Source: Candidatus Avispirillum sp. (GTDB taxonomy: Bacteria > Bacillota > Clostridia > Oscillospirales > CAG-272). From it: a stretch of DNA of 60,900 nucleotides. The notes beneath the pieces were generated by a model. That model ran no database searches and had not been told where the DNA came from. It saw nothing but the letters and a program-made list of their open reading frames with translations. Position 1 is the stretch's first letter. Each line of letters opens with the position of its first letter. The DNA is taken from assembly GCA_045545335.1 (NCBI GenBank), contig JAZQAS010000130.1, positions 1 through 60,900 of the forward strand, written 5' to 3'. This document shows, one piece after another, positions 1-60,900 of the stretch. Made by a program: the position numbers and the translations under genes.

Positions 1-54
1 GAGGATGCGCTCAAGGAGCTCGTCATCGAGCTCTTCTATAAAGAAGCAGAATAA
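1..54 (+). CDS. 3' end of an upstream CDS (partial, product unknown)
   Basis: The frame is open from the window edge (..EDALKELVIELFYKEAE) and ends at TAA 52-54. Codon usage looks host-like. It is too short to name. Confidence 0.35.
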   Translation, partial: EDALKELVIELFYKEAE

Positions 55-59
55 AAAAT

Positions 60-455
60 AAACGGAGACGTTTTGGCGTGATACTCCAAGCGGAGTATCA
101 CGCCAGTTCTATTCGCCTTCGGCGAGTTATATTGCTCCGCAGTGTTATTCGGCTTACGCCGAGTGATATTTGCTTCGCAAGTTTATGGCGAATAGAATAT
201 CACTGAAGCCGTAAGGCTTCAATATCACTTTCGCAAAGCGAACATATCACGCTGACTTTAGTCAGCATATCACTTAACAGACAAAAGAAAGAGAAGACTC
301 GCTGAAAAACGAATCTTCTCTTTTCTGTTGCTCTATGGGTTTGGGCTACTGCCCAACTGAATTTGTGCATACAAATGCGATGCCGGTTCTCAACAAGATT
401 TGAAAGAGTTTTAAAATCTCCGTTAAGGACATCACCCTTTGGCGCGTCTCCGTTT
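60..455 (+). repeat. Composite nested-hairpin intergenic element, copy A (split terminator stem, word-hairpin array and conserved tail)
   Basis: The outer arms are AAACGGAGACG (60-70) and CGTCTCCGTTT (445-455), followed by a T-run. Inside are a hairpin at 75-104, an array at 105-275 (GTGATATT-type words, then AATATCAC words, separated by mini-hairpins), an AGAGAAGAC hairpin at 290-324 and a tail at 325-444. A homologous inverted copy lies at 28411-28843. Confidence 0.8.
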
Positions 456-461
456 GTTTTT

Positions 462-1679
462 TTATTTTTTCTTGATGTTTTTCCAGTAGGTCTCAGCGGC
501 CTTTTCGGTTTTGTTTTCACCGAAAACGTAGTATCTTTTGCCCTTAACGTCATCGGGGAGATACTGCTGATCCACCCAGTGGTCGGGGTAGGAGTGGGGG
601 TATTTGTAGCCCTTGAAGAGGGGGCTCTTCAGATGCTCGGGAACGCTTGCGCCAAGGCCGCTTCTGATATCCTCTGCCGCCGCGTCAAGGGCGCAGTAGG
701 CGGAATTGGATTTAGGCGCCGTTGCAAGCATGACCGCCGCGTTTGCAAGGGGGATGCGTGCCTCGGGGAGGCCGAGCTCCTTTGCGCTCTCAACGCAGGC
801 GCGCACGATAACTGCCGCCATGGGGTAGGCCGCTCCTATATCCTCGCTTGCAATGACCATAAGGCGCCTGCAGGGGGATATAAGGTCTCCGCCCTCAAGA
901 AGCTTCGCAAGATAGAAAACGGCGGCGTCGGGATCGCTTCCGCGAATGGATTTCTGCAGGCAGGAGAGAAGATCGTAGTGAACGTCCCCGTCGCGGTCAA
1001 AGCAGCCGGACATAATGGAGGGCAAAAGCTCGCGGGCAGTATTTTCGGTTATCTCGCCCTCAGCAAGAGATGCGGCGCAGTCAAGAAGAGTAACGGCGCG
1101 GCGAACGTCGCCTGCAGAGCAGCCAGCAACGTATGCGAGGGCATCCTCAGTTATTCCCTCGGGGCAAAGCACCTCTGCGTGGCGGCGAAGGAGTGGCACC
1201 ATTTCCTTTGAGGGAACGGGCTTGAACTCAAAAATGCAGCATCGCGAGAGAAGTGCGTCGTATATATAGTAGTGTGGATTTTCCGTTGTTGATGCGATAA
1301 GTGTGATGCGGCCGTCCTCAAGGTATTCAAGCAGAGATTGCTGCTGCTTTTTGTTGAAATACTGTATCTCGTCAAGATAGAGAAGGATACCGCCCTGACC
1401 GAACATTCCCGCAGTTTCCTGAGCGATCTCCTTGACGTCGGAGAGGGAAGCGGTGGTGGCGTTGAGGCGACGCAGCTCCATGCCGGACTGAGCGGCGATG
1501 ATGGAGGCGCAGGTGGTCTTTCCCGTGCCGGGAGGGCCGAAAAATATCATGCTTGGTATGCGCCCCTTGTCGCAAAGGCGGCGAAGAACGCCGTTCTTTC
1601 CCACAAGGTGAGACTGACCGCATACCTCGTCAAAGGAGCGGGGGCGCAGTCTGTCTGCGGCAGGCTTGTTAGGGGACAT
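462..1679 (-). CDS. rarA: Replication-associated recombination protein A (AAA+ ATPase, RarA/MgsA)
   Basis: 405 aa. It has Walker A GPPGTGKTT, Walker B LYLDEIQ and a MgsA-type C-terminal domain (GGDLISPCRRLMVIASEDIG). An RBS GAGGT lies upstream. Confidence 0.93.
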   Translation of the reverse strand: MSPNKPAADRLRPRSFDEVCGQSHLVGKNGVLRRLCDKGRIPSMIFFGPPGTGKTTCASIIAAQSGMELRRLNATTASLSDVKEIAQETAGMFGQGGILLYLDEIQYFNKKQQQSLLEYLEDGRITLIASTTENPHYYIYDALLSRCCIFEFKPVPSKEMVPLLRRHAEVLCPEGITEDALAYVAGCSAGDVRRAVTLLDCAASLAEGEITENTARELLPSIMSGCFDRDGDVHYDLLSCLQKSIRGSDPDAAVFYLAKLLEGGDLISPCRRLMVIASEDIGAAYPMAAVIVRACVESAKELGLPEARIPLANAAVMLATAPKSNSAYCALDAAAEDIRSGLGASVPEHLKSPLFKGYKYPHSYPDHWVDQQYLPDDVKGKRYYVFGENKTEKAAETYWKNIKKK

Positions 1680-1695
1680 AGTGTTACCTCGTTCG

Positions 1696-1893
1696 TTATA
1701 AAAACAGGGTGCAGCCCTGCTTTTTGAATTGGTCTATCTTCTGGAGGAGGGCCTCCTCGGTAATGCCGAGCCAGCGTGCAAGGCAGGCCGAGCACATAAA
1801 TTCCGTGGCCCCTCTGTTGACCATTTTCTTGTGCAGCGCAACGTCGTAGCTCCCGAAGGGGCCGTTGCATTTAATGCATCGTTTTTCAGACAT
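1696..1893 (-). CDS. Small Cys-rich (zinc-ribbon-like) protein, function unknown
   Basis: 65 aa with the pairs CIKC and CSAC. It has an RBS and sits directly upstream of and co-oriented with rarA. Confidence 0.5.
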   Translation of the reverse strand: MSEKRCIKCNGPFGSYDVALHKKMVNRGATEFMCSACLARWLGITEEALLQKIDQFKKQGCTLFL

Positions 1894-2247
1894 AAGCTCT
1901 CCGAAAAGCAGATAAAAGTATACTATAATTATAAGTCTTAATACGGATTTGTCAATGATAAAATAGGCAAAAAGGATGCGCGGTCAAAGAATACAAAAAG
2001 AGAAAAAGACTAAGGGGAAGGATTTGTCTAAACCTTCAAAATCGTCAGATCTTCAAAGGGTATAAGGGAGAAATATTTGGTGCGCTTTTGTGCAACATCA
2101 ACAAAGTATACCGAAAACCCGATAGTTAGCAACGGCTAACTTTTGTACCATTTGCTGTTTTTTTAATAAAAAAGCAAGGGCCAAAATAACGAAAAGTAAA
2201 AAATGTTGTATTATATAAAAAAATAATGTAAAAATGCGCGAAACCTA

Positions 2248-2276
2248 TGGAAATTTTATGGGGCTTGTGCTATAAT
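2248..2276 (+). promoter_or_regulatory. Putative sigma-A promoter of the hydrogenase operon
   Basis: TGGAAA, 17-nt spacer, extended -10 TGcTATAAT (2268-2276), about 40 nt upstream of hydC. The -35 element is weak. Confidence 0.35.
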
Positions 2277-2316
2277 TAACTTTGAAAAATTATATATGGC
2301 CAGGAGGACATATTTC

Positions 2317-2808
2317 ATGAAAAAAACAATGACATCGGTACCTTTTACCGACACCCCCGAACAGAAGGCGAAGCTTGATGCCATCATCGAAAGCCTTAAG
2401 GAGCAGCCCGGTTGCCTTATGCCCATCATGCAGCAGGCGCAGGACGTATACGGCTACCTTCCCCCCGAAGTGCAGAAGTATATCGCTCTCAAGCTTGAGA
2501 TCCCCGTAAGCGAGGTTTACGGCGTAGCGACCTTCTACTCCCAGTTCCTTCTCAATCCTAAGGGAACACATCCCGTTGCAGTATGCCTCGGAACAGCTTG
2601 CTACGTAAAGGGCAGCGGCGACCTTATGGATAAGCTTGAGTCCATTCTCGGAATCAAGAACGGCGGAATCACCGAAGATAAGAAGTTCAGCCTTGATGCA
2701 ACAAGATGTATCGGCGCTTGCGGTCTTGCACCCGTACTTACCGTTGGTGAGGACGTATACGGCAGACTTACTGTGGACGATATTCCCGGCATCATCGCTA
2801 AGTATTAA
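2317..2808 (+). CDS. hydC: NuoE-like [2Fe-2S] thioredoxin-fold subunit of NADH-dependent [FeFe] hydrogenase (HydC/gamma)
   Basis: The Cys motifs CLGTACYVKG and CIGACGLAP are typical of NuoE. The start was moved to ATG 2317, behind RBS AGGAGGA; the ORF track starts at 2296. Confidence 0.85.
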   Translation: MKKTMTSVPFTDTPEQKAKLDAIIESLKEQPGCLMPIMQQAQDVYGYLPPEVQKYIALKLEIPVSEVYGVATFYSQFLLNPKGTHPVAVCLGTACYVKGSGDLMDKLESILGIKNGGITEDKKFSLDATRCIGACGLAPVLTVGEDVYGRLTVDDIPGIIAKY

Positions 2809-2819
2809 TAGCGGCCTTT

Positions 2820-3182
2820 ATGAAGATCGGAACCATAGCTAATCTTCTTTCTGCAGATATCCTCTGCGGAAAGGACGAGGTAAACTGTGAGGTCCATTCC
2901 GCCTGCGCCAGCGATATGATGAGCGACGTGCTTGCCTTTGTAAAGGACCAGGCCGTTCTGCTCACGGGTCTCGTCAATCCCCAGGTTATCAGAACTGCGG
3001 TGATGATGGATATGCGCTGCGTAGTATTCGTTCGCAGAAAGGTGCCCACCGACGATATGATAGCCCTTGCGGAGGAATCCGGCATCGTGCTCATGAAGTC
3101 AGACCTTCGAATGTTCGAGGCCTGCGGCATACTTTACAGCGAAGGCCTCTGCGGCTCCAAGGAGGGAACTGCAAATGCTTGA
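2820..3182 (+). CDS. DRTGG-domain protein
   Basis: 120 aa. The motif MMSDVLAF..LLTGL and the size match DRTGG-domain proteins that are commonly embedded in clostridial hydrogenase clusters. Confidence 0.65.
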   Translation: MKIGTIANLLSADILCGKDEVNCEVHSACASDMMSDVLAFVKDQAVLLTGLVNPQVIRTAVMMDMRCVVFVRRKVPTDDMIALAEESGIVLMKSDLRMFEACGILYSEGLCGSKEGTANA

Positions 3183-3600
3183 GGATGCAGTCAGATTCAC
3201 CTTCAATGTTGACGGCGATGACTTCTCTTCAGCGGGAGCGGCTTCCGTTCAGGTAAAAAAGCACCTGAGACAGATGGGATTTTCCCCCGAGATAATCCGC
3301 CGCGTTGCAATTGCGATGTATGAAGGCGAGATCAACATGGTCATCCATGCTGACGGAGGAGTAGCCACGGTAGAGGTAACGGATGACAGTATCGTGATGA
3401 TACTGGAGGATAAGGGTCCCGGCATTCCCAACGTAGAGCTTGCGATGCAGGAGGGCTTTTCCACAGCAAAGGAAAATATCCGCTCTCTCGGCTTCGGAGC
3501 AGGAATGGGCTTGCCCAATATGAAAAAATATTCCGATTCCCTGAAAATTGAAACAGAAATAGGCAAGGGCACGACCATTATAATGACGGTCAACGTCTGA
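3175..3600 (+). CDS. GHKL-type ATP-binding protein (RsbW/anti-sigma-kinase-like)
   Basis: 141 aa with G1 box DKGPGIP and G2 box GFGAGMGLPNM. Its start overlaps the preceding gene. Confidence 0.7.
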   Translation: MLEDAVRFTFNVDGDDFSSAGAASVQVKKHLRQMGFSPEIIRRVAIAMYEGEINMVIHADGGVATVEVTDDSIVMILEDKGPGIPNVELAMQEGFSTAKENIRSLGFGAGMGLPNMKKYSDSLKIETEIGKGTTIIMTVNV

Positions 3601-3617
3601 GCCGAAGCAGTTGAGCC

Positions 3618-4940
3618 ATGATAGAGTATAAGCATTCTGTGTCCCTTGACGTGTCAAAGTGTAAGGGGTGCACGCATTGCTTGCAGCGCTGTCCCACGGA
3701 GGCCATCCGAGTACGCGACGGCAAGGCGGCCATCAATTCGCAGAAATGCATTGATTGCGGCGAATGCATAAGGGTCTGCCCCTACAATGCGAAAAAAGCT
3801 ACCCATGATCCACTTGACTGTGTTAAGAATTATAAGTATAAGATAGCGCTTCCCGCGCCTGCCCTCTACGGTCAGTTCGATAATCTTGACGATATCGACT
3901 ACGTTATTCAGGGCCTCCTCGATATCGGCTTTGACGATGTTTTCGAGGTTGCAAAGGCGGCGGAGCTTGTTTCCGGCTATACGAGACAGTATCTGAAAAG
4001 AGAAGGGCTGAAAAAGCCCGTCATCAGCTCGGCCTGCCCCGTAGTCGTAAGGCTCATAAGAATGCGCTTCCCCTTCCTTTGTGAGAACATAATGCCCATC
4101 CTTCCTCCCGTAGAGGTGGCGGGAATGCTGGCAAGAGAAAAGGCGATGAAGGAGCACCCCGAGCTTGGGCGCGAGGATATAGGCTGCATATTCATCTCCC
4201 CCTGTCCCGCAAAGGTAAGCTACGTAAAGAACAGCTTCTCCGGCGAGAAGAGCAATATCGATTGCGTGGTATCCGTTTCCGACGTTTATTTCAAGCTCAT
4301 AGACGCTATGAAGAAAACAAAGGAGCTGACGGCTTCCACCGAGGCGGGCAACGTAGGCGTCAGCTGGGCTATCTCAGGCGGCGAATGCACCGCAGTGTTC
4401 AACGATAAGTATCTCGCGGCAGACGGTATCGAGAACGTTATAAGAGTTCTCGATCAGATAGAGAACTCTGATTTCCCCGAGCTTGAGTTCGTAGAGCTCA
4501 ATGCCTGCAACGGCGGTTGCGTCGGCGGCGTTATGACCGTGGCCAACCCCTATATCGCAAGAGCGAGGATCCAGTCGCTGAGGCGATATCTCCCCGTTTC
4601 TCCCAATCTCCACCCCTCCGAGGGCGACGTGCCCGGGGAGGTGCTCCTTCCGGGATTTGAATATATCCCAACGGCTCCCCTCCATGAGGACCGAAAGGAA
4701 GCGAGAAGGATGATGTCGGAGATACAGGAGCTCAGAAAGGACCTCCCCGATCTCGATTGCGGCTCCTGCGGAGCGCCCTCGTGCGCGGCCTTTGCAGAGG
4801 ATATAGTCAGAGGCGATATCTGCGCTGATGAATGCGTGGTATTTATGCGTCAGGTATTCCATGATTACCTTTCGGCGCATCCCTATGAAAAAGTCATAAA
4901 CGAAACCAACGATAAAGAGAGCGAGAGCGAAAATGAGTGA
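3618..4940 (+). CDS. [FeFe]-hydrogenase-like sensory/regulatory protein (HydS-like; 2x[4Fe-4S] plus H-domain plus C-terminal Cys cluster)
   Basis: Ferredoxin motifs CKGCTHCLQRCP and CIDCGECIRVCP are present. The H-cluster-like motifs are SSACP, SPCPAK and ELNACNGGCVGG. The C-terminal cluster is CGSCGAPSCAAF..CADEC. Confidence 0.75.
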   Translation: MIEYKHSVSLDVSKCKGCTHCLQRCPTEAIRVRDGKAAINSQKCIDCGECIRVCPYNAKKATHDPLDCVKNYKYKIALPAPALYGQFDNLDDIDYVIQGLLDIGFDDVFEVAKAAELVSGYTRQYLKREGLKKPVISSACPVVVRLIRMRFPFLCENIMPILPPVEVAGMLAREKAMKEHPELGREDIGCIFISPCPAKVSYVKNSFSGEKSNIDCVVSVSDVYFKLIDAMKKTKELTASTEAGNVGVSWAISGGECTAVFNDKYLAADGIENVIRVLDQIENSDFPELEFVELNACNGGCVGGVMTVANPYIARARIQSLRRYLPVSPNLHPSEGDVPGEVLLPGFEYIPTAPLHEDRKEARRMMSEIQELRKDLPDLDCGSCGAPSCAAFAEDIVRGDICADECVVFMRQVFHDYLSAHPYEKVINETNDKESESENE

Positions 4941-5271
4941 TCTTCATACCCTTGCGGAAAACCTCGGCCTTACTTGGGTGTGCGGCAGCCTTGATAAAGA
5001 GGTAACGGGCTGCTATGCAGGCGACCTTCTCAGCTGGGTAATGAGCCATGCCGAGTATGGCGACGTTTGGGTGACAATCATGTCAAATATAAACGTCGTA
5101 GCCGTCGCAAGCCTCACCGAATGCGCCTGCGTCATAATGGCGGAGGGCGTCATGCCCGACAGCGAGGTCAAAAAGGTGGCAGAGGAAAAGAATATCACCA
5201 TCTTTTCGGATAAGCGCTCTACTTATGAGCTGTGTTGCCTTGTAGGCGAGCAGATTAAGACCAATGAATAA
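4933..5271 (+). CDS. DRTGG-domain protein (second copy)
   Basis: 112 aa. The motif GDLLSWVM..VVAVASL is paralogous to the protein at 2820-3182, and the start overlaps the preceding gene. Confidence 0.6.
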   Translation: MSDLHTLAENLGLTWVCGSLDKEVTGCYAGDLLSWVMSHAEYGDVWVTIMSNINVVAVASLTECACVIMAEGVMPDSEVKKVAEEKNITIFSDKRSTYELCCLVGEQIKTNE

Positions 5272-5998
5272 ATATTATTACGATCTGCATATCCATTCCT
5301 GCCTCTCCCCCTGCGGAGACGATGATATGACCCCTGCGAATATCGCGGGAATGGCGGCTCTCAAGGGCCTGCAGATCATAGCCCTCACCGACCATAATAC
5401 CACGGCCAATTGCCCCGCCTTCTTCAAGGCGGCAAGAAGGCACGGCATCATACCGATCCCCGGTATGGAGCTGACGGTATCGGAGGATATACATCTTCTG
5501 TGCCTTTTCAGAACACTTGAAGCGGCAATGGCATTCGGAAAAAGGGTAGATGAAAGAAAGATCCCATATGAGAATCGCCCCGAGATATTCGGCCGCCAGC
5601 AGGTGGTGGATGAGGAGGATAACTTCATCAGAGAAGAGAAGTATCTTCTCCTGAATGCGACCACGCTTTCTCTCGATGAGGGAACAGACCTTTGCCGCCA
5701 GTGCGGAGGTGTGTGCTATCCCGCCCATATAGACAGAACGTCAAACGGCGCGGTTGCAATCCTCGGTACCTTCCCCGATTGGGAGGGATATACGGCGTAT
5801 GAGGTGAGTAATTCAGGCTCCCGAAGCGAGGAGGAGGAGAAATTCCCCGTCCTTAAGGGAATGCCCTGCGTGAAAAGCTCGGATGCTCATTATCTTTGGG
5901 ATATTTCAGAGGCTGAAAACTATTTTGAGCTCTCCGACGAGCCCTATTCCTCACAGCTCGTCCGCGATAAGCTCATCGATCTTCTGGAGGGAAAATGA
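5264..5998 (+). CDS. PHP-domain phosphoesterase
   Basis: YYDLHIHSCLSPCGDD and IIALTDHNT are PHP metal-binding motifs. Confidence 0.8.
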   Translation: MNKYYYDLHIHSCLSPCGDDDMTPANIAGMAALKGLQIIALTDHNTTANCPAFFKAARRHGIIPIPGMELTVSEDIHLLCLFRTLEAAMAFGKRVDERKIPYENRPEIFGRQQVVDEEDNFIREEKYLLLNATTLSLDEGTDLCRQCGGVCYPAHIDRTSNGAVAILGTFPDWEGYTAYEVSNSGSRSEEEEKFPVLKGMPCVKSSDAHYLWDISEAENYFELSDEPYSSQLVRDKLIDLLEGK

Positions 5999-6546
5999 CC
6001 GACCTGTCACTTTATATTCTGGATATAACGATGAACTCCGTCCGCGCAGGAGCGAAAAATATTTCGGTAGTGCTTGAAGAGGAGAACAGCGTGCTGACCG
6101 TAAGCATTACGGATAACGGCTGCGGTATGACTGCAGAGCAGGTGGAAAAGCTGTCAAACCCCTTCTTCACAACGAGGACCACCAGAAAGGTAGGCCTCGG
6201 CATACCCTTTCTTCGCCTGCTTGCAGAGCAGACGGGAGGAAAGGTGGAGATAGCTTCAAAAAGCGAAAAGGAGCACGAGGATCACGGCACCGTGGTAAGG
6301 GCCACCTTCCACTCAGACCATATAGACTTCGTTCCCCTCGGAGATCTTGTTGAAACTGTCGTAACTCTTATTCAGGGCAGCCCCGATATCGACTTTGTGT
6401 ACCGGCATACGTCGGATAAGGGAATCGAAGTCGCCATGGATACTGCCGAGATGAGAGCCGTTCTCGGGGAGGATATCCCCCTGAACTCCTTTGAGGTCCT
6501 CGCGTTTATCCGAGGATTTCTCGAGGATCAATATGCTCAAAAATAA
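5995..6546 (+). CDS. GHKL-type ATP-binding protein (histidine-kinase-like ATPase domain only)
   Basis: It has an N-box-like NSVRAGA, G1 DNGCGM and G2 GLGIPFL. No DHp or receiver domain is visible. Confidence 0.7.
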   Translation: MTDLSLYILDITMNSVRAGAKNISVVLEEENSVLTVSITDNGCGMTAEQVEKLSNPFFTTRTTRKVGLGIPFLRLLAEQTGGKVEIASKSEKEHEDHGTVVRATFHSDHIDFVPLGDLVETVVTLIQGSPDIDFVYRHTSDKGIEVAMDTAEMRAVLGEDIPLNSFEVLAFIRGFLEDQYAQK

Positions 6547-6576
6547 AAATTTATATAAACGAAAGGAACAAACATC

Positions 6577-6942
6577 ATGAAAACTTTAGCGGAACTTGCT
6601 GCTATCAGAGAGCAGATGAAGGACAAGGTCGCTATCCGTACAGGCAGCGGCGAAGTTCGTGTAGTTGTCGGTATGGCAACTTGCGGAATCACCGCCGGAG
6701 CAAGACCTGTTCTTAACGCTTTTGTTGAGGAGGTAGCAGCTCAGGGTCTTGCTGATTCTGTAAAGGTAACTCAGACAGGCTGCATCGGCATCTGCCAGTA
6801 CGAGCCCGTAGTAGAGATCTACGAGGACGGCAAGGACAAGGTAACATACGTTAAGATGACTGCAGATAAGGCAAAGGAAGTTGTTGAGAAGCACCTCAAG
6901 GGCGGCGCTCCCGTAGCTGAATACCTTATCGGTAATATTTAA
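6577..6942 (+). CDS. (2Fe-2S) thioredoxin-like ferredoxin
   Basis: 121 aa with GMATCGI and TGCIGICQYEP. It sits immediately upstream of hydB. Confidence 0.8.
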   Translation: MKTLAELAAIREQMKDKVAIRTGSGEVRVVVGMATCGITAGARPVLNAFVEEVAAQGLADSVKVTQTGCIGICQYEPVVEIYEDGKDKVTYVKMTADKAKEVVEKHLKGGAPVAEYLIGNI

Positions 6943-6960
6943 TCCGGAGGAGAAAAAAGT

Positions 6961-8757
6961 ATGGTTCGTTCACACATTCTTGTTTGCGGAGGTACAGGTT
7001 GTACTTCCTCCGGCAGCTTGAAGCTTATTGATTCTCTTAATGCAGAGATCAAGGCTGCCGGCCTTGAAGAAGAGGTCAAGGTAGTTCAGACCGGTTGTTT
7101 CGGTCTTTGCGCTCTCGGTCCCATCATGATCGTATATCCCGACGGCACATTCTACTCCAGAGTAGAGGCTAAGGATATTCCCGAGATCGTTTCCGAGCAT
7201 ATCGTAAAGGGTCGTGTAGTTGAAAGACTCGTTTACAACAAGACAACTGAGGAAGAGGCTGCTGAGGGCAGAACTTCTTCTCTTAACGATACTGCTTTCT
7301 ATAAGAAGCAGATGAGAATCGCTCTCCGTAACTGCGGTGTTATCAACCCCGAAAAGATCGACGAGTATATCGCTCGCGACGGTTACTTCGCACTGGGTAA
7401 GGTTCTCACAGAGATGAGCCGTGAAGAGGTCGTTCAGACGATCCTCGATTCCGGTCCCCGCGGCCGCGGCGGCGCAGGCTTCCCCACAGGTCTTAAGTGG
7501 AAGTTTGCTATGGGAAGCGAAGGCCAGAAGTACGTTTGCTGTAACGGTGACGAGGGTGACCCCGGTGCATTCATGGACCGTTCTATCCTCGAGGGTGACC
7601 CCCACGCAGTTCTTGAGGCAATGGCTATCGCAGGTTACGCTATCGGCGCTGACCAGGGTTATATCTACATCCGTGCAGAGTACCCCATCGCTGTAAACCG
7701 TCTCCAGATCGCTATCAATCAGGCAAGAGAGTACGGCCTTCTCGGCGATAACATCCTCGGCACAGGCTTCAAGTTCGATATCGAGCTCCGTCTCGGTGCG
7801 GGCGCATTCGTATGCGGCGAGGAAACAGCTCTTATGACAAGTATTGAGGGTAAGCGCGGTGAGCCCCGTCCCCGTCCTCCTTTCCCTGCAGTAAAGGGTC
7901 TCTTTGCTAAGCCTACCATCCTTAACAACGTTGAGACTTATGCAAATATCGCTCAGATCATCCTTAACGGCGCTGACTGGTTCAAGTCCATCGGTACTGA
8001 AAAGTCCGCAGGTACAAAGGTATTCGCTCTCGGCGGTAAGATCACAAACACAGGTCTCGTAGAGGTTCCCATGGGAACAACTCTCCGTGAGGTAATCGAG
8101 GAGATCGGTGGCGGTATCCCCAACGGCAAGAAGTTCAAAGCAGCTCAGACAGGTGGCCCCTCCGGCGGATGTCTCCCTGCTTCTCTTATTGATACTCCTA
8201 TCGACTTCGATAACCTTATCGCAGCAGGCTCTATGATGGGCTCCGGCGGTCTTATCGTAATGGATGAAGACACCTGTATGGTTGACCTTGCAAAGTTCTT
8301 CCTTGAGTTCACTGTAGACGAGTCCTGCGGTAAGTGCGCACCCTGCCGTATCGGTACAGTTCGTATGCTCGAGATCCTCAATAAGATCACAGAGGGCAAC
8401 GGCGAGCTCGAAGACCTCGATAAGCTTGAGGAGCTTGCAAACTACATAAAGAGCGCATCTCTCTGCGGTCTCGGTCAGACAGCTCCTAACCCCGTTCTTT
8501 CCACTCTCCGCTTCTTCCGCGATGAGTACGTAGCTCATAACGTTGATAAGAAGTGTCCCGCAGGCGTATGTAAGAGCCTCCTCTGTTACGTTATCGATGC
8601 TGATAAGTGTAAGGGTTGTACACTCTGCTCTCGCGTTTGTCCCGCAAACGCTATCGAGGGTAGCGTAAAGAATCCTCACGTTATTGATACAACTAAGTGT
8701 CTCAAGTGCGGCGCTTGTATCGAGAAGTGTAAGTTCGGCGCAATTTCTAAGCAGTAA
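6961..8757 (+). CDS. hydB: NuoF-like FMN/NAD(H)-binding subunit of [FeFe] hydrogenase (HydB/beta)
   Basis: 598 aa. Motifs are GRGGAGFPTGLKW, CGKCAPCR and a C-terminal 2x[4Fe-4S] domain (CKGCTLCSRVCP, CLKCGACIEKC). Confidence 0.92.
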   Translation: MVRSHILVCGGTGCTSSGSLKLIDSLNAEIKAAGLEEEVKVVQTGCFGLCALGPIMIVYPDGTFYSRVEAKDIPEIVSEHIVKGRVVERLVYNKTTEEEAAEGRTSSLNDTAFYKKQMRIALRNCGVINPEKIDEYIARDGYFALGKVLTEMSREEVVQTILDSGPRGRGGAGFPTGLKWKFAMGSEGQKYVCCNGDEGDPGAFMDRSILEGDPHAVLEAMAIAGYAIGADQGYIYIRAEYPIAVNRLQIAINQAREYGLLGDNILGTGFKFDIELRLGAGAFVCGEETALMTSIEGKRGEPRPRPPFPAVKGLFAKPTILNNVETYANIAQIILNGADWFKSIGTEKSAGTKVFALGGKITNTGLVEVPMGTTLREVIEEIGGGIPNGKKFKAAQTGGPSGGCLPASLIDTPIDFDNLIAAGSMMGSGGLIVMDEDTCMVDLAKFFLEFTVDESCGKCAPCRIGTVRMLEILNKITEGNGELEDLDKLEELANYIKSASLCGLGQTAPNPVLSTLRFFRDEYVAHNVDKKCPAGVCKSLLCYVIDADKCKGCTLCSRVCPANAIEGSVKNPHVIDTTKCLKCGACIEKCKFGAISKQ

Positions 8758-8777
8758 GGAAAGGAGCAAGTATTATA

Positions 8778-10523
8778 ATGGAAACAAAAATGCTTAACAT
8801 AAAGATCAACGGCAGAGACTATACCGTTCCTTACGGCACCACAGTTCTTGAGGCTTGCAAGCAGGCAGGCATCGAGATCCCCACTCTCTGCTACCTTAAG
8901 GACATTAACGAGATCGGTGCTTGCCGTCTCTGCCTCGTAGAGGTCGTAGGCGCTCGCGGTCTTGTTACTGCCTGCGTATATCCCATCGAGCGTGACGGAA
9001 CTGAGATCCTTACCAACACAGATAAGGTTAAGGCTGCACGTAAGATGAACATCCAGCTCGTTCTCTCCGCTCACGAGAAGAAGTGCCTTTCCTGCGTACG
9101 TTCTCAGACATGTGAGCTTCAGAAGTATGCTCACGACTACGGCGTAGAGGAGAACTATTTCGATTCTAACGACGAGAAGATGGCTATCGACGATTCCAGC
9201 GTATCCATCATCCGCGATCCCAATAAGTGTATCCTTTGCCGTCGTTGCTCCGCAGCTTGTAATAAGCTTCAGGGCATCGGTGCTATCGGCGCTCAGAACC
9301 GTGGCTACGACACAGTTATCGGCTGCGCATTTGAGGACGATCTTGCAACAACATCCTGCGTAAACTGCGGTCAGTGTATCGTTGCTTGTCCCGTTGGCGC
9401 ACTCTATGAGAAGGACGACACTCAGAAGATCGTTGAGGCTCTCAACGATCCCACAAAGCACGTTGCTATCTGCTGCGCACCCTCCGTTCGCGCTCAGATC
9501 GGCGAGTGCTTCGGCTACGAGCCCGGCACAGACTGCGAGGGCAAGATGGTAGCAGCTCTCAAGGCTCTCGGCTTTGACGGCGTATACGATATGAACTTCA
9601 CAGCAGACCTTACCATCATGGAAGAGGCATACGAGCTTCTCGGCCGTATCAAGAACGGCGGCGCTCTCCCCATGATCACATCCTGCTCACCCGGATGGGT
9701 CAAGTACTGCGAGCATTACTTCCCTGAGATGACAGAGAACATTTCCACATGTAAGTCTCCTCAGCAGATGTTCGGTGCTATCTATAAGGCATACTTCGCA
9801 AAGAAGATGGGTATCGATCCTAAGGATATCGTATTCGTATCTGCTATTCCTTGTACAGCTAAGAAGTTCGAGGTTGGCCGCGACGGTCAGCAGAACGACG
9901 GTATGAACAACGTTGATATCGCTGTAACAACAAGAGAGCTCGGCAGACTCATCGAGTCCAGCGGCGTTAACTTCAAGGCTCTTAAGGATGAGAAGTTTGA
10001 CTCTCCCGTAGACATCGGCTCCGGCGCAGGCGTTATCTTCGGCGCAACCGGCGGCGTAATGGAGGCAGCTCTCAGAACTGCTGCAGAGGTAATCCTCGGC
10101 ACAACTCTTGAGAAGGTTGACTTCGAGGACGTTCGTGGCGTTGAGGGCATCAAGTTTGCTGAGTATAAGCTCGGCGAGATGACTGTAAAGGTTGCAGTTG
10201 CATCCGGCACAGCTAACGCATCCAAGCTCCTCAAGGGCATCCAGTCCGGCGAGTATCAGGCAGACTTCATCGAGATCATGGCATGTCCCGGCGGCTGTGT
10301 AAACGGCGGCGGTCAGCCCATCCAGCCTGCAAGCGTTCGTAACTCCATCGACCTTCGCGCAGTTCGTGCAAAGATCCTTTACGATGCAGACGCAGCTCTC
10401 GAGATCCGTAAGTCTCATGATAACCCCATCATCAAGATGGTATACGATGAGTTCCTTGGCGAGCCCAACAGCCACGTTGCACACGAGCTTCTCCATACTC
10501 ATTACGTAAAGCGCGGTCTTTAA
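8778..10523 (+). CDS. hydA: [FeFe] hydrogenase catalytic subunit (HydA, multimeric/bifurcating-type architecture)
   Basis: 581 aa with an N-terminal 2Fe-2S domain and F-clusters (CILCRRCSAAC, CVNCGQCIVACP). The H-cluster motifs are TSCSPGW, IPCTAKKFE and EIMACPGGCVNGGGQP. Confidence 0.92.
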   Translation: METKMLNIKINGRDYTVPYGTTVLEACKQAGIEIPTLCYLKDINEIGACRLCLVEVVGARGLVTACVYPIERDGTEILTNTDKVKAARKMNIQLVLSAHEKKCLSCVRSQTCELQKYAHDYGVEENYFDSNDEKMAIDDSSVSIIRDPNKCILCRRCSAACNKLQGIGAIGAQNRGYDTVIGCAFEDDLATTSCVNCGQCIVACPVGALYEKDDTQKIVEALNDPTKHVAICCAPSVRAQIGECFGYEPGTDCEGKMVAALKALGFDGVYDMNFTADLTIMEEAYELLGRIKNGGALPMITSCSPGWVKYCEHYFPEMTENISTCKSPQQMFGAIYKAYFAKKMGIDPKDIVFVSAIPCTAKKFEVGRDGQQNDGMNNVDIAVTTRELGRLIESSGVNFKALKDEKFDSPVDIGSGAGVIFGATGGVMEAALRTAAEVILGTTLEKVDFEDVRGVEGIKFAEYKLGEMTVKVAVASGTANASKLLKGIQSGEYQADFIEIMACPGGCVNGGGQPIQPASVRNSIDLRAVRAKILYDADAALEIRKSHDNPIIKMVYDEFLGEPNSHVAHELLHTHYVKRGL

Positions 10524-10530
10524 TATTAAA

Positions 10531-10559
10531 GCCCAAGGTGTCATTTTGACACCTTGGGC
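10531..10559 (+). terminator. hydA terminator-type hairpin
   Basis: GCCCAAGGTGTC-atttt-GACACCTTGGGC, 8 nt after the hydA stop. The T-run is weak (CAGTTTTA). Confidence 0.6.
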
Positions 10560-10735
10560 AGTTTTATTCGCCTTCGGCGAGTGATATTGCTTCGCAGTGG
10601 TATTATGCTTCGCATAGTGTTATTGCCTTCGGCAGTTTATAAGGCGAATAAAATAACACTGAAACCGTAAGGTTTCAATAACACTGTTGCTGTAGGCAAT
10701 AATATCACTCCGACGAAGTCGGAATATCACTAAAA
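10560..10735 (+). repeat. Word-hairpin array, ATATCAC dialect (copy 2)
   Basis: It starts CAGTTTTATTCGCC-ttc-GGCGA. The left arm carries GTGATATT/GTGGTATT/GTGTTATT words and the right arm carries AATAACACT/AATATCACT words. The words are separated by hairpins such as GAAACC-gtaa-GGTTTC and CCGAC-gaa-GTCGG. Confidence 0.8.
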
Positions 10736-10775
10736 CTAATTAACTTAGTGCTACGTTATTTTAGAGGTGGTAATA

Positions 10776-11126
10776 ATGGCTGACAGCGTTTTGAGAGATA
10801 AAGCCAAACAATTTGCAAAAGATATTGTATTTGCTTGCCGTGAGATGAAAGCCGAACATAAAGAAGCTGTATTGGTAAATCAATTACTTCGTTCTGCAAC
10901 ATCTATTGCTGCAAATTTGCATGAAGCACAGTATGCACAGGGAACAAAAGACTTTATTTCTAAGCTTGAAATAGCGCAAAAAGAATGTTATGAATCTGAG
11001 TTTTGGTTAGAGCTTCTTTTTGAAACAGATTGTTTGAATGCAGACAAGTACCGAGTGTTACAAAATGATTGTGGTGCTATCAGAAGAATGCTGATATGCT
11101 CTTTAAAAACAATAAAGTCAAAATAA
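10776..11126 (+). CDS. Four-helix-bundle protein (23S rRNA intervening-sequence protein family)
   Basis: The motif LLRSATSIAANLHEAQ..SKLEIAQKECYESEFWLELL is characteristic of this family. The region is AT-rich, and ATG 10776 follows RBS AGAGGTGG. Confidence 0.7.
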   Translation: MADSVLRDKAKQFAKDIVFACREMKAEHKEAVLVNQLLRSATSIAANLHEAQYAQGTKDFISKLEIAQKECYESEFWLELLFETDCLNADKYRVLQNDCGAIRRMLICSLKTIKSK

Positions 11127-11297
11127 AAGCTTTTAATTGCTATAGATTCCATTTGTAAAAAAACGTCACGGATCCTGATTGAATCTGTGACGTTTTTCTG
11201 TGTATATATTATACCACAAATTTGCTAAAAATACAAGACTGGTAGTTTTCCAAATAAGCTGTATAATTATTGTATGATATCAAATTTGGAGGTTATT

Positions 11298-12191
11298 ATG
11301 GTTTTGAATGCTTTAGATGAAGTTCTGTTTTTTTGTGATATTGATTTGCTTAAAAAGTTTATCAGCGACAATATGTTAAAATATTATCCCCATGATAAAG
11401 AAAGCTTTTATAAAGAGAAGGATAAGTTTATGCAGTTGCATATACCTTCTAAAGACGAATATATATGCAGACTTGAGAATTATGTAAAAAACGGTTCTGC
11501 CGTTTGGATATCAGGAAGAAATAGTTTGTGTGATGATATTGATAAATTATCATTAATCAGAGCGATTGATGTTAACTCAAAGTCGGAAAATGGCAGGGAA
11601 AAAGCTCGTAGAGCATCTGCATGGCAGAACACAGATTTTTGGAAATATTATTCGGATAAAGTGCTATATAAAGGGAGTAATTTCGTTTTAGAATTGACAA
11701 TAGGTGCCGGAGGGGGGACCAATGCGGTTATGAAAAATATGGGTGAAACGGATTACTACATTGGTGCTGATATAAGTTTTATATGTGCAAAAAATGCAGA
11801 TGCTATGGCAAAATATTATAATGTTAATGGACTGGGAATTTCGACGTCTCTTTGGAATCTGCCCTTTGACGATTCTGTATTTACATCAATTTGTTGTAAT
11901 GCAGGATTGGAAGAATGCCGTGAGATACCTACGATACTGTCTGAAGCAGTCAGAGTATTAGAACCCAAAGGCAGAATTGTAATCCGTTGCATAAGTTCCG
12001 AGAAGAATATATGGTATTCGTATTTTGAAAAATATGGATTTACTGTTTCAGAAACAAGAGAATGGTTAAGAAAAATCAGATTGTACTCTGATGTAGACCA
12101 AGTGAAAGAATTATTGAAACTTTTGGGTCTTAATGAGATAGAACAAAAGGATGATGAAAGATTGGGTTCAATTATTGTTTTTGAAAAATAG
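11298..12191 (+). CDS. Class I SAM-dependent methyltransferase with an uncharacterised N-terminal extension
   Basis: Motif I is VLELTIGAGGGTN and the post-I/II region is VLEPKGRIVI. The start was moved to ATG 11298, behind GGAGG. The gene is AT-rich. Confidence 0.7.
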   Translation: MVLNALDEVLFFCDIDLLKKFISDNMLKYYPHDKESFYKEKDKFMQLHIPSKDEYICRLENYVKNGSAVWISGRNSLCDDIDKLSLIRAIDVNSKSENGREKARRASAWQNTDFWKYYSDKVLYKGSNFVLELTIGAGGGTNAVMKNMGETDYYIGADISFICAKNADAMAKYYNVNGLGISTSLWNLPFDDSVFTSICCNAGLEECREIPTILSEAVRVLEPKGRIVIRCISSEKNIWYSYFEKYGFTVSETREWLRKIRLYSDVDQVKELLKLLGLNEIEQKDDERLGSIIVFEK

Positions 12192-12212
12192 ATAGGTGTC
12201 AGTGCAACAAAA

Positions 12213-12246
12213 CAGGCGGTCTTCGGACCGCCTGCTTTGCTTTTGC
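12213..12246 (+). terminator. Rho-independent terminator
   Basis: CAGGCGGTC-ttcg-GACCGCCTG followed by a T-rich tract. Confidence 0.7.
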
Positions 12247-12340
12247 CTTTTATTTTCTTTGTTAGTTTGAAGTTTTTTGCGGAGCTTTTTTACAAAAAAG
12301 CGACATTTATCTCCGGAATTGTATTTTATTTGGGGTATTA

Positions 12341-13384
12341 TTAAATATCATAATCCGTATAGTTATCAAGAAAATAATTGTTGTATTTTTTGATCGCTTC
12401 TTCTTTTAATTCACTGGTGGCATTACTGTTCAGATAGTTTTTGAGAGCCTCTTTAGCCTCAAGGTGCGTATAAGGCATGTCGAATTCATGATAGCTTACG
12501 TTGCCGGTGTAATTTTCCAGATTGCGCATTGCCTGCTTTTTTGCTTCCTCGTAATACGCCATGCCTGCGTAGCTGCTTGTTGTGGTAGCAGCTCTCTTTT
12601 TTTCTTCCTCTTGCCTCTTTCTTTCCTCATTGCGCTTAGCCTCCTCAGGGTCAACGGAGCACCAGAACTCGTAAACGTCTTTTACATAAGAGTAAAGGCT
12701 TTTAGCCCTGCAGGCAAAGGTATTTACGTGATAGAAAGCAAGATACAGATAGTAATATACAAAGCTGAGAATTGCAAACACGAAAAGGGCACCGATAATA
12801 AGAGCGGGAAGATCGGAAAGGTCTGAAAATTCAAAGGTAAGGATAATGCTGTAAACTGTAAATGCTACCATAGAAGCTATGTAGATAACGGTGCAAATAA
12901 CGCCAAGCACCTCTTCGTCAATGCTTATGACCTTTCTCTTCTTTGTAATGACTCCGTGAAGGTAAGCGGCTTTTTCCTTTGCTGTAATTAAGGTGATGGG
13001 TATCTCGGGCATTTTTGCGGTTACATTGAAAATTAATGATATAACAAGAGATACTGCCGCAGGCAAGAGAAAAAGGAAGGCAACGAAAATCAGAACGTTG
13101 AAATACCATGCAAGGCCGTCCTGAAAAAGCAGATCCTTGAAAAAGAGCCATATGTCGGTAACAGGCTTTAGCTTTTCGAAAATGATCGCATCATCCTCGG
13201 TGCTGAAGCTGTGGATACCGCCAAAGGTAAACAGAGCGGAGAATAGAACAAATATTACAGTGCTGAGTGGAAGAACAACGTTGTAAGCGCGGTTCTTTCC
13301 GATATTTAACCGGAGCTTTTTCAAAATAAATTCCGATGCACTATCGAAGCTGTCTTCCGTGATAGGTACTGAATAACGTTTCAT
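12341..13384 (-). CDS. Multi-pass membrane protein with a charged C-terminal tail (unknown function)
   Basis: 347 aa with several hydrophobic segments followed by a KRNEERKRQEEEKKR tract. It lies 33 nt downstream of comFC on the same strand. Confidence 0.6.
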   Translation of the reverse strand: MKRYSVPITEDSFDSASEFILKKLRLNIGKNRAYNVVLPLSTVIFVLFSALFTFGGIHSFSTEDDAIIFEKLKPVTDIWLFFKDLLFQDGLAWYFNVLIFVAFLFLLPAAVSLVISLIFNVTAKMPEIPITLITAKEKAAYLHGVITKKRKVISIDEEVLGVICTVIYIASMVAFTVYSIILTFEFSDLSDLPALIIGALFVFAILSFVYYYLYLAFYHVNTFACRAKSLYSYVKDVYEFWCSVDPEEAKRNEERKRQEEEKKRAATTTSSYAGMAYYEEAKKQAMRNLENYTGNVSYHEFDMPYTHLEAKEALKNYLNSNATSELKEEAIKKYNNYFLDNYTDYDI

Positions 13385-13417
13385 TTTTATATCCTCTGAT
13401 TCTATAAATTAATTCCT

Positions 13418-14248
13418 TTATATGCTGCGAAACCAAGGCCTTTCAGCCATACGGCGCACCTTGCGCTTCTTTCTCTTTGAGCGGGCGATGCAAACGGGAT
13501 AGACTGCCTCAGCTCCCCTGTCAAGAAGAAGCTCCGCTACGGCGTTCACCGTGGCGCCCGTTGTGATAACGTCATCGATGACGAAATATTTGCCCTTAAC
13601 TGAAACGTCCTTTTTCAGAGAGTAAGCCCGTTTCGCATTTCTCTGCCGCTCAAGGGCATTCAGACTTTTTTGCGTCGTGCCCTTTGAGTTGGTCAATATT
13701 TCTTCAACCTTGATGCCCGTGTAGCGGGATATCTCCCTTGCAAGGTCCCGCCCCTGGTCAAAGCCGTAGCGCCTCACTCGCTCTTTGGTCCTCGGCGGAT
13801 AGGTAAGGCTCCATTCCTCGGCCTTTTCTCCCGAAAGGGCAAGAGTTTTGAGTATCTCCCTTGATAGCTCTCTTGCAACAAAACGAACGGCGCTTCGGTC
13901 AGAGTCAGTCTTCGCGGCGTAGATAATACGGCGAACAAGGATGTCCCGAAGCTCCTCAGAGCCAAACTTTGCATAAAAGGCAAGAGCCGTCATATGCCTT
14001 TCTCCCAGTGTTGAGGTGCTTGATAGAGAGAAGGGGCGGCAGGTGCAGCCGCGGGCAGTCTTTTGGCATATGTGGCATCGGGCGTTTCTTGCCTGCCTCC
14101 AGACCTCAAGGCATTCCTCGCAAAGCTCGCTTGAGGAGTACAGGAGCTTTTTGCAGGAAATGCATTTCGGCGGAAAGATAAGGCGCAGGACGTATGAGCC
14201 TGCGCCTATCAATTTGTCAATAAATCCCGTCTTAGTCATTATATTCAC
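13418..14248 (-). CDS. comFC: ComF-family protein (phosphoribosyltransferase-like, ComFC)
   Basis: It has N-terminal CxxC pairs (CISC, CEEC) and the PRTase motif YFVIDDVITTGATV. It overlaps the recD2 stop. Confidence 0.85.
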   Translation of the reverse strand: MNIMTKTGFIDKLIGAGSYVLRLIFPPKCISCKKLLYSSSELCEECLEVWRQARNARCHICQKTARGCTCRPFSLSSTSTLGERHMTALAFYAKFGSEELRDILVRRIIYAAKTDSDRSAVRFVARELSREILKTLALSGEKAEEWSLTYPPRTKERVRRYGFDQGRDLAREISRYTGIKVEEILTNSKGTTQKSLNALERQRNAKRAYSLKKDVSVKGKYFVIDDVITTGATVNAVAELLLDRGAEAVYPVCIARSKRKKRKVRRMAERPWFRSI

Positions 14249-16442
14249 CTATGAACGATGCAAGGCAGGAGTAGCGTGTGGTGTGCATATCGTTTGAAAC
14301 CATGGTTTCAAGTATCTCTCCCTTGCCAACGAGAATGACCATGCGGGATGCGCGTGTAACTGCGGTGTAGAGCAGATTTCTCGTCAGCAGCATGGGGGCG
14401 CAGGAGTAGAGGGGAATTATAACGCAGGGGTATTCGCTGCCCTGACTTTTGTGAACGGTGATGGCGTATGCGTGCTCAAGCTCGTCTAGAGAGGTGAAGT
14501 CGTAGTCGCAAATCCTGCCGTCAAAATCAAGGACCATACTTTCGCCGTGGGGGTCAATGGAGAGAACCGTGCCGATATCTCCGTTGAAAACGCCGTAGCC
14601 CTGATATCCGTCCTTTTCCCATTCAAGGTCGTAGTTGTTCTTCGTCTGCATCACCTTGTCGCCCTCGCGAAAAACGATGCCGTGAGCCTGCTTCTCGGTC
14701 TTTATGCCGTCGAAAGGGTTAAGTGTTGCCTGCAAAAGAGCGTTCAGGCTCTCCGTGCCTGCCTGTCCCTTTCTTGAAGGGGTGATGACCTGAATACCCT
14801 CTCTGAGAGCCTCGCCGTAAGCCTTAGGCAGGCGGCTTGATATAAGCTCTGCAACGGTCCGAGCGATCTCGCTATCGCTTCTGCGCTGCATGAAAAAGAA
14901 GTCGCGGGAGCGGTTGTCAAGAACGGGCATTTTCCCCTCGTTTATAAGGTGCGCGTTTGTGATTATCTTGCTTTCCTCTGCCTGGCGGAATATCTCCGTG
15001 AGGCAGACGGTGCGGAATTTTTCTGAGTCTATAAGATCTGCAAGAACGTTGCCCGCTCCAACGGAGGGAAGCTGATCCCGGTCGCCGATAAAGATGATGC
15101 GCGCTCCCGGCTTGAGAGCGAGGAGCAGGGCTTCAAGGAGCAGAACGTCAAGCATTGAGGATTCGTCAACTATGATAACGTCCTCGTCAAGGTAGCAGGA
15201 GGCGTTTCGCATAAAGCGGGGCTCTCTGTCGTCTGAGTGCTCCATTTCAAGAAGACGGTGGACCGTCTTTGCCTCGCAGCCTGCCGCTTCGCTGACTCGC
15301 TTTGCGGCTCTGCCCGTAGGCGCGCAGAGGGCAACGTCAAGACCGATGGTGTCAAAAATAGAGATAAGTCCTTTGATGACCGTGGTCTTACCCGTGCCGG
15401 GGCCGCCCGTAAGTATCATAACTCCGCCGCCGAGGGCAGAGGCAATGGCCTCTCTTTGGAGAGAAGCGTATTTTATATCGCTTTCAAGCTCAACTCTGCT
15501 GATAAAGCCTGCAATGTCGGGCGCGTCGATGCGGGGGCAGGCAAGGTCGATAAGCTTGAGCTTCTTTCCTATATATTCCTCAGCCTTTATATATCGTGGA
15601 AGGTAGATGTATTTCGAATTGTGGCAAACCCTTGAGCAAAGCTTTCCCGATGAGAGGCCAACGGAAATACCCGAGGCTATCTTGCTTTCCTCAAGAGAGA
15701 GGATAGCCGCCGCATCTCTGATGAGAAGGCTCTCGGGCAGGCAGGTGTGGCCTTGAGAGTGGGCCGCCGTTTCAAGAGTGTAGTTAAGGCCCGCAAGCAC
15801 TCGCGATGCGCTGTCGCGGCTTATGCCGAAGGACTCGGCAACGGTGTCCGCTGTCTTAAAGCCGATTCCCGAGAAGGATTCGCAGAGGCTGTATGGGTCT
15901 TTTCTGATGCGGTCAACTGCGCTGCCGCCCCATTTTTTGTATATCCTCATGCTCTGAGCGCTGCCGAAGAAGTCTGCGCAGAACATCATAACGTTTCTCG
16001 CGCCCGACATTTCAATAAAGCTTGAATTGATATCCGCGGCCTTTCTCGGGGTGATGCCGGGGATCTCCGCCAGCCACTCGTGGTGATTTTCTATAACGTC
16101 AAAGGTGTCCTCGCCGTATTTGTCAACGATCTTTTTGGCAGTTTTCGGGCCGATACCCTTGACCGTGCCGCCCGAAAGATAGCGGAGTATGCCAGCCGCG
16201 CCCGTAGGCATGGTCTTTTCGTATATGTCCACCTTGAATTGCTTTCCGTAGATCTGATGGTTGGTCCACTTGCCCGAGGCGGTAATGGTGTCGCCCTCGC
16301 AAACGTAGGGCATAGTGCCCACAAGGGTAACGGGGAAGCCCCCCTCGTCCTCTATCTCAAGGACGGTGTAGCCCGTCTCCTCGGACTGAAAGATCACGGA
16401 GTCCACCGTTCCGCTGACCGTTTCATTGTTATCTCTGTACAT
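14232..16442 (-). CDS. recD2: RecD2-type SF1B ATP-dependent DNA helicase
   Basis: 736 aa. Motifs are Walker A GGPGTGKTT, IIVDESSML and the C-terminal AITVHKSQGSEYPCVI. Confidence 0.9.
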   Translation of the reverse strand: MYRDNNETVSGTVDSVIFQSEETGYTVLEIEDEGGFPVTLVGTMPYVCEGDTITASGKWTNHQIYGKQFKVDIYEKTMPTGAAGILRYLSGGTVKGIGPKTAKKIVDKYGEDTFDVIENHHEWLAEIPGITPRKAADINSSFIEMSGARNVMMFCADFFGSAQSMRIYKKWGGSAVDRIRKDPYSLCESFSGIGFKTADTVAESFGISRDSASRVLAGLNYTLETAAHSQGHTCLPESLLIRDAAAILSLEESKIASGISVGLSSGKLCSRVCHNSKYIYLPRYIKAEEYIGKKLKLIDLACPRIDAPDIAGFISRVELESDIKYASLQREAIASALGGGVMILTGGPGTGKTTVIKGLISIFDTIGLDVALCAPTGRAAKRVSEAAGCEAKTVHRLLEMEHSDDREPRFMRNASCYLDEDVIIVDESSMLDVLLLEALLLALKPGARIIFIGDRDQLPSVGAGNVLADLIDSEKFRTVCLTEIFRQAEESKIITNAHLINEGKMPVLDNRSRDFFFMQRRSDSEIARTVAELISSRLPKAYGEALREGIQVITPSRKGQAGTESLNALLQATLNPFDGIKTEKQAHGIVFREGDKVMQTKNNYDLEWEKDGYQGYGVFNGDIGTVLSIDPHGESMVLDFDGRICDYDFTSLDELEHAYAITVHKSQGSEYPCVIIPLYSCAPMLLTRNLLYTAVTRASRMVILVGKGEILETMVSNDMHTTRYSCLASFIGEYND

Positions 16443-16468
16443 GGCGAGACTCCTTTCTGAAAGCTTAC

Positions 16469-16624
16469 CTAAACATTATAATCCTTTTTTCTCTCTTTGT
16501 CAATTTTGTGTTTAGCTTTGAGGTATATAAAGATCCTTCGGCCGAGGCGGCAGCATTCCAAGGCCGCGCAGTAAAGCCCGAAAAGGAAGAATATTGATAT
16601 AAATATTTCAATAAAGGTGCCCAC
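16469..16624 (-). CDS. Candidate small membrane protein (51 aa, GTG start)
   Basis: It was found by hand and is below the ORF-track cutoff. GAAAGGAG lies 7 nt before GTG, and the product is VGTFIEIFISIFFLFGLYCAALECCRLGRRIFIYLKAKHKIDKERKKDYNV. It ends 26 nt before recD2. Confidence 0.3.
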   Translation of the reverse strand: MGTFIEIFISIFFLFGLYCAALECCRLGRRIFIYLKAKHKIDKERKKDYNV

Positions 16625-16717
16625 TTGAACGTCTCCTTTCTGTAATACAGTATATGCAAGGAGGGCGCAAGGTGCAAAATAGAATATCTCACGGAGAGAG
16701 ATGAACGCAAAGGCAAT

Positions 16718-16743
16718 GTAGGGGTCGACGTCCTCGACGACCC
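16718..16743 (+). repeat. Solo REP-like palindrome with a GTAGGGG head
   Basis: GTAGGGGTCGACGTCCTCGACGACCC. It shares the GTAGGGG head and GC-rich imperfect palindrome with the sites at 51123, 51353, 52060 and 52207. Confidence 0.5.
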
Positions 16744-16808
16744 GTGGCGGACGTAACGCCTCGTTCTGTAATGTATTTTATATTTGCTTAATCAAATTCA
16801 AATAATTA

Positions 16809-16837
16809 TTGCAATTCAAAATCCAATATGATATACT
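16809..16837 (+). promoter_or_regulatory. Sigma-A-type promoter
   Basis: TTGCAA, 17-nt spacer, extended -10 TGaTATACT. Confidence 0.5.
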
Positions 16838-16843
16838 GAATTT

Positions 16844-17005
16844 GCGACATAAGTGAATATATGTATAAAACCAAATGTAAGTGTGTATTTTTATTTAGGT
16901 AAAAATACATGCTCTTATTTGCATACTTATATTTGGTTTGCAATCACTTGTGTCGCAGCAGTGCGAGCTATGTATTTTTCGTGCGTAGCTTCGGCTGCGC
17001 ACTTT
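16844..17005 (+). promoter_or_regulatory. Structured 5' leader or small-RNA candidate (long hairpin plus intrinsic terminator)
   Basis: An imperfect ~115-nt hairpin (GCGACATAAGTGA..TCACTTGTGTCGC; AAACCAAAT/ATTTGGTTT) begins at the predicted TSS. It is followed by GTGCGTAGC-ttcg-GCTGCGCAC-TTTTT, 20 nt before the RBS of the next ORF. Confidence 0.4.
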
Positions 17006-17027
17006 TTAAATTAGAGAGGATATATGT

Positions 17028-17492
17028 ATGGCCGTTGTAATTTTAAAAGCTGCTTTGGAGGCTTTAAAGGGAATAACTGAGCTTTCCAAAAAAGTCATTG
17101 ACGAAGGTGATCCAGAAAAATATGCAAAGAGCGTATCAGAACTAAACCAAGGTGTAAGCTCATCTTATGAAGCAATGCGTAACATAATCATAAACAGTAA
17201 AAGTTTCAGTGACGAAGAAAAGGTTAAAAGGCTTGCTGAACTTGCAGAGCAGGAAGAAGCATCTAAGCAAAAATGCAGTGAAGCCATTAGAGGCAATCGC
17301 GAAAACGTAGCAAAAATTGCAATGGAAGTTTTCAAAGGCTTTCTCACCTGCGGTATTTCATTTGCTCCGGCCATAGTAAGAAGCTTTAAAAAAGCACTCG
17401 CAGAGAACGGCGATGAAGAATCTGTAATAGAGCTTGAAGAAATCGAAGCTAGATCAGCAGAATCTTTTTCTGATACAGAAGAAACAAACTAA
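17028..17492 (+). CDS. Hypothetical helical/acidic protein
   Basis: 154 aa with an RBS AGAGAGGA. The gene is AT-rich and I recognise no family. Confidence 0.55.
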   Translation: MAVVILKAALEALKGITELSKKVIDEGDPEKYAKSVSELNQGVSSSYEAMRNIIINSKSFSDEEKVKRLAELAEQEEASKQKCSEAIRGNRENVAKIAMEVFKGFLTCGISFAPAIVRSFKKALAENGDEESVIELEEIEARSAESFSDTEETN

Positions 17493-17524
17493 AAAGATCC
17501 GCCCAACGGGCGGATCTTTCTTTT
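17493..17524. terminator. Bidirectional terminator
   Basis: AAAGATCCGCCC-aac-GGGCGGATCTTT is flanked by A- and T-runs and lies between convergent genes. Confidence 0.8.
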
Positions 17525-17535
17525 GAAATTATAGA

Positions 17536-18705
17536 TCAAAGAGCCTTTTTCAGAACGTCAACGAGGTCTGTCTTTTCCCAGGGAGCGTTAAGGTCCTCGC
17601 GTCCCATGTGGCCGTATGCCGCAAGGTCTGCGTAGATGGGTCTTCTGAGGCCGAAGCGCTCAATGATAGCCGCAGGGCGCATATCAACGTTTTCAATAAG
17701 AAGGTCTGCAATATCGCTCTCGCTGATCTTGCCCGTGCCGAAGGTGTCAACCATTACGGAAACGGGCTTTGCAACGCCGATAGCGTATGCAAGCTGTATC
17801 TCGCACTTTGTTGCAAGGCCTGCCGCAACAACGTTTTTAGCAAGGTAACGGGTCATATAAGCCGCGCTTCTGTCAACCTTTGTGGGGTCCTTTCCGGAGA
17901 ATGCGCCGCCGCCGTGGCGGGAGTAGCCGCCGTAGGTGTCAACTATGATCTTTCTTCCCGTAAGTCCTGTGTCGCCTGCAGGTCCGCCGATAACGAAGCG
18001 GCCCGTGGGATTGATGTGAAGGATGGTAGCATCGTCCATCATATCACCTGCAATAGGTCTGATAACGTGCTTTTCAATATCCGCTCTGATGGTCTCGAGA
18101 GTAACCTCGGGGTCGTGCTGAGTGGAAACTACAACGGTGTCAACGCGAACGGGCTTGTCGTTCTCGTATTCGATAGTGACCTGAGTCTTTCCGTCGGGAC
18201 GGAGGTAGGGAAGAGTACCGTTCTTTCTCACCTCGGTGAGGAGCATAGCCATCTTGTGAGCCATAGAGATGGGAAGGGGCATAAGCTCAGGGGTCTCGTC
18301 GCAGGCAAAGCCGAACATCATACCCTGGTCGCCGGCGCCCGTGTCGCCTATCTCAGCCTCGCCGGCCTTTGACTCTGCAGAGTTGTCAACTCCGAGAGCG
18401 ATATCGCAGGACTGCTCGTGGATAGAGGAGAGAACGCCGCAGGTGTCGCAGTCAAAGCCGTACTTTGCGCGGTCGTAGCCGATCTTGCGAACAGCCTCTC
18501 TTGCAATGGTGGGGATGTCAACGTAAGCGGTGGTCGTGATCTCGCCCATAACGTTGATAAGGCCCGTGGTAACGAAGGTCTCGCAGGCAACTCGCGCCAT
18601 GGGGTCCTCCTTGATGATGGCGTCAAGAATAGAATCGGAGATCTTGTCGGATATTTTGTCGGGATGTCCCTCGGTAACAGACTCAGATGTAAAAAGTCTT
18701 CTCAT
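17536..18705 (-). CDS. metK: S-adenosylmethionine synthase
   Basis: Motifs are [24 protein letters not shown] and [19 protein letters not shown]. Confidence 0.97.
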
Positions 18706-18706
18706 T

Positions 18707-20083
18707 TTATTTCTTTCCTTTCTTTTTCTTTGCTGATATATTGTTTTTTAATTTTTGAATCATAGAAAGCTTCTTTTCGCCCGCCCCGCAGTACGTGTCC
18801 ATATCTGCCGTTATATCGGGAACGGGGGTGTCGCGGTCGATGAATATCTCGTCTGCGTCAAGCTCCTGTACCTTTGGGGGATCGGCCTTGTAGAACTCGG
18901 TGCTCCTCGGCATATTGCGCTTTTTCAGGCGCCTCTCGGAGGACTGCTTCACAAGGGCGTAAATAACGGCAACCGCAGGAACGCCGATGACCATACCGCC
19001 AAAGCCGAAGAAGCCGCCGCAGACCACAACTGCGATGACCACCCAAAGGGCGCCGATGCCGATGGAGTCTCCGAGGATCGCAGGGCCGATAACGTTTCCG
19101 TCAAGCTGCTGGATGAGAAGCACGATGATGATGAATATGAGAGTATACTCGGGAGAGGAGATAAGAACGATAAGCCCGCCGATAACGCCGCCGATGATGG
19201 GGCCGAAGGTGGGAACCACGTTCGTCACTCCGAGGATAACTGCAAGAAGGGGATAATAGGGCACCTTGACGATCCAGAGAACTATAAAGGAAAGAATGCC
19301 GATTATGAGAGAGTCGATTATCTTTCCCACGATGAAGCCGCCGAAGGTGCGGTGGGTGTAGCGCATAAGGCGCACGGTGTTGAGATAAGCGCGGCGGGAA
19401 ACGAGAGAAGCGAGAAGCTTCTTTGCCTGAGCGCATATCTTTTCCTTTGTTGCAAGGAAGTAGAAGGCAACGAATATGCCCATCAGTATGTTAAGCACCT
19501 CGCCGACAAAGCGACTGCCTATGGAAACGATGTCGTTGAAGCGCTGACTCAGAAAGCTGACGGTGTTGAGGATAATCTCCTTGAAGTTCAGAGTGATATC
19601 GTGGTCTGCAAGAAGCTCTGTAAGGGTGGAGTAGCTCTTGTTGAAGAAGAGCTCGGAATACTTGACGGTGAACTCGTCAGCAAGGACCTGAATGTTTGTA
19701 ACGTAGCCGTTGATGTGGCCGACGAAGTCGTTAACGCTTGACACGGTCTGAGGAACGACAGCGTAAGCGATGACCGCAAGAAAGGCAAGCATGGTGACCG
19801 TGGTGAGGATAAGAGAGAGTGTGCGGCGAAGAGGGTGCATATCTCTCTTGGCCTTCTTGAAGGTCAGGAGCTTTCGCTCGTAGAAATTCATAACGGGGTT
19901 GCAAAGATAGGCAATGATAAATCCGTAAGTAAAGGGTGCAAGAACGGCAAAAACCTTTCTGACAGCGCCGTAAACTGCGGAAAAATTCAGGATAGCCAGA
20001 ATTATAACGGCGGAAAAGACGATGACAGCCGCGGCATACAGCGCAACGGTCGCATATTTCTCGTTTTTCTTGAAATTGAACAT
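18707..20083 (-). CDS. AI-2E family (PerM/UPF0118) transporter
   Basis: It is a multi-TM protein with the conserved [25 protein letters not shown] region. The start was set to ATG 20083, behind GGAAAGGAG; the ORF track starts at 20107. It ends 1 nt from the metK start. Confidence 0.85.
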
Positions 20084-20160
20084 AATACTCCTTTCCGTAT
20101 AATACAATAAAATATCCTACTCATTATATTTTATAACATATAAAAGCCGCGGTCAATAGC

Positions 20161-20191
20161 AAAACAAAAAACTCCCGTCGGCTGACGGGAG
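20161..20191 (-). terminator. Leader terminator (riboswitch expression platform)
   Basis: On the minus strand, CTCCCGTC-agcc-GACGGGAG is followed by TTTTTTG. It lies between the aptamer and the transporter start. Confidence 0.6.
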
Positions 20192-20203
20192 AAAATATCG
20201 CTT

Positions 20204-20293
20204 TATCCATCATTCAGCCTTTAGCACCTTGCCTTTGCGGTAGGTTGCTGTGCGGTCCCAGGGGCTGTCCCTTGCGCACTCTTTATGGTCAAG
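20204..20293 (-). promoter_or_regulatory. SAM-I-clan (S-box-like) riboswitch aptamer candidate
   Basis: The minus strand reads CUUGACCAUAAAGAGUGCGCAAGGGACAGCCCCUGGGACCGCACAGCAACCUACCGCAAAGGCAAGGUGCUAAAGGCUGAAUGAUGGAUAAAG. This matches the S-box core AGAG..AGGGA..GCCC..GA..GCAACC..GGUGCUAA, but P4 appears minimal or absent. metK is downstream. Confidence 0.55.
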
Positions 20294-20634
20294 CTATTCT
20301 AACACAGCGGGGAGGGGAAGTCAATACGGAAAATGGGTAAAATGAGTAAAAATTGCAACATTTTTGTAAAATCGTAACCTTTGATAAAAAGAAAAAAGAG
20401 GTAAAAATTGACAAAAAAAGCCACAATAATCGGCAAAATAGGTGAATAATTGCAGGTTGCACAAAAAAACAGAGATAATTTTGTTATATTTTATTCTCAA
20501 AATATGCTACATTTTTCGCTGAAGAATGGTATAATTATATAAAGTATTCGGGCGGGGCAATTTATGCCCATTTCCCGTTGCAACGGCAATTTTTTTCTAA
20601 GGAGGAGGCACTGTAAAAACAGTGCTGTAGAGCG

Positions 20635-23148
20635 ATGTTAGAAAGACTTTGGGAATATCTTTCTCGCCACGTAAAGATAGCGGCAAAGAGCGTATTCCTC
20701 AACTTCAAGCAGTATTGCTGCTTCTTCGCTGCGATATTCATTATCCAGCTGCTTTATGGTATGATGGCGATCGCCGCCACAAATAACAACACTGTTGCTT
20801 ATGAGCAGATCGACGAAGCTTATGAGTATCACTACGTTGTTAGCAACCTGACACAGGGCCAGTATAACTATCTTGCGGAGTATAAGAACCCCGACTACGG
20901 TCTTACCGACAAGAACAGACAGGCCTACGTTATCGTTGATACCGTTGAGCGTTACAACTCAAAAGAAATGAAGAACGAATATGACGTGTATATTCGTTTC
21001 GGTAAGCTTGACCGTAAGACCGGAGAGATGGCAGACGAGGAGACCGTACAGAAGTACCGTCAGTGGTTCGAGCTTAACTACGTAAATAAGCTTGCATCCC
21101 TCGAGCCTTCTTATGCAACACCTAACTTCTCCACAGAGGCAACGATGCTTCTCGAGTATGAGGACAGAGTAGAGGCAAACAACAGAGGCTTCTGGGTGAT
21201 CACGCTTATCCTGCTTGTGCTTTCCGTATTCCTTCTGACCTCTATTTACAACATCAGAATGAATCAGTACAAGTTTACATACGGCGTATACATGACCTTC
21301 GGCGCGGACTTCAAGATGCTGTTTATCACAGCCTTCTGGGAAATGTTCGTTATCATGCTGGTCATGTTCATTCCCGCAGTTCTCGTATCCACTCTCGTAG
21401 TATTCCTCATCTATCTCCCCTCAGGCTTCTCCTTTGCCTTTGACGGATGGGTAATACTCAAGCTGTTCCTCTTCGGAACTCTCGTAGTTCTCACCTCTGT
21501 ATTTATGCCCATGCGAGTCACCTCCATGCGTAACCCCATGAGCCTTATCATCACAGAGGATAACTCCAACCTCGTAACCTCTCCCAGAAAGTCCTTCAAC
21601 CTTCTCGGCAAGTCCTTCCCCGGACACTACGAGATGTACTCTCTCTGGAGATTCAGAAAGTATAACGTACAGCTGCTCACTTCAGCTATCATCTTCTGTG
21701 CGCTGTTCATCTGCGGTCTGTACCTTGCTAACATCTATACGACTGACCTTGATTATCCCAGAGCTCAGTTCGAGCTCACCATTGATCCCGAGGGTACCGA
21801 CGGAGCATACGATAAGGTGCTCAGCGACGATATCCAGCAGATCAACGAGGAGTTCAAAAAGGAGTATGGCGAGGAGCTTTCCGAGTACGGCGAAGAGTTC
21901 GCGGCTGATTTCCAGGCTATCAACGCTATCGTTGCTACCGGTAATGCAACTCCTACCGCAGAGGATACCGACTTTGCTCAGTCCCCTGCAACAGAGGCTA
22001 AGTATATCAGCTCCTTCATGCTGGTAAATAAGAAGAGCATCAAGCCCTTCGCATCCGGCTTCTTCGTATACGATACTGAGGATTCCTACTCCAAGTATGA
22101 GGGCGAGGGCAGCTATAAGGTAACCAACACAGTTGTTTATAAGGCTGTTGACCCCAAGAACTACGAGGACTTCTTCAACTTCCTCAGCCAGTATAAGATC
22201 GAGGGCGACGTAACAAAGATCCTTGAGAGCAACGGCGATAAGCAGTACGTTATCATCGGCGACTCTATCTCCAATATCTCCAAGTTCAACTTCAAGATCG
22301 GCGATACCGTAGCAGTTTCCACCTATAAGGGTGCGGTAACAGCGGTTGACTCCAACCTCACCGGCAGAAACCTGCTCCGCAGACAGATCAAGAACTTCCA
22401 GTATGACTACACCACCCTTGAGGTATGTGCAGTCATCAAGGATATCCCCTCCGGCAGCGTTCCCGTATATATGCTCAATGATATATATGAGAAGATAACC
22501 GGCAGAAGCCCCACCACAACAACACTTAACATCTATACATACTCCTCCGATTACGGCGAGAAGGATGTATTTATGATGGAAGGCAAGCACATCGACTTCC
22601 TCGAGGCAAAGCTCCGTGAGATGGTATCTGCGGACGGCTTCTCCAAGGTCGGTGGTATGAAGGTCCGCGACCTCAATCAGCTTGCAGAAGACAATATCAC
22701 GGAAGACGAGCACTATAACGAGCTTTATATCGCCATCTCCGTACTTATCCTTTGCATTTCACCTATCATCTGGTTCTTCTCACAGATCCTTTACTACTTC
22801 AAGCGTGAGAAGGAGTTCAATATTATCCAGTCTATGGGTGCAAACGGTAGTGATATCAGAAAGATCTACCTCATCGGTGGTTTGAGTATGGCAGTAATGT
22901 CACTTATCGTAAGTATCATACTTTCATTCCTGGCAAGCTATCTTATGTTCTATGCGTATAACGTAGTAGTACCTAACTTCTCAGGCGAGTATGTACGTTA
23001 CACCTTCTATATGCCTTGGTATGCTCTTGCGATCGCCATCGTAATGTCCGTAGGATGCGGCTTCTTCTCCGCATATCTGCCCTATAAGAGCTACTTCAAG
23101 AACCGCTACTCACTTGAGAACGGCGGCGGCGGTAAGGACGACGAATGA
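20635..23148 (+). CDS. FtsX-like ABC transporter permease (large, two FtsX-type membrane modules)
   Basis: 837 aa with TM clusters near residues 180-300 and 700-820 and a large extracytoplasmic segment between them. An ATPase gene follows. Confidence 0.8.
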   Translation: MLERLWEYLSRHVKIAAKSVFLNFKQYCCFFAAIFIIQLLYGMMAIAATNNNTVAYEQIDEAYEYHYVVSNLTQGQYNYLAEYKNPDYGLTDKNRQAYVIVDTVERYNSKEMKNEYDVYIRFGKLDRKTGEMADEETVQKYRQWFELNYVNKLASLEPSYATPNFSTEATMLLEYEDRVEANNRGFWVITLILLVLSVFLLTSIYNIRMNQYKFTYGVYMTFGADFKMLFITAFWEMFVIMLVMFIPAVLVSTLVVFLIYLPSGFSFAFDGWVILKLFLFGTLVVLTSVFMPMRVTSMRNPMSLIITEDNSNLVTSPRKSFNLLGKSFPGHYEMYSLWRFRKYNVQLLTSAIIFCALFICGLYLANIYTTDLDYPRAQFELTIDPEGTDGAYDKVLSDDIQQINEEFKKEYGEELSEYGEEFAADFQAINAIVATGNATPTAEDTDFAQSPATEAKYISSFMLVNKKSIKPFASGFFVYDTEDSYSKYEGEGSYKVTNTVVYKAVDPKNYEDFFNFLSQYKIEGDVTKILESNGDKQYVIIGDSISNISKFNFKIGDTVAVSTYKGAVTAVDSNLTGRNLLRRQIKNFQYDYTTLEVCAVIKDIPSGSVPVYMLNDIYEKITGRSPTTTTLNIYTYSSDYGEKDVFMMEGKHIDFLEAKLREMVSADGFSKVGGMKVRDLNQLAEDNITEDEHYNELYIAISVLILCISPIIWFFSQILYYFKREKEFNIIQSMGANGSDIRKIYLIGGLSMAVMSLIVSIILSFLASYLMFYAYNVVVPNFSGEYVRYTFYMPWYALAIAIVMSVGCGFFSAYLPYKSYFKNRYSLENGGGGKDDE

Positions 23149-23228
23149 TCGTACCTTAAAAACTAAAAATAATAATTAACTAAACCAAACGATAGAGACG
23201 GCAAAGTCCGTCAGGAAAGGATAAAATA

Positions 23229-23957
23229 ATGGCTAATACTGAGTATATGCTTCAGACTGAGAGCGTTATCAAGCAGTACAGACAGTCTGATTCCGTTATT
23301 ACCGCGGTAAACCGTGCTAATATTAAGATTGAAAAAGGTGAGTTCGTAGCTATCATCGGTTCCTCCGGTTCCGGTAAGTCCACGTTCCTTCACATCTGCG
23401 CAGGTCTTGACCGCGCAAACGCAGGCCGTATCATCATCGACGGCCAGGAGATCACAAAGATGGGCGCCGACCAGCTCGGCCGCTTCAGAGGCGAAAAGAT
23501 GGGCTTCATTTATCAGAAGCACCACCTTATCCCTCAGTTCACAGCTCTTGAGAACATCCTTCTTCCCACAGTAATGTGTAATAAGTCCGATGCTTCCTAT
23601 CAGGAGTCTCTCCGTGAGCTTGTAGAGTGCCTCGGCCTTTCCGAGCGTCTCCACCACCTCCCCTCCGAGCTTTCCGGTGGTCAGTGTCAGAGAGTAGCTA
23701 TCGCCCGTGCTCTGATCAATAACCCCCAGATCCTCTTCGCAGACGAGCCTACAGGTAACCTTGACCGTACAAACGCAGACGAGGTTCTCCGCCTCCTCCT
23801 CAAGATCCGTGAGACCCGTGGCCAGACCCTTATGATGGTAACCCACGACCTTGCGATCGCAGAGAAGGCAGACCGTATCTTCCGTATGGATAACGGTATC
23901 CTCTCTCTCGACCGCGACTATCTCGGCGGCAATAAGAAGACGATCGTTTCTTATTAA
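23229..23957 (+). CDS. ABC transporter ATP-binding protein (MacB/LolD-like)
   Basis: Walker A GSSGSGKST, signature LSGGQCQR and Walker B ILFADEPTGNLD. Confidence 0.92.
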   Translation: MANTEYMLQTESVIKQYRQSDSVITAVNRANIKIEKGEFVAIIGSSGSGKSTFLHICAGLDRANAGRIIIDGQEITKMGADQLGRFRGEKMGFIYQKHHLIPQFTALENILLPTVMCNKSDASYQESLRELVECLGLSERLHHLPSELSGGQCQRVAIARALINNPQILFADEPTGNLDRTNADEVLRLLLKIRETRGQTLMMVTHDLAIAEKADRIFRMDNGILSLDRDYLGGNKKTIVSY

Positions 23958-23966
23958 TCAAAAACG

Positions 23967-23996
23967 AAAAGCCTCCCGACCTCGGGAGGCTTTTTT
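23967..23996 (+). terminator. Rho-independent terminator
   Basis: GCCTCCCGA-cc-TCGGGAGGC followed by TTTTTT. Confidence 0.85.
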
Positions 23997-24054
23997 AGTG
24001 GCTCAATTGTTAAGATCATTCGTCTAATTTTGGTTTGACGGGGGAAGAGAAAAA

Positions 24055-24196
24055 GTGATGAGCACTTCGTGCGCGATGAGACCTTCGGTCACGATGGTTT
24101 CCCTACGGGAAAACGATGATATGATTGCCTATATAACTTGCCGCAGGCAATCATCGTTTGGCTAAGCCAATTATCGTTTGCCGAAGGCAATCATAG
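24055..24196 (-). repeat. Word-hairpin array, CGATGAT dialect (copy 1, inverted relative to 55082 and 56061)
   Basis: Its reverse complement aligns with the arrays at 55082-55225 and 56061-56204. The words are ATCATCG/TCATC with hairpins GACC-gaa-GGTC and TTCCC-gta-GGGAA. It lies downstream of the 3' end of the minus-strand ABC-2 gene, after two small hairpins (24198-24240). Confidence 0.8.
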
Positions 24197-24250
24197 TTGG
24201 GCACATAGTGCCCCACAAACCGTAATTTGATTACGTTTTGTTATTCTCCA

Positions 24251-25027
24251 TTATGAGCCCGTTGACTTATAATGACGCACCCCTGTTTTCCATAATACTG
24301 CGCTTGGTACTATGCAAATACAGGCAACCAAAGGAAGAAGGCAATAAAGCACGTTATCGCTTTTTCCTATCACGTAAAGCAGTGGATAATACTGTATCAG
24401 CGCTAAGGGAAAAACGTATGTAAATATCCGCAGTACCTCTTTTCCGTATATACCGAAGGGATAAACTCCGAATTCCCGCGTGCCGTATGTAAAGATATTC
24501 AGCGCCTCCGGACGGGATATTGTGAAAAAGCATATCGCTCCTTCAAGAACGAAGAAGGAGCAGTAAAGCACGATGCCGGAAAGCAGCATTCCTATAAATG
24601 TCAGGATCTTTATAATATCCCATTGAACGTTGCAGCTCAGAAGCGCGAGGATAAGAACGAGAATTGCTTGAAATAGCCGCGCAAGTCGGAATATCTCAAT
24701 ATCGTTGCAAAGAACCATAAACGCTTCGTTTTTCGGGAAAAGGAGTATTCTGTCAAATCTTCCACCCGAGATCAAGGCCGAAAAGCTCTCAAAGCTTCGG
24801 AAAAAGCATTCGGAAAAGAAGAACGAAATGGTGACCACCGCATAGCAAAGAAATATCTCGCTTTTGGAAAATTCCTTCACAGTATTAAATCTTGAGAGAA
24901 GAAAGAAAACTGCAGCAAAGGAACAAAAGGCAATAAAGAAGTTCCCGACGAGGGTCATAAAGAATGAGGCCTTGTATTGCATTCTGCTTTTTAGGCTTAT
25001 AAGGAAAAACTTAAAATACAGCTTCAT
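24251..25027 (-). CDS. ABC-2 family transporter permease
   Basis: 258 aa, polytopic, and the last gene of a three-gene ATPase-permease-permease operon. Confidence 0.75.
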   Translation of the reverse strand: MKLYFKFFLISLKSRMQYKASFFMTLVGNFFIAFCSFAAVFFLLSRFNTVKEFSKSEIFLCYAVVTISFFFSECFFRSFESFSALISGGRFDRILLFPKNEAFMVLCNDIEIFRLARLFQAILVLILALLSCNVQWDIIKILTFIGMLLSGIVLYCSFFVLEGAICFFTISRPEALNIFTYGTREFGVYPFGIYGKEVLRIFTYVFPLALIQYYPLLYVIGKSDNVLYCLLPLVACICIVPSAVLWKTGVRHYKSTGS

Positions 25028-25028
25028 A

Positions 25029-25859
25029 TTATCCCCCCTGTATGACCACTCTTTTCAAGGAACGCGAGGTCAGGATCCGTCCCCAAATGAAAAGGAAAGC
25101 AAGCCAGAATACTTGTAAAACAAGAGAGAAAACGATCGCCTCTCCCGTTATATTTCCGCTGTAAATACGGAAGGGAATATTTGACATCGCCGCAAAAGGG
25201 GAGAGCTCAAGAATCTGCCGAAGTCCGTCGGGAAAGAAGGGGAGGGGAATAAGATCTCCGCAGAGAAGCTCTCCAACCGACACGAAAATTACTCTGATGC
25301 CCTTTGAGTTCATCGTATGAAACGTCAGCGCGTATATTATCATTTGCATGGAGCAGACGTTCAAAAGCGCAAAAAGCATAGTCAAAGCAAACATAAAAAG
25401 TGCTTTGGGGCTTTGAGGCAGAGACAGACCGTATGGAGCGGGCAATATAAGTGAGAACAGTATAATCGGCCCACACCGCAAAAGAGTATTTGATACCTTC
25501 ATTGAAATGACCTTGGAAAACCACATTGCGTATACGTCAATAGGCCGGACAAGCTCATAAGCAATATTGCCGTTTGAGATATCGTTGAAGATGCTCTCGT
25601 CAAAGGTATACTGATTGAAAAGAGCAAGGAAAGCTTGCCTTAGCCACACGTACGTGGTAGTCTCGGCTATACCCATTGGAAATGCCGCAGGGTCGCCCTC
25701 CCAAAAAGCTTTGTACAGAAGGACGTTAAAGATACCCCAGAAGACCTGAGTAACGATTCCCGAAAGGGCCGCTGTTCTGTACTGTATTCCCGTATTGAAT
25801 CTGATGCGAAAATAGCTGAGGTATTTTTGCAAAGGATGAAACAGAGTAAGCATTTTCAT
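25029..25859 (-). CDS. ABC-2 family transporter permease
   Basis: 276 aa and polytopic. It lies 1 nt upstream of the next permease and overlaps the ATPase stop. Confidence 0.75.
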   Translation of the reverse strand: MKMLTLFHPLQKYLSYFRIRFNTGIQYRTAALSGIVTQVFWGIFNVLLYKAFWEGDPAAFPMGIAETTTYVWLRQAFLALFNQYTFDESIFNDISNGNIAYELVRPIDVYAMWFSKVISMKVSNTLLRCGPIILFSLILPAPYGLSLPQSPKALFMFALTMLFALLNVCSMQMIIYALTFHTMNSKGIRVIFVSVGELLCGDLIPLPFFPDGLRQILELSPFAAMSNIPFRIYSGNITGEAIVFSLVLQVFWLAFLFIWGRILTSRSLKRVVIQGG

Positions 25860-26830
25860 ATGGCAAACTCCCGATAAAGGGATACCACAAGCTCGTCTGT
25901 GGATTCCGAGTCAAGGGTAAGATCGGTAATGTCAGCATCCCTTGCGATCTCTTGAATTACCCTTGAAACGCTGATAACGCCGGTATCAACGGACAAAGTG
26001 CAATGACCGCCGCGCTCGTCAAGGATAACAGAGCCTGCAGGCGGTGTAACGGTTCCGCCGTTGTAGCTGACTGTCAGCCGTTTTAGCTTAGAAGAACGGG
26101 ATCTAAGCTCCGAGAGCGTGCCGTCAAGCAGTATCTTTCCCCGTCCGATAAGCAGTATACGGTCAGTCAGTGCCTCGATATCCTGCATATCGTGAGTGGT
26201 GAGAATGACCGTTGTTTTCTTTTCTCTGTTAAGTCCCTTGATAAAATCACGAACTGCAATTTTAGAAACAGCATCGAGACCGATCGTGGGCTCGTCAAGG
26301 AAAAGTATCTTCGGGTCGTGGAGCAGAGCACCCGCGATCTCGCATCGCATCCTCTGCCCAAGGCTGAGCTGGCGCGCAGGCGTTTTCAATATCTCCGAGA
26401 GAGATAAAAGCTCGCACATCTCAGAAAGATTTTTCTTGTAGCGCTCTTCGGGAACAGCGTAGATATCCCGAAGCAGCTCAAAGGAATCAATAACGGGAAC
26501 GTCCCACCATAGCTGACTGCGCTGCCCGAAAACCACACCGATGTTTTGAACGTGGCGCCTTCTGTCCTTCCATGGGGTAAGTCCGTCAATAGTGCAGCTG
26601 CCGCTGTCAGGTGTAAGGATGCCGCTCATAACCTTCACCGTGCTGCTTTTACCTGCACCGTTTGGGCCGATGTAGCCCACCGTTTCGCCTTCGCCGATAG
26701 TAAAGGAAACTCGGTCAAGAGCCTTTATCTCCGTGTATTCACGGGAGAAAAGGGCCTTAACAGCCTCCTTCATGCCGGCGTTCCTTTTGGCGATCTTAAA
26801 AGTTTTGCTGATGTCCTTCAGCTCGATCAT
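25856..26830 (-). CDS. ABC transporter ATP-binding protein
   Basis: Walker A GPNGAGKSST, signature LSLGQRMR and Walker B ILFLDEPTIGLD. Confidence 0.9.
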   Translation of the reverse strand: MIELKDISKTFKIAKRNAGMKEAVKALFSREYTEIKALDRVSFTIGEGETVGYIGPNGAGKSSTVKVMSGILTPDSGSCTIDGLTPWKDRRRHVQNIGVVFGQRSQLWWDVPVIDSFELLRDIYAVPEERYKKNLSEMCELLSLSEILKTPARQLSLGQRMRCEIAGALLHDPKILFLDEPTIGLDAVSKIAVRDFIKGLNREKKTTVILTTHDMQDIEALTDRILLIGRGKILLDGTLSELRSRSSKLKRLTVSYNGGTVTPPAGSVILDERGGHCTLSVDTGVISVSRVIQEIARDADITDLTLDSESTDELVVSLYREFAI

Positions 26831-27039
26831 AAATGATCTCTCCTTTCATAGGGGCAAAAAGAAAAAGCCCCCGCTCATTTGAAAAACGGAATGCCGGAGT
26901 AACAAAGCATTCACAACAAGACGTTTTTGCGCCTTGTTTTTCGCGAGAGGAGCGAAAGGAATCAAATTATACCACCGCTTTGTGAACGGAATATAACCGA
27001 AATGTAAACATATCAAATATATCTGCAAAAGATTGGCGC

Positions 27040-27068
27040 TTGACATAAACGGCGTTTTAAGATAAAAT
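27040..27068 (+). promoter_or_regulatory. Sigma-A promoter
   Basis: TTGACA, 17-nt spacer, TAAAAT, about 55 nt upstream of the GHL10-like gene. Confidence 0.55.
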
Positions 27069-27121
27069 AAGTGTCATATAAGAGTGTGCGGACAAGTATA
27101 ATAGACTGAAGGGACGGTGAA

Positions 27122-28405
27122 ATGATGTATACAGGAAAAATGGATAAAAAGACTCTTGTGACGGTGACGGTCATAGCCCTTGCTTTCATTATAGTCTTTG
27201 CCTCTGTTGCCGTGGTCATCGGTGTGATCCTCGCAAGGGACGGGGAGCCTGAAGATCCTCAGGTCAGCGCAAAGGAGCTTGAGAGCATGAACGGCGTCTG
27301 GATCGCCACCGCGACCAATATAGACTTTCCCTCAAGGCCCGATCTCACAAAGGCAGAGCTTAAGGCAGAGCTTGACTCTATCGTTGATACCTGCTCAAAA
27401 GCAGGCCTTGATACTATCTTTTATCAGGTGCGACCCGCGTCGGATGCTATGTATAAGTCCGAGATCTTTCCCGTTTCAAAATATCTGAGCTCAGACAGAA
27501 GACTGACTCTTGATACCCTTGAGTATCTTATTAAAAAGGCGGGAGAAAAGGGGATAAAGGTCCACGCGTGGATAAACCCCCTGAGAGCGGCAGTGGGCGG
27601 AGATATCTCCGATCTGCCCGTTGGCCATCCCGCAAGAGATAACCCCGAATGGGTCGTCAAGTATGCAGACGGAAAGCTCTATTACGATTGCGCCATCCCC
27701 GAGGTGCGAAAGCTCGTTTGCGACGGTATTTCGGAGATCATCGCGAAATACGACGTTGCAGGCATCGTCTTTGACGATTATTTCTATCCCTATCCCGTTT
27801 ATGAAACGGACGAGGCAGGCAATAAGACCGTCGTTGATTTTGACGACAGCGGATCCTTTAATAAATACGGCAAGGATTATGACGATAAGGGCGACTGGCG
27901 CCGACATAACGTTGATCTTCTCATAGAGGAGTCATATAAGGCGGTAAAGAGCGCCGACGGGAGCTGTGTGTTCGGCGTAGCCCCCTTCGGCATATGGAAG
28001 AACGGCTACGGCGACGAAAGCGGAAGCGCAACAAGAGGCGCGCAGTCATATTTCGATATCTATTGCGATACCCTCGCCTGGGCCGATGGCGGCTACGTTG
28101 ATTATATCGCCCCTCAGATATATTGGAGAGCAGAGGAGAGCGCCGCATCCTATACGGCCCTTTGCGATTGGTGGGATATGATGCTCAAAGAGCGGGGCGT
28201 GCCCTTTATCATTTGCCACGCGGCCTATCGCTACGACGGCTGGGAGGCACCATCCGGTATTATGACCTCTCAGGTTGAGTATGCAAAAACTAAAGAGAGC
28301 TATAAGGGCAGCATCTTCTACGGCTACGAAGAGATAGCCACCAATAAGGAGGGCATTGCCGACGAGCTTTCCGACCTATACGTAACCGAAACCGAAGAAG
28401 AATAG
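27122..28405 (+). CDS. Glycoside-hydrolase-like family 10 protein (GHL10/DUF187, YngK-like), membrane-anchored
   Basis: It has an N-terminal TM segment. GVWIATATNIDFPS and IKVHAWINP are typical of GHL10. Confidence 0.75.
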   Translation: MMYTGKMDKKTLVTVTVIALAFIIVFASVAVVIGVILARDGEPEDPQVSAKELESMNGVWIATATNIDFPSRPDLTKAELKAELDSIVDTCSKAGLDTIFYQVRPASDAMYKSEIFPVSKYLSSDRRLTLDTLEYLIKKAGEKGIKVHAWINPLRAAVGGDISDLPVGHPARDNPEWVVKYADGKLYYDCAIPEVRKLVCDGISEIIAKYDVAGIVFDDYFYPYPVYETDEAGNKTVVDFDDSGSFNKYGKDYDDKGDWRRHNVDLLIEESYKAVKSADGSCVFGVAPFGIWKNGYGDESGSATRGAQSYFDIYCDTLAWADGGYVDYIAPQIYWRAEESAASYTALCDWWDMMLKERGVPFIICHAAYRYDGWEAPSGIMTSQVEYAKTKESYKGSIFYGYEEIATNKEGIADELSDLYVTETEEE

Positions 28406-28410
28406 AATAA

Positions 28411-28843
28411 AAAACGGTACGCAGGAAAATCGGAGTTATCCTTAGCGGAGAATTTTGAACTTTTTTAATTCTCGTTAAGAACCGGCATCTCATTTGTAAG
28501 TACAAATGCAGTAGGGCGGTAGCCCAAACCCACTAACAACAGAAAAGAGAAGATTCGTATATTGCAACGAGTCTTCTCTTTCTTTCTTGTCTGTTAAGTG
28601 ATATACTGACGTTCGTCAGCGTGATATTTTCTTTTGAAAATCCCTCGCCTATGGCGAGATATTTCAAAAAGAAAGTGATATTAAGCCCTAAGGGCTTAGT
28701 GATATTCTATTCGCCGAAAACTCGCGTAGCGAATATCACTCGGCGTAAGCCGAATATAACTGCGGAGCAATATAACTCGCCGTAGGCGAATAGAGTTGCG
28801 TGATACTCCGTTAAGAGTATCACGCTAAAGCGTACCGTTTTTT
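28411..28843 (-). repeat. Composite nested-hairpin intergenic element, copy B (inverted homolog of 60-455)
   Basis: The split stem is AAAACGGTACGC (28411-28422) and GCGTACCGTTTT (28830-28841). Inside are the tail at 28423-28545, an AGAGAAGA hairpin at 28546-28579, a GTGATAT/AATATCAC word array at 28594-28797, and a hairpin at 28798-28825. Confidence 0.8.
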
Positions 28844-28877
28844 GATCGTATTTGTTTTAAAACAGAAGGCAAAATCG

Positions 28878-28906
28878 TTGAAAAAAAGGCAATAATATGG
28901 TATAAT
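28878..28906 (+). promoter_or_regulatory. Sigma-A promoter
   Basis: TTGAAA, 17-nt spacer, extended -10 TGgTATAAT. Confidence 0.55.
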
Positions 28907-28934
28907 CACATATCAAAATAATGAAGGTACCATA

Positions 28935-29840
28935 ATGAGCTATTACAGAAGCAGCTATTCAAAAAAGGGAAAGGGCCGCGGCGCAAAGCTTTCGGCAACT
29001 GCAAGCGCCGTCATAGTCCTTGTATTTATAATTCTCTATATTCTTGACAGTCAGTTCGGCTTTGGCAATAAGCAGGTGGAGGGCGAGTGCGAGTTCCACT
29101 TCATAGACGTAGGTCAGGGCGATGCAACAATGATAATCTCCTCCGACAGCACCGTTGTTATAGATACGGGCACGGGAGACCACGCCGACAGCTTTGCGCA
29201 GTACGTCAAGAGCTATACGGATAACGTTGATTATCTTATCCTGACCCATCCTCACGAGGACCATATCGGCGGCGCCGACGAGCTTTTGGAGCTTGTCCAC
29301 GTGGATAACGTCATAATGAGCGATGCATATAGCGAGACCTATACATTCACAAAGATACTTGATGCAATAGAGGCGGCGGATATCCCCGTCATAGAGGCAA
29401 AGGCCGGCGATAAATATGCGGCAGGGGAGATAGAGTTCACCATCCTCGCGCCCCTTTCCGAGTTTACGGATTATAACGATTACAGCATCGTAACCAAGGT
29501 AGAGTTCGGCTCTTCCTCCGTAATCGTAACGGGTGACGTCGAGCATCATTCCGAAAAGCTTATGGTGGAAAGATACGGCCCTTCGGGGCTGAAGGCTGAT
29601 ATCCTTCAGATGGGACATCACGGCTCCGCAACCTCAAATCACGAAAGCTTTATGGAGTGTATCGCTCCCGAATACGCCGTCATCTCCTGCGGCAAGGATA
29701 ACGAATACGGCCATCCCCACAGAGAGACCTTGCAGAAGCTTCGCGATTTTGATATCACCTATTACAGAACCGATAAGGTGGGCAGCATAGTTTTCAGAAC
29801 AGACGGCAAGAACCTCTCCTACGTAGAAGCAGCTCAGTGA
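28935..29840 (+). CDS. ComEC-related MBL-fold metallo-hydrolase (membrane-anchored)
   Basis: Motifs are [26 protein letters not shown] and MGHHGS, with an N-terminal TM segment. Confidence 0.8.
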
Positions 29841-30610
29841 ATTTTATATTTCAACCGCAGGTTGTCCGCGATCATGGCGATAAATTCGCTGTTGGTGGGC
29901 TTCCCGCGGTTGTTTTGTATAGTGTAGCCGAAATAAGAGTTGAGGGTGTCTATATCTCCGCGGTCCCAGGCCACCTCGATTGCGTGGCGGATAGCGCGCT
30001 CCACGCGTGAGGTGGTGGTTGAATATTTCTTTGCAACGGAGGGGTAGAGCACCTTTGTCACAGAGTTGATTATATCGCTGTCGCTGATGGTCATAAGAAT
30101 GGCGCATCTCAGATACTGATAGCCCTTTATGTGAGCGGGAACGCCTATCTGATGAATGATCTTCGTCACCTGAGCCTCAATATCGGGAGGAGCTGAGTTA
30201 ACGTTCCCCGCAGAAATGCTGCCCTCGGCGCGGCCGCGGTAGATAGAGATGATGTGATCCGCAAGGCTCTGATAGTCAAGGGGCTTGGGCAGGCAGAGAG
30301 CGGCGCCTGCGCGTGCGGCTTCAATAAATATGTTCTGATTTGTGATAAGTGAGGCGATAATAAATGCAGGTGCCTTGTCCTGACCGAAATCGCAGGAAAA
30401 GGTCTGCCTGATCAGGCCGATGCCGTCAAGCTTCGAGAGCCAGACGTCGGCAATAACGATATCGTGGTGGTTTCTTGTAATGCTTGTCAGCGCTTCTTCT
30501 CCGTTGGTAGCTTCATCAACGTAGCGGTGGCCTGCGCGAAGGAGGGCCTCCTTGCAGGCTTTTCTTGAGTCGGCGTTTTCGTCGGCTATAAGGATCTTGA
30601 TCTTCTCCAT
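29834..30610 (-). CDS. spo0A: Sporulation master regulator Spo0A
   Basis: It has a receiver domain ([16 protein letters not shown]) and a diagnostic C-terminal domain ([51 protein letters not shown]). Confidence 0.95.
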
Positions 30611-30774
30611 AATGTATCTCCATAGGTGGTAATATTTGGTAATTAGATATTACCATATTCTGGAAATAATTTCAAGTAAATTACCAATTTTTAACATTCA
30701 CAAAAATCCCTTCCAATAATTGGTAATTTATGACAAATATATGAAATAACGGTAAAAATACTGTCGTAATATGC

Positions 30775-30801
30775 AAAAAAGCCTCCTTGGGGCTTTTTTT
30801 T
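30775..30801. terminator. Stand-alone terminator-type hairpin between spo0A and the capsid module
   Basis: AAAAAA-GCCTC-ctt-GGGGC-TTTTTTTT is symmetric, with A and T runs on both sides. Confidence 0.55.
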
Positions 30802-30916
30802 GTTTGAAAAGTTCAGCTTTGTTGCAATTTTGCAAAAAGGGGAGAAATGGAAAGGGGAGGTCAGTATAATCACCGTAGACTTTGCAAGGTCAGAAAAAAA
30901 GAAACGGAGGAAAACC

Positions 30917-31528
30917 ATGAGAAACGAAGAAATTGATCTTTGTCTTTTCGGTGAAGAAGCAGACTGCGCTGCAGAGCAGTCCTGCCATGATAAGGCGAGC
31001 GTATCAGCCGAGGGCGAAAGCGAAGAAAAAAGTGAAAACGTGTTTGAAAGAATTGCCCATACCCTCGGTATTGCCGGCGCCGATGAAGAGAGCCTTATGC
31101 GTGAGATCAATAAAAGAAAAGCGCGGGCAGCTCTTGAAGAAATGCTGAAAAGAAGAAGCGCCCGGCGCAATTATAAAGCATTGATCTCTGAGGCAGAAGG
31201 GCTTTCCTCAAAAATCAAGGGCTTTGATCTTAAGGCGGAGCTTCAGAACCCGTCCTTTGCGGCTCTCATTCGCGCAGGCTTCTCCCTTGAGGATGCCTTC
31301 AAGGCCGTTCATGTAAACGAGCTTTTGGCGCTTTACTGTAAAAGGGCAGAGGAGGCGGCTGTGGCAAAGGCCCTTGAAAGGCTGAGAGAAGCGGGAGACC
31401 GCCCCGATGAAAACGGAAAGGGCGCAAGAGCCCCCGCAAAGACCAAGGCCGCCGTTGAGGCCCTCAGCTCAAAGGGTATCAGAGATATCCTTCGCAGGGT
31501 AGAAAACGGACAGAAGATCAGATTTTAA
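30917..31528 (+). CDS. Phage scaffold-like acidic/helical protein
   Basis: It is about 203 aa from ATG 30917 (RBS GGAGGAAAACC), Glu/Ala/Lys-rich, and sits immediately upstream of the capsid gene. The call rests on position and composition only. Confidence 0.4.
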   Translation: MRNEEIDLCLFGEEADCAAEQSCHDKASVSAEGESEEKSENVFERIAHTLGIAGADEESLMREINKRKARAALEEMLKRRSARRNYKALISEAEGLSSKIKGFDLKAELQNPSFAALIRAGFSLEDAFKAVHVNELLALYCKRAEEAAVAKALERLREAGDRPDENGKGARAPAKTKAAVEALSSKGIRDILRRVENGQKIRF

Positions 31529-31546
31529 AACCGAAAGGAGAAAAAC

Positions 31547-32641
31547 ATGACAGAAAATAATGTAAATAAGGTAGACCTTCAGCTCTTCGGAGCAGGAGAT
31601 ACCGTTCATTCCACAGAGGCCTTCGTAAATGCAAACGACTCCGCAAAGAACGAGGCCTACGTGACAACTGCTAGTCAGGAGAGCGGCCTTGGCGCCGAGA
31701 TGAAGACCTTCTATGATAAGACTCTCATCGAGCTTGCAGGCCCCGCCCTCGTGTTCGATCAGTTTGCGCAGAAGCGTCCCATTCCCAAGAACGGCGGTAA
31801 GACCATTGAGTTCAGAAAGTTCAATGCTCTTCCCAAGGCTCTCACCCCCATCACCGAGGGCGTCACTCCCACAGCCTCCAAGCTCACCGTAGTTCCCGTA
31901 ACGGCAACCGTAGATCAGTACGGCGATTACGTAGAGCTCACGGATATGATCGAGCTCACAAGCGTGGATCCTCTGGTTGTGGAGGCAACAAAGCAGCTTG
32001 CAGATCAGGCGGGCAGAACTATTGATACGGTGGTCCGCAATCAGATCATGGGCGGCACAAACGTAAATTATTGCCCCCTCGTAGCCAATGACGGCACTGA
32101 GACTGAGATCACGTCCCGTAAGGCGCTCACCTCAGATTGCAAGCTCAGAGTGCGCGACGTGTTCCGCGCCGCAGCACAGCTCAAGGCAATGAACGCTCCC
32201 ACCATCGACGGCAGCTACGTTGCAGTCATCCACCCCTACGTAGCCTTTGACCTTATGCAGGATGCAAAGGGTCAGTGGCTCGATATTCAGAAGTATACCG
32301 ATCCCAAGAATATCCTCAAGGGCGAGATCGGAACTCTCGGCGGCGTGCGCTTCGTTCAGTCCTCCGAGGCTAAGATCTATACGGGAGACGAGGGCGGCAA
32401 GGACGGCGCGCCCGTGTTCTGCACTCTCTTTATCGGAGCCAATGCATACGGCTCCACCGATATTGCAGGCGGCGGCATTGAGCATATCGTAAAGCAGAAG
32501 GGTTACGGAAACGACCCCCTCAATCAGCGCTCAAGCGTGGGCTGGAAGGCAACTAAGGTAGCAGTTCGCCTCGTTGAAGAGTATATGCTTCGCGTTGAGT
32601 CCGGCTCCTCCTTCTCCGATACGTCCGTAGAGGCAAACTGA
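31547..32641 (+). CDS. Phage major capsid protein (HK97-fold type; resembles proteins annotated as N4-gp56-family MCP)
   Basis: 364 aa. It has an N-terminal DLQLFG motif common in Firmicute phage head proteins, plus KTIEFRKF, LTPITEGVTP, AVIHPYVAFDL and GGVRFVQS. This is recognition from memory, not a database search. Confidence 0.6.
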   Translation: MTENNVNKVDLQLFGAGDTVHSTEAFVNANDSAKNEAYVTTASQESGLGAEMKTFYDKTLIELAGPALVFDQFAQKRPIPKNGGKTIEFRKFNALPKALTPITEGVTPTASKLTVVPVTATVDQYGDYVELTDMIELTSVDPLVVEATKQLADQAGRTIDTVVRNQIMGGTNVNYCPLVANDGTETEITSRKALTSDCKLRVRDVFRAAAQLKAMNAPTIDGSYVAVIHPYVAFDLMQDAKGQWLDIQKYTDPKNILKGEIGTLGGVRFVQSSEAKIYTGDEGGKDGAPVFCTLFIGANAYGSTDIAGGGIEHIVKQKGYGNDPLNQRSSVGWKATKVAVRLVEEYMLRVESGSSFSDTSVEAN

Positions 32642-32642
32642 T

Positions 32643-32849
32643 ATGGGTGGTAATATGGAGAAGAGAACCGTGTATATTCCCCGCAAATCCAAGAACGATA
32701 CTGAGCGATACGTTGCCGTAAACGGCGAGAATATGCTCATCAAAACGGGCGTTGCGGTGGAGGTCCCCGCTCCCTTTGCGGAGGTAGTGGAGGAATCCCT
32801 TCGCGTAGACTCTGCGGCCGAAAGGTTCATAGAGAAGAATTCCAGATGA
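32643..32849 (+). CDS. Small head-module protein (unknown)
   Basis: 68 aa, tightly packed after the capsid gene. An alternative start is at 32655. Confidence 0.4.
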   Translation: MGGNMEKRTVYIPRKSKNDTERYVAVNGENMLIKTGVAVEVPAPFAEVVEESLRVDSAAERFIEKNSR

Positions 32850-32904
32850 TCTTATGGGGCTGTGGCAAAAGCAACAGCCCCAAATTTAAAAAGGAAGTGG
32901 TAAA

Positions 32905-33273
32905 ATGACAGTTAACGAAGCAGTAGCAAGGGCTTTGGAGAATTCAGGCGCCGACGTTTCGCGGCATCAGCTTTGCGCGTGGCTCGGCGAGATAGAAAAC
33001 ACCGTGGTGCAGGAGATAGCCAAGGTCCACGAGGGTATGCCCTATGATGAGACCGTCATAACAGCCGATACCGACGGAGAAAGGGTGCTTTTTGCCCCCG
33101 ACCCTTATAGCGCGCTGTACGTAAATTACCTTCTTATGAAAACGGATCTGTATCTCAGAGATACGGCTCAGTACGTAACGTCCTCTCACGTGTTTTCCGT
33201 TTCATATGCAGATTTTGCCGATTGGTATAACAGAGCGTATATGCCCTATGAGGGCGCTGAGATAAGGCTGTAA
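32905..33273 (+). CDS. Hypothetical protein (possible head-completion/connector role by position)
   Basis: 122 aa, on the same strand, with RBS GGAAGTGG. Confidence 0.45.
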   Translation: MTVNEAVARALENSGADVSRHQLCAWLGEIENTVVQEIAKVHEGMPYDETVITADTDGERVLFAPDPYSALYVNYLLMKTDLYLRDTAQYVTSSHVFSVSYADFADWYNRAYMPYEGAEIRL

Positions 33274-33282
33274 GGTGGCAGT

Positions 33283-35052
33283 ATGAGAATACCCTATTTG
33301 AATAAGGACAGAAGAGAGACCAAGGTGCAGGATACCTTTCTCGGATATGATAGATCAAGGGATGCCGAGGAGAAGGGGCTTTACGATTCTCTCAATATGT
33401 CGGCGGACGAATACCCTCTTCTCTCCGTGAGAAAGCCGCGGGCACAGGTGAATACCGAGGGTGCGCAAGTGTATGAGATAATGTCCCTCGATGCATACAG
33501 CGGCTCAGAGATAAGAAAGAACGCCCTCGTGGCAGATACCGAGGGACGCCTGAAGGTGTATTACCCCGAAAACGGAGTAATGACGGGCCACGATCTTGCA
33601 AATACTGTGGGCACTCTCACCTCAGGGCAAAAGACGGTGGCCCTTGCGGGAACGAAGATATATTTCTTTCCCGATAAGGTGTATTACGATCTTGTGAACC
33701 GCGGAGAGAGCGGATGGCTTGAGTATTCAACGGAGATGCCCCTCGGGCTTTATGACGGGGCGTTTATTGAGATAGGCCTTGAATGCTGTGATATATTCGG
33801 CTCAGACAGCAGTGAAGCCTCTCCCTACAGAAGACTTCGCAGAAGCGCCTATACGGCAACGGATGAGGGAGGAAAGGGAACCTTTAAGAAGTATATGCCC
33901 TTTTCCGCTTCTCTCGCAGAGGGAGATACGGTGAATATCACGGGCTTTCAGAGAGCCGAACTGAACGGATATTATAATATTAAGACCGTAGGGCAGGACA
34001 GAAGCTTTATCGTAATAGAAAGCCCCGAGACCTGCCTTCAGGATACGGGATGTATATATATCAAAAGAGAAGTGCCTGAGATGGATTTTGTCGTTTCGGC
34101 AAAGAACAGACTCTGGGGCTGTCGCTACGGAATGGATAAAAGCGGCAGGTGCGTAAACGAGATATACGCAAGCGCCGCGGGAGATGCGAAAAACTGGCAT
34201 AGATTTCAGGGCGTTTCCACAGATTCCTGGGCGGCGGAGGTAGGCGCCGCAGGCGCCTTCACGGGGGCCTTTTGCATTGACGGATGTCCCGTGTTCTTTA
34301 AGGAGGACGCGGTGATCAAGGTCCACGGCTCATACCCCTCTGAGTTCACCGTAACGGAGAGCGCCATCCGCGGAATAGAGGCGGGAAGCGAGAGAAGCGC
34401 CGTCATCGTGGGAGATGAGCTTTATTATAAGACATATAGCGGCATCGTGCGCTACGACGGAGGCTATCCCGTAAACGTGGATCGGGCCCTTGGCGGCGAG
34501 AGATATAAAAATGCCGTTGCAGGCAGCGACGGAGAGAAGTATTATATCTCAATGGAAAATGAAAAGGGCGAGAGATGCCTCTTTGTGTACGATACGAAAA
34601 AGCGGATATGGCACAGAGAGGATGACCCCGGCATCCTTTCCTTTTGCCGATGCGGAAGGGAGCTTTATTTTCTCTCCCGGGATAAGGAGGGAAATACCTC
34701 TGTTTGGTGCACCTCTCCGATGGTGGGCCTTGAGCCGGAAAAGGGAATATCCTGGTTTTGCGAGAGCGCAAGGCTCGGCTATGAGGCTCAGGGCCAAAAG
34801 CACGTAAGCTCAGTTCAGATAAGAGCAGACGTGGGAGCGGCGGCATCAATGTCCGTTGCCCTTGAGTATGACGGGGGCGGCAAATGGCAGAATATACGCA
34901 CCCTTCGGGGAAAAGGCAGAAATGCACTTCTGAGATTTGCTCCCCGCAGGTGCGATAGCTTCAGGATAAGGCTTTCGGGAAAGGGGGAGGCAAGGGTGAG
35001 AAGCGTGGCAAGGACCTATGAAGAGGGAAGCGCCTTTGAGCCTTTGCAGTAA
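33283..35052 (+). CDS. Large repeat-containing (beta-propeller-like) structural protein, unknown
   Basis: 589 aa with recurring motifs KIYFFPDKVYY, DELYYKTYSGIVRYDG, GEKYYISMEN and RELYFLSRDK. There are no portal or terminase motifs that I can recognise. Confidence 0.5.
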   Translation: MRIPYLNKDRRETKVQDTFLGYDRSRDAEEKGLYDSLNMSADEYPLLSVRKPRAQVNTEGAQVYEIMSLDAYSGSEIRKNALVADTEGRLKVYYPENGVMTGHDLANTVGTLTSGQKTVALAGTKIYFFPDKVYYDLVNRGESGWLEYSTEMPLGLYDGAFIEIGLECCDIFGSDSSEASPYRRLRRSAYTATDEGGKGTFKKYMPFSASLAEGDTVNITGFQRAELNGYYNIKTVGQDRSFIVIESPETCLQDTGCIYIKREVPEMDFVVSAKNRLWGCRYGMDKSGRCVNEIYASAAGDAKNWHRFQGVSTDSWAAEVGAAGAFTGAFCIDGCPVFFKEDAVIKVHGSYPSEFTVTESAIRGIEAGSERSAVIVGDELYYKTYSGIVRYDGGYPVNVDRALGGERYKNAVAGSDGEKYYISMENEKGERCLFVYDTKKRIWHREDDPGILSFCRCGRELYFLSRDKEGNTSVWCTSPMVGLEPEKGISWFCESARLGYEAQGQKHVSSVQIRADVGAAASMSVALEYDGGGKWQNIRTLRGKGRNALLRFAPRRCDSFRIRLSGKGEARVRSVARTYEEGSAFEPLQ

Positions 35053-35053
35053 A

Positions 35054-35239
35054 ATGAAGTTTCATATTTCAAGACCTCCCTCAGAGGGAGAAAACGTAAA
35101 TGAGCGGATCGATAGGCTCATTTCCTGGCTTGCCCTTCTTTCCGAAGGCCTCAACGTAACTCTTGAAAACCTCACCGAGGAGAATTTCACGGAGAGGACA
35201 CGAGAAAAATTATTCAGTAAGGAGGAAAAGGAAGAATGA
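35054..35239 (+). CDS. Small hypothetical protein
   Basis: 61 aa from ATG 35054, starting 2 nt after the previous stop. It overlaps the next gene by ATGA. Confidence 0.35.
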   Translation: MKFHISRPPSEGENVNERIDRLISWLALLSEGLNVTLENLTEENFTERTREKLFSKEEKEE

Positions 35240-35970
35240 TAAAGATACCTCTTATAGAGACCAATATGCCCGACGTATCTCTGATAGCGCAGAAGAACGG
35301 GCTTATAGACCCAAACGGAGTGGGCGGGGAGGCGCTCGTTAAGAGCGATGGCAGCGGCATCGTGAAAAATACCTATACCCCCCCATATTCTGCGGCGTAT
35401 ACCAAGGCCCCCGCATCCCTTGCGGGAGAGGTGAGCGCGGCAAAGGGCGAGCTTGACGCCTGGAAAAGCTCACGCCCCGCAGAGTACGTACCCGTCTACG
35501 GCAAGGAGATCTCAGAGCTTATGAAAAGCCTCGTGGGAGACGATTTCAGCTATGATGGGGCAAAGGACCCTCTTTTCGCTCTCCTGCGTGACGAGAGCAT
35601 AAAGAACGCCCGCCTTGCAATGGAGGATACGGTTGGTAAGGCCGTCTCCCTCAGCGGCGGATATATGAATAGCTTTGCCCAGAGCGCAGGCCAGCAGGCT
35701 TATAGCGACAGAATGTCCGATCATCTTGAATATATCCCCTCCCTTTACGAGGCGGCATACGAGAGATATTCCGATGAAAAGGACCGCCTCTACGATGCGG
35801 TAAAGCTTTATTCAAGCCTTGAGGACTCGGAGTTTGACCGTTATACGGATATAATGAAGCAGTATCTTTCCGAGGGCGAGCTTCTCTCGGATATTTATAG
35901 CTCCCTTCAGAAGGAGGAGTTTGACAGATTTCTTGATTATTCTGAGCTTATGATAAAGGCAACCAAATAA
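35236..35970 (+). CDS. Hypothetical protein (last gene of the capsid module)
   Basis: 244 aa, translationally coupled and followed by a terminator. Confidence 0.5.
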   Translation: MIKIPLIETNMPDVSLIAQKNGLIDPNGVGGEALVKSDGSGIVKNTYTPPYSAAYTKAPASLAGEVSAAKGELDAWKSSRPAEYVPVYGKEISELMKSLVGDDFSYDGAKDPLFALLRDESIKNARLAMEDTVGKAVSLSGGYMNSFAQSAGQQAYSDRMSDHLEYIPSLYEAAYERYSDEKDRLYDAVKLYSSLEDSEFDRYTDIMKQYLSEGELLSDIYSSLQKEEFDRFLDYSELMIKATK

Positions 35971-36095
35971 AAAGCCGCATACAACAATGAAATCCGCCGA
36001 TTATTTTCGGCGGATTTCTGCTTTTTTCTGTATTTTTTCGCTAAACGAAATATTATATATTTTGCGGCTTTTGTTCTGCGCCTTTCTCGACAGCC
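35969..36095 (-). repeat. Nested-hairpin element Z (copy 1; doubles as a bidirectional terminator)
   Basis: Its reverse complement aligns with 60689-60812: CTGTCGAGAAAGGCGCAGAACAAAAGCCGC..GAAATCCGCCGA-loop-TCGGCGGATTTC..GCGGCTTTTT. The outer stem is AAAGCCGC/GCGGCTTT and the inner hairpin is at 35989-36018. Confidence 0.65.
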
Positions 36096-36100
36096 TTTTT

Positions 36101-38317
36101 TTACGGATAAATACCGAGACGGCGCGAGCCGTGCTCGTAGAACTGAGTCATGGGGTTAACGTCATAGATGCATTCTGCGGGGAGCACGTAGGAGTCAACT
36201 GAGGAAATGGGAACGTTGTTTTCCTTTATGTAGTTGTACATCCAGGAGTATCTCTCGCAGTAGAGCCTGCGGTTACCGTTGTTCACGAACCATTCGGTGT
36301 GGAGAGAGGAGAGACCCATAAAGTCGCAGCTGACGATAATTGTGGAAATGCGTCTTCTCTGAGTAGCGTTATGTGCCTTGTTGTAGGCAGAGGTGAGAAG
36401 GCCTCTCATATATTCGTAGTTTTCTCCGAGATATTCGTAGGACATCATATCGCCGGGGCGGTCAAAGTTATTGATAAAGCAGGTACCGCACTGATCTCCC
36501 GCCTCAGTGCACATCTCAATGTATTCAAAGAGCTCGTCAACACCGTCGCCGTAGTAGAAGTAGAGGAACTCGCGAATGATATCGTTGTATTCCTCGTAGG
36601 TCATATCGGGGTTCCAGAGAAGCTTGGAATAAACGTATGCCTTCAGGGCCTCGAAGTTGTTGTCAGCTCCGCCGCCCTCGTAGTAGATACCGGTAACTCC
36701 GCATTCCTCAATGAGATACTTCGTGTTGTAGTAGAGGTTGGGAATGTTGGGGCACCAGGAGAGGTAGTAGTGATAGTTAACGGGGTATACCCAGAACCAT
36801 ATCTCAGCGCCCGTTTCGCGGCAGAGGTTGCCCCAGTAGGTGAGAGCCTCGATATCGTCGTCGTTCTTCATACCGTTGAGCTGGCCGCCCTTTTCGTAGC
36901 ACTCCTCCATACCGAGGATGTGGTTGTGGCAGCTGACTCCGCAGTAGAGGATAACAAGGTTGTCCTCAGGCTTGATGGTCTTGGGGAAGTCCTTTGCGTA
37001 AACGATACCGTAAAGGCGGATGCCGGGGTAATAGTCCTGAATGTCGATAACCGCACGGTTATAAAGGCTGAGGTAAAGACCGGAGTAGCCCTCGACCTTT
37101 GAGATCTTCGTGCAGTTGCGGCAGGTGCAGTAGTTTTGGTTGTCGCAGATGGAGAAGGAGAAAACGGTGAGCCCTTCCTTGTAGTGAAGGTCGTTGCCCC
37201 AGTCCATGGACATAAGGTTGCAGTTGAGCATTCCCTCGAAAAGGGTGTTGTAATCCTTGTTGCTTGTAGCGCAGGGCTGCCAGCTGTAGGGATCGGGGAA
37301 GGTGCCTGAGGCAAATCTTGCGGCGCGAATCTCAGCGTCGGTCATTCCCGTCGTATCCTCGGGAACCTTGCCTGTGCCCATCTTCCAGTATTCGTAGAAG
37401 GAGTGCGCGTTGCTGTAGAGGGGGCCCGTCAGCGCGCCGTATCTCATATCGTCGTAGGCGTAGAGCTGAGTGCCGTTGAGCTTGTGGGCGAAATAGTGCT
37501 GGAAGGCACCGTCGTTGCCGTAGGTCTGGCAGGAGTGGCGGAAGGTGAGACGGGGGCTGTATTCATAAAGGGTGCCCTCGGGAATATCCACGTATCTTGC
37601 CTTATAGAGATAGGTCTCCTCGTTTGAATAGAAGCGGAAGCCGAGATAGTTTTCAAGTATCTCAAAAACGGAGTACATAGTGCCGCGGTACGTACCGTAG
37701 ATAAAGAGGTCTCCGTCCTTGACCTCGTATTTGAGGCCGTCCGTTCCGTATTTCTGACCCTCCTCGGAGAAGAGGTCTATCTGGCGGATGCGGATCATTT
37801 TCTCAGTCGTCTTGTTATCCTCGCCGAAAACGATGGGAAGGTCGATGGCAGTAGCCTTCTCAACGTACTTTTTAAGGTTGAGCGCGGCAAAGTAAGAGTT
37901 GTCGTTGTCCGTTGCATCAGCGTTCAGAACGATAGAGTAGCTTGAAATGGGGTTGCCTCCGACGGTAAGGCTGTAGACCTGTACCTGTCTGCCGTTCACG
38001 GTTTCAAAATCAGCAGCAGTTTTTGCGCCCGAGAGGATGAGCTTTAAGGAATAGGAGTCCTTTGCGCCCGCGTCGCGGTCAGCGTCAAGGTCCGCCGCCT
38101 CAAGGTCTATCTCATATCCGTCAAGACCTGCAACGTGGGCCTTTAAGGAAAGAGCGTCCTTTCCGTCAACAGCTCCGTCGCCGTTCACGTCTCCAAGCTG
38201 AAAGCCCTCGTCGTAAACGAATTTCTGACTGAGCCTGAAATCGTAGAGAGCAAAAGCGGAAACGGTCATTGAAAGAAGCATGGTGACCGTGATAATTAAA
38301 GCAATTATCTTTTTCAT
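36101..38317 (-). CDS. Secreted dockerin-containing protein, DUF4838-like putative glycoside hydrolase
   Basis: It has a signal peptide and a two-segment dockerin (GDVNGDGAVDGKDALSLK; DLDADRDAGAKDSYSLK). A conserved Cys cluster FSICDNQNYCTCRNC is present. The DUF4838 assignment is from memory. Confidence 0.75.
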   Translation of the reverse strand: MKKIIALIITVTMLLSMTVSAFALYDFRLSQKFVYDEGFQLGDVNGDGAVDGKDALSLKAHVAGLDGYEIDLEAADLDADRDAGAKDSYSLKLILSGAKTAADFETVNGRQVQVYSLTVGGNPISSYSIVLNADATDNDNSYFAALNLKKYVEKATAIDLPIVFGEDNKTTEKMIRIRQIDLFSEEGQKYGTDGLKYEVKDGDLFIYGTYRGTMYSVFEILENYLGFRFYSNEETYLYKARYVDIPEGTLYEYSPRLTFRHSCQTYGNDGAFQHYFAHKLNGTQLYAYDDMRYGALTGPLYSNAHSFYEYWKMGTGKVPEDTTGMTDAEIRAARFASGTFPDPYSWQPCATSNKDYNTLFEGMLNCNLMSMDWGNDLHYKEGLTVFSFSICDNQNYCTCRNCTKISKVEGYSGLYLSLYNRAVIDIQDYYPGIRLYGIVYAKDFPKTIKPEDNLVILYCGVSCHNHILGMEECYEKGGQLNGMKNDDDIEALTYWGNLCRETGAEIWFWVYPVNYHYYLSWCPNIPNLYYNTKYLIEECGVTGIYYEGGGADNNFEALKAYVYSKLLWNPDMTYEEYNDIIREFLYFYYGDGVDELFEYIEMCTEAGDQCGTCFINNFDRPGDMMSYEYLGENYEYMRGLLTSAYNKAHNATQRRRISTIIVSCDFMGLSSLHTEWFVNNGNRRLYCERYSWMYNYIKENNVPISSVDSYVLPAECIYDVNPMTQFYEHGSRRLGIYP

Positions 38318-38528
38318 ATCATTTCTCCTTTTGCAGAGTATTTTTCATAATTTGATTTTATCAAAGTTTTCTTATAATATCAATACGGAATCTGTTATTT
38401 TTTATGCGATTGTTTAAATATTATCGTTGTTTTTTGAAAAAGTGTTGTGCATAAATGATAAAAATTATTGAACGGTGAGATAAATTATGGTATCATTAAG
38501 CTGTAAAATATGAAAGCGAGGCAAAAAG

Positions 38529-40739
38529 ATGAAAAGAATCATAGCGGCGGTCATATTTTCGGCAATGCTGTTCACCTCTCTTGCAGGTACGGTGTCTGCC
38601 CTTGATCTGCCATTTGTTCAGGATTTTGAAATGGACGAGACCTTCATCCTCGGCGACGTAAACGGCGATAAGTCGGTGGATGGCAAGGATGCTCTTTCCT
38701 TAAAGGCGTTCGTTGCAGGCCTTGAGGGCTATGAGGTGGAGCTTGATGCGGCAGACTTTGATGCTGATAGCGATGCAAGCGCAAAGGACTCCTATTCCTT
38801 AAAGCTCATCCTCTCAGGAGCTAAAACTGCCGCCGATTTTGAGAATGGCGAGCAGATATATAAGCTGACCATCGGCGGCAACGATATAAAGGAATATTGC
38901 GTGGTTCTCCCCGAGGGAACGAGCGAGGATTCAAATATTCAGTTTGCATATCTCAATCTTGTTCAGTATATCGAAAAGGCAACGGGCTATCGCATTCCCA
39001 TGTGCTACGGCGCCCCCACAACTGAGAAGGCCATATATTTCAATCATATAGACCTTTGGAGCGAGGAAGGTCAGCGCCTTGGCGTTGAGGGCCTGAGATA
39101 TGAGGTGCGTGACGGAAACCTTTGCGTTTGGGGAACCTATCGCGGCAATGCATACGCAGTATTTGATATTCTTGAAAAGTATATCGGTGTGCGCTTTTTG
39201 TCAAATACCGCTACCTTTATCTTTAAGTCAAGATGCGTGGATATCCCCGAGGGGCTTTTTGTTGAGTATATCCCTAAGATCACCTTCCGCTATGCAGGCC
39301 AGACCTACGGCGGTGGCGACAGCGTAAAATACCATTATTATCCCCATAAGCTGAACGGCTCTCAGCTTTATCAGTACGATTCTCCCTTCTACGGAACAAA
39401 AACGGGCCCCGAATTCATCAATGCCCATTCCTTCGGCTATTATTGGGCGATGGGAACGGGAACGATGCCCGATGAGAGCTACGGCACTCTCTCCGAGAGA
39501 TATCAGTACAAGCACGACTCAGGCGAGATCGTTGATGAATATAAGTGGAACCCCTGCGCGACTGATAAAAAGGTATACGATATCATCTTCTCGGGACTCA
39601 TAGATACCACCCTTATGGTTATGAGCTGGGGAAGAGTATACCGCTTTGAGGAGGACCTGAGCGCAATGTCCTTCTCCATTTGCGATAATCAGAATTATTG
39701 CAGCTGCCGCTACTGCGCAAAGACGGCTGTGAAAGAAAAGGAGGGCTATTCGGGCCTCTACGTGCAGATGACCAATAAGGCCTGCGATGACGTGCAGGCA
39801 TATTTCCCCGGCTGCAAGCTTTATATGATCCTCTACGATCATACCATCCCCGCCACCATCAAGCCCCACGATAAGATAATCCTTATGTATTGCGGAACGG
39901 GCTGTGATAATCATATCCTCGGTATGGAGGAGTGCTATGAGAAGGGCGGACAGCTCAATCATTCAAGCAATAAGGGAGATATAACGGCGCTTCCCGCCTG
40001 GGGCGAGCTTTGCCGCGAAACGGGAGCGGAGCTTTGGTTCTGGGTCTATGCGGTCACCTATCACTATTATATGATAGGCTGTCCCAATATCCCCAATATC
40101 TATTACAATCTCAAATGGATGATAGATAATGCAAACGTAACGGGCGTGTATTACGAGGGCGGCGGACGCACCTATAATTTCGAGACCTTGAAGGCTTACC
40201 TTGCAGTCAAGCTTATGTGGGAGCCTCATATGACCTACGATGAGTTCGTGGGGCACGCAAAGGAATATCTCTATATGTGGTATGGCGACGGCTATGAGGA
40301 GCTTTGGGAGTATATCCTTATGCAGACCGAAGCGGGAGATCAGTGCGGCACCTGCTTTATCAATAACTTCGACCGTCCCGGCGATATGTATTCCTACGAA
40401 TATATGGGCGAAAACTATGAGTATATGAGAGGCCTTCTCGTGTCGGCCTATGAGAAAACGAAGAATAACGCTCAGGAAAACAGGGTCAATACCCTCATCG
40501 TATCCTGCGACTTTATGGGCCTTTCCTCTCTCCATACGGATTGGTACTTAAACGGAGATACCGAATCAAGACAGCTTTATATGGAGCGCTACCTCTGGAT
40601 GCATACCTATATAAAGAACCATAACCTGAGAATATTCAGGGATAATACTTACCTGTTCCCCGAGACTGTTGATTATGAGACCAATCCCATGATCCAGTTC
40701 TACGAGCACGGCTCACGCCGTCTCGGTATTTATCCTTAA
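38529..40739 (+). CDS. Secreted dockerin-containing protein, DUF4838-like (paralog, divergent orientation)
   Basis: It is collinear with 36101-38317 over its full length and has the same Cys cluster (FSICDNQNYCSCRYC). The C-terminus is identical: QFYEHGSRRLGIYP. Confidence 0.75.
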   Translation: MKRIIAAVIFSAMLFTSLAGTVSALDLPFVQDFEMDETFILGDVNGDKSVDGKDALSLKAFVAGLEGYEVELDAADFDADSDASAKDSYSLKLILSGAKTAADFENGEQIYKLTIGGNDIKEYCVVLPEGTSEDSNIQFAYLNLVQYIEKATGYRIPMCYGAPTTEKAIYFNHIDLWSEEGQRLGVEGLRYEVRDGNLCVWGTYRGNAYAVFDILEKYIGVRFLSNTATFIFKSRCVDIPEGLFVEYIPKITFRYAGQTYGGGDSVKYHYYPHKLNGSQLYQYDSPFYGTKTGPEFINAHSFGYYWAMGTGTMPDESYGTLSERYQYKHDSGEIVDEYKWNPCATDKKVYDIIFSGLIDTTLMVMSWGRVYRFEEDLSAMSFSICDNQNYCSCRYCAKTAVKEKEGYSGLYVQMTNKACDDVQAYFPGCKLYMILYDHTIPATIKPHDKIILMYCGTGCDNHILGMEECYEKGGQLNHSSNKGDITALPAWGELCRETGAELWFWVYAVTYHYYMIGCPNIPNIYYNLKWMIDNANVTGVYYEGGGRTYNFETLKAYLAVKLMWEPHMTYDEFVGHAKEYLYMWYGDGYEELWEYILMQTEAGDQCGTCFINNFDRPGDMYSYEYMGENYEYMRGLLVSAYEKTKNNAQENRVNTLIVSCDFMGLSSLHTDWYLNGDTESRQLYMERYLWMHTYIKNHNLRIFRDNTYLFPETVDYETNPMIQFYEHGSRRLGIYP

Positions 40740-40763
40740 TAACAAAAGCCACCCGAAATAACA

Positions 40764-40796
40764 AAATCCACCCGAATTTTTTCGGGTGGATTTTTT
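40764..40796. terminator. Bidirectional terminator
   Basis: AAAATCCACCCGAA-tttt-TTCGGGTGGATTTT between convergent genes. Confidence 0.8.
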
Positions 40797-41436
40797 ATAG
40801 AGATAAATTTTTTATTTCAAATCCGTTCCAGGGAGAATCGGGAAGATCGGTAAAGGTCAGGCGCTTTTTTGTAAATGGATGGGTAAAGGCGAGAGAGAAG
40901 CAGTGGAGGCAAAGGGGCATATTGTCCCGTGAGCCGTATTTTCCGTCGCCGCAAAGAGGCATCCTTCTGCTTGCAAACTGAACTCTTATCTGATGGGTGC
41001 GCCCCGTGTGGAGAGTCACTCTGACGAGAGAGAGCCCGTCTTCGCTTTTCAGGGTCTCGTAGTCAAGCAGAGCCTCCTTAACGCCGTTTCTCTGTCTGTC
41101 AACGACGTAGGCCTTGTTCTTTTTCCTGTCGTGAAAGAGAAGGTCGCGCATCTCGCCCGCTCCCGCGTCGGGGGAGTGAACGATGGCGAGATACTGCTTT
41201 TTGCAGTCCTCTGCGCTGAGAGAGGCGCTGAGCTTTCCGGCCGCCTGAGAGGTTTTTGCATAGACCATAACGCCTGCCGTTGCCGTGTCAAGCCGATGGA
41301 CGCAGAAAACATCGCCGTGTCCCTCTTCTCTAAGGAGAGATATCATATCGGGTCTGCCCGATGGGTCCGCCTGAGAGGCAACTCCCGGGGGCTTTGAGGC
41401 AACGATGAGATATTTGTCTTCGTAAAGTATCTTCAT
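40795..41436 (-). CDS. RluA-family pseudouridine synthase (short form)
   Basis: The catalytic motif HRLDTATAGVMVYAKT is present. 213 aa. Confidence 0.8.
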   Translation of the reverse strand: MKILYEDKYLIVASKPPGVASQADPSGRPDMISLLREEGHGDVFCVHRLDTATAGVMVYAKTSQAAGKLSASLSAEDCKKQYLAIVHSPDAGAGEMRDLLFHDRKKNKAYVVDRQRNGVKEALLDYETLKSEDGLSLVRVTLHTGRTHQIRVQFASRRMPLCGDGKYGSRDNMPLCLHCFSLAFTHPFTKKRLTFTDLPDSPWNGFEIKNLSL

Positions 41437-41504
41437 ATATACCCGCCTTGATAGGTGATCGCAAAAAGCAGGAGGGTGCGCCCGTCCTGCTTTTGCATAG
41501 ATGA

Positions 41505-42659
41505 TTATTTAACGAGAACTCTGATAATACCGTCAACTGCGGCGATATCAGCGATCTGCTCGGCGGTAACAGCCTTTGAGCAGTCAAGGAGAGCGCAGGC
41601 GTAATTGCCCTTGGAGCGGCTCGCCATGTTCTCAATGTTGATGCCGTCGGCAGAGAGAACTCCCGTGATCTTGGAGAGCATCTCGGGCTGATTCTTGTGG
41701 AGTACCACAAGTCTTGCCTCGCCGCTGCGGGGCATGGAAACTGCGGGGAAGTTTACGCTGTTCTTGATGTTACCGTTCTCAAGGTAATCGCAGAGCTGCT
41801 CGGCTGCCATAACGGCGCAGTTGTCCTCGCTCTCAGCGGTGGAAGCGCCGAGGTGAGGGATAGTGATGATGCCGGGGCAGTTGATGGTCTCCTCTGTGGG
41901 GAAGTCGGTAACGTAGCTTGCAACCTTGCCGGAGGCGATAGCCGCCTTCATATCGGCCGCGTTAACAAGGTCAGCGCGGGAGAGGTTGATGATGCGAACG
42001 CCGTCCTTCATCATAGCGAGGGTCTCAGCGTTGATCATATTCTTCGTAGAGGGAGTGGAGGGCACGTGAAGAGTGATGTAGTCGCAGCTCTTGTAGATGT
42101 CCTCGTAGCTTGCGGCGGAGTGGATCTTTCTGGAAAGACGCCAAGCAGCCTCAACTGTCATATAGGGGTCGCAGCCGAGAACGTCCATACCCATATCCTC
42201 AGCGGCGTTTGCAACGAGGCCGCCGATAGCTCCGAGGCCGATAACGCCAAGGCGCTTGCCCTTGATCTCGCAGCCTGCAAAGGCGCTCTTGCCCTTTTCA
42301 ACGCTCTTTGCAACGTCGCTCTCAAGGGTGCCCGCCCACTTGATACCGCCAACGATATCGCGGGAGGCAAGGAGGAGAGCCGCAATGCAAAGCTCCTTAA
42401 CGCCGTTTGCGTTAGCTCCGGGAGTGTTGAAAACTACGATACCGTTGTCAGCGCAACGGTCAAGGGGAATGTTGTTAACGCCGGCGCCTGCTCTTGCAAT
42501 AGCCTCAAGAGAGCCTTCGAACTCCATATCGTGCATGGAAGCGCTTCTGACCATAATGGCCGCGGCGCCCTCGGCGTCTGCGGATACCGCGTAGGTATCC
42601 TTGTCAAAAATATCTGTGCCGCAAGGGGCGATCTTGTTGAGAAGTTTAATGTTTTTCAT
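41505..42659 (-). CDS. serA: D-3-phosphoglycerate dehydrogenase with C-terminal ACT domain
   Basis: The NAD-binding motif is GVIGLGAIGGLVA. It belongs to the D-2-hydroxyacid dehydrogenase family and sits adjacent to serC. Confidence 0.88.
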   Translation of the reverse strand: MKNIKLLNKIAPCGTDIFDKDTYAVSADAEGAAAIMVRSASMHDMEFEGSLEAIARAGAGVNNIPLDRCADNGIVVFNTPGANANGVKELCIAALLLASRDIVGGIKWAGTLESDVAKSVEKGKSAFAGCEIKGKRLGVIGLGAIGGLVANAAEDMGMDVLGCDPYMTVEAAWRLSRKIHSAASYEDIYKSCDYITLHVPSTPSTKNMINAETLAMMKDGVRIINLSRADLVNAADMKAAIASGKVASYVTDFPTEETINCPGIITIPHLGASTAESEDNCAVMAAEQLCDYLENGNIKNSVNFPAVSMPRSGEARLVVLHKNQPEMLSKITGVLSADGINIENMASRSKGNYACALLDCSKAVTAEQIADIAAVDGIIRVLVK

Positions 42660-42674
42660 AGCAATACCTTGGAT

Positions 42675-43760
42675 TTATGCTTTGGGGTTTTCCTCTGCAA
42701 ATTTTTTCATAAATGCGATGAGGGCCTCGATACCCTCGTAGGGCATAGCGTTGTAGATGGATGCGCGCATACCGCCCACGGAGCGGTGGCCCTTAAGATT
42801 TTTGAGACCTGCGTCTCCCGCTTCCTTGGCAAACTTCTTGTCAAGGTCTGCGTCGCCTGTAACGAAGGTAACGTTCATCATAGAGCGGTGGTCCTTCTTA
42901 ACGGGTGCGATGTAGTAATCCTGAGAGTCAAGATAATCGTAGAGGAGAGCGGCCTTTTTCTCGTTGAGCGCCTTCATGGCGGAAAGTCCGCCGAGAGACT
43001 CGATCCACTCGTAAACCAGCTTTGCGATGTAGATGGAGTAGCAGGGAGGCGTGTTGTACATAGAGCCGTTGTCAGCCATGTTCTTCCAGTCGAGCATAGC
43101 GGGTGTTTCGGGGCGGGCATAGCCGATAAGGTCCTCGCGAACGATGACCACGGTAACGCCTGCGGGGGCCATATTCTTCTGAGCGCCTGCGTAGATAACG
43201 CCGAATTTTGAAACGTCAACGGGCTCGGAGATGATGCAGGAGGACATATCCGCAACGAGGGGGATGTCGCCCGTGTCGGGGATGTAGTTGTATTTCGTGC
43301 CGTATATGGTGTTGTTAAAGCAGATGTGAACGTAGTCAGCATCGGGGCGGAAAGCGCTCTTGTCAACTACGGGGATTTCGGAGAAGTTAGCGTCCTTTGA
43401 GGAAGCAACCGCAACTACGTCGCCGTACTTCTGAGCCTCCTTGTAAGCCTTTGTGGAGAACTGACCTGAGAGGATGTAATCTGCCTTGCCGTTCTTCATG
43501 AGATTAAGGGGAACGCAGGCAAACTGAGTGGAAGCGCCGCCCTGCATGAAGAGTACCTTGTAATTGTCGGGTATGTTCATCAGAGCTCTGAGGCCGCTTT
43601 CAGCCGCAGTTATAATTTCCTCATAGGCAGGGGAGCGGTGGCTCATCTCCATAACGGACATGCCGCTGTCACCGTAACATACCAGTTCACTTGCTGCTTT
43701 TTCGAGTACAGGCAGGGGCAGCATAGAGGGGCCTGCTGAGAAATTGAATACTCTGTTCAT
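42675..43760 (-). CDS. serC: Phosphoserine aminotransferase
   Basis: The product starts MNRVFNFSAGPSMLP. The start was trimmed from the ORF-track 43841 to ATG 43760. It belongs to the class V aminotransferase family. Confidence 0.92.
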   Translation of the reverse strand: MNRVFNFSAGPSMLPLPVLEKAASELVCYGDSGMSVMEMSHRSPAYEEIITAAESGLRALMNIPDNYKVLFMQGGASTQFACVPLNLMKNGKADYILSGQFSTKAYKEAQKYGDVVAVASSKDANFSEIPVVDKSAFRPDADYVHICFNNTIYGTKYNYIPDTGDIPLVADMSSCIISEPVDVSKFGVIYAGAQKNMAPAGVTVVIVREDLIGYARPETPAMLDWKNMADNGSMYNTPPCYSIYIAKLVYEWIESLGGLSAMKALNEKKAALLYDYLDSQDYYIAPVKKDHRSMMNVTFVTGDADLDKKFAKEAGDAGLKNLKGHRSVGGMRASIYNAMPYEGIEALIAFMKKFAEENPKA

Positions 43761-43812
43761 TGCTAAAAACCTTTCTTGGAAAAAATTATTTTGTAAAAAA
43801 TAATTACTTAAA

Positions 43813-43841
43813 ATTATAAACCCATTTGCGACGGGTGTCAA
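43813..43841 (-). promoter_or_regulatory. Consensus sigma-A promoter for serC-serA
   Basis: On the minus strand: TTGACA, 17-nt spacer, TATAAT. Confidence 0.65.
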
Positions 43842-43905
43842 GGCTTTTTCTTTGTTTCCTATGTAAATAAAGATGCCTCATATTCATATAATTTGTACAA
43901 AGGAC

Positions 43906-43934
43906 TTGACAGTTATAACGCTTAGAGGTATAAT
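43906..43934 (+). promoter_or_regulatory. Consensus sigma-A promoter for the NahK-like genes
   Basis: TTGACA, 17-nt spacer, TATAAT, about 80 nt upstream of ATG 44017. Confidence 0.65.
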
Positions 43935-44016
43935 ATAATGAACTGTAATATTTTGTCGCAGACTGTGCTCTGCGAAAGAAAAAACGATAAATCAAAATAA
44001 AAATTCGGAGGCAATT

Positions 44017-45111
44017 ATGGCAGTAAAGTTTCTCGAGGCGGCAGGCGCCGCATTTGCGTTTGCGGCAGACCCTGTGAACTATGAGAGATGTGATATCGGA
44101 CATATCAACGACACGTACTTTGTAGATTGCGGCGAGGGCAATCCCCGCTATCTTCTCCAGAGAGTAAATACAAGCATCTTCAAGGACCCCATCAAGCTTA
44201 TGGAGAATATGAAGGGCGTATGCACACACGTAGCAAAGAAGGTTTGCGAGGCAGGCGGCGATACAGACCGCGAGGTAAGAAAGATCATCTTCACAAAGAC
44301 GGGAGAGGATTATTTCGTAGACCCCGACGGATGCTATTGGAGAGCCTTTCTTGAGATCGATAACGTAGTTTCCTATAATTCCCCCGATTCTCCCGAGCTT
44401 TTCTATAAGAGCGCGGTAGCCTTCGGTAAGTTCTTCAATCAGCTTGCAGACTATCCTGCAGAAACTCTCCACGAGACCATCCCCAATTTCCATAACTCCG
44501 TAAGCCGTATGAACGATTTCAAGGCGGCAGTAGCTGAGGATAAGATGGGCCGTGCCTCTGAGATGAAGGAAGAGATCGAGTTTGCTCTTTCCAAGGAGCC
44601 CCAGTGCTCTTATATCCTTGACAGACTGGCAGACGGCCGCTTCAAGCTTTGCGTAACTCATAACGACACAAAGCTCAATAACGTTCTTATGGACGCTGAG
44701 AGCGGCGAGGGCGTATGCATCATCGACCTTGATACCGTAATGCCCGGAAGCGTTCTTTACGACTTTGGCGATGCTATCCGCTTCGGCGCATCCAGCGCTG
44801 CAGAGGACGAGACCGACCTTGATAAGGTATACGTAGATCTTGAGATGTTCGAGACCTTCGTAAAGGGCTTCGTCGGCGAGCTTCACGATTCCATGACCGA
44901 GGATGAGATCCTCTCACTTCCCATGGGCGCATATCTTATGACTCTTGAAACAGGTATCCGCTTCCTCGGCGACTACCTGAACGGAGACGTATATTTCCAT
45001 ATCCGCTATCCCGAGCATAACCGCGACCGCGCGAGAAACCAGCTCAAGCTTATCGCAGATATGGATAAGAAGATGGCAGAAATGCAGGAGATCGTAAAGA
45101 AGTATCTCTGA
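44017..45111 (+). CDS. nahK: N-acetylhexosamine 1-kinase-like phosphotransferase (APH/NahK family)
   Basis: It is collinear with my recollection of Bifidobacterium NahK: HINDTY, RVTHNDTKLNNVLMD, IIDLDTVMPGSVLYDFGDAIRFGASS and YPEHN. Confidence 0.7.
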   Translation: MAVKFLEAAGAAFAFAADPVNYERCDIGHINDTYFVDCGEGNPRYLLQRVNTSIFKDPIKLMENMKGVCTHVAKKVCEAGGDTDREVRKIIFTKTGEDYFVDPDGCYWRAFLEIDNVVSYNSPDSPELFYKSAVAFGKFFNQLADYPAETLHETIPNFHNSVSRMNDFKAAVAEDKMGRASEMKEEIEFALSKEPQCSYILDRLADGRFKLCVTHNDTKLNNVLMDAESGEGVCIIDLDTVMPGSVLYDFGDAIRFGASSAAEDETDLDKVYVDLEMFETFVKGFVGELHDSMTEDEILSLPMGAYLMTLETGIRFLGDYLNGDVYFHIRYPEHNRDRARNQLKLIADMDKKMAEMQEIVKKYL

Positions 45112-45142
45112 TAAAGAAGATAAAATCCGAACGGAGACCGTT

Positions 45143-46237
45143 ATGGAAGTAAAATATCTTGATCTGGCAGGAGCGGCATTTGAGTTTGCCGCTCCTCCCG
45201 TCAGTTTTAAAAGGTGCAGCGCAGGTCATATAAGCTATACCTTTTTTGTTGATTGCGGAGAGGGAAATCCCGAGTATATCCTTCAGAAGCTGAACACTGA
45301 GATATTCAGCGATCCCGAGGCCCTCATGTCCAATATCAAGGGCGTATGCGCCCATATGGCAAAAAAGGTCAAAAAAGAGGGGGGCGACCCTCTCAGAGAA
45401 GTGAGAACAGTGATCACCACCAAGGACGGAGAGGATTATTTCGTAGACCCTGAGGGCGGATACTGGAGAGCATTTCTCGGAATAGATAACGTAATATCCT
45501 ATGAGCATCCCGAGTCGGCAGAGATATTTTATGAGAGCGCCGTGGCATTTGCAAGATTTGCCCGCCGCCTTAGCGATTATCCCGCAAAGAGCCTGTATGA
45601 GATCATCCCCGATTTTCATAATACGAAAAAGAGGATGGAGGATTTCAAGGCCGCGGTAGAGAGGGATAAGCTGGGCCGTGCCCGCGAGGTCGCCGCAGAG
45701 ATAGATTTTGCTCTCTCAAAGGAGCCTATGTGCGGTTATATAACGGACGGACTTGCCATGGGCCGCTTCAAAACGAGAGTCACCCATAACGATACAAAGA
45801 TAAGCAACGTGCTTATGGATAAGGAGAGCGGCCGCGGCATCTGCATTATCGACCTTGATATAGTAATGCCGGGAAGCCTGCTTTACGATTTCGGCGATGC
45901 TATCCGCGTGGGCGCGTCAACTGCCCCCGAGGATGAGAAGGAGCTTTCAAAGATCGGACTTGACCTTCATATGTTCGAGGCCTTCGTTCGCGGATTTGTT
46001 GAAGAGCTTTCAGGCCATATCACCGAGGAGGAGATACTGTCTCTTCCCATGGGCGCCTATCTTATGACCCTTGAAACGGGTATCCGTTTCCTTGGCGATT
46101 ATCTTGATGGCGACGTTTATTATCATATCTCCTATCCCGAGCATAACCGCGACCGTGCAAGAAACCAGCTTTGCCTCCTTTCCGATATGGGAGCAAAGAT
46201 CGGCGCAATGCAGGAAATAGTAAGAAAGTATATCTGA
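45143..46237 (+). CDS. nahK: N-acetylhexosamine 1-kinase-like phosphotransferase (tandem paralog)
   Basis: It has the same length (364 aa) and motifs (HNDTKISNVLMD, IIDLDIVMPGSLLYDFGDAIRVGAST). Confidence 0.7.
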   Translation: MEVKYLDLAGAAFEFAAPPVSFKRCSAGHISYTFFVDCGEGNPEYILQKLNTEIFSDPEALMSNIKGVCAHMAKKVKKEGGDPLREVRTVITTKDGEDYFVDPEGGYWRAFLGIDNVISYEHPESAEIFYESAVAFARFARRLSDYPAKSLYEIIPDFHNTKKRMEDFKAAVERDKLGRAREVAAEIDFALSKEPMCGYITDGLAMGRFKTRVTHNDTKISNVLMDKESGRGICIIDLDIVMPGSLLYDFGDAIRVGASTAPEDEKELSKIGLDLHMFEAFVRGFVEELSGHITEEEILSLPMGAYLMTLETGIRFLGDYLDGDVYYHISYPEHNRDRARNQLCLLSDMGAKIGAMQEIVRKYI

Positions 46238-46260
46238 TAAAATAAAAGGAGGAATTGCAG

Positions 46261-46995
46261 ATGGAAAATAACGAAAATCAGTCAAGTCTGCAGGCCTTGG
46301 GCTTTGTCATTAGAAAAAGGCTCGTGTTTATATTCGCTATCGGACTTGCAGTAGCCCTTGTAGCGGCGCTTATAACCGTGTTTCTCATAAAGCCCGTATA
46401 TTCGTCAACTGCCAAGTTCTACGTAAATAATACGTCCGAGCAGTCGAGCAACGTATCCTCTCAGGATATGAGCGCTTCAAAAAGCCTTGCGGAATCCTCC
46501 ATCGTCATAGTAAGAAACAGCACCTCTCTTCTTGAGAGAGTGGCAGAGGCTTCGGGAGTGGAGATAACTGCGCAAAAGCTCAAGAGCTCCATCTCCGCAG
46601 GCACCTATTCGGGAACTGAGGCCTTCTATATAGCGGTAGACCATAACGACCCCGAAAAGGCGTATGCCCTTGCAAATGCATTTTATGAGATAATCCCCGA
46701 TGCTATCCCCGATATCATCAATAAGGGCGACGTATCTCAGATGGACCCTCCCAAAATGCCCGTAGAGCCCGATTCTCCCAGCCTCACTATCAATACCCTT
46801 GTGGGCGCGATCATCGGAATTGCCGTATCCTTCCTCGTGTTCTTCCTCATAGAGGTCCTTGATAATACCATCTATACGGAGGAGGACGTAAAGGATAAAT
46901 TCGGCTATCCCATAGTCGGCCTTATTCCCACCATCGTAACAGAGCAGCCTCAGAAGGCCTCTGCAAAGCTGAGAAGAGAAAGGAGCGCTAAATGA
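46261..46995 (+). CDS. Wzz/CpsC-type polysaccharide chain-length determinant (BY-kinase transmembrane modulator)
   Basis: It has two TM segments flanking a periplasmic-type domain. ATG 46261 follows AAAGGAGG, and the gene overlaps the kinase gene by ATGA. Confidence 0.8.
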   Translation: MENNENQSSLQALGFVIRKRLVFIFAIGLAVALVAALITVFLIKPVYSSTAKFYVNNTSEQSSNVSSQDMSASKSLAESSIVIVRNSTSLLERVAEASGVEITAQKLKSSISAGTYSGTEAFYIAVDHNDPEKAYALANAFYEIIPDAIPDIINKGDVSQMDPPKMPVEPDSPSLTINTLVGAIIGIAVSFLVFFLIEVLDNTIYTEEDVKDKFGYPIVGLIPTIVTEQPQKASAKLRRERSAK

Positions 46996-47792
46996 TGAAT
47001 AACGATATAAATAACGCATATAGCGGCAAGCTCCTTTCCGAAAACTCCTCATTTGCAATAAACGAAGCATTCAAGATGCTGAGAACCAACCTTTTCTATA
47101 CCGCAAAGGGAGAGAAGTGCCCCGTCTACGGCGTAACCAGCACCTTTGCTCATAGCGGTAAGAGCATCATAATGGCAAACCTTGCGGTTTCCTTTGCTCA
47201 GCTTGAGAAAAAGGTCCTGCTCATAGACTGCGACCTGAGAAGCTCCGTTATCCATAAGCTGTTCAACGTGGATAAGGCAGAGGGCATAAGCGAGCTTCTT
47301 GCCAGCGCAGACAGCTCTATTGATAAGTATATCAAGAAAACTCAGTATCCCAATCTTTCTCTTATAACGGCGGGCGGTATGCCCCCCAACCCCGCAGAGC
47401 TTCTTGCCAGCGCGAGAATGGGTAAGTTTATCGAGTTTATGAAGCAGCATTTCGACGTTATCTTCATAGACCTGCCCCCCGTAGGTATCGTAACGGATGC
47501 GGTGGTCATCACCGAGCACGTAACGGGATATCTCTACGTTGTAAGATCAAGACAGGACGATGCAAAGAGCCTGCGCAATTCTCTCGGAGCAATGGAGCAG
47601 ATGGATGCCAATATCATAGGCCTCGTGCTTAACGATGTGGATCCCAAGTCCTCAAAGTACGGCCGCTACGGAAAATACGGCAAGTACGGAAAATACGGCC
47701 GCTACGGTAAGTATGCGAAATACGGCTACGGATACGGCTACGGATATGGCTACGGCTACGGCCACCATACAAACGAAGATGAAACAGAATGA
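46992..47792 (+). CDS. CpsD/CapB-family bacterial tyrosine kinase with an unusually long Tyr-rich tail
   Basis: Walker A TFAHSGKS, A' LLIDCDLR and B VIFIDLPP are present. The C-terminus is YGRYGKYGKYGKYGRYGKYAKYGYGYGYGYGYG. Confidence 0.88.
   Translation: MMNNDINNAYSGKLLSENSSFAINEAFKMLRTNLFYTAKGEKCPVYGVTSTFAHSGKSIIMANLAVSFAQLEKKVLLIDCDLRSSVIHKLFNVDKAEGISELLASADSSIDKYIKKTQYPNLSLITAGGMPPNPAELLASARMGKFIEFMKQHFDVIFIDLPPVGIVTDAVVITEHVTGYLYVVRSRQDDAKSLRNSLGAMEQMDANIIGLVLNDVDPKSSKYGRYGKYGKYGKYGRYGKYAKYGYGYGYGYGYGYGHHTNEDETE
47655..47762 (+). repeat. In-frame tandem repeat (9-nt then 6-nt period) encoding (K/R-Y-G)n(Y-G)n
   Basis: It reads aagtacggc cgctacgga aaatacggc aagtacgga aaatacggc cgctacggt aagtatgcg aaatacggc, followed by tacgga/tacggc units. 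Confidence 0.9.
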
Positions 47793-47795
47793 TCT

Positions 47796-47823
47796 AAAAT
47801 GAGATGCTTTTGCATCTCATTTT
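47796..47823 (+). terminator. Hairpin (attenuator/terminator) between the kinase and phosphatase genes
   Basis: AAAATGAGATGC-tttt-GCATCTCATTTT. Confidence 0.5.
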
Positions 47824-47848
47824 AAGTATAAGGAAGGGGAGGAGAAGT

Positions 47849-48544
47849 ATGAAGGAAATAATAGATTTTCATGCCCACGTGCTGCCGGGAGCAGACCACG
47901 GGTCCGATAGCGCACAAACCTCACTCTTTCAGCTCAAGAGCTTGAAAGAGCAGGGGATAACAAGCGTTGTAGCAACTCCTCATTTCTATCCTCAGCGCCA
48001 TAGCGTTGAGCAGTTTCTGAAAAGAAGAGAGGCCGCAAGGGAGCGCCTTCTCAGTATCCGCGGCGAGGATATCCCAAGGGTGTATCTTGGGTGCGAGGTC
48101 CTTGTCTGCGGAGGGATCGACCATATGGAGGGCCTTGAGCGGCTGTGCATCGAGGGCACGGACGTTATTCTCCTTGAGCTGCCGTTCTCGGGTATTCGGG
48201 AGGAGCACGCTGAGGCCGTTTATAAGATCTCAAAAATGGGCCTCGTTCCCGTCCTTGCCCATATAGACAGATATCCCGAAAAGGATATAGTAAGCCTTTG
48301 CCGTGAGTGCGGCGTTATGTGCCAGATAAATGCAGAGGCCATATCGGGTTTCGGCGCAAAGAAGCGGCTTTCAAGGCTTTTTGCCTCCTGCGATATAGCA
48401 GCCTTCGGCAGCGATATCCACGAAAGAGATAAGAGCGCCGCAAAAAGGCTTGCAAAGCTTTGCGCCATTGCAGGAGAAGAGACCGAAAGAGTAATGGAGA
48501 CCTCTAAGGCTCTCCTCAAGAATGCCGTGAATATTTTTGAATAG
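47849..48544 (+). CDS. CpsB/YwqE-type Mn-dependent protein-tyrosine phosphatase (PHP family)
   Basis: The product starts MKEIIDFHAHVLPGADHGS. The start was set to ATG 47849, behind GGGGAGGAG. Confidence 0.85.
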   Translation: MKEIIDFHAHVLPGADHGSDSAQTSLFQLKSLKEQGITSVVATPHFYPQRHSVEQFLKRREAARERLLSIRGEDIPRVYLGCEVLVCGGIDHMEGLERLCIEGTDVILLELPFSGIREEHAEAVYKISKMGLVPVLAHIDRYPEKDIVSLCRECGVMCQINAEAISGFGAKKRLSRLFASCDIAAFGSDIHERDKSAAKRLAKLCAIAGEETERVMETSKALLKNAVNIFE

Positions 48545-48545
48545 G

Positions 48546-48583
48546 AAAAAAGAGAAGACTTCCTCGCAAGTCTTCTCTTTTTT
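48546..48583 (+). terminator. Rho-independent terminator (AGAGAAGAC stem family)
   Basis: AGAGAAGACTT-cctcgc-AAGTCTTCTCT followed by TTTTT. Confidence 0.8.
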
Positions 48584-48593
48584 GTCCCTGCCA

Positions 48594-48622
48594 TTGACAA
48601 AAGGGAAGGTAAATGTTAAAAT
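48594..48622 (+). promoter_or_regulatory. Sigma-A promoter
   Basis: TTGACA, 17-nt spacer, TAAAAT. Confidence 0.6.
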
Positions 48623-48665
48623 TTACATATATTAATATTATTAATATCAGAACGGAGATAAGACC

Positions 48666-49793
48666 ATGAAAACAAAAACTCCCAAGGTAGAGCACGGCAT
48701 AGTACATCGTTATCCCTCTGACCATAACTGCTTCAGATATAACGCGTGGCCCACCGTTTGTAAGGATGACCGCGGCGTCCTTTATGCAACCGCATCAGGA
48801 CTCAGAATGTCTCACGTAGACCCCTGCGGCAAGAACGTAATGTGGGTAAGCTTTGACGACGGAGATAGCTGGACTCCCCCCATCATCGTAAACGACTCCA
48901 ATTATGACGACCGCGATACGGGTATCCTTTATCTTGGAAACGGTAAGATGCTTATGTCCTGGTTTACAAGCGTGTATGCGAACGATCTTGAGCATATGCA
49001 GGAGCAGGAGTGGCTCCATCCCTCCGATAAGGCAATGATGGCAGGCTGGACACAGTATTGGAGAACTCTTCCCAAGGAGTCCCGTAAGGATGAGTGGGGC
49101 AGCTTCGTAAAGCTCTCCGATGACTACGGCGTGACCTGGGGCGAAAATATCAGAGTGCCCGTGTCAAGCCCCCACGGCCCCTGCGTTGCAAAGGACGGCA
49201 CTATATATTACCTCGGTAAGACCATGAATTTCGAGCACCCCTACGGCCCCGACGTTGAGTGCCATAAGAGCTTGGACGGCGGACATACCTGGGAGTATTG
49301 CGGAACAGTTCCCAATTTTGAAAACTTCCTTCCCAATCAGGTGCACGAGCCCCATATAGTAGAGCTCCCCTCCGGTAGACTTCTCGGTGCAATGAGAGTC
49401 AACGGCAGAAATGAAAAGCCCGTTGATACAACGTATCTCACCTATTCCGATGATAAGGGCAAGACCTGGTCCACACCTAAGTGCTGCGGAGTAGACGGTA
49501 TGCCTCCTCACTTTATGATGCATTCCTCAGGCGCTCTCATCCTCAGCTATAGCTGCAGAAACGAGCCCGACCGCTGTATGTCCGAGCGCGCCGTTATCAG
49601 CTATGACGAGGGCGAGACCTGGAGCGATGAGTATATCCTTGATGATAGGATCAATATGGAAAAGCAGAGAGATATGGGCTATCCCGCAACGGTAGAGCTC
49701 TCCGACGGCTCTCTCCTCACCCTTTATTATCAGGCGCTTCCCGACGATTGGCATACAAGTATTCTTTATACTAAATGGAGAATAGAGGAATAA
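48666..49793 (+). CDS. BNR/Asp-box repeat beta-propeller protein (sialidase-like glycoside hydrolase), cytoplasmic
   Basis: The Asp-box motifs are SFDDGDSW, SDDYGVTW, SLDGGHTW, SDDKGKTW and SYDEGETW. There is no signal peptide. Confidence 0.75.
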   Translation: MKTKTPKVEHGIVHRYPSDHNCFRYNAWPTVCKDDRGVLYATASGLRMSHVDPCGKNVMWVSFDDGDSWTPPIIVNDSNYDDRDTGILYLGNGKMLMSWFTSVYANDLEHMQEQEWLHPSDKAMMAGWTQYWRTLPKESRKDEWGSFVKLSDDYGVTWGENIRVPVSSPHGPCVAKDGTIYYLGKTMNFEHPYGPDVECHKSLDGGHTWEYCGTVPNFENFLPNQVHEPHIVELPSGRLLGAMRVNGRNEKPVDTTYLTYSDDKGKTWSTPKCCGVDGMPPHFMMHSSGALILSYSCRNEPDRCMSERAVISYDEGETWSDEYILDDRINMEKQRDMGYPATVELSDGSLLTLYYQALPDDWHTSILYTKWRIEE

Positions 49794-50914
49794 TGAAGAT
49801 AATCAAAGAGAACTTTGAAACGGGCGTAGTCCATCGCTATGCGGGCGATCATAACCCCTTCAAGTATAACGCCTGGCCCTCCCTTGCTGTTGGCGATAAC
49901 GGCTGGCTCTATGCCGTAGCGTCAGGCCTCAGAATGTCCCACGTAGACCACGCAGGCAAGAATATTATGTGGGTAAGCTTTAACGAGGGCAAGACCTGGA
50001 CTCCCCCCATCGTAGTTTATGACTCAAAGATAGATGACCGCGACCCCGGTATCCTTAACCTCGGCGGCGGAAAAATGCTTATGTCCTGGTATACCGATAA
50101 CTATGAGGGCTACCTTGACCATATGCAGGAGCAGACCTGGCTCCCCGCAGGTGATAAGGCAATGATGAAGGGATACAGCGACTATTGGCATACCCTTTCT
50201 GATGAGGATTATAACGCAGAGAAGGGAAGCTACGTCAGCCTTTCAAAGGATAACGGCGTGACCTGGGGCGACCCTGTTCGCCTGAACGTTCATTCTCCCC
50301 ATGGCCCCTGCCGCTGTAAGGACGGCACTCTCGTGTATATGGGCAAGAGATTTGAGCCCGAATACGCGTATGATAACGATTTCGTCTGCTATACAAGCTC
50401 AGATGACGGTCAGACCTGGGAATTTGCAGGAACAGTCCCCCCCTGCGAGGATGCAGACTACGGCCAGATGTACGAGGCTCATCAGGTAGAGCTCCCCTCG
50501 GGAAGAATTCTCGGCGGTATGCGAGTAAACGGCAGAAAGGACGCGCCCGCAGACTCGGTTTACGTAACCTATTCCGACGATAAGGGTAAGACCTGGAGTG
50601 TCCCCAAGTGTATCGGAGTAGACGGAATGCCTCCCCATTTTATGGTGCATTCATCAGGCGCCGTAATATGCAGCTATTCCTGCCGTACCTGGGGCAATAT
50701 CACCGAACGTGCCGTTGTCAGCTACGACGGCGGAGAGACCTGGGAGGAGGACTACGTCCTCAACGATAATATCAATATGGAAAAGCAGAGAGATATGGGA
50801 TATCCCGCAACGGTGGAGCTTCCCGACGGCTCACTCTTTACTATCTATTATCAGGCCCTCCCCGAGGATTGGCACACAAGCATCCTATGGACAAAGTGGA
50901 GCCTTAAGAAATGA
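49793..50914 (+). CDS. BNR/Asp-box repeat beta-propeller protein (tandem paralog)
   Basis: It has the same Asp-box series (SFNEGKTW..SYDGGETW). The start ATG 49793 overlaps the previous stop (TAATG). Confidence 0.75.
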   Translation: MKIIKENFETGVVHRYAGDHNPFKYNAWPSLAVGDNGWLYAVASGLRMSHVDHAGKNIMWVSFNEGKTWTPPIVVYDSKIDDRDPGILNLGGGKMLMSWYTDNYEGYLDHMQEQTWLPAGDKAMMKGYSDYWHTLSDEDYNAEKGSYVSLSKDNGVTWGDPVRLNVHSPHGPCRCKDGTLVYMGKRFEPEYAYDNDFVCYTSSDDGQTWEFAGTVPPCEDADYGQMYEAHQVELPSGRILGGMRVNGRKDAPADSVYVTYSDDKGKTWSVPKCIGVDGMPPHFMVHSSGAVICSYSCRTWGNITERAVVSYDGGETWEEDYVLNDNINMEKQRDMGYPATVELPDGSLFTIYYQALPEDWHTSILWTKWSLKK

Positions 50915-50917
50915 TTC

Positions 50918-50946
50918 AAAAGCCGCAGGGGAAACCCTGCGGTTTT
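50918..50946 (+). terminator. Rho-independent terminator
   Basis: CCGCAGGG-gaaa-CCCTGCGG followed by TTTT. Confidence 0.8.
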
Positions 50947-50957
50947 ACAAAATAGGT

Positions 50958-51590
50958 ATGGAGAAAGAATTTTATAACAGAAAAACAACACGACTAAAGA
51001 ATTATAAATATGATACAGGAGTGTATTTCGTCACGATCTGTATGGAAGATAGGAAACGGATACTATCCAAAATTTCCAAGATTAACGTATGTCAAACAGA
51101 GGAAACAATCGATCCAAATCTTGTAGGGGAGCCGCTTGCTGCTCCCGAGAACGAACGTCTTGAACAAATGTTACGTCAACAAAATGATCCGATATCTTTT
51201 TCTAATAATTATAAGGTCATTCTAACGCCTATAGGTGAGATCGTAAAAGAACAGATCCTTGAATTAGAAAATCGATATGGTAACGTAGAAATTAAGAGCT
51301 ACGTTATAATGCCCGACCATATACATATTCTGATATATTTACGTATGGATGAGGGAGCAGCAAGCGGCTCCCCTACATTGTCAACCATAATTCGTGCATT
51401 TAAATCTATAACATCCAGAAAGTGCAAGACTATGTTTGGAATAGAAAATATGTTTCAACGTTCATACGCCGACCATATCATCCGTAATCGCGAGGACTAC
51501 GAAAAACACCTGAAATATATCCACGAAAACCCGATGCGGTGGTATTATAAAAATATGAAATTGGGAGAAAAGACTGATATTGAAATTTAG
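50958..51590 (+). CDS. IS200/IS605-type Y1 (HUH) transposase homolog, RAYT-like
   Basis: It is 210 aa from ATG 50958. The HUH motif is MPDHIHILI, the catalytic-Tyr region is RSYADHIIRN, and the N-terminal part is YDTGVYFVTIC. The gene is AT-rich and the ORF-track 5' extension was rejected. Confidence 0.8.
   Translation: MEKEFYNRKTTRLKNYKYDTGVYFVTICMEDRKRILSKISKINVCQTEETIDPNLVGEPLAAPENERLEQMLRQQNDPISFSNNYKVILTPIGEIVKEQILELENRYGNVEIKSYVIMPDHIHILIYLRMDEGAASGSPTLSTIIRAFKSITSRKCKTMFGIENMFQRSYADHIIRNREDYEKHLKYIHENPMRWYYKNMKLGEKTDIEI
51123..51146 (+). repeat. Intragenic REP-like palindrome (left copy)
   Basis: GTAGGGGAGCCGCTTGCTGCTCCC is the perfect reverse complement of 51353-51376. It encodes VGEPLAAP. 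Confidence 0.75.
51353..51376 (-). repeat. Intragenic REP-like palindrome (right copy)
   Basis: GGGAGCAGCAAGCGGCTCCCCTAC encodes GAASGSPT, just after the HUH motif. Confidence 0.75.
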
Positions 51591-52041
51591 ATTATTAGAT
51601 TCAACCGACCATTTCTGGCAAATTGCAAAGAAATATGCTGAGAATTGTTCGTGGAGAGCAGGTAAAAATCTCGCTTTTTTGATGAAAGAAAATCAGTTTT
51701 CAGATTGGGAGAAAGTGATTGTAGTAACGGAAAATGAAGATATATGCGGATTTTGTACGGTTCAAAAAAATGATTGTATTCCCGATGTTTCCTATACTCC
51801 GTATGTAAGTTACATTTTCGTCGATGAAAAATACAGAGGTAACCGTTTGAGTCAGTTGATGATTCAATACGCGGAACGGTATTTGAAGAAAGTAGGATTT
51901 TCAGACATTTACCTTATTAGCGATCATGAAAATCTTTATGAAAAATACGGTTTTGTTGTGATAGACAGAAAAGTAGCGCCTTGGGGTAGTGTTGAAAAAA
52001 TATATAGAAAAGAAATAAATATATCCACTTATACAGAATAA
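51580..52041 (+). CDS. GNAT-family N-acetyltransferase
   Basis: 153 aa with the acetyl-CoA motif region VDEKYRGNRLSQLMIQYAERY. It overlaps the RAYT-like gene end and is AT-rich. Confidence 0.78.
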   Translation: MKFRLLDSTDHFWQIAKKYAENCSWRAGKNLAFLMKENQFSDWEKVIVVTENEDICGFCTVQKNDCIPDVSYTPYVSYIFVDEKYRGNRLSQLMIQYAERYLKKVGFSDIYLISDHENLYEKYGFVVIDRKVAPWGSVEKIYRKEINISTYTE

Positions 52042-52059
52042 GTTATTGTATCAGATAAC

Positions 52060-52082
52060 GTAGGGGCGACCATTGGTCGTCC
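52060..52082 (+). repeat. REP-like palindrome (doublet, left)
   Basis: GTAGGGGCGACCATTGGTCGTCC has a GTAG head and an 8-bp stem with a 3-nt loop. It is the perfect reverse complement of 52207-52229. Confidence 0.75.
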
Positions 52083-52206
52083 GATTGTCTGCACGATAAA
52101 GATTCTATAAATTGAGTTGAATTTCAAATGATAGATTAATATTATCGTTTTTTTCTGTCATTCCAACGTATATAAATTTCAACTTTTGGTTCTTGTGCAG
52201 ATGTGT

Positions 52207-52229
52207 GGACGACCAATGGTCGCCCCTAC
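52207..52229 (-). repeat. REP-like palindrome (doublet, right)
   Basis: GGACGACCAATGGTCGCCCCTAC forms a REPIN-like inverted pair about 125 nt from the left copy. Confidence 0.75.
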
Positions 52230-52470
52230 AAAATCCATGGAAGCAGAATAAAGGTTCTAAAGGATTTAATAGGTTTGGCTGAATAAATAAGTAGTCAAAA
52301 ACACAAAATATGGTAGGTATGTTTTGTAACAAATCACGATATTGGAAATATATTGAAAAAATCACAAAAAAGCCTTGAAATCATTGATTTGTTACTATAA
52401 AATAAAGTCAGAGCTATGCAATTTTCACAAATAAAAAATTAATTTTATTATACCACGGAGGTTATATCCT

Positions 52471-53559
52471 ATGGAAAACGGAAAAGTAAGAGTTGGTATT
52501 ATCGGTTGCGGCGGCATTGCAAACGGTAAGCACCTTCCCGGTCTCAAGACTGTTCCCGAAGTAGAAATGGTAGCTTTCTGCGATATCATCATCGAGAGAG
52601 CAGAGGCTGCATGCAAGGCATACGGTACTGCCGATGCAAAGTTCTATGAGAACTATAAGGACCTTCTTGCAGACGAATCTATCGACGTTGTACACGTTTG
52701 TACACCCAACATCTCTCATAGCTTCATCACAGTTGATGCGCTTGAGGCAGGCAAGCACGTAATGTGCGAGAAGCCCATGGCTATCAACTCTGCAGAGGCT
52801 CTCAAGATGCTTGAGGCTGCAAAGAGAACAGGCAAGAAGCTCTCCATCGGTTATCAGAACCGTCAGAGAGCAGATTCTCTCTATCTTAAGGATATCTGCG
52901 ATCGCGGCGACCTCGGTGAGATCTATTTTGCAAAGGCTCACGCTATCCGCCGTCGTTTCGTTCCCACATGGGGCGTGTTCCTTAAGGAAGAAGAGCAGGG
53001 CGGCGGTCCCCTCATCGATATCGGAACACACGCACTCGACCTCACTCTCTGGACTATGAACAACTATAAGCCCAAGTACTGCGTAGGTACAACTTATCAT
53101 AAGTTCCGTTATCAGACACAGACAGCAAACGCAGTAGGCGACTGGAATCCCGATGAGTTCACGGTTGAGGATTCCGCATTCGGCTTCGTAGTAATGGAAA
53201 ACGGCGCAACCATCATTCTCGAGTCCTCATGGGCGATCAACTCTCTTGACGTAAGAGAGGCGCAGACAACTCTCTGCGGAACAAAGGGCGGCGCTGATAT
53301 GGCAGACGGCCTCCGTTTCAACGGTGTTGATAACAACAGAATGTATACGAGAAAGATCGAGCTCGGCGCAGGCGGAGTAGACTTCTATTCCGGCAATGCA
53401 GGCGGCGAGCCCCACGAGAGAGAAGCATATCAGTGGATCCATTGCATCCTTGATGATACAGATCCCCTCGTACTTCCCGAGCAGGCATACGTTGTAACTC
53501 AGATCCTTGAGGGTATCTACGAGTCTGCTAAGACAGGCAAGGCTGTTTATTTTAACTAA
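52471..53559 (+). CDS. Gfo/Idh/MocA-family NAD(P)-dependent oxidoreductase
   Basis: It has an N-terminal Rossmann motif VGIIGCGGIANGKHLP and a family-typical EKPMA motif. Confidence 0.9.
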   Translation: MENGKVRVGIIGCGGIANGKHLPGLKTVPEVEMVAFCDIIIERAEAACKAYGTADAKFYENYKDLLADESIDVVHVCTPNISHSFITVDALEAGKHVMCEKPMAINSAEALKMLEAAKRTGKKLSIGYQNRQRADSLYLKDICDRGDLGEIYFAKAHAIRRRFVPTWGVFLKEEEQGGGPLIDIGTHALDLTLWTMNNYKPKYCVGTTYHKFRYQTQTANAVGDWNPDEFTVEDSAFGFVVMENGATIILESSWAINSLDVREAQTTLCGTKGGADMADGLRFNGVDNNRMYTRKIELGAGGVDFYSGNAGGEPHEREAYQWIHCILDDTDPLVLPEQAYVVTQILEGIYESAKTGKAVYFN

Positions 53560-53656
53560 GTCGGAAATATCCCCTTGATGTCAAAATATTATTTATAGCC
53601 CGTGTGCCCTCGGGCACACGGGTATAACTTTTTAAATAAGAAAGCGAATCAATATT

Positions 53657-54625
53657 ATGAAACTTTGCGTACTTGCAAACCTTTATGCAAACCTCAGCCT
53701 TGAGGATACCCTTGCAAAGCTCAAGGGCCTCGGCGTTCAGGCTGTAGAGATCGGCGCAGGCGGCTTCCCCGGTAAGGCTCATTGCGACCCCGAAAAGCTC
53801 CTTGCAGACGAGGCAGCCCTCAACGAGTGGCTCGGCCTTTTCAAGAAGTATGATATCGAGCTTGCAGCACTTGCTTGCCACGGTAACCCCGTGCATCCCA
53901 ATAAGGAGATCGCAGAGTCCTTCCATAAGGATTTCGTAAACGCAGTTCTCCTTGCTGAGAAGGTAGGCGTTGATACCGTTATCACATTCTCCGGCTGTCC
54001 CGGCGGCTCTCCCGAGGATAAAACACCTAACTGGGCAACCTGCGCGTGGCCCGATGACTTCCTCGGAGTACTTGATTATCAGTGGAACCAGGTCCTCATT
54101 CCTTACTGGAAGGAAACAGCAGCATTTGCAGAGGCTCACGGCGTAACAAAGATCGCGTTTGAGATGCACCCCGGCTTCTGTGTATATAACCCCGAAACAC
54201 TTATGAAGCTCAGAAATGCCGTAGGCCCCGTTCTCGGCGCGAACTTCGACCCCTCTCACCTTGTATGGCAGGGCATCGACCCCGTAGCGGCGATCCGTTA
54301 CCTTGGCGACGCTATCTATCATTTCCATGCAAAGGATACAAAGATCGACGATATCAATACAAGCGTAAACGGTGTTCTTGATACAAAGCACTACGGCGAC
54401 GAGCTCAACCGTGCATGGGTATTCCGCGCAGTAGGCTACGGCCACGACCAGAAGTGGTGGAAGGATATCTGCTCCGCACTCCGTCTTGTAGGATACGATA
54501 AGGTAATGTCCATCGAGCACGAGGATAGCCTTATGTCCATCGACGAGGGACTCGCGAAGGCAATCGAGTGCCTCGCACCCTGCATCATCCATGAACCCAA
54601 GCCCACAACAATGGCATGGGCGTGA
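53657..54625 (+). CDS. Sugar phosphate isomerase/epimerase (xylose-isomerase-like TIM barrel)
   Basis: 322 aa. It shows the AP-endonuclease-2/TIM pattern (FEMHPG, SIEHED). Confidence 0.85.
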   Translation: MKLCVLANLYANLSLEDTLAKLKGLGVQAVEIGAGGFPGKAHCDPEKLLADEAALNEWLGLFKKYDIELAALACHGNPVHPNKEIAESFHKDFVNAVLLAEKVGVDTVITFSGCPGGSPEDKTPNWATCAWPDDFLGVLDYQWNQVLIPYWKETAAFAEAHGVTKIAFEMHPGFCVYNPETLMKLRNAVGPVLGANFDPSHLVWQGIDPVAAIRYLGDAIYHFHAKDTKIDDINTSVNGVLDTKHYGDELNRAWVFRAVGYGHDQKWWKDICSALRLVGYDKVMSIEHEDSLMSIDEGLAKAIECLAPCIIHEPKPTTMAWA

Positions 54626-54654
54626 AAAAATCTCCCCGAAAGGGGAGATTTTTT
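54625..54654 (+). terminator. Rho-independent terminator
   Basis: AAAAAATCTCCCC-gaaa-GGGGAGATTTTTT. Confidence 0.85.
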
Positions 54655-54862
54655 CAGCTAAATTCGCCGACCATAGGGGTCCCCGACGGCAACGGAGTTG
54701 TCGTGGGGAATGGTCTGCGAGCTAAATTGACCTACGGTCAGCTAAATTCCTGCGGAGCTAAATTGGCTACGCCAGCTAAGGCGAATTTAATTTAGCTTCA
54801 CGAAGTGAAATTTAGCTGCGAAGCTATTTAGCTACGGAGCGAAGCGGAGTTATTTAGCTAAA
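54655..54862 (+). repeat. Word-hairpin array, AGCTAAATT dialect (two-armed)
   Basis: The left arm has AGCTAAATT four times plus a truncated AGCTAA. The right arm has AATTTAGCT/TATTTAGCT four times. The hairpins are GACC-tac-GGTC, CC-tgc-GG, GGC-tac-GCC and TCAC-gaa-GTGA. The first unit carries a larger nested palindrome at 54668-54714. Confidence 0.85.
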
Positions 54863-54950
54863 AGGAAAGACTTGAAGTATACGCCACGGTTACAGATAAA
54901 AATATCAATTATTAAAAAAATAAGTTATTCATTTTTTCTTTGTCGGTCTT

Positions 54951-55053
54951 TTTTTAGCTAAATTTGCCTTTTAGCTGGGCGAAGCCCAATTTAGCTTGCA
55001 TAGCAAATTTAGCTTGGCTTGCCGAATTTAGCTCGCGATAGCGTATTTAGCTG
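54951..55053 (+). repeat. Word-hairpin array, AGCTAAATT dialect (second block, right-arm type)
   Basis: It has a TTTAGCTAAATTT centre followed by AATTTAGCT three times and TATTTAGCT once. The hairpins are GGGC-gaa-GCCC, TGC-ata-GCA and CGC-gata-GCG. Confidence 0.8.
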
Positions 55054-55057
55054 AAAG

Positions 55058-55081
55058 AAAAGCACCCATCGGGTGCTTTTT
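55058..55081. terminator. Terminator-type hairpin (GCACCCATCGGGTGC; identical stem also at 57333-57357)
   Basis: GAAAAGCACCC-atc-GGGTGCTTTTT. No gene ends immediately upstream; it separates two arrays. Confidence 0.6.
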
Positions 55082-55225
55082 CAGTTATGATTGCCTTCGG
55101 CAAACGATGATTGCTACGCAAACGATGATTGCCTGCGGCAAGCTTTATAGGCAATCATATCATCGTTTTCCCGAAGGGAAATCATCGTGACCGAAGGTCT
55201 CATCACGCGCGAAGCGCTCATAACT
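55082..55225 (+). repeat. Word-hairpin array, CGATGAT dialect (copy 2)
   Basis: It reads CAGTTATGATTGCC-ttc-GGCAA ACGATGATTGC-tac-GCAA ACGATGATTGCC-tgc-GGCAA .. GGCAATCATATCATCG TTCCC-gaa-GGGAA ATCATCGT GACC-gaa-GGTC TCATCAC GCGC-gaa-GCGC TCATAAC. Its last 8 nt supply the final codons and stop of the SLOG gene. Confidence 0.85.
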
Positions 55226-55634
55226 CTATAACCCTTTTTCCTTTTCTTAGGGCAAGCTGCTGAAATTTATACGAGCCGCCTGCAGTATGCTTCACGTAGG
55301 TTATCACCGTATCAGCTTGGCTTATCATCCATTCATTTCTTTTTGTAATGGTAAATCTTTTTGGTACTGTTTCAAGCCCTTCGGGGAAAATGGTGTCTTT
55401 TCCTCCTTTTTCGGGGTATGTGGGTAAATAAGCTAAAACTTTGTAACAAACGATATGAGGATATATTGACCTTAAAGCAGTCAAAACCTCCCAAACAATA
55501 TTGTCGAAATTTCCTTGAGTTCCAACAAAAAACTTTGTAGCGTTTTCATTTTCTATCAGTTGAGTCAAGCATTCAGTCAGCTTTGGGCGCACTTCATTAT
55601 TTGCATACCTATGGCCGAAAAACGTACATAACAT
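55218..55634 (-). CDS. SLOG-superfamily protein (DUF1273/YpsA-like), possibly C-terminally truncated
   Basis: 138 aa with the pattern CTFFGHR..FFVGTQGNFDNIVWEVL..ADTVITYV..GGSY. The gene is AT-rich and the family assignment is from memory. Confidence 0.6.
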   Translation of the reverse strand: MLCTFFGHRYANNEVRPKLTECLTQLIENENATKFFVGTQGNFDNIVWEVLTALRSIYPHIVCYKVLAYLPTYPEKGGKDTIFPEGLETVPKRFTITKRNEWMISQADTVITYVKHTAGGSYKFQQLALRKGKRVIEL

Positions 55635-55769
55635 AATATCACCAAAAATTTTCCAATATATCCAATATAGATAATTAATATCTACTCTGTTAATTATTAT
55701 ATCTAAAAAAAGGATAAAATCAATATAACAGATATTAATTATCTAAAACGGATATTGTTGGAGAAGTGT

Positions 55770-56033
55770 ATGGCGAAGAGTATGTTCACAATAAAGGGAA
55801 ATATATGCTCAGAAAGAGTGAGGCTCGGAAGAGCATTGCAGAAGCCACCCATGACACAGGACGATCTTGCTCGTAAGATACAGCTTATGGGAATGGATAT
55901 AACTCCTCTGATAATTTCAAGAATTGAGAAAAATCAGCGTCACGTGTGCGATGCAGAGCTGAGAATGATAGCAAAAGCTCTCGGAGTAACGATGGATTGG
56001 CTTTGCGCTGATGAAGATATAAATATGGATTGA
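55770..56033 (+). CDS. XRE-family helix-turn-helix transcriptional regulator
   Basis: The HTH motif is MTQDDLARKIQLMGMDITPLIISRIEKNQR. ATG 55770 follows GGAG; the ORF track starts at TTG 55755. It is divergent from the SLOG gene. Confidence 0.75.
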   Translation: MAKSMFTIKGNICSERVRLGRALQKPPMTQDDLARKIQLMGMDITPLIISRIEKNQRHVCDAELRMIAKALGVTMDWLCADEDINMD

Positions 56034-56060
56034 AAAAAGCTCCCTTCGTGGAGCTTTTTT
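56033..56060 (+). terminator. Rho-independent terminator
   Basis: AAAAAAGCTCC-cttcgt-GGAGCTTTTTT. Confidence 0.8.
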
Positions 56061-56204
56061 CAGTTATGATTGCCTTTGGAAACGATAATTGGCTTCGCCA
56101 AACGATGATTGCCTTCGGCAAGTTAAAGGCAATCATATCATCGTTTTCCCGAAGGGAAATCATCGTGACCGAAGGTCTCATCACGCGCGAAGCACTCATA
56201 ACTG
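56061..56204 (+). repeat. Word-hairpin array, CGATGAT dialect (copy 3; direct repeat of 55082-55225)
   Basis: The right arm (77 nt, AGGCAATCATATCATCG..CTCATAACT) differs from copy 2 at one position by hand alignment. The left arm is more diverged. Confidence 0.85.
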
Positions 56205-56296
56205 AAATCATTTATTGGTGATACTTTACAAAAATGTTGATATGTGTTATACTATACTCAAACAAATAGAAGTGATAGCCCAAAGGAGGGGAAACC

Positions 56297-57211
56297 ATGA
56301 AACATTTCAATTTCGGACAGTGGAGCTTTAAGGTAGACGTAGAAAAAACGAAAGAATATTATAAAGAATATAATCGCCCGAAAACAGATACGGACAGAAA
56401 TTTCTATGAGAATTACAAAGACTTTTCTGCAGAAGAAAAGGAGTTTTTTGATTCTTTGGGTATAGATGTATTTTCCTGCCTTAAAGAAACTATCTGTATA
56501 AAAACAAATGAAACTGAAATACTGAACTGTAAAGTATATTGTCCCGTTTGTGCTGAATCTGTAAGTATTCCCGATATTTATTCTCTCCCAGTCGAAGAGA
56601 TAATAGACTGTCATATTAAAGGAATTCTCGACGAGCAGGATGAAAGGGTAGGAAGATTCAGAATTGATCTTTCGGGTAACGGCCGTTGTCCGTGCTTTTT
56701 ACCCGAAGGTTTTATTTGTTTTGTGTTATATTGTGATGAGATAAAATGGCTGCTTCCCGGCGAACCTGTGAAGTCAGACTATGATGAGATGCATAAACAG
56801 CATTATGAGGAAGCCTTTTCAAGGCTCGGTATTAATGCAACACCTTTAGATTGCGATACCGTAGCTCAACTCAAAACGGAATGGATGAATGCATTGTCCA
56901 AAAAATCAAAGAACCCAAACAAAGCAAAGAGATTAAGCGAAGATTGTATTTGGCATATTTTCAGCTTTGGACTTCTTAGATGTGATGATGAAGAAGTTGC
57001 GTCGAGGCAGTATGATAATCAGAACAAAAACAGTTGTATTTTTTTGAGTAATATAGACGACGTAGGCTACAGAATTGAAAATGCAGATGCGTTAAGTGCC
57101 GAAATACTTGATCAGTTCATAGACGTTACGGTAACTGCATCTGACTTTTCGTGGACTTACGTGAAAACACACGAATGTGATCTCGGTCCATACTTTTGTA
57201 AAATAGATTAG
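56297..57211 (+). CDS. Hypothetical Cys-rich protein (two-domain; the C-terminal half resembles small immunity/DUF-type proteins)
   Basis: 304 aa with a strong RBS AAAGGAGGGG. The gene is AT-rich and I cannot confidently name a family. Confidence 0.55.
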   Translation: MKHFNFGQWSFKVDVEKTKEYYKEYNRPKTDTDRNFYENYKDFSAEEKEFFDSLGIDVFSCLKETICIKTNETEILNCKVYCPVCAESVSIPDIYSLPVEEIIDCHIKGILDEQDERVGRFRIDLSGNGRCPCFLPEGFICFVLYCDEIKWLLPGEPVKSDYDEMHKQHYEEAFSRLGINATPLDCDTVAQLKTEWMNALSKKSKNPNKAKRLSEDCIWHIFSFGLLRCDDEEVASRQYDNQNKNSCIFLSNIDDVGYRIENADALSAEILDQFIDVTVTASDFSWTYVKTHECDLGPYFCKID

Positions 57212-57222
57212 AAAAGAATATT

Positions 57223-57252
57223 GAAATTTGTTTTAAAACAAATTTCGGTTTT
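57223..57252 (+). terminator. Palindromic terminator hairpin
   Basis: GAAATTTGTTTTAAAACAAATTTC followed by GGTTTT. Confidence 0.6.
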
Positions 57253-57332
57253 AACTGCCGAAGGCAATATAACTATGCGAAGCATAATATAACTGCGAAG
57301 CAATATAACTCACCTTCAGGTGAATATAACTG
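57253..57332 (-). repeat. Word-hairpin array, ATATCAC dialect, one-armed (GTTATATT words only)
   Basis: The minus strand reads CAG TTATATTCACC-tgaa-GGTGA GTTATATTGC-ttc-GCA GTTATATTATGC-ttc-GCATA GTTATATTGCC-ttc-GGCA. It follows the terminator of the minus-strand gene. Confidence 0.75.
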
Positions 57333-57357
57333 AAAAAGCACCCATCGGGTGCTTTTT
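57333..57357 (-). terminator. Rho-independent terminator of the 564-aa membrane protein gene
   Basis: AAAAAGCACCC-atc-GGGTGCTTTTT, 2 nt after the stop codon. Confidence 0.8.
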
Positions 57358-57359
57358 CT

Positions 57360-59054
57360 TTATCCAACCTTTTCACACTTTACGATATTACCTTCCGAGT
57401 GGCTGATCTCGACTACGTCGCCCTCGCTTAGGAGAAGCATCCTTTCGTGGTCGCAGGCCTTTGCCTTGAATATATTGTCCTCGGTGTCGATAACGTAGAT
57501 GTACGTGTTTCCGTCAATGTCGATGTACTTTACAGAGGCAATCGTAACCGTCACGTTTGTTAGCTTTTCAGGCTCCTTGCTTTCGTCATCTCTGTCGATT
57601 CCGAGAACGTCCTTGTATTTTTCAATACATTCGGCCTGCGTGGCAGCAGTTGTAACTATATTGTACTGCTCAACGTTAACCGTAGCGTAAAGCTTAACAA
57701 GGCCGCCGGAGTCCTTCAGCACCATAATGTAGGTAGGATGGCCTTCAATGTTGATAAGGGAAGGGAATGAGGCCTGATAACCCTTTTCCTGAACCTCGCC
57801 CTCAGCCGCCGCCATAGCGGATTTTTCGTCAGCTCCCGATACTGAGTAGTATCGGCTTTCACCCGTGCGCTCGTTTGCAAGAAGGAAGCCGATGTTTGAG
57901 CTGTCGCCGTTAACGGAGGTTATTCCCGTGTAGATCCAGATGTCTCCGTCCTTGGCAATATATCCGTAATCGGAAACGGGAGTAGAGTCAGAGCTTTCCT
58001 CTTCCTCTTCGCTTTCATAGTAGGTGGTGACCTGCTTGCAGCCCTTCTTTGCGAAGATGCTGTTGAAATAGCCGTTTTGGTACATACCGTGCCAGTTGTA
58101 CTGTTCGCATAATAGGTCGCCGTAGAAAACAACGTCTATCCAGTTGGGAATATCCTCAAGATCAAGTCTTTCAGTCTCACCGCTGACAGGGTCAAGAACG
58201 ATACAGCCCGTAACTGTCTTTCCGCCGAAAAGGGGAATAGTCTTATCAATAACGGAGGCTATATAGTAGGGCTTTCCCTCCTCGTCTATCTCAAAGTGGA
58301 GATTTTCAAAAAGAACCGTGGGATACTTTGTGCGAAGATATCTGTATGCATCCTCATTAAAGAATGCAGAGGGAGAATAGATCATACCGTCGCACTTGTT
58401 AAAGGTAGCAGACATTGAAACGGGGTCAACCGTAACAAAACCGCCGATGCCGCGGTCGCGGTTGTTTATCCATTTGAAAAAGCCTGCATACTCAAGAGCA
58501 GCTACCTTGACAGGGCGGCCCTTAAGATCTATCTGAGTATATTCCTCGGAAACGTCATACTGGCTCACAACGTCGGAGAGCGAGCCGATCTCTCGGTCGC
58601 CAAGCATCTGCGCAGATGAAGTATCCATAAGAGCGATGGAATCCGTGCCCACAGACTGCGCGATATCCTTGGTGAAATCTCCCTCGGATACCTTCATTAT
58701 CTCTGCATATGCGGTTGCATTGAAGACCGTTGTTGAAAAAACGAATAAGAGAAGTATAAGAGATGCAATAGCAATGGGAACGATATGATATTTTGCGGAG
58801 AAGATAAGGTCTGCCGCCTCAGAAGCATAATGGGCTCTTTTCTTTTTCTTGCGATCGGCAGCCTTCTTGTAATCTCTGAGACCGATTATAAGACGTGATA
58901 CGAGGGTGAAGGCCAAAGCTGAAAGGTTGATCAGCACCCAAAGTCCGATGCTCTTCGCGTTTATGGCAGGGCAGAAAAGATATCCGCCTATAAGCAAAAC
59001 GGCAACAGCGGCCACAGCACCCATAATATAGGGAAAATATTTTGCCTTTTTCAT
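57360..59054 (-). CDS. Membrane-anchored extracytoplasmic protein, conserved hypothetical
   Basis: 564 aa with three N-terminal TM segments followed by a large soluble domain. An RBS GGAG is present. Confidence 0.7.
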   Translation of the reverse strand: MKKAKYFPYIMGAVAAVAVLLIGGYLFCPAINAKSIGLWVLINLSALAFTLVSRLIIGLRDYKKAADRKKKKRAHYASEAADLIFSAKYHIVPIAIASLILLLFVFSTTVFNATAYAEIMKVSEGDFTKDIAQSVGTDSIALMDTSSAQMLGDREIGSLSDVVSQYDVSEEYTQIDLKGRPVKVAALEYAGFFKWINNRDRGIGGFVTVDPVSMSATFNKCDGMIYSPSAFFNEDAYRYLRTKYPTVLFENLHFEIDEEGKPYYIASVIDKTIPLFGGKTVTGCIVLDPVSGETERLDLEDIPNWIDVVFYGDLLCEQYNWHGMYQNGYFNSIFAKKGCKQVTTYYESEEEEESSDSTPVSDYGYIAKDGDIWIYTGITSVNGDSSNIGFLLANERTGESRYYSVSGADEKSAMAAAEGEVQEKGYQASFPSLINIEGHPTYIMVLKDSGGLVKLYATVNVEQYNIVTTAATQAECIEKYKDVLGIDRDDESKEPEKLTNVTVTIASVKYIDIDGNTYIYVIDTEDNIFKAKACDHERMLLLSEGDVVEISHSEGNIVKCEKVG

Positions 59055-59180
59055 TGTTAAACTCCTTAAGCTTATTATATCTCTGTAATTATATTACAGC
59101 GCAAAGCAATACAAATCAATACACAAAACTTAAAATTTGTCCAAAAAAGAGGGCTGCCAAAAATGCGGCAGCCCCTTTTG

Positions 59181-60584
59181 TCATTTCGCTTCAACGTATG
59201 TCTTTTTGTTGTATTCAAGAAGCTCTGAAAGGCTCTCGGTGTCGGGCAGGCCGATCATATCGAAATATGCCGTTCTGTCCTCGCCCACAGCCTCGGGAGC
59301 GGTCACCGTGAGATAGATGTGCTCAAGGTCGTAGAGCTCCTTTGCCGCGTAGGTCTTCTCGGGGTGATATTTTATCTTCGCCCCCATAAATGTAACGTGA
59401 CCCTCCTCGCGGGCAAATTCATCCTCGGAGGTGCAGTATTTAATCTGCTCGGCAAAAAACTGCTGATAGAGATATTTTCTGGGTGTTCTCGTGTAGCCAA
59501 GCTTTCCGCTCTCAAGGAGCGTGTAGGTGTAAAAATCGTTGTTGTACCAAGGCTCAGAAGGCTTTTCAAGATAAGCCTTCTCCTGGAGAGAAACGCAGGG
59601 CCCGTCGGTAGTAATAAGATAAAGGTCTTTGTTTGCCGTTTCAAAAACGAAGCAGTTTTCGGCTTCGAATATGTATAGAACGTGATTTGCGTTGAGGGTC
59701 AGAGGCTCTTCAAGGGTCTCCGTGTAGCCGTATGCGCTGACAGACTCAGCCATAAGCTTTTCGCTTGCCGCGTCAAGATAAACGTTCACCACTCCTTCGC
59801 CAAAGCGAAGCTCTGTAAGCTCGCCGTAGCTCTCGGCATCCGCCTCTATTCTGTCAAGAAGGGCGATAAGCTCAAAGCGCTTTTCCTCGTTGTGAGCGTT
59901 TCCAAGGGAGAGGTACGTGCCACCGTCCTCAAGAAGAATGCTCGCGTGAGGGGAGATAGTAAGGGACTCCACTATGGAGAGAAGGTCCTTTTCTCCCTTT
60001 AGCGAAAGCTTTATCATAGCGTCGTCAGAGAGCTTGACGTAAGCGTAGCAGGGGAGCTTTTTGTCGCAGTAGAGAACGTAGTCAAGGCCGCCCGCCGTTG
60101 TGCCCTCCTTGATGCTTTTGTAGGAGTCGGGAGTGTAGCCCAGGCGGTAAGAGTCGTACTCGCTCTCCTTTGCCTGACCCGAGCGGGTGTAGGCGTGGAT
60201 ATCCTTTGAGAAGGGGGCCTTTTCGCTGAGAAGGTATATTCCCTCAAAGGCGCCTGCGATCTCTTTTGTGTGAGTCTTGTAGATATCAAAGGTCGAAGCG
60301 CCGTAAAGCTCTTCGCCCCTTGCATTAAGCCCCTTGGGGAGAGTGAGAGTCACCTCAAAGGAGAGGGTGTTGTCAATGGGGTAGCCGTCGTTGTATATCC
60401 CCGTTTCAGCCGTAAAGGGGAAGATGCTTTCAGGGTATAAGGTAAAGCTCTTGTCTGCAATAAGGTCCTCAGCCGTCGTGTCCTGAGCTTGGCCGTCAGC
60501 CCTTTCGGGCTCCTTTTCTCCCTTGCAGGCAGACAAAAGGAGAAGCAGGGCTGCGGCGAGAGCTAAAAAGCGCAATTTTTTCAT
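59181..60584 (-). CDS. Lipoprotein, unknown function
   Basis: The signal peptide with lipobox is MKKLRFLALAAALLLLLSAC. The start was taken at the fifth codon of the ORF-track ORF, which begins at TTG 60596. Confidence 0.7.
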   Translation of the reverse strand: MKKLRFLALAAALLLLLSACKGEKEPERADGQAQDTTAEDLIADKSFTLYPESIFPFTAETGIYNDGYPIDNTLSFEVTLTLPKGLNARGEELYGASTFDIYKTHTKEIAGAFEGIYLLSEKAPFSKDIHAYTRSGQAKESEYDSYRLGYTPDSYKSIKEGTTAGGLDYVLYCDKKLPCYAYVKLSDDAMIKLSLKGEKDLLSIVESLTISPHASILLEDGGTYLSLGNAHNEEKRFELIALLDRIEADAESYGELTELRFGEGVVNVYLDAASEKLMAESVSAYGYTETLEEPLTLNANHVLYIFEAENCFVFETANKDLYLITTDGPCVSLQEKAYLEKPSEPWYNNDFYTYTLLESGKLGYTRTPRKYLYQQFFAEQIKYCTSEDEFAREEGHVTFMGAKIKYHPEKTYAAKELYDLEHIYLTVTAPEAVGEDRTAYFDMIGLPDTESLSELLEYNKKTYVEAK

Positions 60585-60652
60585 AGCGATCTCCAAAAAT
60601 ATTAGTATCTTAAGTTTATCATACTTTCTTCACTTTGTAAATAAGAATGTAA

Positions 60653-60684
60653 AAAACGGTACGCAACCCGCTTGCGTACCGTTT
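60653..60684. terminator. Intact ('empty') version of the hairpin that is split in element B
   Basis: AAAACGGTACGCAA-cccgc-TTGCGTACCGTTT. The arms are identical to 28411-28422 and 28830-28840. Confidence 0.65.
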
Positions 60685-60688
60685 CAGT

Positions 60689-60812
60689 CTGTCGAAAAAG
60701 GCGCAGAACAAAAGCCGCAAAACATATAATATTCAGTTCAATGAAAAAATACGTCAAAAAGTAGAAATCCGCCGAGAATATCGGCGGATTTCATTGTTAT
60801 AAGCGGCTTTTT
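60689..60812 (+). repeat. Nested-hairpin element Z (copy 2)
   Basis: CTGTCGAAAAAGGCGCAGAACAAAAGCCGC..GAAATCCGCCGA-gaata-TCGGCGGATTTC..GCGGCTTTTT. It aligns with the reverse complement of 35969-36095. Confidence 0.65.
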
Positions 60813-60893
60813 AGCCGCGAATTGTCCCTCTGTCGTACCTTTGTACGCCGACGACGGACAATTCACGGCTTCTTCATCCTTCTCGACAGCCCG
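60813..60893 (-). repeat. Possible variant copy of element Z with a different inner hairpin
   Basis: The minus strand reads CTGTCGAGAAGG..AAGCCGTG-[AATTGTCC..GGACAATT]-CGCGGCT. It shares the head and outer stem only and lies at the window edge. Confidence 0.35.
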
Positions 60894-60900
60894 AGGTCAG

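Follow-up and report, generated by a model that had tools for sequence, protein, structure and literature searches.

Group IIC introns recognise intrinsic terminator stem-loops by their shape and insert just downstream of them, and the insertion sequences IS1397 and ISKpn1 insert in the loops of REPs. IS30 and some subgroups of IS5 produce duplications of 2–3 bp, and Tn4451 of clostridia provides a GA-flanked example of overlap exchange. Insertion of IS110-family elements in REPs is also described (PMC1525189, PMC12288879). In the IS607 family of serine transposases, exchange takes place over an identical 2-bp overlap that lies at the termini and in the target, a circular form occurs, and the overlap sets the polarity of insertion (PMC6188088, PMC4058570); the family is described as having no inverted repeats and almost no target preference (PMC6188088). 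Among short bacterial repeats, SPRITE of S. pneumoniae carries a terminator-like motif (PMC10969869). Weinberg et al. (2010; PMC2864571) reported Gut-1 (Rfam RF01706) from human gut metagenomes as a candidate non-coding RNA that stands on its own.

Here we analyse a 60,900-nt stretch of a Candidatus Avispirillum genome (the window), in which two related inserts, copies A and B, each lie between the arms of an intrinsic terminator. We put the probability that A and B are two diverged copies of a non-coding, non-autonomous mobile element family of gut Oscillospirales at roughly 0.8, and we are highly confident that mobile insertion into terminator loops placed them there.

Copy B and its empty site

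Downstream of the GHL10 gene, the sequence is AAAAAACGGTACGCA at 28408–28422 and GCGTACCGTTTTTT at 28830–28843. Within these stretches the arms ACGGTACGC (28414–28422) and GCGTACCGT (28830–28838) are complementary and pair across 407 nt, as the original prediction of a terminator split by about 400 nt had it. The features of this locus are as follows.

28408–28422, plus strand: left half of the GHL10 terminator that hosts the element, an A-run and the arm ACGGTACGC, identical in sister strain L001 at 1503–1511
28423–28429, plus strand: left remnant of the original loop, AGGAA, and the dinucleotide AA (28428–28429; TT in element orientation); the loop in L001 is AGGAAAAA
28430–28826, top strand on minus: element copy B, 397 nt, a clean 399-nt indel relative to L001
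28430–28451, minus strand: inverted repeat at the 3′ end of B (element strand: TCTCCGCTAAGGATAACTCCGA), which repeats the loop and 5′ arm of hairpin H0 imperfectly and in inverted form
28474–28543, minus strand: conserved tail core, with two small hairpins, GGGC..GCCC and CATTTGTA..TACAAATG, then GATGCCGGTTCT; the most conserved block across 49 copies
28544–28581, both strands: internal AGAGAAGA hairpin of 15 bp with a T-rich run on both strands, a predicted terminator-like site whose pairs are kept in 49/49 copies
28588–28797, minus strand: word/hairpin array of small hairpins and GTGATAT-type words, then the reverse-complement word ATATCAC; Gut-1 match at 28728–28798, stems with compensatory changes
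28798–28826, minus strand: hairpin H0 (GCGTGATACTC TTAAC GGAGTATCACGC), the 5′ end of the element, containing the 5′ inverted repeat
28827–28845, plus strand: second dinucleotide AA (28827–28828), last loop base (28829), right arm GCGTACCGT (28830–28838) and T-run

In the sister strain L001, whose GHL10 protein is 98% identical to that of the window, the orthologous site reads ACGGTACGC AGGAAAAA GCGTACCGT, an intact hairpin without the element (9-bp stem, 8-nt loop, TTTTTT) that lies 9 nt after the GHL10 stop codon. Flanking sequence of the two strains is 98.2% identical over 1300 nt and 98.9% identical over 187 nt without gaps, and the indel between them is exactly 399 nt, the length of insertion B including one flanking dinucleotide. 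This dinucleotide is present once in the empty loop, and B has 2 extra nucleotides relative to L001. Orthologous intergenic regions had been expected to show filled and empty alternatives, and they do so here, with the site empty in L001 and filled in the window; the insertion at B is real, and of an unusual kind, because the sister strain keeps the uninterrupted hairpin. The gene downstream of B has its own predicted promoter-like site (28878–28906).

An orthologous empty allele was seen for B only, in one strain. The empty state of L001 could also have arisen by precise excision.

A hairpin near the far end of the window had previously been read as the intact, “empty” version of the same terminator:

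60654–60684, minus strand: uninterrupted terminator with the same 11–13-bp stem as the host terminator of B, another loop (CCCGC) and other flanks

It consists of AAACGGTACGCAA, the loop CCCGC and TTGCGTACCGTTT, with its T-run on the minus strand. The common stem stands up in the alignment, but the reading as the empty allele of B does not: beyond the stem, neither the loop nor the flanks show any relation to those of B, and the hairpin, as a separate locus with a loop of its own, is ruled out as that allele. When up to one mismatch was allowed, AAACGGTACGC matched five times in the window against 0.8 expected, a count that 0/100 shuffles reached. In metagenomes, the stem turned up on 98 contigs from ocean, soil and gut, in about 40 contexts unrelated to one another, none of which was the context of L001 or of the 60653 hairpin.

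Copy A and its relation to copy B

Copy A lies near the start of the window, with boundaries drawn by the family rule.

60–74, plus strand: left arm of the host terminator, AAACGGAGACG (60–70), and loop T's, with flanking TT at 73–74
75–438, plus strand: element copy A, 364 nt, comprising H0 (75–104), array (105–275), internal hairpin (286–326), tail core (327–390) and 3′ inverted repeat (416–438)
439–475, plus strand: TT (439–440), loop remnant GGCG, right arm CGTCTCCGTTT (445–455) and T-run

The arms at 60–70 and 445–455 pair and are followed by the T-run, which upholds the claim that A is bracketed in the same way as B. This terminator is common to two convergent genes, one of them encoding MgsA (462–1679, minus strand). 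The cargo of A and B is homologous over its full length, again as claimed, with about 83–84% identity counted over alignment columns and one extra hairpin unit in B relative to A; copy A is 93% identical to a copy from another species, against about 83% to B. A further claim, that the cargo lies in opposite orientation with respect to the split stem, is meaningless, since both stems read A-run and arm, then arm and T-run, on either strand, and B when reverse-complemented has the same layout as A. A search for an empty allele of A among relatives of the MgsA gene (95%, 92% and 89% identity) found none; these loci are uninformative because their intergenic terminators differ altogether.

The target is the loop of an intrinsic terminator

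Insertion takes place in the short, T-rich loops of intrinsic terminator hairpins, mostly bidirectional ones between convergent genes, and the host arms remain intact on either side of the element. Perfect arms of 9–17 bp, at fixed distances and with a different sequence at every locus, occur at 50 of the 84 loci with enough flank, and perfect arms of at least 11 nt at 40/84 true loci compared to 7/829 mismatched-flank controls. The median folding energy is −20.5 kcal/mol for reconstructed empty sites and −7.8 kcal/mol for mismatched flanks, and the insertion point falls within the predicted hairpin loop in 43/53 of the reconstructed sites. Duplex energies of the flanks, taken over windows that include the element ends, are a poor control, and the exact-arm and reconstructed-site tests were used instead. 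The arms begin 0–30 nt past stop codons, convergent gene pairs flank 26/42 sites, and the position matrix of the flanks has an outer A-run and an outer T-run, with T-rich reconstructed loops. In L001 and across the family, the host hairpins thus fit predicted intrinsic terminators, with a GC-rich stem, a short loop and a T-run just after a stop codon. In the literature on MITEs, we found no insertion specificity for terminator loops. The loop preference could partly reflect selection rather than an enzyme.

Predicted folds that include the insert have z-scores of −11 and −14 with the host arms paired in the minimum-energy structure, and the 400-nt insert may fold with these arms still paired. 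More likely, however, termination would be taken over by the internal hairpin of the element.

Element ends and the flanking dinucleotide

The terminal inverted repeats are imperfect and about 20 nt long, and the 5′ end is embedded in the perfect 12-bp hairpin H0. By hand alignment of consensus ends, the 5′ end GCGTGATACTCTTAACGGAG and the reverse complement of the 3′ end, GCGTGTTGTTCTTATCGGAG, match at about 17/22 positions, compared to 12/21 when the ends are aligned as direct copies. In variant 2 the two ends change together. The last three bases at the 3′ end show little conservation, and the element boundaries are base-identical at dozens of unrelated sites.

The same dinucleotide stands on both flanks in 48/53 copies (TT in 37, TA in 7, AT in 4 and AA in none). 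It is predicted by the 5′ tip of the element: GTAG goes with TT (5/5), GCAG with TA or AT (5/5), TGCG with TA (4/5) and AGCG or GGCG with TT (29/31). In variant 1, part of this association hinges on how the boundary is placed within runs such as TTA. Given its lineage specificity, the dinucleotide may represent an overlap used in recombination and not a target-site duplication.

The cargo

Three parts make up the cargo: a word/hairpin array, the internal hairpin, which is followed by a T-rich run on each strand, and a tail of about 65 nt that hardly varies. The array matches Gut-1 (RF01706) with 45.2 bits in B and 47.3 bits in A (104–174), both just below the gathering score of 50, which two other arrays in the window pass (54.3 and 51.3 bits); at the homologous position, 9/20 related loci score 51–62 bits. 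When Rfam was scanned permissively (E up to 10 for B and up to 1 for A), nothing but Gut-1 rose above chance level, and the tail matched no family.

The stems of the array co-vary, one pair being CG in 31, AU in 15 and UA in 2 copies. Words of the first and second half are reverse complements of each other in every family, but those of the first half drift without compensation in the element family, and the consensus fold does not use them. Array units have been lost or gained by recombination between words (loci L042, L104 and L117). At L105, the same ends and tail accompany other words, TCGATAT and ATATCGA, with a different stem where the internal hairpin sits. Words and ends assort independently of each other, from which we infer that the array is cargo and does not belong to the machinery of transposition. 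The internal AGAGAAGA hairpin looks like a bidirectional terminator, and it would probably substitute for the split one, which would make insertions nearly harmless.

Family, spread and mobility

A scan with the tail pattern places the element family at no fewer than 118 loci in species-representative MAGs of gut Oscillospirales, with 2–5 loci per MAG among the matches listed, two copies in the 61 kb of the window, and a length of about 360–410 nt across the family. Copies at different sites in different species are 97–99% identical, whereas copies within one genome share 78–84%. The insert is conserved at 81% on average across loci whose arms are unrelated and whose sites are non-orthologous. 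Many element copies are positioned at contig ends.

Among 49 copies there is no conserved reading frame, the longest stop-free stretches lying in differing frames and strands with no conserved start. An all-against-all comparison of flanking ORFs at the loci listed gave no recurrent neighbour gene, and searches of the window, of the 118 loci (about 0.8 Mb), of PLSDB plasmids and of GenBank phages turned up neither a recombinase nor an autonomous partner or cognate transposase with the same ends. Stray element ends in the loci are almost all the other strand of the palindromic H0. A viral match to H0 was set aside as a coincidence, as it lies inside a GC-rich coding region, and a scan for split terminators with arms 0.5–4.5 kb apart, aimed at an autonomous partner, was too noisy for use. 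The catalytic motif of serine recombinases, R-x-S-T/S-x-x-Q, is absent from six-frame translations of the window and the loci, a result that does not bear on an enzyme encoded elsewhere. An exact look-up of three window proteins matched no record.

Proposed mechanism and alternatives

Our working model is that the element would be moved in trans through a joined-ends (circular) intermediate, which would recombine with a matching 2-nt overlap in the loop in the manner of serine recombinases and transposases. We tentatively favour an exchange of serine-recombinase type, at somewhat below even odds, over a RAYT/HUH enzyme because the 2-nt overlap matches: the dinucleotide is identical at both junctions and matches the target, as serine-recombinase logic requires (48/53 copies), and it is heritable and fixes orientation, being predicted by the 5′ tip and found as TT but never as AA. 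An overlap exchange would explain both its inheritance in element lineages and this polarity. The inverted repeats and the strong loop preference of the element, unlike IS607 as described, count against the serine model. A fuller version, in which a putative recombinase would read DNA shape (a hairpin or cruciform with a T-rich loop) and exchange at the element-carried overlap, with the Gut-1 array and tail acting as a functional RNA, is speculative and rather doubtful as a whole.

Other routes would account for part of these observations. If a DDE transposase (of IS30 or IS5/ISL2 type, for example) mobilised the element as a MITE, cuts staggered by 2 bp would leave a true 2-bp target-site duplication, and the palindromic terminator would be favoured as a target for its bend or symmetry. 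Inverted repeats that extend to the tips, ends that co-vary between variants, identical 2-nt flanks, and MITE-typical size, copy number and lack of coding capacity are all expected of such an element. A target-derived duplication should, however, be independent of lineage, whereas the observed dinucleotide tracks it, and a symmetric transpososome does not predict TT 37 times and AA never; with poorly conserved terminal bases at the 3′ end, and with the roughly 0.8 Mb of loci sequence yielding no transposase whose ends match, we consider a DDE transposase unlikely. The original prediction pointed instead to a single-strand enzyme of the HUH/Y1 class, such as the product of the RAYT-like gene (50958–51590), to which an IS200/IS605-type TnpA may be added; it would recognise hairpins and paste a single-stranded copy into the loop. 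The use of a hairpin loop with an arbitrary stem sequence, the strict polarity relative to the T-rich loop strand, the perfect subterminal hairpin H0 and the presence of a Y1_Tnp gene in the window (E = 1.4e-7) agree with this, and lineage-specific dinucleotides could reflect guide-target pairing of the kind described for IS608 (PMC5934647). The ends are nevertheless inverted copies and not same-strand hairpins, and identical dinucleotides flank both sides. Insertion also follows neither replication strand, with A on plus and B on minus while the GC skew keeps one sign over the window (one replichore), nor gene strand (co-directional contexts 8 vs. 6), both on small samples, and the palindromes inside and beside the RAYT-like gene at 51122, 51353, 52060 and 52205 are of a GTAGGGG type unrelated to H0 of A or B. 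The link between the RAYT-like gene and the element is not supported on these grounds, and we regard a HUH/Y1 route in general as quite improbable.

Two further explanations dispense with a transposition enzyme. Replication could switch templates between hairpin loops through 2-nt microhomology, or the insert could grow in place from a loop. Microhomology would also give a heritable, polar dinucleotide, and the recombination between array words noted above speaks for this reading too; yet base-identical boundaries at dozens of unrelated sites, co-varying inverted ends, which imply recognition or pairing, and nearly identical copies across species, which require transfer, make template switching very improbable, and growth in place offers no way to homologous inserts at unrelated loci. 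The original wording, insertion into or expansion from hairpin loops, can accordingly be narrowed to insertion, as the empty allele of L001, the locus-specific arms and the loop position show, with expansion excluded because homologous copies up to 99% identical occupy unrelated sites in different species. Finally, the locus could be a non-mobile chromosomal gene for a structured RNA, whose 5′/3′ closing helix doubles as a terminator and whose arms differ by compensatory mutation. A and B do differ at five arm positions, all perfectly compensated, their folds are far more stable than those of shuffles with the arms paired, and the array partially matches an Rfam family, Gut-1. The arms are present without the insert in the sister strain, however, they are unrelated between loci while the insert is conserved, the sites are non-orthologous, and the arms are placed as those of ordinary gene terminators, so that a fixed RNA gene is scarcely credible.

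Implications

With mobile insertion as the preferred reading, Gut-1, an orphan Rfam motif since 2010, gains a concrete place in the genome, as one part of a mobile element present in well over a hundred uncultured gut species. The landing-site logic, the loop of any terminator hairpin, is one that we have not found described, and in compact genomes it would offer a near-harmless safe harbour. The 97–99% identity of copies in different species means that the element also marks recent gene flow, and it likely causes contig breaks in gut MAGs. The lineage-specific, polar dinucleotide makes a sharp, testable prediction about the enzyme, which could serve as a tool if its targeting is structural. 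Were a shape-reading recombinase responsible, this would be the first transposon family to land in the loop of essentially any intrinsic terminator, and a mobile small-RNA gene would be spreading between species with its own replacement terminator.

Comparison with known systems

Bacterial MITEs such as Correia, RUP and SPRITE of S. pneumoniae resemble the element in being short, non-coding and multi-copy, with inverted ends, short identical flanks, presence/absence polymorphism and stable hairpin folds. The element differs from them in its target, the loop of an arbitrary intrinsic terminator, in a flanking dinucleotide that is lineage-specific and polar, and in a modular interior (array, terminator and tail) that is strongly conserved across species, with no known parent insertion sequence. 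IS607-family elements and Tn4451/Tn5397 (TnpX/TndX) encode their own recombinase, whereas the element has no linked recombinase gene, carries inverted repeats and targets a hairpin loop.

REP-targeting insertion sequences likewise use extragenic palindromes, including their loops, as targets. REPs form one conserved sequence family per genome, so their targeting is sequence-based or RNA-guided, whereas the target stems of the element all differ and have nothing in common beyond their geometry and a T-rich loop. Like the present case, REPIN/RAYT systems have a pair of inverted ends that form hairpins and one Y1 gene copy per genome; the element, by contrast, is ten times longer than a REP, has a matching flank dinucleotide, and belongs to another sequence family than the palindromes beside the RAYT-like gene. 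Group IIC introns come close in their sequence-independent use of terminator hairpins as a safe landing site, but these are ribozymes of 0.7–2 kb with a reverse transcriptase that insert after the hairpin, whereas the element, at 364–397 nt, sits in the loop, and permissive Rfam scans listed no group II intron family for A or B. The Gut-1 motif corresponds to the first half of the array of the element, and what had been described as a stand-alone RNA is here one module of a larger mobile element, a module that also occurs with other word sequences.

Two element copies within split terminator stems

Directly downstream of the GHL10 gene, 407 nt lie between the two halves (arms) of an intrinsic terminator stem, with an A-run before and a T-run after. 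The arms are perfectly complementary, as the original prediction claimed, and copy A is bracketed in the same way.

27122-28405: GHL10 gene (Pfam GHL10), directly upstream of B's terminator
28430-28826 (-): element copy B, 397 nt
28414-28422, ACGGTACGC, and 28830-28838, GCGTACCGT: arms of B
75-438 (+): element copy A, 364 nt
60-70, AAACGGAGACG, and 445-455, CGTCTCCGTTT, then a T-run: arms of A
60654-60684: third stem site ("60653 hairpin"), AAACGGTACGCAA/TTGCGTACCGTTT, 5-nt loop

The 11-mer AAACGGTACGC is much commoner in the window than in shuffled sequence. The end-to-end homology of A and B was borne out by alignment, with 84% identity after reverse-complementing B, which has one extra hairpin unit relative to A. 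Both copies then read A-run, arm, 5′ hairpin (H0), word array, tail, arm and T-run, and the earlier remark that they lie in opposite orientation relative to the stem is therefore empty.

An empty allele of the B site

The nearest GHL10 relative in the protein collection (98% identical) lies on a 1.7-kb metagenome contig from a sister strain, L001, whose intergenic region reads ...aaaaACGGTACGC AGGAAAAA GCGTACCGTtttttt... and carries an uninterrupted hairpin at B's orthologous site, the one orthologous empty allele in this analysis. In a scripted ungapped comparison flank identity is 98.2% (1300 nt) and 98.9% (187 nt), and a clean block of 399 nt, 28428-28826 of the window, is the sole difference between L001 and the window. 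When filled, the site has the sequence AGGAAAA[397 nt]AAA; the bases AA (TT on the element strand) therefore flank the insert left and right and occur a single time in the empty loop.

The 60653 hairpin, previously taken as the empty version of this site, has the stem alone in common with it in alignment; its unrelated loop and flanks rule it out, and L001 holds the real empty site. B's terminator stem is a generic one that recurs in ~40 unrelated contexts in public metagenomes, and two instances fall within this one 61-kb contig. A ~130-nt inverted repeat (35968-36096 and 60686-60813, 86-94% complementary), with an internal hairpin GAAATCCGCCGA..TCGGCGGATTTC, directly adjoins the 60653 hairpin with one copy and the stop codon of a DUF4838/dockerin gene with the other.

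The element family and its target

A scan of species-representative genomes gave at least 118 loci matching the conserved-tail pattern. Among the matches listed, hosts are nearly all Acutalibacteraceae, Oscillospiraceae or Ruminococcus-like MAGs from ruminant and other guts, many matches fall at the ends of contigs, and a MAG can hold several of them. Among the 84 loci with enough flank, 50 have arms that pair perfectly over 9-17 bp and keep a fixed distance to the element; no two of these 50 share an arm sequence. Arms of at least 11 nt occur at 40 of 84 true loci versus 7 of 829 controls, in which the left flank of one locus was paired with the right flank of another. The median folding energy of reconstructed empty sites (58 nt, with the element and one dinucleotide removed) is -20.5 kcal/mol and that of mismatched flanks -7.8, and predicted folds place the insertion point within the hairpin loop at 43 of 53. 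Together with the L001 allele, the locus-specific arms and loop positions support the original prediction of insertion into hairpin loops.

The arms start 0-30 nt past a stop codon, the setting is convergent at 26 of 42 sites, on their outer sides the family flanks carry an A-run and a T-run, and the reconstructed loops are T-rich and 2-9 nt long. The targets are ordinary intrinsic terminators, mostly bidirectional. Preference for the loop over equally T-rich stem-adjacent tracts may mean that hairpin or cruciform geometry is recognized, or may result from selection. On one 3.5-kb contig (L107), the 3′ end of the upstream gene and the left terminator arm occur twice (790-860 and 3270-3340), one copy carrying the element and the other continuing differently; this doubling could be assembly strain heterogeneity or local duplication.

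Element anatomy

The element starts with a perfect 12-bp hairpin, H0, and ends in an imperfect inverted copy of the first arm and loop of H0 (~17 of 22 positions, hand alignment). In a second variant H0 (GTAGAAATGTTC...) and, to correspond, the 3′ end are changed, with the same array and tail core. The array has small hairpins with UUCG- or GNRA-like loops and stems of varying length, set apart first by GTGATAT words or variants of them and then by the reverse complement ATATCAC, and across 49 copies its stems carry compensatory changes. Its first half is Rfam Gut-1 (RF01706), scoring 47 bits in A and 45 in B, just under the gathering score of 50, and 51-62 bits in 9 of 20 relatives. The original publication of Gut-1 (PMC2864571) presents a candidate non-coding RNA confined to human gut metagenomes. 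A family member at L105 has the same ends and tail with the words TCGATAT/ATATCGA instead; words and ends assort independently, and the array is therefore treated as cargo.

A 15-bp hairpin 3′ of the array, with T-rich runs on both strands (predicted terminator-like site, 28544-28581), looks like a bidirectional terminator and probably replaces the split host terminator; a promoter-like site of the gene downstream of B is predicted at 28878-28906. The ~65-nt tail is nearly invariant across copies and had no Rfam match. Predicted folds of both copies are far better than those of shuffles (z = -11 and -14), with the host arms paired in both minimum-energy structures.

An intergenic motif between two phage genes on IMG/VR contigs L123-L126 (e.g., L123 6700-6840) resembles the tail, running from a GAGAAGA...TCTTCTC hairpin through TGGGTTTGGGC-loop-GCCC to AC.GCATT and a hairpin, and ~11 bases match outside the search pattern. 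Since this motif repeats the logic of the tail, the tail may be an independent module.

Mobility and mechanism

The element moves and crosses species. Between species-level genomes, copies at separate sites reach 97-99% identity, against 78-84% for copies that share a genome; A has 93% identity with a copy from another species and only 83% with B. Truncated copies exist, and there are also copies with array units lost via recombination between words. No conserved reading frame was found in the element, nor a recurrent neighboring gene among the loci, and the element is non-autonomous.

The same dinucleotide stands on both flanks in 48 of 53 copies (TT 37, TA 7, AT 4, AA 0), an agreement never reached with shuffled right-hand flanks in the subset of copies tested. 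It is tied to the element's own 5′ tip:

GTAG: TT, 5/5
GCAG: TA or AT, 5/5
TGCG: TA, 4/5
AGCG and GGCG: TT, 29/31

The dinucleotide is passed on with the element, needs a match in the target, and sets orientation when non-palindromic, three properties that point to strand exchange over a 2-bp overlap. Such exchange is documented for serine recombinases, including IS607-family transposases, whose intermediate is circular and whose overlap is GG (PMC6188088; PMC4058570). End-to-end joining of the element would place the dinucleotide at the center of an inverted repeat (...CACGCT-TT-AGCGTG...), as expected of a crossover site. We give serine-type exchange a probability of roughly 0.35-0.4; no candidate enzyme was found in the window and element loci, and we therefore infer the enzyme class.

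A DDE transposase generating a 2-bp duplication would fit the inverted repeats but is at odds with both the lineage dependence of the dinucleotide and the TT/AA asymmetry, and we regard it as unlikely. The original prediction invoked an HUH/RAYT enzyme, which accounts for polarity and hairpin targeting; the inverted ends and matching flanks are left unaccounted for, no strand bias is seen, and the palindromes of the RAYT-like gene belong to a different family, which makes this route more doubtful still. An enzyme-free mechanism appears very improbable. Serine-type exchange is our preferred reading.

The RAYT-like gene and other features of the window

50958-51590: RAYT-like Y1 transposase gene (Pfam Y1_Tnp, E = 1.4e-7)
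51122-51146 / 51353-51377: perfect 25-nt inverted pair of GTAGGGG-type palindromes within its reading frame
52060-52099 / 52190-52229: 40-nt inverted pair of the same type, downstream
10767-11126: 23S_rRNA_IVP (four-helix-bundle) gene, 3′ of array 10559-10735
20204-20291 (-): SAM riboswitch (RF00162, 48.1 bits), upstream of gene 18707-20107
36101-38317 (-) and 38529-40739 (+): divergent paralogous DUF4838 genes, one with a type I dockerin, forming a 4.7-kb inverted repeat (72-86% identity)
44017-46237 and 48666-50914: two pairs of tandemly duplicated genes (~1126-nt periodicity, 72-79% identity)

The palindromes in and downstream of the RAYT-like gene are unrelated to the A/B element. REP-type repeats and the element do meet, as an association only: L129 (1735-1790) has a GTAGGGGCGACC-type REP with a GCAGAAATG..CATTTCTG hairpin resembling the H0 of the second variant, and L011 and L102 have a GTAGGG-type REP cluster in place of the H0 5′ arm near the element 5′ end.

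Further GTGATAT/GTTATAT word-hairpin arrays, lacking the A/B tail and ends, lie at 10559-10735 and 57262-57332 and exceed the Gut-1 gathering score (54.3 and 51.3 bits); the former starts directly after a strong hairpin that lies 7 nt past the hydrogenase stop codon. Arrays of the same architecture with words ACGATGAT/ATCATCGT occupy 24054-24195, 55077-55215 and 56056-56203, the last two being direct repeats (98% identical over 81 nt). The segment they enclose, with a SLOG-like ORF (55218-55634, -) and an XRE-type HTH ORF (55770-56033), has the look of a small inserted cassette. Words of a third family, AGCTAAAT/ATTTAGCT, occur at 54626-55075 between two different terminator-like hairpins, the second of which (AAAAGCACCCATCGGGTGCTTTTT) recurs inverted at 57326-57367 with arrays on both sides. 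In all families the array starts with a hairpin, then CAG, then the word.

Likeness to known systems

The element works like a MITE and shares most of the defining features, the exception being a known parent element. Neither the MITE reviews consulted nor full-text literature searches yielded a terminator-loop-specific element. Group IIC introns use any terminator, recognized by shape, and IS1397 inserts in the loop of a palindrome; the target logic of both is similar to that of the element, although it is neither a group IIC intron nor IS1397.

Follow-up and report, generated by a model that had tools for sequence, protein, structure and literature searches.

The window, by which we mean the whole 60.9-kb stretch of "Candidatus Avispirillum" DNA analyzed here, contains a cassette of seven intact genes on the plus strand (g1 to g7, 30917-35970; Table 1). 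The ORF listing returned the coordinates claimed in an earlier note on this DNA, and the Spo0A_C and DUF4838 matches confirm that the seven ORFs lie between a divergent spo0A on the left and two dockerin/DUF4838 genes on the right. The core-like base composition noticed then is also real, since the cassette is host-like both in GC content (52.1% versus 50.8% in host genes) and in GC3 (58.6% versus 61.1%). Searches of the 60.9-kb window with tblastn, Pfam, and PHROGs found no portal, terminase, Prp, lysis, or integrase genes. The earlier note was therefore right about the absence of portal, terminase, lysis, and integrase genes but wrong in describing the module as lacking tail genes, as g5, by its modeled fold, encodes a tail nozzle and g4 probably the head-tail adaptor. 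Because this 589-aa protein is of the podovirus nozzle type, the module comprises head and neck, not the head alone.

Table 1. Genes and control elements of the cassette and its left neighbor (positions in the window)
Feature	Coordinates	Strand	Description
spo0A	29834-30610		Left neighbor, divergent; Spo0A_C match at 1.4e-46
Upstream hairpin	30775-30799	+	Insulating, terminator-like; AAAAAAGCCTCC-TTG-GGGGCTTTTTT
O1	30822-30835		Palindrome TTGCAATTTTGCAA; consensus (T/A)TGCA-N4-TGC(A/G)A; putative regulator site
Promoter core	30840-30870	+	GGGAGA-N19-TATAAT; pattern conserved upstream of g1
O2	30878-30891		Dyad GACTTTGCAAGGTC, 7 nt past the -10 element; putative operator that covers the start of transcription
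g1	30917-31528	+	Scaffold-like protein, 203 aa; N-terminal Prp-type motif IDLCLF|GEE
g2	31547-32641	+	N4-gp56-family major capsid protein (MCP), 364 aa; N-terminal motif VDLQLF|GAG
g3	32643-32849	+	Small conserved protein, 68 aa; phrog_15239 match
g4	32905-33273	+	Probable head-to-tail adaptor, 122 aa; phrog_12105 at 2.3e-23
g5	33283-35052	+	Predicted podovirus tail nozzle/hub, 589 aa
g6	35054-35239	+	Small acidic protein, 61 aa from the ATG at 35054 (ORF opens at 35018)
g7	35236-35970	+	Elongated all-alpha protein, 244 aa
Downstream terminator	35989-36018		Bidirectional, intrinsic; 12-bp stem

The capsid assignment made previously held up in profile searches. By its matches above curated cutoffs, g2 is assigned to the N4-gp56 family of major capsid proteins (NCBIfam TIGR04387, 275.6 bits over the whole protein with a cutoff of 60; Pfam Phage_capsid_4 [PF25209], 43.3 with a cutoff of 27), and it also matches the PHROG major head protein phrog_1357 at 4.5e-85. 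Solved capsid proteins gave weak sequence matches only (E value of 9e-4), and an exact look-up of this MCP across public assemblies returned no record. The product of g1 matches phrog_13908 (9.6e-23) and is homologous to the gene found between Prp and the MCP in related phages, while g3 is 65 to 81% identical inside the cassette clade, with a dN/dS of 0.14. The N-terminal motifs of g1 and g2, of the L27/Prp type, are conserved. In the phages a Prp gene precedes the scaffold gene, but the cassettes lack it. This is reminiscent of phage 80alpha, whose capsid and scaffold proteins are substrates of the host Prp (PMC5744158). In both cases the two proteins begin with an L27-like leader ending in F|A or F|G, and a phage protease gene is absent. 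Unlike 80alpha, most cassettes have G and not A after the phenylalanine, and the cassette cleavage sites are those predicted from the motif. From these motifs we infer that the host Prp protease trims g1 and g2.

In most loci, of cassettes and phages alike, g4 lies directly before the gene for the nozzle, and one relative has a faint match to SU10_adaptor (E value of 0.058); it is probably the adaptor that joins the nozzle to a portal. No match to g4 was found among PDB sequences, and sequence searches with g4, g5, and g7 against PDB chains gave nothing usable. The AF2 model of g5 has a pLDDT of 88.9. Where named, the top 25 Foldseek matches in the PDB are podovirus portal-tail or tail-complex entries, one of them explicitly T7 gp12 and several P22 gp10, with SU10 and crAss001 also present. 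All have a probability of 1.0, with E values of 6e-16 to 5e-11 for ranks 1 to 23 and of 1.6e-9 and 1.5e-8 for ranks 24 and 25, and TM-scores are mostly 0.4 to 0.66 (lower, 0.33/0.16, for crAss001 at rank 25). The modeled fold, based on a beta-propeller, identifies g5 as a podovirus tail nozzle of the T7 gp12/P22 gp10 type, one of the three roles (portal, nozzle, or adaptor) that had been guessed for it.

The homologs of g6 measure 58 to 84 aa, as called or as the longest ORF, and most are 58 to 65 aa with alternative downstream starts. The most likely start in the window is therefore the one that gives 61 aa, as in the homologs, so that g6 does not overlap g5; of the intact and partly overlapping ORFs described before, the intactness stands but this overlap most likely does not. 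The AF2 model of g7 (pLDDT of 77) contains a helix of ~100 residues. A fold search found no significant match in the PDB and, in BFVD, matched uncharacterized podovirus proteins only. Most members of this podovirus family carry a cell-wall-binding domain (LysM, PG_binding_1, or CW_7), although none was detected in the g7 of the window itself. These domains in the relatives suggest a protein that acts at the cell wall and not in the cytoplasm, and g7 may be a needle, plug, or ejection-type protein acting there.

Upstream of g1, the cassettes share a control region in which a terminator, a palindrome (O1), the core GGGAGA-N19-TATAAT, and a second dyad (O2) follow one another in this order. In 1.53 Mb of scanned loci, 29 of the 30 matches to the core were directly upstream of g1 in cassette loci. 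The same core is found in related phages, upstream of the scaffold unit and of the TerS/TerL unit, and by its sequence corresponds to their late promoter; since it matches the promoters heading these units, the cassette starts at a natural transcription-unit boundary. A scan for sigma-A-type promoters gave nothing above chance. O1 precedes the promoter in most group-A loci, at a distance to GGGAGA of either 4 to 5 or 14 to 16 nt (two classes about one helical turn apart). O2, a 14-bp dyad at a fixed offset whose center is always self-complementary, is present in 25 of 27 unique promoters versus 2% of shuffles, and its only match in the window is the site in Table 1. The control region is the same from one chromosomal context to another. 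Both elements are absent from the phage promoters that carry the same core, which suggests host-side control. Other cassette loci have comparable hairpins immediately before the control region, and the terminators previously reported on both sides of the module were both found. The cassette has a control region of its own, insulated by predicted terminators on both sides.

At least 26 species-level genomes, of "Candidatus Avispirillum" and its relatives among the Clostridia, have the seven genes in the same order, with identities to the window of 75 to 90% for the MCP and 39 to 57% for the nozzle. All cassette ORFs are intact across species. The species are saturated at synonymous sites, and the median dN/dS per gene is 0.10 to 0.35 (0.10 for g2 and 0.14 for the nozzle), so that the dN/dS comparison proposed earlier speaks for purifying selection. 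The cassette clade is monophyletic, with bootstraps of 100/100 for the nozzle and MCP. As for synteny next to spo0A, the order FtsX-ABC-GHL10-MBL-spo0A-cassette is common to the window and the loci L021, L052, and L017, and deeper partial synteny around cassettes is also seen. This adjacency is not general, being found in three other species of one subclade only; other subclades have the cassette next to rpoD/AsnA, HIT/VanZ, or phosphomutase/WYL genes, and we reject a link to sporulation through spo0A as a general feature. A search of the flanks for gene families that accompany the cassette found host synteny blocks only. The cassette is vertically inherited under purifying selection in its host clade.

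Of the two origins considered in the earlier note, long residence with domestication is favored by the presence in at least 26 species, the purifying selection, the single clade, and the dedicated control region, and a well-ameliorated prophage remnant is not borne out by the conservation, the dN/dS, and the single clade. The module is not specific to one strain, pseudogenes do not lie nearby, selection is not relaxed, and the capsid assignment did not fail, so that the comparative data in effect refute a degraded prophage.

Related phages have their genes in the order TerS-TerL-portal-(Prp)-scaffold-MCP-g3-g4-g5...g7, after which come those for tail and lysis. Among cultured phages, the nearest are the Page-like podoviruses of Bacillus megaterium (38% MCP identity). 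A sister lineage (L305) has the same structural module split into units with a promoter in common, at a locus without terminase. The succession of scaffold, capsid, (adaptor), nozzle, and needle or internal proteins recalls T7 gp9 to gp12 and P22 gp8, gp5, gp4, gp10, and gp26, and the nozzle fold matches T7 gp12 and P22 gp10. However, unlike the late regions of T7- and P22-like phages, the cassette has no portal before the scaffold and no fibers, tailspikes, or lysis genes, and its capsid is of the N4-gp56 family.

Structural genes of phage origin that are vertical, have host composition, are under purifying selection, occupy several loci, and are regulated at the level of the host are known from RcGTA of Alphaproteobacteria. 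The cassette resembles RcGTA in vertical inheritance, host-like composition, and purifying selection. RcGTA is of the siphovirus type, shows no sequence relationship to the cassette, and has terminase and portal, which the cassette lacks, in its head locus.

A closer counterpart is the Faecalibacterium locus L013, with ten ORFs (TerS, TerL, a small ORF, portal, Prp::scaffold, MCP, g3, g4, g5, and a g7-like gene), whose MCP is the protein named "MULTISPECIES... [Faecalibacterium]" and present on at least 1000 contigs. L013 matches the published FpGTA I, which is reported to form 40-nm particles containing host DNA (~8.5 to 9 kb) and to have a second locus at a distance of 125 kb (PMC12946183). 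Like FpGTA (operons I and II of F. prausnitzii), the cassette consists of podovirus-derived chromosomal structural genes of gut Clostridia without replication and lysogeny genes (PMC12946183). It is collinear with the distal genes of FpGTA I, i.e., scaffold, MCP (55% identity), g3, g4, nozzle (~28%), and the g7-like gene (~30%). The FpGTA I operon additionally has TerS, TerL, and portal genes and a scaffold with a fused Prp domain, whereas the window cassette starts at the scaffold, and the control region O1/GGGAGA-N19-TATAAT/O2 is absent from L013. Particles and DNA packaging have been shown for FpGTA, while the cassette lineage is known here from its genes alone. The cassette has three of the attributes of a GTA: it is a chromosomal phage-derived structural cluster without replication, lysogeny, or integrase genes, it is inherited vertically under purifying selection in a host clade, and it is homologous to a demonstrated GTA through its collinearity with the FpGTA I-type locus L013.

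A portal and a terminase were found for none of the cassette-bearing genomes in the 60.9-kb window and up to 10 kb on each side of the 26 loci (12 of them with 7 to 10 kb of upstream sequence), and these flanks also lack TerL and Prp. The O1-plus-promoter pattern retrieved 52 stretches from JGI metagenomes, of which five were real, all of them cassettes. That scan found no second locus with the same control region, although partner promoters without a canonical O1 would escape the pattern. In IMG/VR, the promoter pattern gave one chance match, and a scan with a portal profile found no orphan TerL-portal loci, only complete or rearranged phage genomes. One look-alike (L110), upstream of an unrelated 220-aa protein, was discarded as probably due to chance.

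The explanation that we favor, and to which we would give about an even chance, is that the cassette belongs, as one locus, to a split GTA-like viriform derived from a podovirus, with portal and terminase encoded elsewhere. It would be a single late transcription unit from a podovirus with an N4-gp56-type capsid and a P22/SU10-type portal, captured by an ancestor of the "Candidatus Avispirillum" lineage of gut Clostridia and vertically inherited since. A dimeric regulator bound at the putative O1 and O2 sites may keep the operon silent until a trigger; once switched on, it would provide a tail-stub particle with its head shell and neck/nozzle, and portal, terminase, receptor-binding, and lysis functions would be supplied by at least one other locus. 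Like the two-locus FpGTA of Faecalibacterium, the particle would take up host DNA for packaging, and particle genes would be spread over more than one locus, as they are in FpGTA (PMC12946183).

It is possible, but on the unlikely side, that the cassette functions although the genome encodes no cognate portal or terminase, either as a phage-triggered decoy or as a DNA-free capsid particle with a repurposed nozzle. The first of these two forms, a defense or piracy module that stays silent until a related podovirus infects and its late-gene activator fires GGGAGA-N19-TATAAT, we consider unlikely. The capsid, adaptor, and nozzle of the cassette would co-assemble with the portal and terminase of the phage, and either phage assembly would be poisoned or packaging would be diverted to host DNA. 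Because the promoter core is that of phage late promoters, expression might need an infecting phage and not a host regulator; besides, the missing parts are exactly those that such a phage brings (portal, terminase, and Prp), the two-sided terminators and the two operator-like dyads fit a locus that needs to stay off, and the searches for partner loci found none. However, the inheritance is vertical and syntenic, unlike the patchy spread of most defense islands, the slowly evolving MCP shows no sign of arms-race diversification, and the absence of O1 and O2 from the phage promoters suggests the host-side control mentioned above. Co-assembly is also doubtful because the MCP is at most ~70% identical to any phage copy found.

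The second form, in which the shell closes without a portal into DNA-free particles (an encapsulin-like compartment or a released particle) with the nozzle and g7 repurposed as cargo or surface parts, seems to us quite improbable. It would agree with the absence of portal and terminase near all 26 loci, and the shell could be the selected part considering that conservation is far stronger in the MCP and g3 than in the rest of the cassette. Against it, the nozzle, g4, and g7 are intact in every species, nozzle and adaptor have no known portal-free role, a cargo-type enzyme gene is not attached, and most relatives of g7 have wall-binding domains. The nanocompartment option of the earlier note is weakened because neck and nozzle parts are conserved alongside the head genes, and we reject an encapsulin proper, since the MCP comes from the N4-type phage family and not the encapsulin family and the unit includes scaffold and nozzle genes. 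A non-functional prophage remnant whose decay has not yet begun to show would account for the incomplete gene set, and function is here predicted from sequence, but seven intact genes under purifying selection in at least 26 synonymously saturated species of one clade, with host-like composition and with control region and flanking terminators kept, make it extremely improbable. Just as remote is a mobile phage satellite of the PICI/cf-PICI type bringing its own capsid: capsid genes without a full phage genome are found in capsid-forming PICIs, but no integrase, replication, small-terminase, or portal genes or att-like repeats were seen within 10 kb of any locus, and related species have the cassette in a syntenic position.

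Packaging of host DNA in the manner of a GTA was recently reported to be common in gut Clostridia (Ruminococcaceae, Oscillospiraceae, and Christensenellaceae), and genes for it have been assigned in Faecalibacterium only (PMC12946183). The cassette represents a second lineage of chromosomal particle genes derived from podoviruses, partitioned independently, in an uncultured host clade that is widespread in the animal and human gut. Its seven genes and diagnostic control region provide a marker set, and O1 and O2 can serve as search handles for the remaining loci and the regulator. If portal and terminase are truly absent, the cassette would be a new functional class of domesticated capsid genes, and if it is a decoy, a new kind of module that is inherited vertically, acts against phages or promotes transduction, and is coupled to the late promoter of the phage itself. 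The arrangement described here suggests that elements of this kind split where phage late promoters mark a boundary and afterward acquire operators of the host type.

The earlier note had described an orphan phage head module of seven genes (g1-g7) beside spo0A; its ORFs, host flanks and capsid assignment stand, and both of the terminators it named are present. The capsid protein, g2, scores 275.6 bits against the NCBIfam 'N4-gp56 family' (cutoff 60), and g6 and g7 gave zero matches in Pfam and PHROGs. Both flanks are made up of host genes: to the left FtsX/ABC transporter genes, a GHL10 hydrolase, a metallo-beta-lactamase and, in divergent orientation, spo0A, and to the right two dockerin/DUF4838 proteins. 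The remaining window likewise contains host-type genes (hydrogenase genes, MgsA, RecD2, MetK, transporters, APH and BNR paralogues). Genes for portal, terminase, Prp (the L27-type leader protease), lysis or integrase were found nowhere in its 60.9 kb. As the note had judged, the cassette resembles the GC-rich core, its GC and GC3 being indistinguishable from those of host genes. In contrast to the cassette, three AT-rich islands (33-40% GC), with a methyltransferase and an unknown 347-aa protein, a GNAT acetyltransferase and a DUF4275 protein as cargo, look like later insertions. The dockerin/DUF4838 proteins are paralogues encoded in divergent orientation, with homologues near the cassette in two comparison loci (L016, L021), and the APH and BNR pairs flank three small genes, one resembling ParA/phrog_19408.

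Features of the cassette, the window and the comparison loci (L-numbers)
Feature	Locus	Position	Strand	Description
Cassette g1-g7	window	30917-35970	+	seven ORFs
g1	window	from ATG 30917	+	203 aa; phrog_13908 match
g2, major capsid protein (MCP)	window		+	364 aa; phrog_1357 (4.5e-85), Pfam Phage_capsid_4, NCBIfam TIGR04387
g3	window		+	68 aa; match to a PHROG without known function
g4	window		+	122 aa; match to a PHROG without known function
g5	window		+	589 aa; C-terminal part of phrog_511 matched
Dockerin/DUF4838 protein	window	36101-38317	-	738 aa
Dockerin/DUF4838 protein	window	38529-40739	+	736 aa
AT-rich islands	window	11000-13400, 51000-52400, 55000-57200
Tandem paralogue pairs	window	44017-46237, 48666-50914		two APH-family phosphotransferases, two BNR-repeat proteins
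PF05635 homologue	window	10767-11126		59% identity
PF05635 genes	L003	8329-8691, 15193-15573		23S rRNA intervening-sequence proteins
MCP with insertion	L006	10001-11359
WYL/HTH (PafC-like) gene	L010/L011	14999-15904
Nozzle gene	L002	2937-4691		straight after TerL
Prp::scaffold fusion	L013 (MT836159.1)	4778-5788		single 336-aa ORF
Podovirus-derived locus	L305 (GCA_017428085.1, JAFRRP010000004.1)	6126-20235
Late promoters	L150	176, 4658
Late promoters	L285	4602, 8936
Late promoter	L293	3917

Look-ups of MCP relatives retrieved the same set of seven genes, bordered by host genes at varying chromosomal sites, on contigs of 12.5-634 kb (g1-g7 of 206/363/67/122/585/62/244 aa in one look-up and 262/452/76/119/588/58/256 aa in another); cassette contigs from Hadza human-gut assemblies were seen separately in these look-ups. 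A g5 profile run against a single genome from each GTDB species gave 80 loci, which split cleanly into cassette-bearing chromosomal loci (group A) and mostly phage-type loci (group B). Group A holds 26 species representatives, many named 'Candidatus Avispirillum sp.' and the rest being MAGs of Clostridia, Oscillospiraceae or Eubacteriales that come from goat, sheep, water deer and, as an isolate name suggests, rabbit. All carry g1-g7 in order, with MCPs 75-90% and nozzles 39-57% identical to those of the window (35-63% and 31-36% in group B). TerL, portal and Prp are absent from all group A loci, 12 of which have 7-10 kb of upstream sequence; TerL-portal-(Prp) stands directly upstream in almost all group B members with flank available. 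NJ trees built from the nozzle (84 taxa) and from the MCP (70 taxa) both recover group A as a single clade, with bootstraps of 100/100. The seven ORFs are all intact in the approximately 22 species examined and are under purifying selection: the median dN/dS, taken from the pairs in which dS was usable, is 0.29, 0.10, 0.14, 0.23, 0.14, 0.35 and 0.32 for g1 to g7. These results mark the cassette as a conserved unit rather than a remnant. Most cassette MCPs (~450 aa) have an insertion of ~90 aa at residue ~282, which is missing from the window's subclade (359-364 aa) and may be a surface domain gained or lost after domestication.

The note had asked whether the module is conserved and syntenic next to spo0A. 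Conservation extends to the 26 species; the adjacency itself is a feature of one subclade. The arrangement FtsX-ABC-GHL10-MBL-spo0A(-)-cassette is common to the window, L021 (a Ca. Avispirillum sp.) and L052, and spo0A also lies at the contig end where locus L017 begins; other subclades have different flanking blocks in common. The pattern is one of vertical inheritance combined with local rearrangement. PF05635 genes lie on both sides of the cassette in one species, and the window has a homologue 20 kb from the cassette.

The description of the module as head-only has to be amended, since it comprises head plus neck/nozzle. The structure of g5, modeled from a 42-sequence alignment (pLDDT 88.9, pTM 0.84), had as its best 25 PDB matches only podovirus tail, nozzle or portal-tail complex entries, including T7 gp12, P22 gp10, Sf6, Pa223, HRP29, P-SCSP1u, SU10 and crAss001 (E values of 6e-16 to 5e-11 for the first 23 and 1.6e-9 and 1.5e-8 for ranks 24-25; probability 1.0). 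The model thereby identifies g5 as a tail nozzle or hub, one of the three roles (portal, nozzle or adaptor) proposed for it in the earlier note. In T7 (gp11-gp12) and P22 (gp4-gp10), the head-to-tail adaptor immediately precedes the nozzle. Gene g4 stands directly ahead of g5 in most cassettes and phages, and one of its relatives gave a faint SU10_adaptor match (E 0.058); by analogy, we infer that g4 would be this adaptor. The g7 model (pLDDT 77) is elongated and all-alpha, with a helix of ~100 residues, and matched no PDB fold and, in BFVD, only uncharacterised podovirus proteins. Most group A homologues of g7 start with a LysM domain and phage homologues have PG_binding_1 or CW_7; no wall-binding domain of these types was detected in the window's g7. 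Members of this family probably work at the cell wall, where they would serve as needle or plug, or in ejection or wall penetration.

The nearest cultured relatives of the MCP (38% identity) belong to the Page-like podoviruses of Bacillus megaterium, with the order TerS, TerL, portal, scaffold, MCP, three small genes and tail protein. Nearer relatives are uncultured gut podoviruses and prophages of ~42-45 kb. The closest, L009, encodes TerS, TerL, a P22/SU10-type portal, Prp, scaffold, MCP (66%), two small genes and a 588-aa g5 homologue, followed by tail proteins, a PG_binding_1 protein homologous to g7 and a giant protein. The cassette therefore matches the part of this gene order that begins with the scaffold and ends with the g5 homologue, with g7 in addition. 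The g7 homologue lies two tail-protein genes beyond the g5 homologue in L009 and directly after g5 in L065, L090 and the Faecalibacterium locus L013. Module order is fluid within this phage group: the nozzle gene follows TerL directly and precedes the portal gene in L002, L067 and L083, and head genes lie apart from portal-nozzle genes in L153, L185, L206 and L207.

Every group A locus has a dedicated control region of one and the same layout upstream of g1, irrespective of its neighbors: a terminator hairpin, the palindrome O1 (T/A)TGCA-N4-TGC(A/G)A, the promoter core GGGAG(A/C)-N19-TATAAT, the element O2, a ribosome-binding site and ATG. The distance between O1 and GGGAGA is either 4-5 or 14-16 nt; these classes are about one helical turn apart, so that O1 stays on the same DNA face. 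O2 is a 14-bp dyad beginning 7 nt past the -10 element, with arms matching at six or more of seven positions in 25 of the 27 unique promoters (2% of shuffles). The four bases at the centre of the dyad are self-complementary in all cases (CGCG, TGCA, CATG or CCGG), which indicates a putative DNA operator rather than an RNA hairpin. Core, O1 and O2 each occur once in the window, and 29 of the 30 core matches across 1.53 Mb of examined loci are cassette promoters. In one subclade, a WYL/HTH (PafC-like) gene, not found in the window, lies directly downstream of g7 and encodes a candidate regulator.

Of 175 phage-type loci, six (L150-152, L285, L287, L293) also have GGGAGA-N19/20-TATAAT, placed between their Prp and scaffold genes and lacking O1 and O2. 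A second copy with a shared 5'-UTR motif precedes the TerS/TerL-portal unit in five of them (L150-152, L285/L287), in L150-152 only under a relaxed pattern (-10, TAAAAT). On the IMG/VR contigs of these related phages (L150, L285, L293), late promoters of the form GGGAGA-N19/20-TA(T/A)AAT head both the TerS/TerL-portal and the scaffold-MCP units; each follows a terminator, and most share the 5'-UTR motif GACACTTCGGAAAG. The core is of phage origin, a late promoter at a unit start, and the cassette thus amounts to a single, complete late transcription unit of a phage. This unit was cut out at its natural promoter boundary and acquired extra operators and insulating terminators later.

L27/Prp-type leaders open g1 (MRNEEIDLCLF|GEE) and g2 (...VDLQLF|GAG), and the motif recurs in the MCP of every group A locus and in the majority of scaffolds. 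Among the phage relatives the leader reads LQLF|A, and a Prp gene of their own stands just upstream of the scaffold gene. In phage 80alpha, host Prp cuts such leaders off both capsid and scaffold proteins (PMC5744158); by analogy, g1 and g2 are predicted substrates of the host enzyme, on which a cassette without a protease gene can rely.

Operon I of FpGTA, the gene transfer agent of Faecalibacterium prausnitzii, has ten ORFs (TerS, TerL, portal, scaffold, MCP and conserved hypotheticals) and lies 125 kb from operon II, with tail-fibre, RBP and lysis genes; the 40-nm particles contain ~8.5-9 kb of host DNA, and GTA-like packaging, with genes not assigned, is also reported from other Ruminococcaceae, Oscillospiraceae and Christensenellaceae (PMC12946183). 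The faecal-virome contig L013 encodes TerS, TerL, a small ORF, portal, Prp::scaffold, MCP, g3, g4, g5 and a g7-like gene. The MCP of this contig carries the name 'MULTISPECIES: N4-gp56 family major capsid protein [Faecalibacterium]' and was seen on 1000 or more contigs, among them 3.1-Mb chromosomes. Judged by gene content and MCP, L013 would represent the FpGTA-I type of locus. Its Prp::scaffold junction is a Prp-type site (DLQLF|AD), which suggests scaffold self-release. The window cassette is collinear with the six or seven genes at the end of L013 (MCP 55%, nozzle ~28%, g7 ~30% identity), but it lacks the TerS, TerL, portal and Prp that L013 has. In a third arrangement, the chromosomal podovirus-derived locus L305, host genes surround portal, an inserted MgtC gene, Prp-scaffold-MCP-g3-g4-nozzle-g6-g7-like, a 1234-aa fibre, XkdX, amidase and holin-like genes, with no terminase in the locus; a distinctive promoter-like sequence, GTGCCGCAAACCGGACGCAG...GCTACAAT, occurs ahead of both the portal gene and Prp. 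One ancestral structural module thus persists across related Clostridia, with the cuts at different points.

The interpretation as a domesticated, GTA-like element is supported. What the data establish is domestication, selection, the capsid and nozzle identities and the dedicated control region. Since the conserved adaptor and nozzle make sense only with a portal, and given the FpGTA homology, the best reading, at about even probability, is that the cassette is one locus of a split GTA-like system. No portal or terminase was located in the window or locus flanks for any cassette-bearing genome; a metagenome scan for the promoter pattern returned only cassettes and no partner locus, and an IMG/VR portal scan only phages. 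A phage-triggered defence or piracy module is improbable but remains a serious rival because the promoter core is that of a phage late promoter. Less likely still is a portal-independent shell, which we consider doubtful. A passive remnant and a mobile satellite are effectively excluded. Among the papers listed as naming 'Avispirillum', none refers to capsid or phage genes in its title or abstract opening; on the best reading, the cassette would be a GTA-like, podovirus-derived viriform locus not previously described for this lineage.

Follow-up and report, generated by a model that had tools for sequence, protein, structure and literature searches.

The tract at 54655–55225 of the window (the whole 60.9-kb stretch of DNA analysed here) lies between a xylose-isomerase-like TIM-barrel gene, with its terminator-type hairpin, and a neighbouring gene at 55218–55634 on the minus strand, which is convergent with the upstream isomerase-side transcription unit. 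We found that this tract consists of three clustered copies of a small, modular and non-coding multicopy repeat from an uncultured gut bacterium of the Clostridia/Oscillospiraceae. Between the copies, elements A, B and C (Table 1), lie an AT-rich spacer of 96 nt, unique in sequence, and a bidirectional terminator hairpin of 28 nt (T2). The initial annotation had described the tract as built entirely of two arrays; it instead holds three discrete elements, of which B is a truncated copy in the opposite orientation, and the spacer and T2 are not arrays. The absence of a credible ORF, also claimed there, was confirmed: the only ORFs that overlap the arrays are of 59 and 44 aa, and neither is credible as coding. 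The last word of element C (TCATAACT) contains the stop codon of the gene at 55218–55634. The 'SLOG' label given to that gene is weak (YpsA, 21 bits against a cut-off of 27.7 bits). A PADLOC search for a defence-system link of the flanked SLOG-like and HTH gene pair returned weak generic HTH matches alone.

Element A begins at the base directly after the isomerase-gene hairpin, which is symmetric and could thus terminate on either strand. The stem of the orthologous isomerase-gene terminators in the related loci L001 and L002 is preserved through compensatory changes. The left arm of A consists of a first word, W1 (CAGCTAAATT), a 55-nt compound hairpin (54665–54719) and three units of word plus mini-hairpin; it is followed by a centre (AGCTAAGGCGAATTTAATTTAGCT, 54774–54797) and a right arm with four reverse-complement words. 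The compound hairpin occupies the first spacer, which is a 9-nt hairpin in the orthologous L002 copy. The two ends of the AT-rich spacer beyond A are weakly complementary to one another. Element B starts on the minus strand with CAGCTAAATA, directly after the T-run of T2, and contains four mini-hairpins and a centre-like AGCTAAAAGGCAAATTTAGCT, with no distal arm. T2 is common to B on one side and C on the other, and its further copies (one at 57333–57357 and two in L001) each adjoin an element of a different dialect. Element C comprises W1 (CAGTTATGATT), three left hairpins, a centre (AGCTTTATAGGCAATCATATCATCGTT, 55141–55167) and three right hairpins.

Table 1. Elements and hairpins in the window (positions in nucleotides)
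Feature	Position	Strand	Details
Terminator-type hairpin of xylose-isomerase-like TIM-barrel gene	54625–54654	+	A6-TCTCCCC-GAAA-GGGGAGA-T6
Element A	54655–54859	+	AGCTAAATT dialect, full two-armed form
AT-rich spacer	54860–54955	.	Outside the grammar; unique among all sequence compared
Element B	54956–55053	-	AGCTAAATT dialect, truncated
T2, bidirectional terminator-type hairpin	55054–55081	.	AAAGAAAA-GCACCC-ATC-GGGTGC-TTTTT
Element C	55082–55225	+	ACGATGATT dialect, full form
T1' terminator hairpin and element C'	56033–56204	+	T1' 56033–56060; C' 56061–56204, ACGATGATT dialect
Half element E9 and T2 copy	57257–57357	-	E9 57257–57332, word AGTTATATT; T2 copy 57333–57357
Composite element E1	75–321	+	Long hairpin H0 75–104, two arms 105–274, flanking terminator-type hairpin 290–321
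Element E2	10531–10731	+	H0 hairpin 10531–10559, then two arms; after [FeFe]-hydrogenase gene
Element E4	24054–24213	-	ACGATGATT dialect, inverted orientation; H0 at 24199–24213
Composite element E3	28546–28825	-	Flanking hairpin 28546–28579, arms 28597–28798, H0 28798–28825

There are nine elements in 61 kb, all intergenic and nearly all beginning at a hairpin 3' of a gene, with orientations mixed (4 on the plus strand, 3 on the minus strand). Paralogues across the window are 87–91% identical at distances of tens of kilobases: C is 90.7% identical to the copy at 56061–56204 and 90.8% to that at 24054–24199, and E3 and E1 are 87% identical over about 270 nt, both flanking hairpins included. 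The arms of E1 carry GTGATATT-type words, and E3 includes a 45-nt hairpin. E4 is downstream of an ABC-2 permease gene (24251–25027, minus strand), and in E9 the T2 copy precedes the half element on the minus strand.

Words, mini-hairpins and terminator junctions

Each unit is laid out as a long hairpin, followed without a gap by CAG and a word (W1) and then by two to four modules. The long hairpin is usually the intrinsic terminator of the upstream gene, with its T-run, and one module is a GC-rich mini-hairpin (stem of 2–7 bp, mostly with a 3-nt loop) plus an AU-rich word of 8–10 nt. Full elements have a second, inverted unit, so that the words of the two arms are complementary. In A, B and C there are three to four word-plus-hairpin units per arm, and the loops are TTC, TAC and TGC. 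Across elements the loops show a strand asymmetry, reading T-N-C on the terminator-sense strand and G-N-A on the opposite strand.

This grammar of words and mini-hairpins, and the flip of the word to its reverse complement within an array, had been proposed from the sequence and are borne out by counts. Among the short inter-word spacers of A, B and C, 14 of 16 are perfect hairpins over their full length; for all collected elements the figure is 46 of 53 unique spacers, compared with an expectation of 6.6 under shuffling, where the highest count over 2000 rounds was 15. The word AGCTAAAT has 13 exact matches in the window, all within 54656–55052, where 3.1 were expected and none of 100 shuffles reached 13. 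Read on the plus strand, these are four forward and then four reverse-complement in A, and one forward and four reverse-complement in B. Word searches also confirmed that two dialects stand side by side and recur elsewhere in the window: ACGATGATT/AATCATCGT words lie at 55104–55188 and again at 24091–24197 and 56082–56166, and GTGATATT occurs 17 times (2.1 expected) in clusters at 163–228, 10581–10730 and 28621–28739. The words do recur as described, but they are only approximately constant, W1 being unlike the inner words and the right-arm words of the C family varying among AATCATCGT, TCATCAC and TCATAACT.

The 5' start of an element (the tail of W1 and the first bases of hairpin 1) is complementary to its centre. 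Over 14 distinct sequence versions, an average of 9.8 of 11 positions were complementary, compared with 7.05 for permuted partners, and none of 10000 permutations reached the observed mean. In A the start is CAGCTAAATT-CGCC and the centre GGCG-AATTTA-ATTTAGCT; in C they are CAGTTATGATT-GCC and GGC-AATCAT-ATCATCG. Within the C family 97.2% of pair cells are paired, and two pairs have changed on both sides. Fold z-scores ranged from -4.4 to -5.8. Both of the alternative folds envisaged in the initial annotation are available, and the global branched fold is 10–27 kcal/mol more stable than a string of local hairpins. Comparing folding energy strand against strand revealed no asymmetry; G-U versus A-C mismatches amount to three to four cases in all, every one favouring the strand opposite the terminator sense, a number too small for a strand to be called.

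The junction motif TTTTTCAGYTA occurs four times in the window (0.04 expected), at 54650, 55077, 56056 and, on the minus strand, 57337, each time at the start of an element, in agreement with the earlier claim that arrays begin directly after a terminator-type hairpin through a T-run and CAG. About 20 of 24 independent elements begin 0–8 nt from a hairpin. A terminator scan called 54631–54646 on both strands and 57358–57332 on the minus strand, and we judged 55054–55081 and 56033–56060 to be terminator-type from their sequence, that is, from a GC-rich stem-loop followed by a T-run. The hairpins ahead of E1, E2, E3 and E4 have no clean T-run.

Kinship with Gut-1 RNA and turnover among relatives

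By sequence, the elements are not CRISPR, REP/BIME, ERIC, BOX or RUP, to none of which the initial annotation could match them. Its implication that they match nothing known is not borne out: the subfamily with GUGAUAUU/GUGAAAU words, the third dialect, is the Rfam family Gut-1 (RF01706), of which Rfam models one arm. The 2010 description of Gut-1 drew on human-gut metagenome reads only and named neither an organism nor a function or genomic logic (Weinberg et al. 2010, PMC2864571). In the literature searched, mention of Gut-1 or RF01706 is limited to that paper, and reports of how the family works or what it does are lacking. The refuting condition set in the initial annotation, a named repeat family with a known mechanism, thus holds by half, for the name alone. 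Two matches exceed the gathering score of 50 bits, at 10559–10628 on the plus strand (54.3 bits; E2) and at 57262–57332 (51.3 bits; E9). Four fall below it: the left arm of E1 at 104–174 on the plus strand (47.3 bits), its right arm at 192–275 on the minus strand (42.7 bits), E3 at 28728–28798 on the minus strand (45.2 bits) and the right arm of E2 at 10673–10747 on the minus strand (26.5 bits). Right arms thus match when read on the opposite strand. The published seeds point the same way, in that 7 of the 11 examined have flanks with a terminator, UUUUU, CAG, W1 and CGCC, a centre GCCUGCGGCAGUUU..GGCGAAUAUAAUAUCAC and three to four AUAUCAC words. These flanks show the same full two-armed design, which means that the Rfam model covers only one arm.

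The AGCTAAATT and ACGATGATT elements are sister dialects of the Gut-1 design. They share with it AU-rich words alternating with GC-rich hairpins, CUUCG-type loops, a motif that opens with CA and a word right after a hairpin or terminator, and gut Clostridia as hosts; the model also picks out four other elements of the window, two of them above the gathering score and the other two, along with their opposite-strand arms, below it. The centre and inverted arm appear in the seed flanks, and the start–centre complementarity is found in A and C too. Elements A, B and C also have the Gut-1 layout of conserved AU-rich linkers between GC-rich hairpins (four linkers and three hairpins in Gut-1). By contrast, the words of A and C are AGCUAAAUU and ACGAUGAUU, whereas the Gut-1 linker consensus is GUGAAAU/GUGAUAUU; the overlap is confined to the 3' AUU and 5' CAG of W1. 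Against this kinship, the Rfam Gut-1 model does not recognise the A and C dialects at all: within 54500–57500 there was no match other than 57262–57332, even at E<=10. Rfam presents Gut-1 as three hairpins of one arm, typed as an sRNA gene, and its entry is silent on terminator anchoring, on a second arm, on the dialects and on the fact that the copies are numerous and polymorphic.

To place the elements in other genomes, we compared related loci, 4 of 80 of which contain any element. Independent assemblies of other samples (L001/L408, L406, L407 and L409) contain the same elements, which disposes of the assembly artefact that had been allowed for. Downstream of the isomerase gene, the window carries A, B, T2 and C. 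In L001 this position holds C alone, enlarged by one unit, and in L003 and L005 it is taken by an unrelated terminator with no element. L002 has A here too, on a contig that ends inside A; contigs break inside elements in L409 as well. After the HTH gene, where the window has C', L001 instead has an A-type copy that is 94% identical to A. These comparisons show that gene 3' ends appear to acquire or exchange whole terminator-plus-element cassettes, that units are gained or lost between directly repeated words, and that hairpin stems change through paired substitutions.

Copies in the A dialect were also found in L414, beside tRNA genes, and in L420, with other hairpins and the same design. Across contigs, words are under tighter conservation than the sequences of the hairpins: an element repeats one identical word, and unrelated contigs whose hairpins differ have that word in common. 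Some elements adjoin phage terminase, portal and major-head genes, and the same design, words and some hairpins (ATGCTTCGCAT) recur in human-gut seeds, ruminant MAGs and phage contigs. A distant-mode BLASTN search with 54620–55240 found no match among 72,556 plasmids and 50,697 phage records, and a metagenome scan with the 23-nt centre of the C family gave one match (L201). In viral contigs, two-word patterns returned mostly chance matches and tandem coding repeats, and only filtered three-word matches were real; the C dialect was not found there.

Candidate explanations and their weight

With moderate confidence, we read these elements as a modular, interspersed, terminator-anchored repeat, similar to REP/BIME or BOX and comprising sister dialects of Gut-1, that probably serves as a barrier at RNA 3' ends. 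An element sits exactly where transcription ends, and read-through transcripts, which in a full element could arrive from either side, would form a run of stable hairpins or one long branched hairpin. Such folded RNA could back up termination, could block 3'-exonucleases and could insulate the neighbouring gene, which here is convergent. We infer this RNA-level role from position and analogy, and several observations weigh against it. The arms lie beyond the canonical terminator and would be transcribed by read-through only, folding energy is equal on both strands, and paired changes in short DNA palindromes can come from template-switch correction with no selection on RNA. A pure structural barrier also leaves the identity of words within elements and across contigs unexplained, and the strand asymmetry of the loops hints at a role at the level of DNA.

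The analogy is with two known repeat classes. Like REP/BIME, which are thought to stabilise upstream mRNA and attenuate read-through, these elements are extragenic and multicopy, combine inverted palindromes with linkers in a mosaic, lie at gene 3' ends and show lineage-specific bursts. They differ in that REP is a GTAG-headed palindrome of 20–40 nt, of which the elements contain none, in that here the palindromes are variable and of 7–17 nt while the linkers are constant, and in host, a member of the Firmicutes rather than of the enterobacteria and pseudomonads. No RAYT or Y1-transposase domain was present among the window ORFs scanned. Separate GTAG-type hairpins exist in L406 and are unlike these elements in look. 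The BOX element of Streptococcus pneumoniae (boxA-boxB(n)-boxC) is likewise modular and intergenic, with a variable number of internal modules and no coding capacity, and its end modules are complementary, so that the whole element folds into a long hairpin. The likeness is one of design, and similarity in sequence would not be expected; BOX modules are 45–59 bp long, compared with 16–20 bp for the word-plus-hairpin units here, and BOX has no terminator anchoring.

One alternative, which we consider unlikely, is that the elements are mobile DNA of a non-autonomous kind, comparable to MITEs or to PATEs (derivatives of IS200/IS605 that are themselves non-autonomous). An enzyme supplied in trans, whether a transposase, a single-strand enzyme of the HUH type or a reverse transcriptase, would move them by recognising terminator hairpins at their 3' edge. 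The words would then serve as subterminal sites for enzyme binding, in direct orientation inside each arm and in inverted orientation from one arm to the other, as at Tn7 and Mu ends; each dialect would be paired with its own enzyme, and the hairpins would act in single-stranded DNA. Such movement is consistent with the exact T-run|CAG junction, with near-identical copies at non-orthologous sites and with the same orthologous terminator carrying A in the window and L002 and C in L001. The ends offer candidate terminal inverted repeats, CAGTTATGA...TCATAACTG (in C') and CAGCTAAAT...ATTTAGCTG; an inverted repeat of 8–9 nt (CAG...CTG) is present in C' and across A-to-B, but it is the word itself and is absent or imperfect in other copies. 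Truncated copies (E9, B and L315) retain the arm at the terminator, density is burst-like in one lineage and patchy elsewhere, elements are found in phage genomes, and words stay constant across contigs while hairpins differ. Loops on one strand also fit the C-GNA-G class of very stable DNA mini-hairpins. However, no target-site duplication was seen at any junction inspected, the left flank being the T-run and the right flanks unrelated. A Pfam scan of the 32 larger ORFs of the window identified no transposase, reverse transcriptase or HUH gene, and no longer parent element came to light among the plasmid and phage records searched. The terminator and arm often move jointly as a cassette, which recombination would fit equally well. 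Both orientations occur within 61 kb, which disfavours insertion tied to one replication strand, as in IS200/IS605, and TA duplication of the IS630/mariner type is absent from the junctions.

Two further systems bear on placement. Class C group II introns recognise the hairpin of an intrinsic terminator and enter in the sense orientation, immediately behind its T-run; the likeness is restricted to this placement rule, because the introns are about 2 kb long with a reverse transcriptase and GUGYG 5' ends, neither of which is present here. Integron attC sites are also imperfect palindromes at gene 3' ends, recognised by structure, variable in sequence and with short conserved boxes at both ends. 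By inspection, the element ends do not have the attC R boxes (GTTRRRY/RYYYAAC), and there is no integrase or cassette array.

A role as stand-alone structured small RNA genes, perhaps transcribed towards the bidirectional terminator, strikes us as rather improbable. Single-stranded words would in that case offer a protein or another RNA multivalent binding, in the manner of a sponge or scaffold, or would act as sticky ends through which arms engage in RNA–RNA pairing, and the layout of words between hairpins resembles sponges of the CsrB/RsmZ type. Hairpins preserved through paired changes and the stricter conservation of words than of hairpins across contigs are consistent with such a role. 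Most of the hairpins that anchor elements are flanked by A-runs and T-runs and so could end transcripts that come from the element side. Gut-1 is typed in Rfam as 'Gene; sRNA' and was rated 'Y' for RNA by Weinberg et al. (PMC2864571). Against this, a promoter scan beside the elements gave background numbers, with no convincing promoter adjoining any of them. Several unrelated words coexist in one genome, each element holds both a word and its complement, which would mask binding sites, presence varies between close strains and most relatives have no element, and the neighbouring genes are unrelated to each other.

We regard it as very unlikely that the elements are a neutral by-product, in which replication template switching at terminator hairpins makes palindromes and keeps them perfect, and slippage between words expands them. 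Unit number does vary by whole word-plus-hairpin units, hairpins can grow (55 nt in A compared with 9 nt in L002, and 45 nt in E3), and correction of near-palindromes can mimic compensatory change. Local generation cannot, however, explain the recurrence of design, words and some hairpins across human-gut seeds, ruminant MAGs and phage contigs, the distant paralogues or the start–centre covariation across 14 versions. Lastly, a CRISPR-like array, a coding region or an assembly artefact can be dismissed, because the likeness to CRISPR (direct repeats of 23–50 nt with unique, non-palindromic spacers of similar length and, as a rule, cas genes close by) is a superficial alternation of constant and variable segments, the repeats here being of 8–10 nt in both orientations and the 'spacers' self-complementary 7–17-mers, with no Cas domain among the window ORFs scanned and a best Rfam CRISPR repeat match of <=21.5 bits against a gathering score of 45, and because no ORF exceeds 59 aa and independent assemblies agree. 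We judge the likeness of the GTGATATT word to the omega-repressor heptad (WATCACW) to be coincidental, as the other dialects have no heptad.

A broader idea, which we hold tentatively and think doubtful, is that Gut-1 is the tip of a superfamily of terminator-seeking elements in gut Clostridia and their phages, with the word as the specificity code for a trans-acting partner. Candidates for this partner are a transposase specific to the family, an enzyme acting on single-stranded DNA, a reverse transcriptase and a protein that binds RNA, and the mini-hairpins would be fast-evolving structural spacers.

Implications for Gut-1 and gut Clostridia

Under our preferred reading of a terminator-anchored repeat, an orphan Rfam family gains a context: Gut-1 is one arm of a two-armed, terminator-anchored, multicopy repeat. 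The class now has several word dialects, phage-borne copies and an identified host lineage, namely uncultured Oscillospiraceae-like Clostridia from the guts of ruminants and humans. Because models of the Rfam type miss the sister dialects completely, the abundance of the class in gut metagenomes is underestimated. Contigs that break inside these repeats make them a practical cause of fragmented metagenome assemblies, and the strain-level variation of the elements could serve as a source of typing markers. If terminator-plus-element cassettes really move, terminators would be spreading as part of a repeat. Were the superfamily real, the elements would represent a new mobile 'portable terminator' or a word-addressed multivalent RNA and not a passive repeat.

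Array grammar and layout of the tract

The initial annotation described the DNA at 54655-55225 as arrays of constant words alternating with mini-hairpins, and we confirmed this grammar by word clustering, spacer structure, junction counts and fold z-scores. All 13 exact window matches of AGCTAAAT fell inside 54656-55052 (3.1 expected), GTGATATT occurred 17 times against 2.1 expected, and TTTTTCAGYTA occurred four times against 0.04 expected, always at the start of an element. Perfect full-length hairpins made up 46 of the 53 unique inter-word spacers from 14 elements, compared with 6.6 among shuffled spacers (maximum 15 in 2,000 shuffles); in the tract itself they made up 14 of 16. Against shuffles, fold z-scores ranged from -4.4 to -5.8, whichever strand was folded and whether it was treated as RNA or DNA. 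The only ORFs overlapping the arrays were of 59 and 44 amino acids. The layout required correction, as the tract contains an AT-rich spacer, an extra terminator and three elements (A, B and C) rather than two arrays, and its words are only approximately constant.

Positions of the tract components and of matches to the Gut-1 RNA (RF01706)
Feature	Position	Strand	Score (bits)	Source
Terminator of xylose-isomerase-like gene	54625-54654			sequence 54400-55500 read with scripted landmarks
Element A	54655-54859			sequence read with scripted landmarks
AT-rich spacer	54860-54955			sequence read with scripted landmarks
Element B	54956-55053	-		sequence read with scripted landmarks
T2, symmetric terminator-type hairpin	55054-55081			sequence read with scripted landmarks
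Element C	55082-55225			sequence read with scripted landmarks
Gut-1 match	10559-10628	+	54.3	gathering-threshold scan
Gut-1 match	57262-57332	-	51.3	gathering-threshold scan
Weaker Gut-1 match	104-174	+	47.3	E-value scan
Weaker Gut-1 match	28728-28798	-	45.2	E-value scan
Weaker Gut-1 match, E1 right arm	192-275	-	42.7	E-value scan
Weaker Gut-1 match, E2 right arm	10673-10747	-	26.5	E-value scan

Element A starts with CAGCTAAATT and a 55-nt compound hairpin, continues as AGCTAAATT-gacctacggtc-AGCTAAATT-cctgcgg-AGCTAAATT-ggctacgcc, and passes after this left arm through the centre AGCTAAGGCGAATTTAATTTAGCT into the right arm, tcacgaagtga-AATTTAGCT-gcgaagc-TATTTAGCT-...-TATTTAGCT. Element B is an A-like minus-strand unit without a distal arm, opening with CAGCTAAATA directly after the T-run of T2. 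The left arm of element C, CAGTTATGATT-gccttcggca-AACGATGATT-gctacgca-AACGATGATT-gcctgcggca, leads through the centre AGCTTTATA-GGC-AATCATATCATCGTT to the right arm ttcccgaaggga-AATCATCGT-gaccgaaggtc-TCATCAC-gcgcgaagcgc-TCATAACT; the gene at 55218-55634 (-) has its stop codon inside the last word of that arm.

Relation to the Gut-1 motif

We scanned the window against Rfam twice, at the gathering threshold and then by E-value. The initial interpretation stood with regard to structure, the link to terminators and the two alternative folds; its claim that the arrays match nothing known fails for the family as a whole, because the Gut-1 model matches the third dialect (word family). The right arms of E1 (75..321, +) and E2 (10531..10731, +) matched Gut-1 on the opposite strand, and a full element is therefore two tail-to-tail Gut-1-like units. 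Weinberg et al. (2010, PMC2864571) described Gut-1 from human-gut environmental sequence, found it in no sequenced organism and listed it as probably a non-coding RNA; none of the other papers searched mentions Gut-1 or RF01706. Among the seeds of its Stockholm alignment (PMC2864571) inspected with flanks, 7 of 11 had the complete element design: a terminator or long hairpin, (UUUUU)CAG + UUAUAUU + CGCC and three hairpins on the 5' side, then the centre GCCUGCGGCAGUUU..GGCGAAUAUAAUAUCAC and three to four AUAUCAC words with hairpins between them on the 3' side. In these inspected seeds, the Rfam model covers no part of the complete design in the flanks. The Rfam Gut-1 entry corresponds to a single arm of a single dialect.

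The Rfam model did not match elements A, B or C even at E<=10. As in the Gut-1 design, the first word after the anchor hairpin (W1) of A and C starts with CAG, ends with ATT and is followed by (C)GCC. The final left hairpin, GCC-TNC-GGC, is also common to both, and after it come a degenerate word AG(Y)TTWAWA, GGC(G), AAT plus 3 nt, and the full reverse word (AATCAT-ATCATCG, AATTTA-ATTTAGCT, AATATA-ATATCAC and AATTTC-ATTTCAC, for example). The centre complements the W1 tail plus the first bases of hairpin 1, and this holds across 14 different sequence versions, including the start/centre pairs TTCTATTCGCC/GGCGAATAGAA, ATGATTGCC/GGCAATCAT, AAATTCGCC/GGCGAATTT, GAAATAAATC/GATTTATTTC and GAAATCCACC/GGTGGATTTC; mean complementarity was 9.8 of 11 positions, compared with 7.05 with permuted partners (0 of 10,000 permutations). 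Because A and C share the Gut-1 design point for point, we treat them as sister dialects of that design lying outside the Rfam family as defined. The tract elements are very probably Gut-1-type repeats.

Turnover, distribution and genomic setting

Copies of the isomerase protein were found at 99% identity in a Clostridia MAG from goat cecum (L001, JAFQDC010000103.1) and at 97% in an Oscillospiraceae MAG (L002), and gut Clostridia MAGs contain dozens of relatives at 67-89%. In the window, the isomerase terminator is followed by A, the spacer, B, T2 and C. L002 has an A whose first hairpin is 9 nt rather than 55 nt, with paired substitutions relative to window A (tcacgaagtga to gcacgaagtgc; ggctacgcc to gggcttcgccc). 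L001 has C only, with one word and hairpin unit more than window C, and its terminator at this site is near-identical to the window hairpin preceding C', the C paralogue at 56061-56204. In L003 and L005 (protein identity 89% and 82%), the gene ends at a plain, unrelated terminator with no element behind it. The HTH gene is followed in the window by hairpin T1' and C', and in L001 by T2 and an A-type element, 94% identical to window A but with two left words only. T2 adjoins four different arms (B, C, E9 and the L001 A-type copy), in both orientations relative to them. E1 and E3 share 87% identity over ~270 nt, both flanking hairpins included, and C, C' and E4 are ~91% identical. Long compound hairpins replace mini-hairpins at 54665-54719 (55 nt) and 28626-28675 (~45 nt), neither with a second copy among all sequences compared; because L002 has the 9-nt hairpin at the former position, individual hairpins can grow or be replaced. 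Metagenome contigs end inside elements (L002 at its end, 5756, in an A-type; L409 at its start, 1-145, in a C-type), as expected if repeats break assemblies.

Word-independent scans (k-mer periodicity, word and hairpin chains, and T-run + CAG + hairpins) found elements in 4 of 80 related loci: L001, L002, L046 (a full element whose word is the canonical GTGAAAT) and L062 (word ATGAAATC). The 61-kb window holds nine elements; the 80 loci total 1.1 Mb. In IMG/VR, three-word patterns recovered true elements lying ~100 nt upstream of a large-terminase gene (L295), starting on a portal-gene stop codon (L399) and adjoining a major-head gene (L205). Two other IMG/VR contigs carry the A dialect with the words and centre of window A and all four left hairpins different; on one of them (L414), which is probably host DNA, the element adjoins tRNA genes. 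A C-family copy on a metagenome contig (L201) directly follows a stop codon without a separate terminator.

The window is ordinary chromosome, encoding a [FeFe]-hydrogenase operon, MgsA, RecD2, metK with a SAM riboswitch, Spo0A and dockerin proteins, and a scan of its 32 larger ORFs detected no domain of a transposase, reverse transcriptase or Cas protein. The SAM-I riboswitch (RF00162, 48.1 bits; 20204-20291, -) precedes an AI-2E-family transporter gene (18707-20107, -) and metK (17536-18705, -). Upstream of spo0A (29834-30610, -), TTGGTAAT/ATTACCAA occurs three times, in both orientations (30636-30728), and these copies may be operator sites. The ORF at 46992-47792 ends in Tyr/Gly-rich codon repeats (47640-47790, YGKYG-like), which fit a BY-kinase (bacterial tyrosine kinase) tyrosine cluster; its L406 orthologue, annotated CbiA/ParA/AAA_31, lies between Wzz and CpsB genes. 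An ORF with phage-capsid/encapsulin-type domains (31547-32641, +; Phage_capsid_4, Phage_capsid_3) has otherwise chromosomal surroundings. Dockerin + DUF4838 proteins are encoded by a divergent paralogous pair (36101-38317, -; 38529-40739, +), and at 40749-40800 CCACCCGAA has two direct copies, the second of which pairs with an inverted third copy as a terminator-type hairpin. Directly downstream of E2, the gene at 10767-11126 (+) belongs to the 23S rRNA intervening-sequence protein family.

Between the direct copies C and C', the module at 55218-56033, which pairs a weak YpsA/SLOG-like gene (-) with an HTH_3 gene (+), is 80.6% identical to L001, compared with 92-95% for flanking genes, and looks like a repeat-bounded exchangeable cassette; PADLOC gave generic HTH matches only for the pair. 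In L406, from an L001-like strain, a 940-nt intergenic region contains a cluster of GTAG-headed REP-like hairpins (16900-17600; gtagggacagRcgtcctcgactgtcc, gtaggggagtgccttggtgctccc), which represent another, distinct repeat family of this lineage. Between the GFO/IDH/MocA and isomerase genes of L406 (7447-7723) there is a 275-bp insert, flanked by a direct repeat of 34 bp (tcgggaatatctgacaagcgcgaacaaaaagaga), that is absent at window 53571.

Folding, possible roles and alternatives

The elements are modular, multicopy, rapidly turning-over intergenic repeats anchored on terminator hairpins. In ~20 of 24 independent elements, an anchor hairpin lies 0-8 nt from W1; the T-run is clean in about half of those anchored, and in the others (E1, E2, E3 and several seeds) a U-rich W1 follows directly. 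Both folds proposed at the outset, a hairpin string and a branched word:word structure, held. In the global fold, words pair with reverse words and mini-hairpins form side branches, which is 10-27 kcal/mol better than local-hairpin strings, equally on the two strands. Loops on the terminator-sense strand are T-N-C in the proximal arm (TTC 11, TAC 5, TGC 3, TCC 3; n=28) and G-N-A or GNRA in the distal arm (GAA 8, GTA, GCA, GTAA). On the antisense strand, the proximal arm consequently shows C-GNA-G, an unusually stable class of DNA mini-hairpin, such as d(GCGAAGC). Across five aligned C-family members, 97.2% of pair cells were paired and two pairs changed on both sides (GCGC/GCGC to GCAC/GTGC; GACC/GGTC to GGC/GCC), which at this depth is modest evidence. 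Within an element the words do not differ, and they stay stable between genomes, whereas the hairpins drift. One possible explanation is that each word pairs with several partners, so that any single change is penalised; a sequence-specific reader is another.

In function, we infer, the elements are closest to REP/BIME and pneumococcal BOX repeats. The arms lie immediately past the U-tract and would be transcribed on read-through only; the read-through RNA would fold as stacked hairpins or as one long branched hairpin. Folds of this kind could back up termination, protect 3' ends and insulate neighbours, for example the convergent gene at 55218. We lean slightly towards the combined reading of a Gut-1-type terminator-anchored repeat with an RNA-barrier role, although our analysis leaves the barrier role much less certain than the Gut-1-type identity.

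Alternatively, the elements could be mobile, non-autonomous and terminator-targeting, with words as binding sites for a dialect-specific enzyme. This would agree with the exact junction, the different dialects at one orthologous terminator, the retention of the anchor-proximal arm in truncated copies, the burst-like distribution and the conserved words; however, no target-site duplication was seen at the inspected junctions, no enzyme was found among the 32 larger window ORFs and orientations are mixed, and we consider mobility unlikely. A stand-alone sRNA or sponge seems somewhat less probable still, and a neutral product of palindrome-generating replication errors is improbable. CRISPR, coding sequence or artefact has a negligible chance of being correct; the elements recur in independent assemblies (L406, L407 and L409) and are therefore not artefacts. 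The tract is not a new class; through it, the orphan motif Gut-1 becomes a definable repeat family with testable behaviour.
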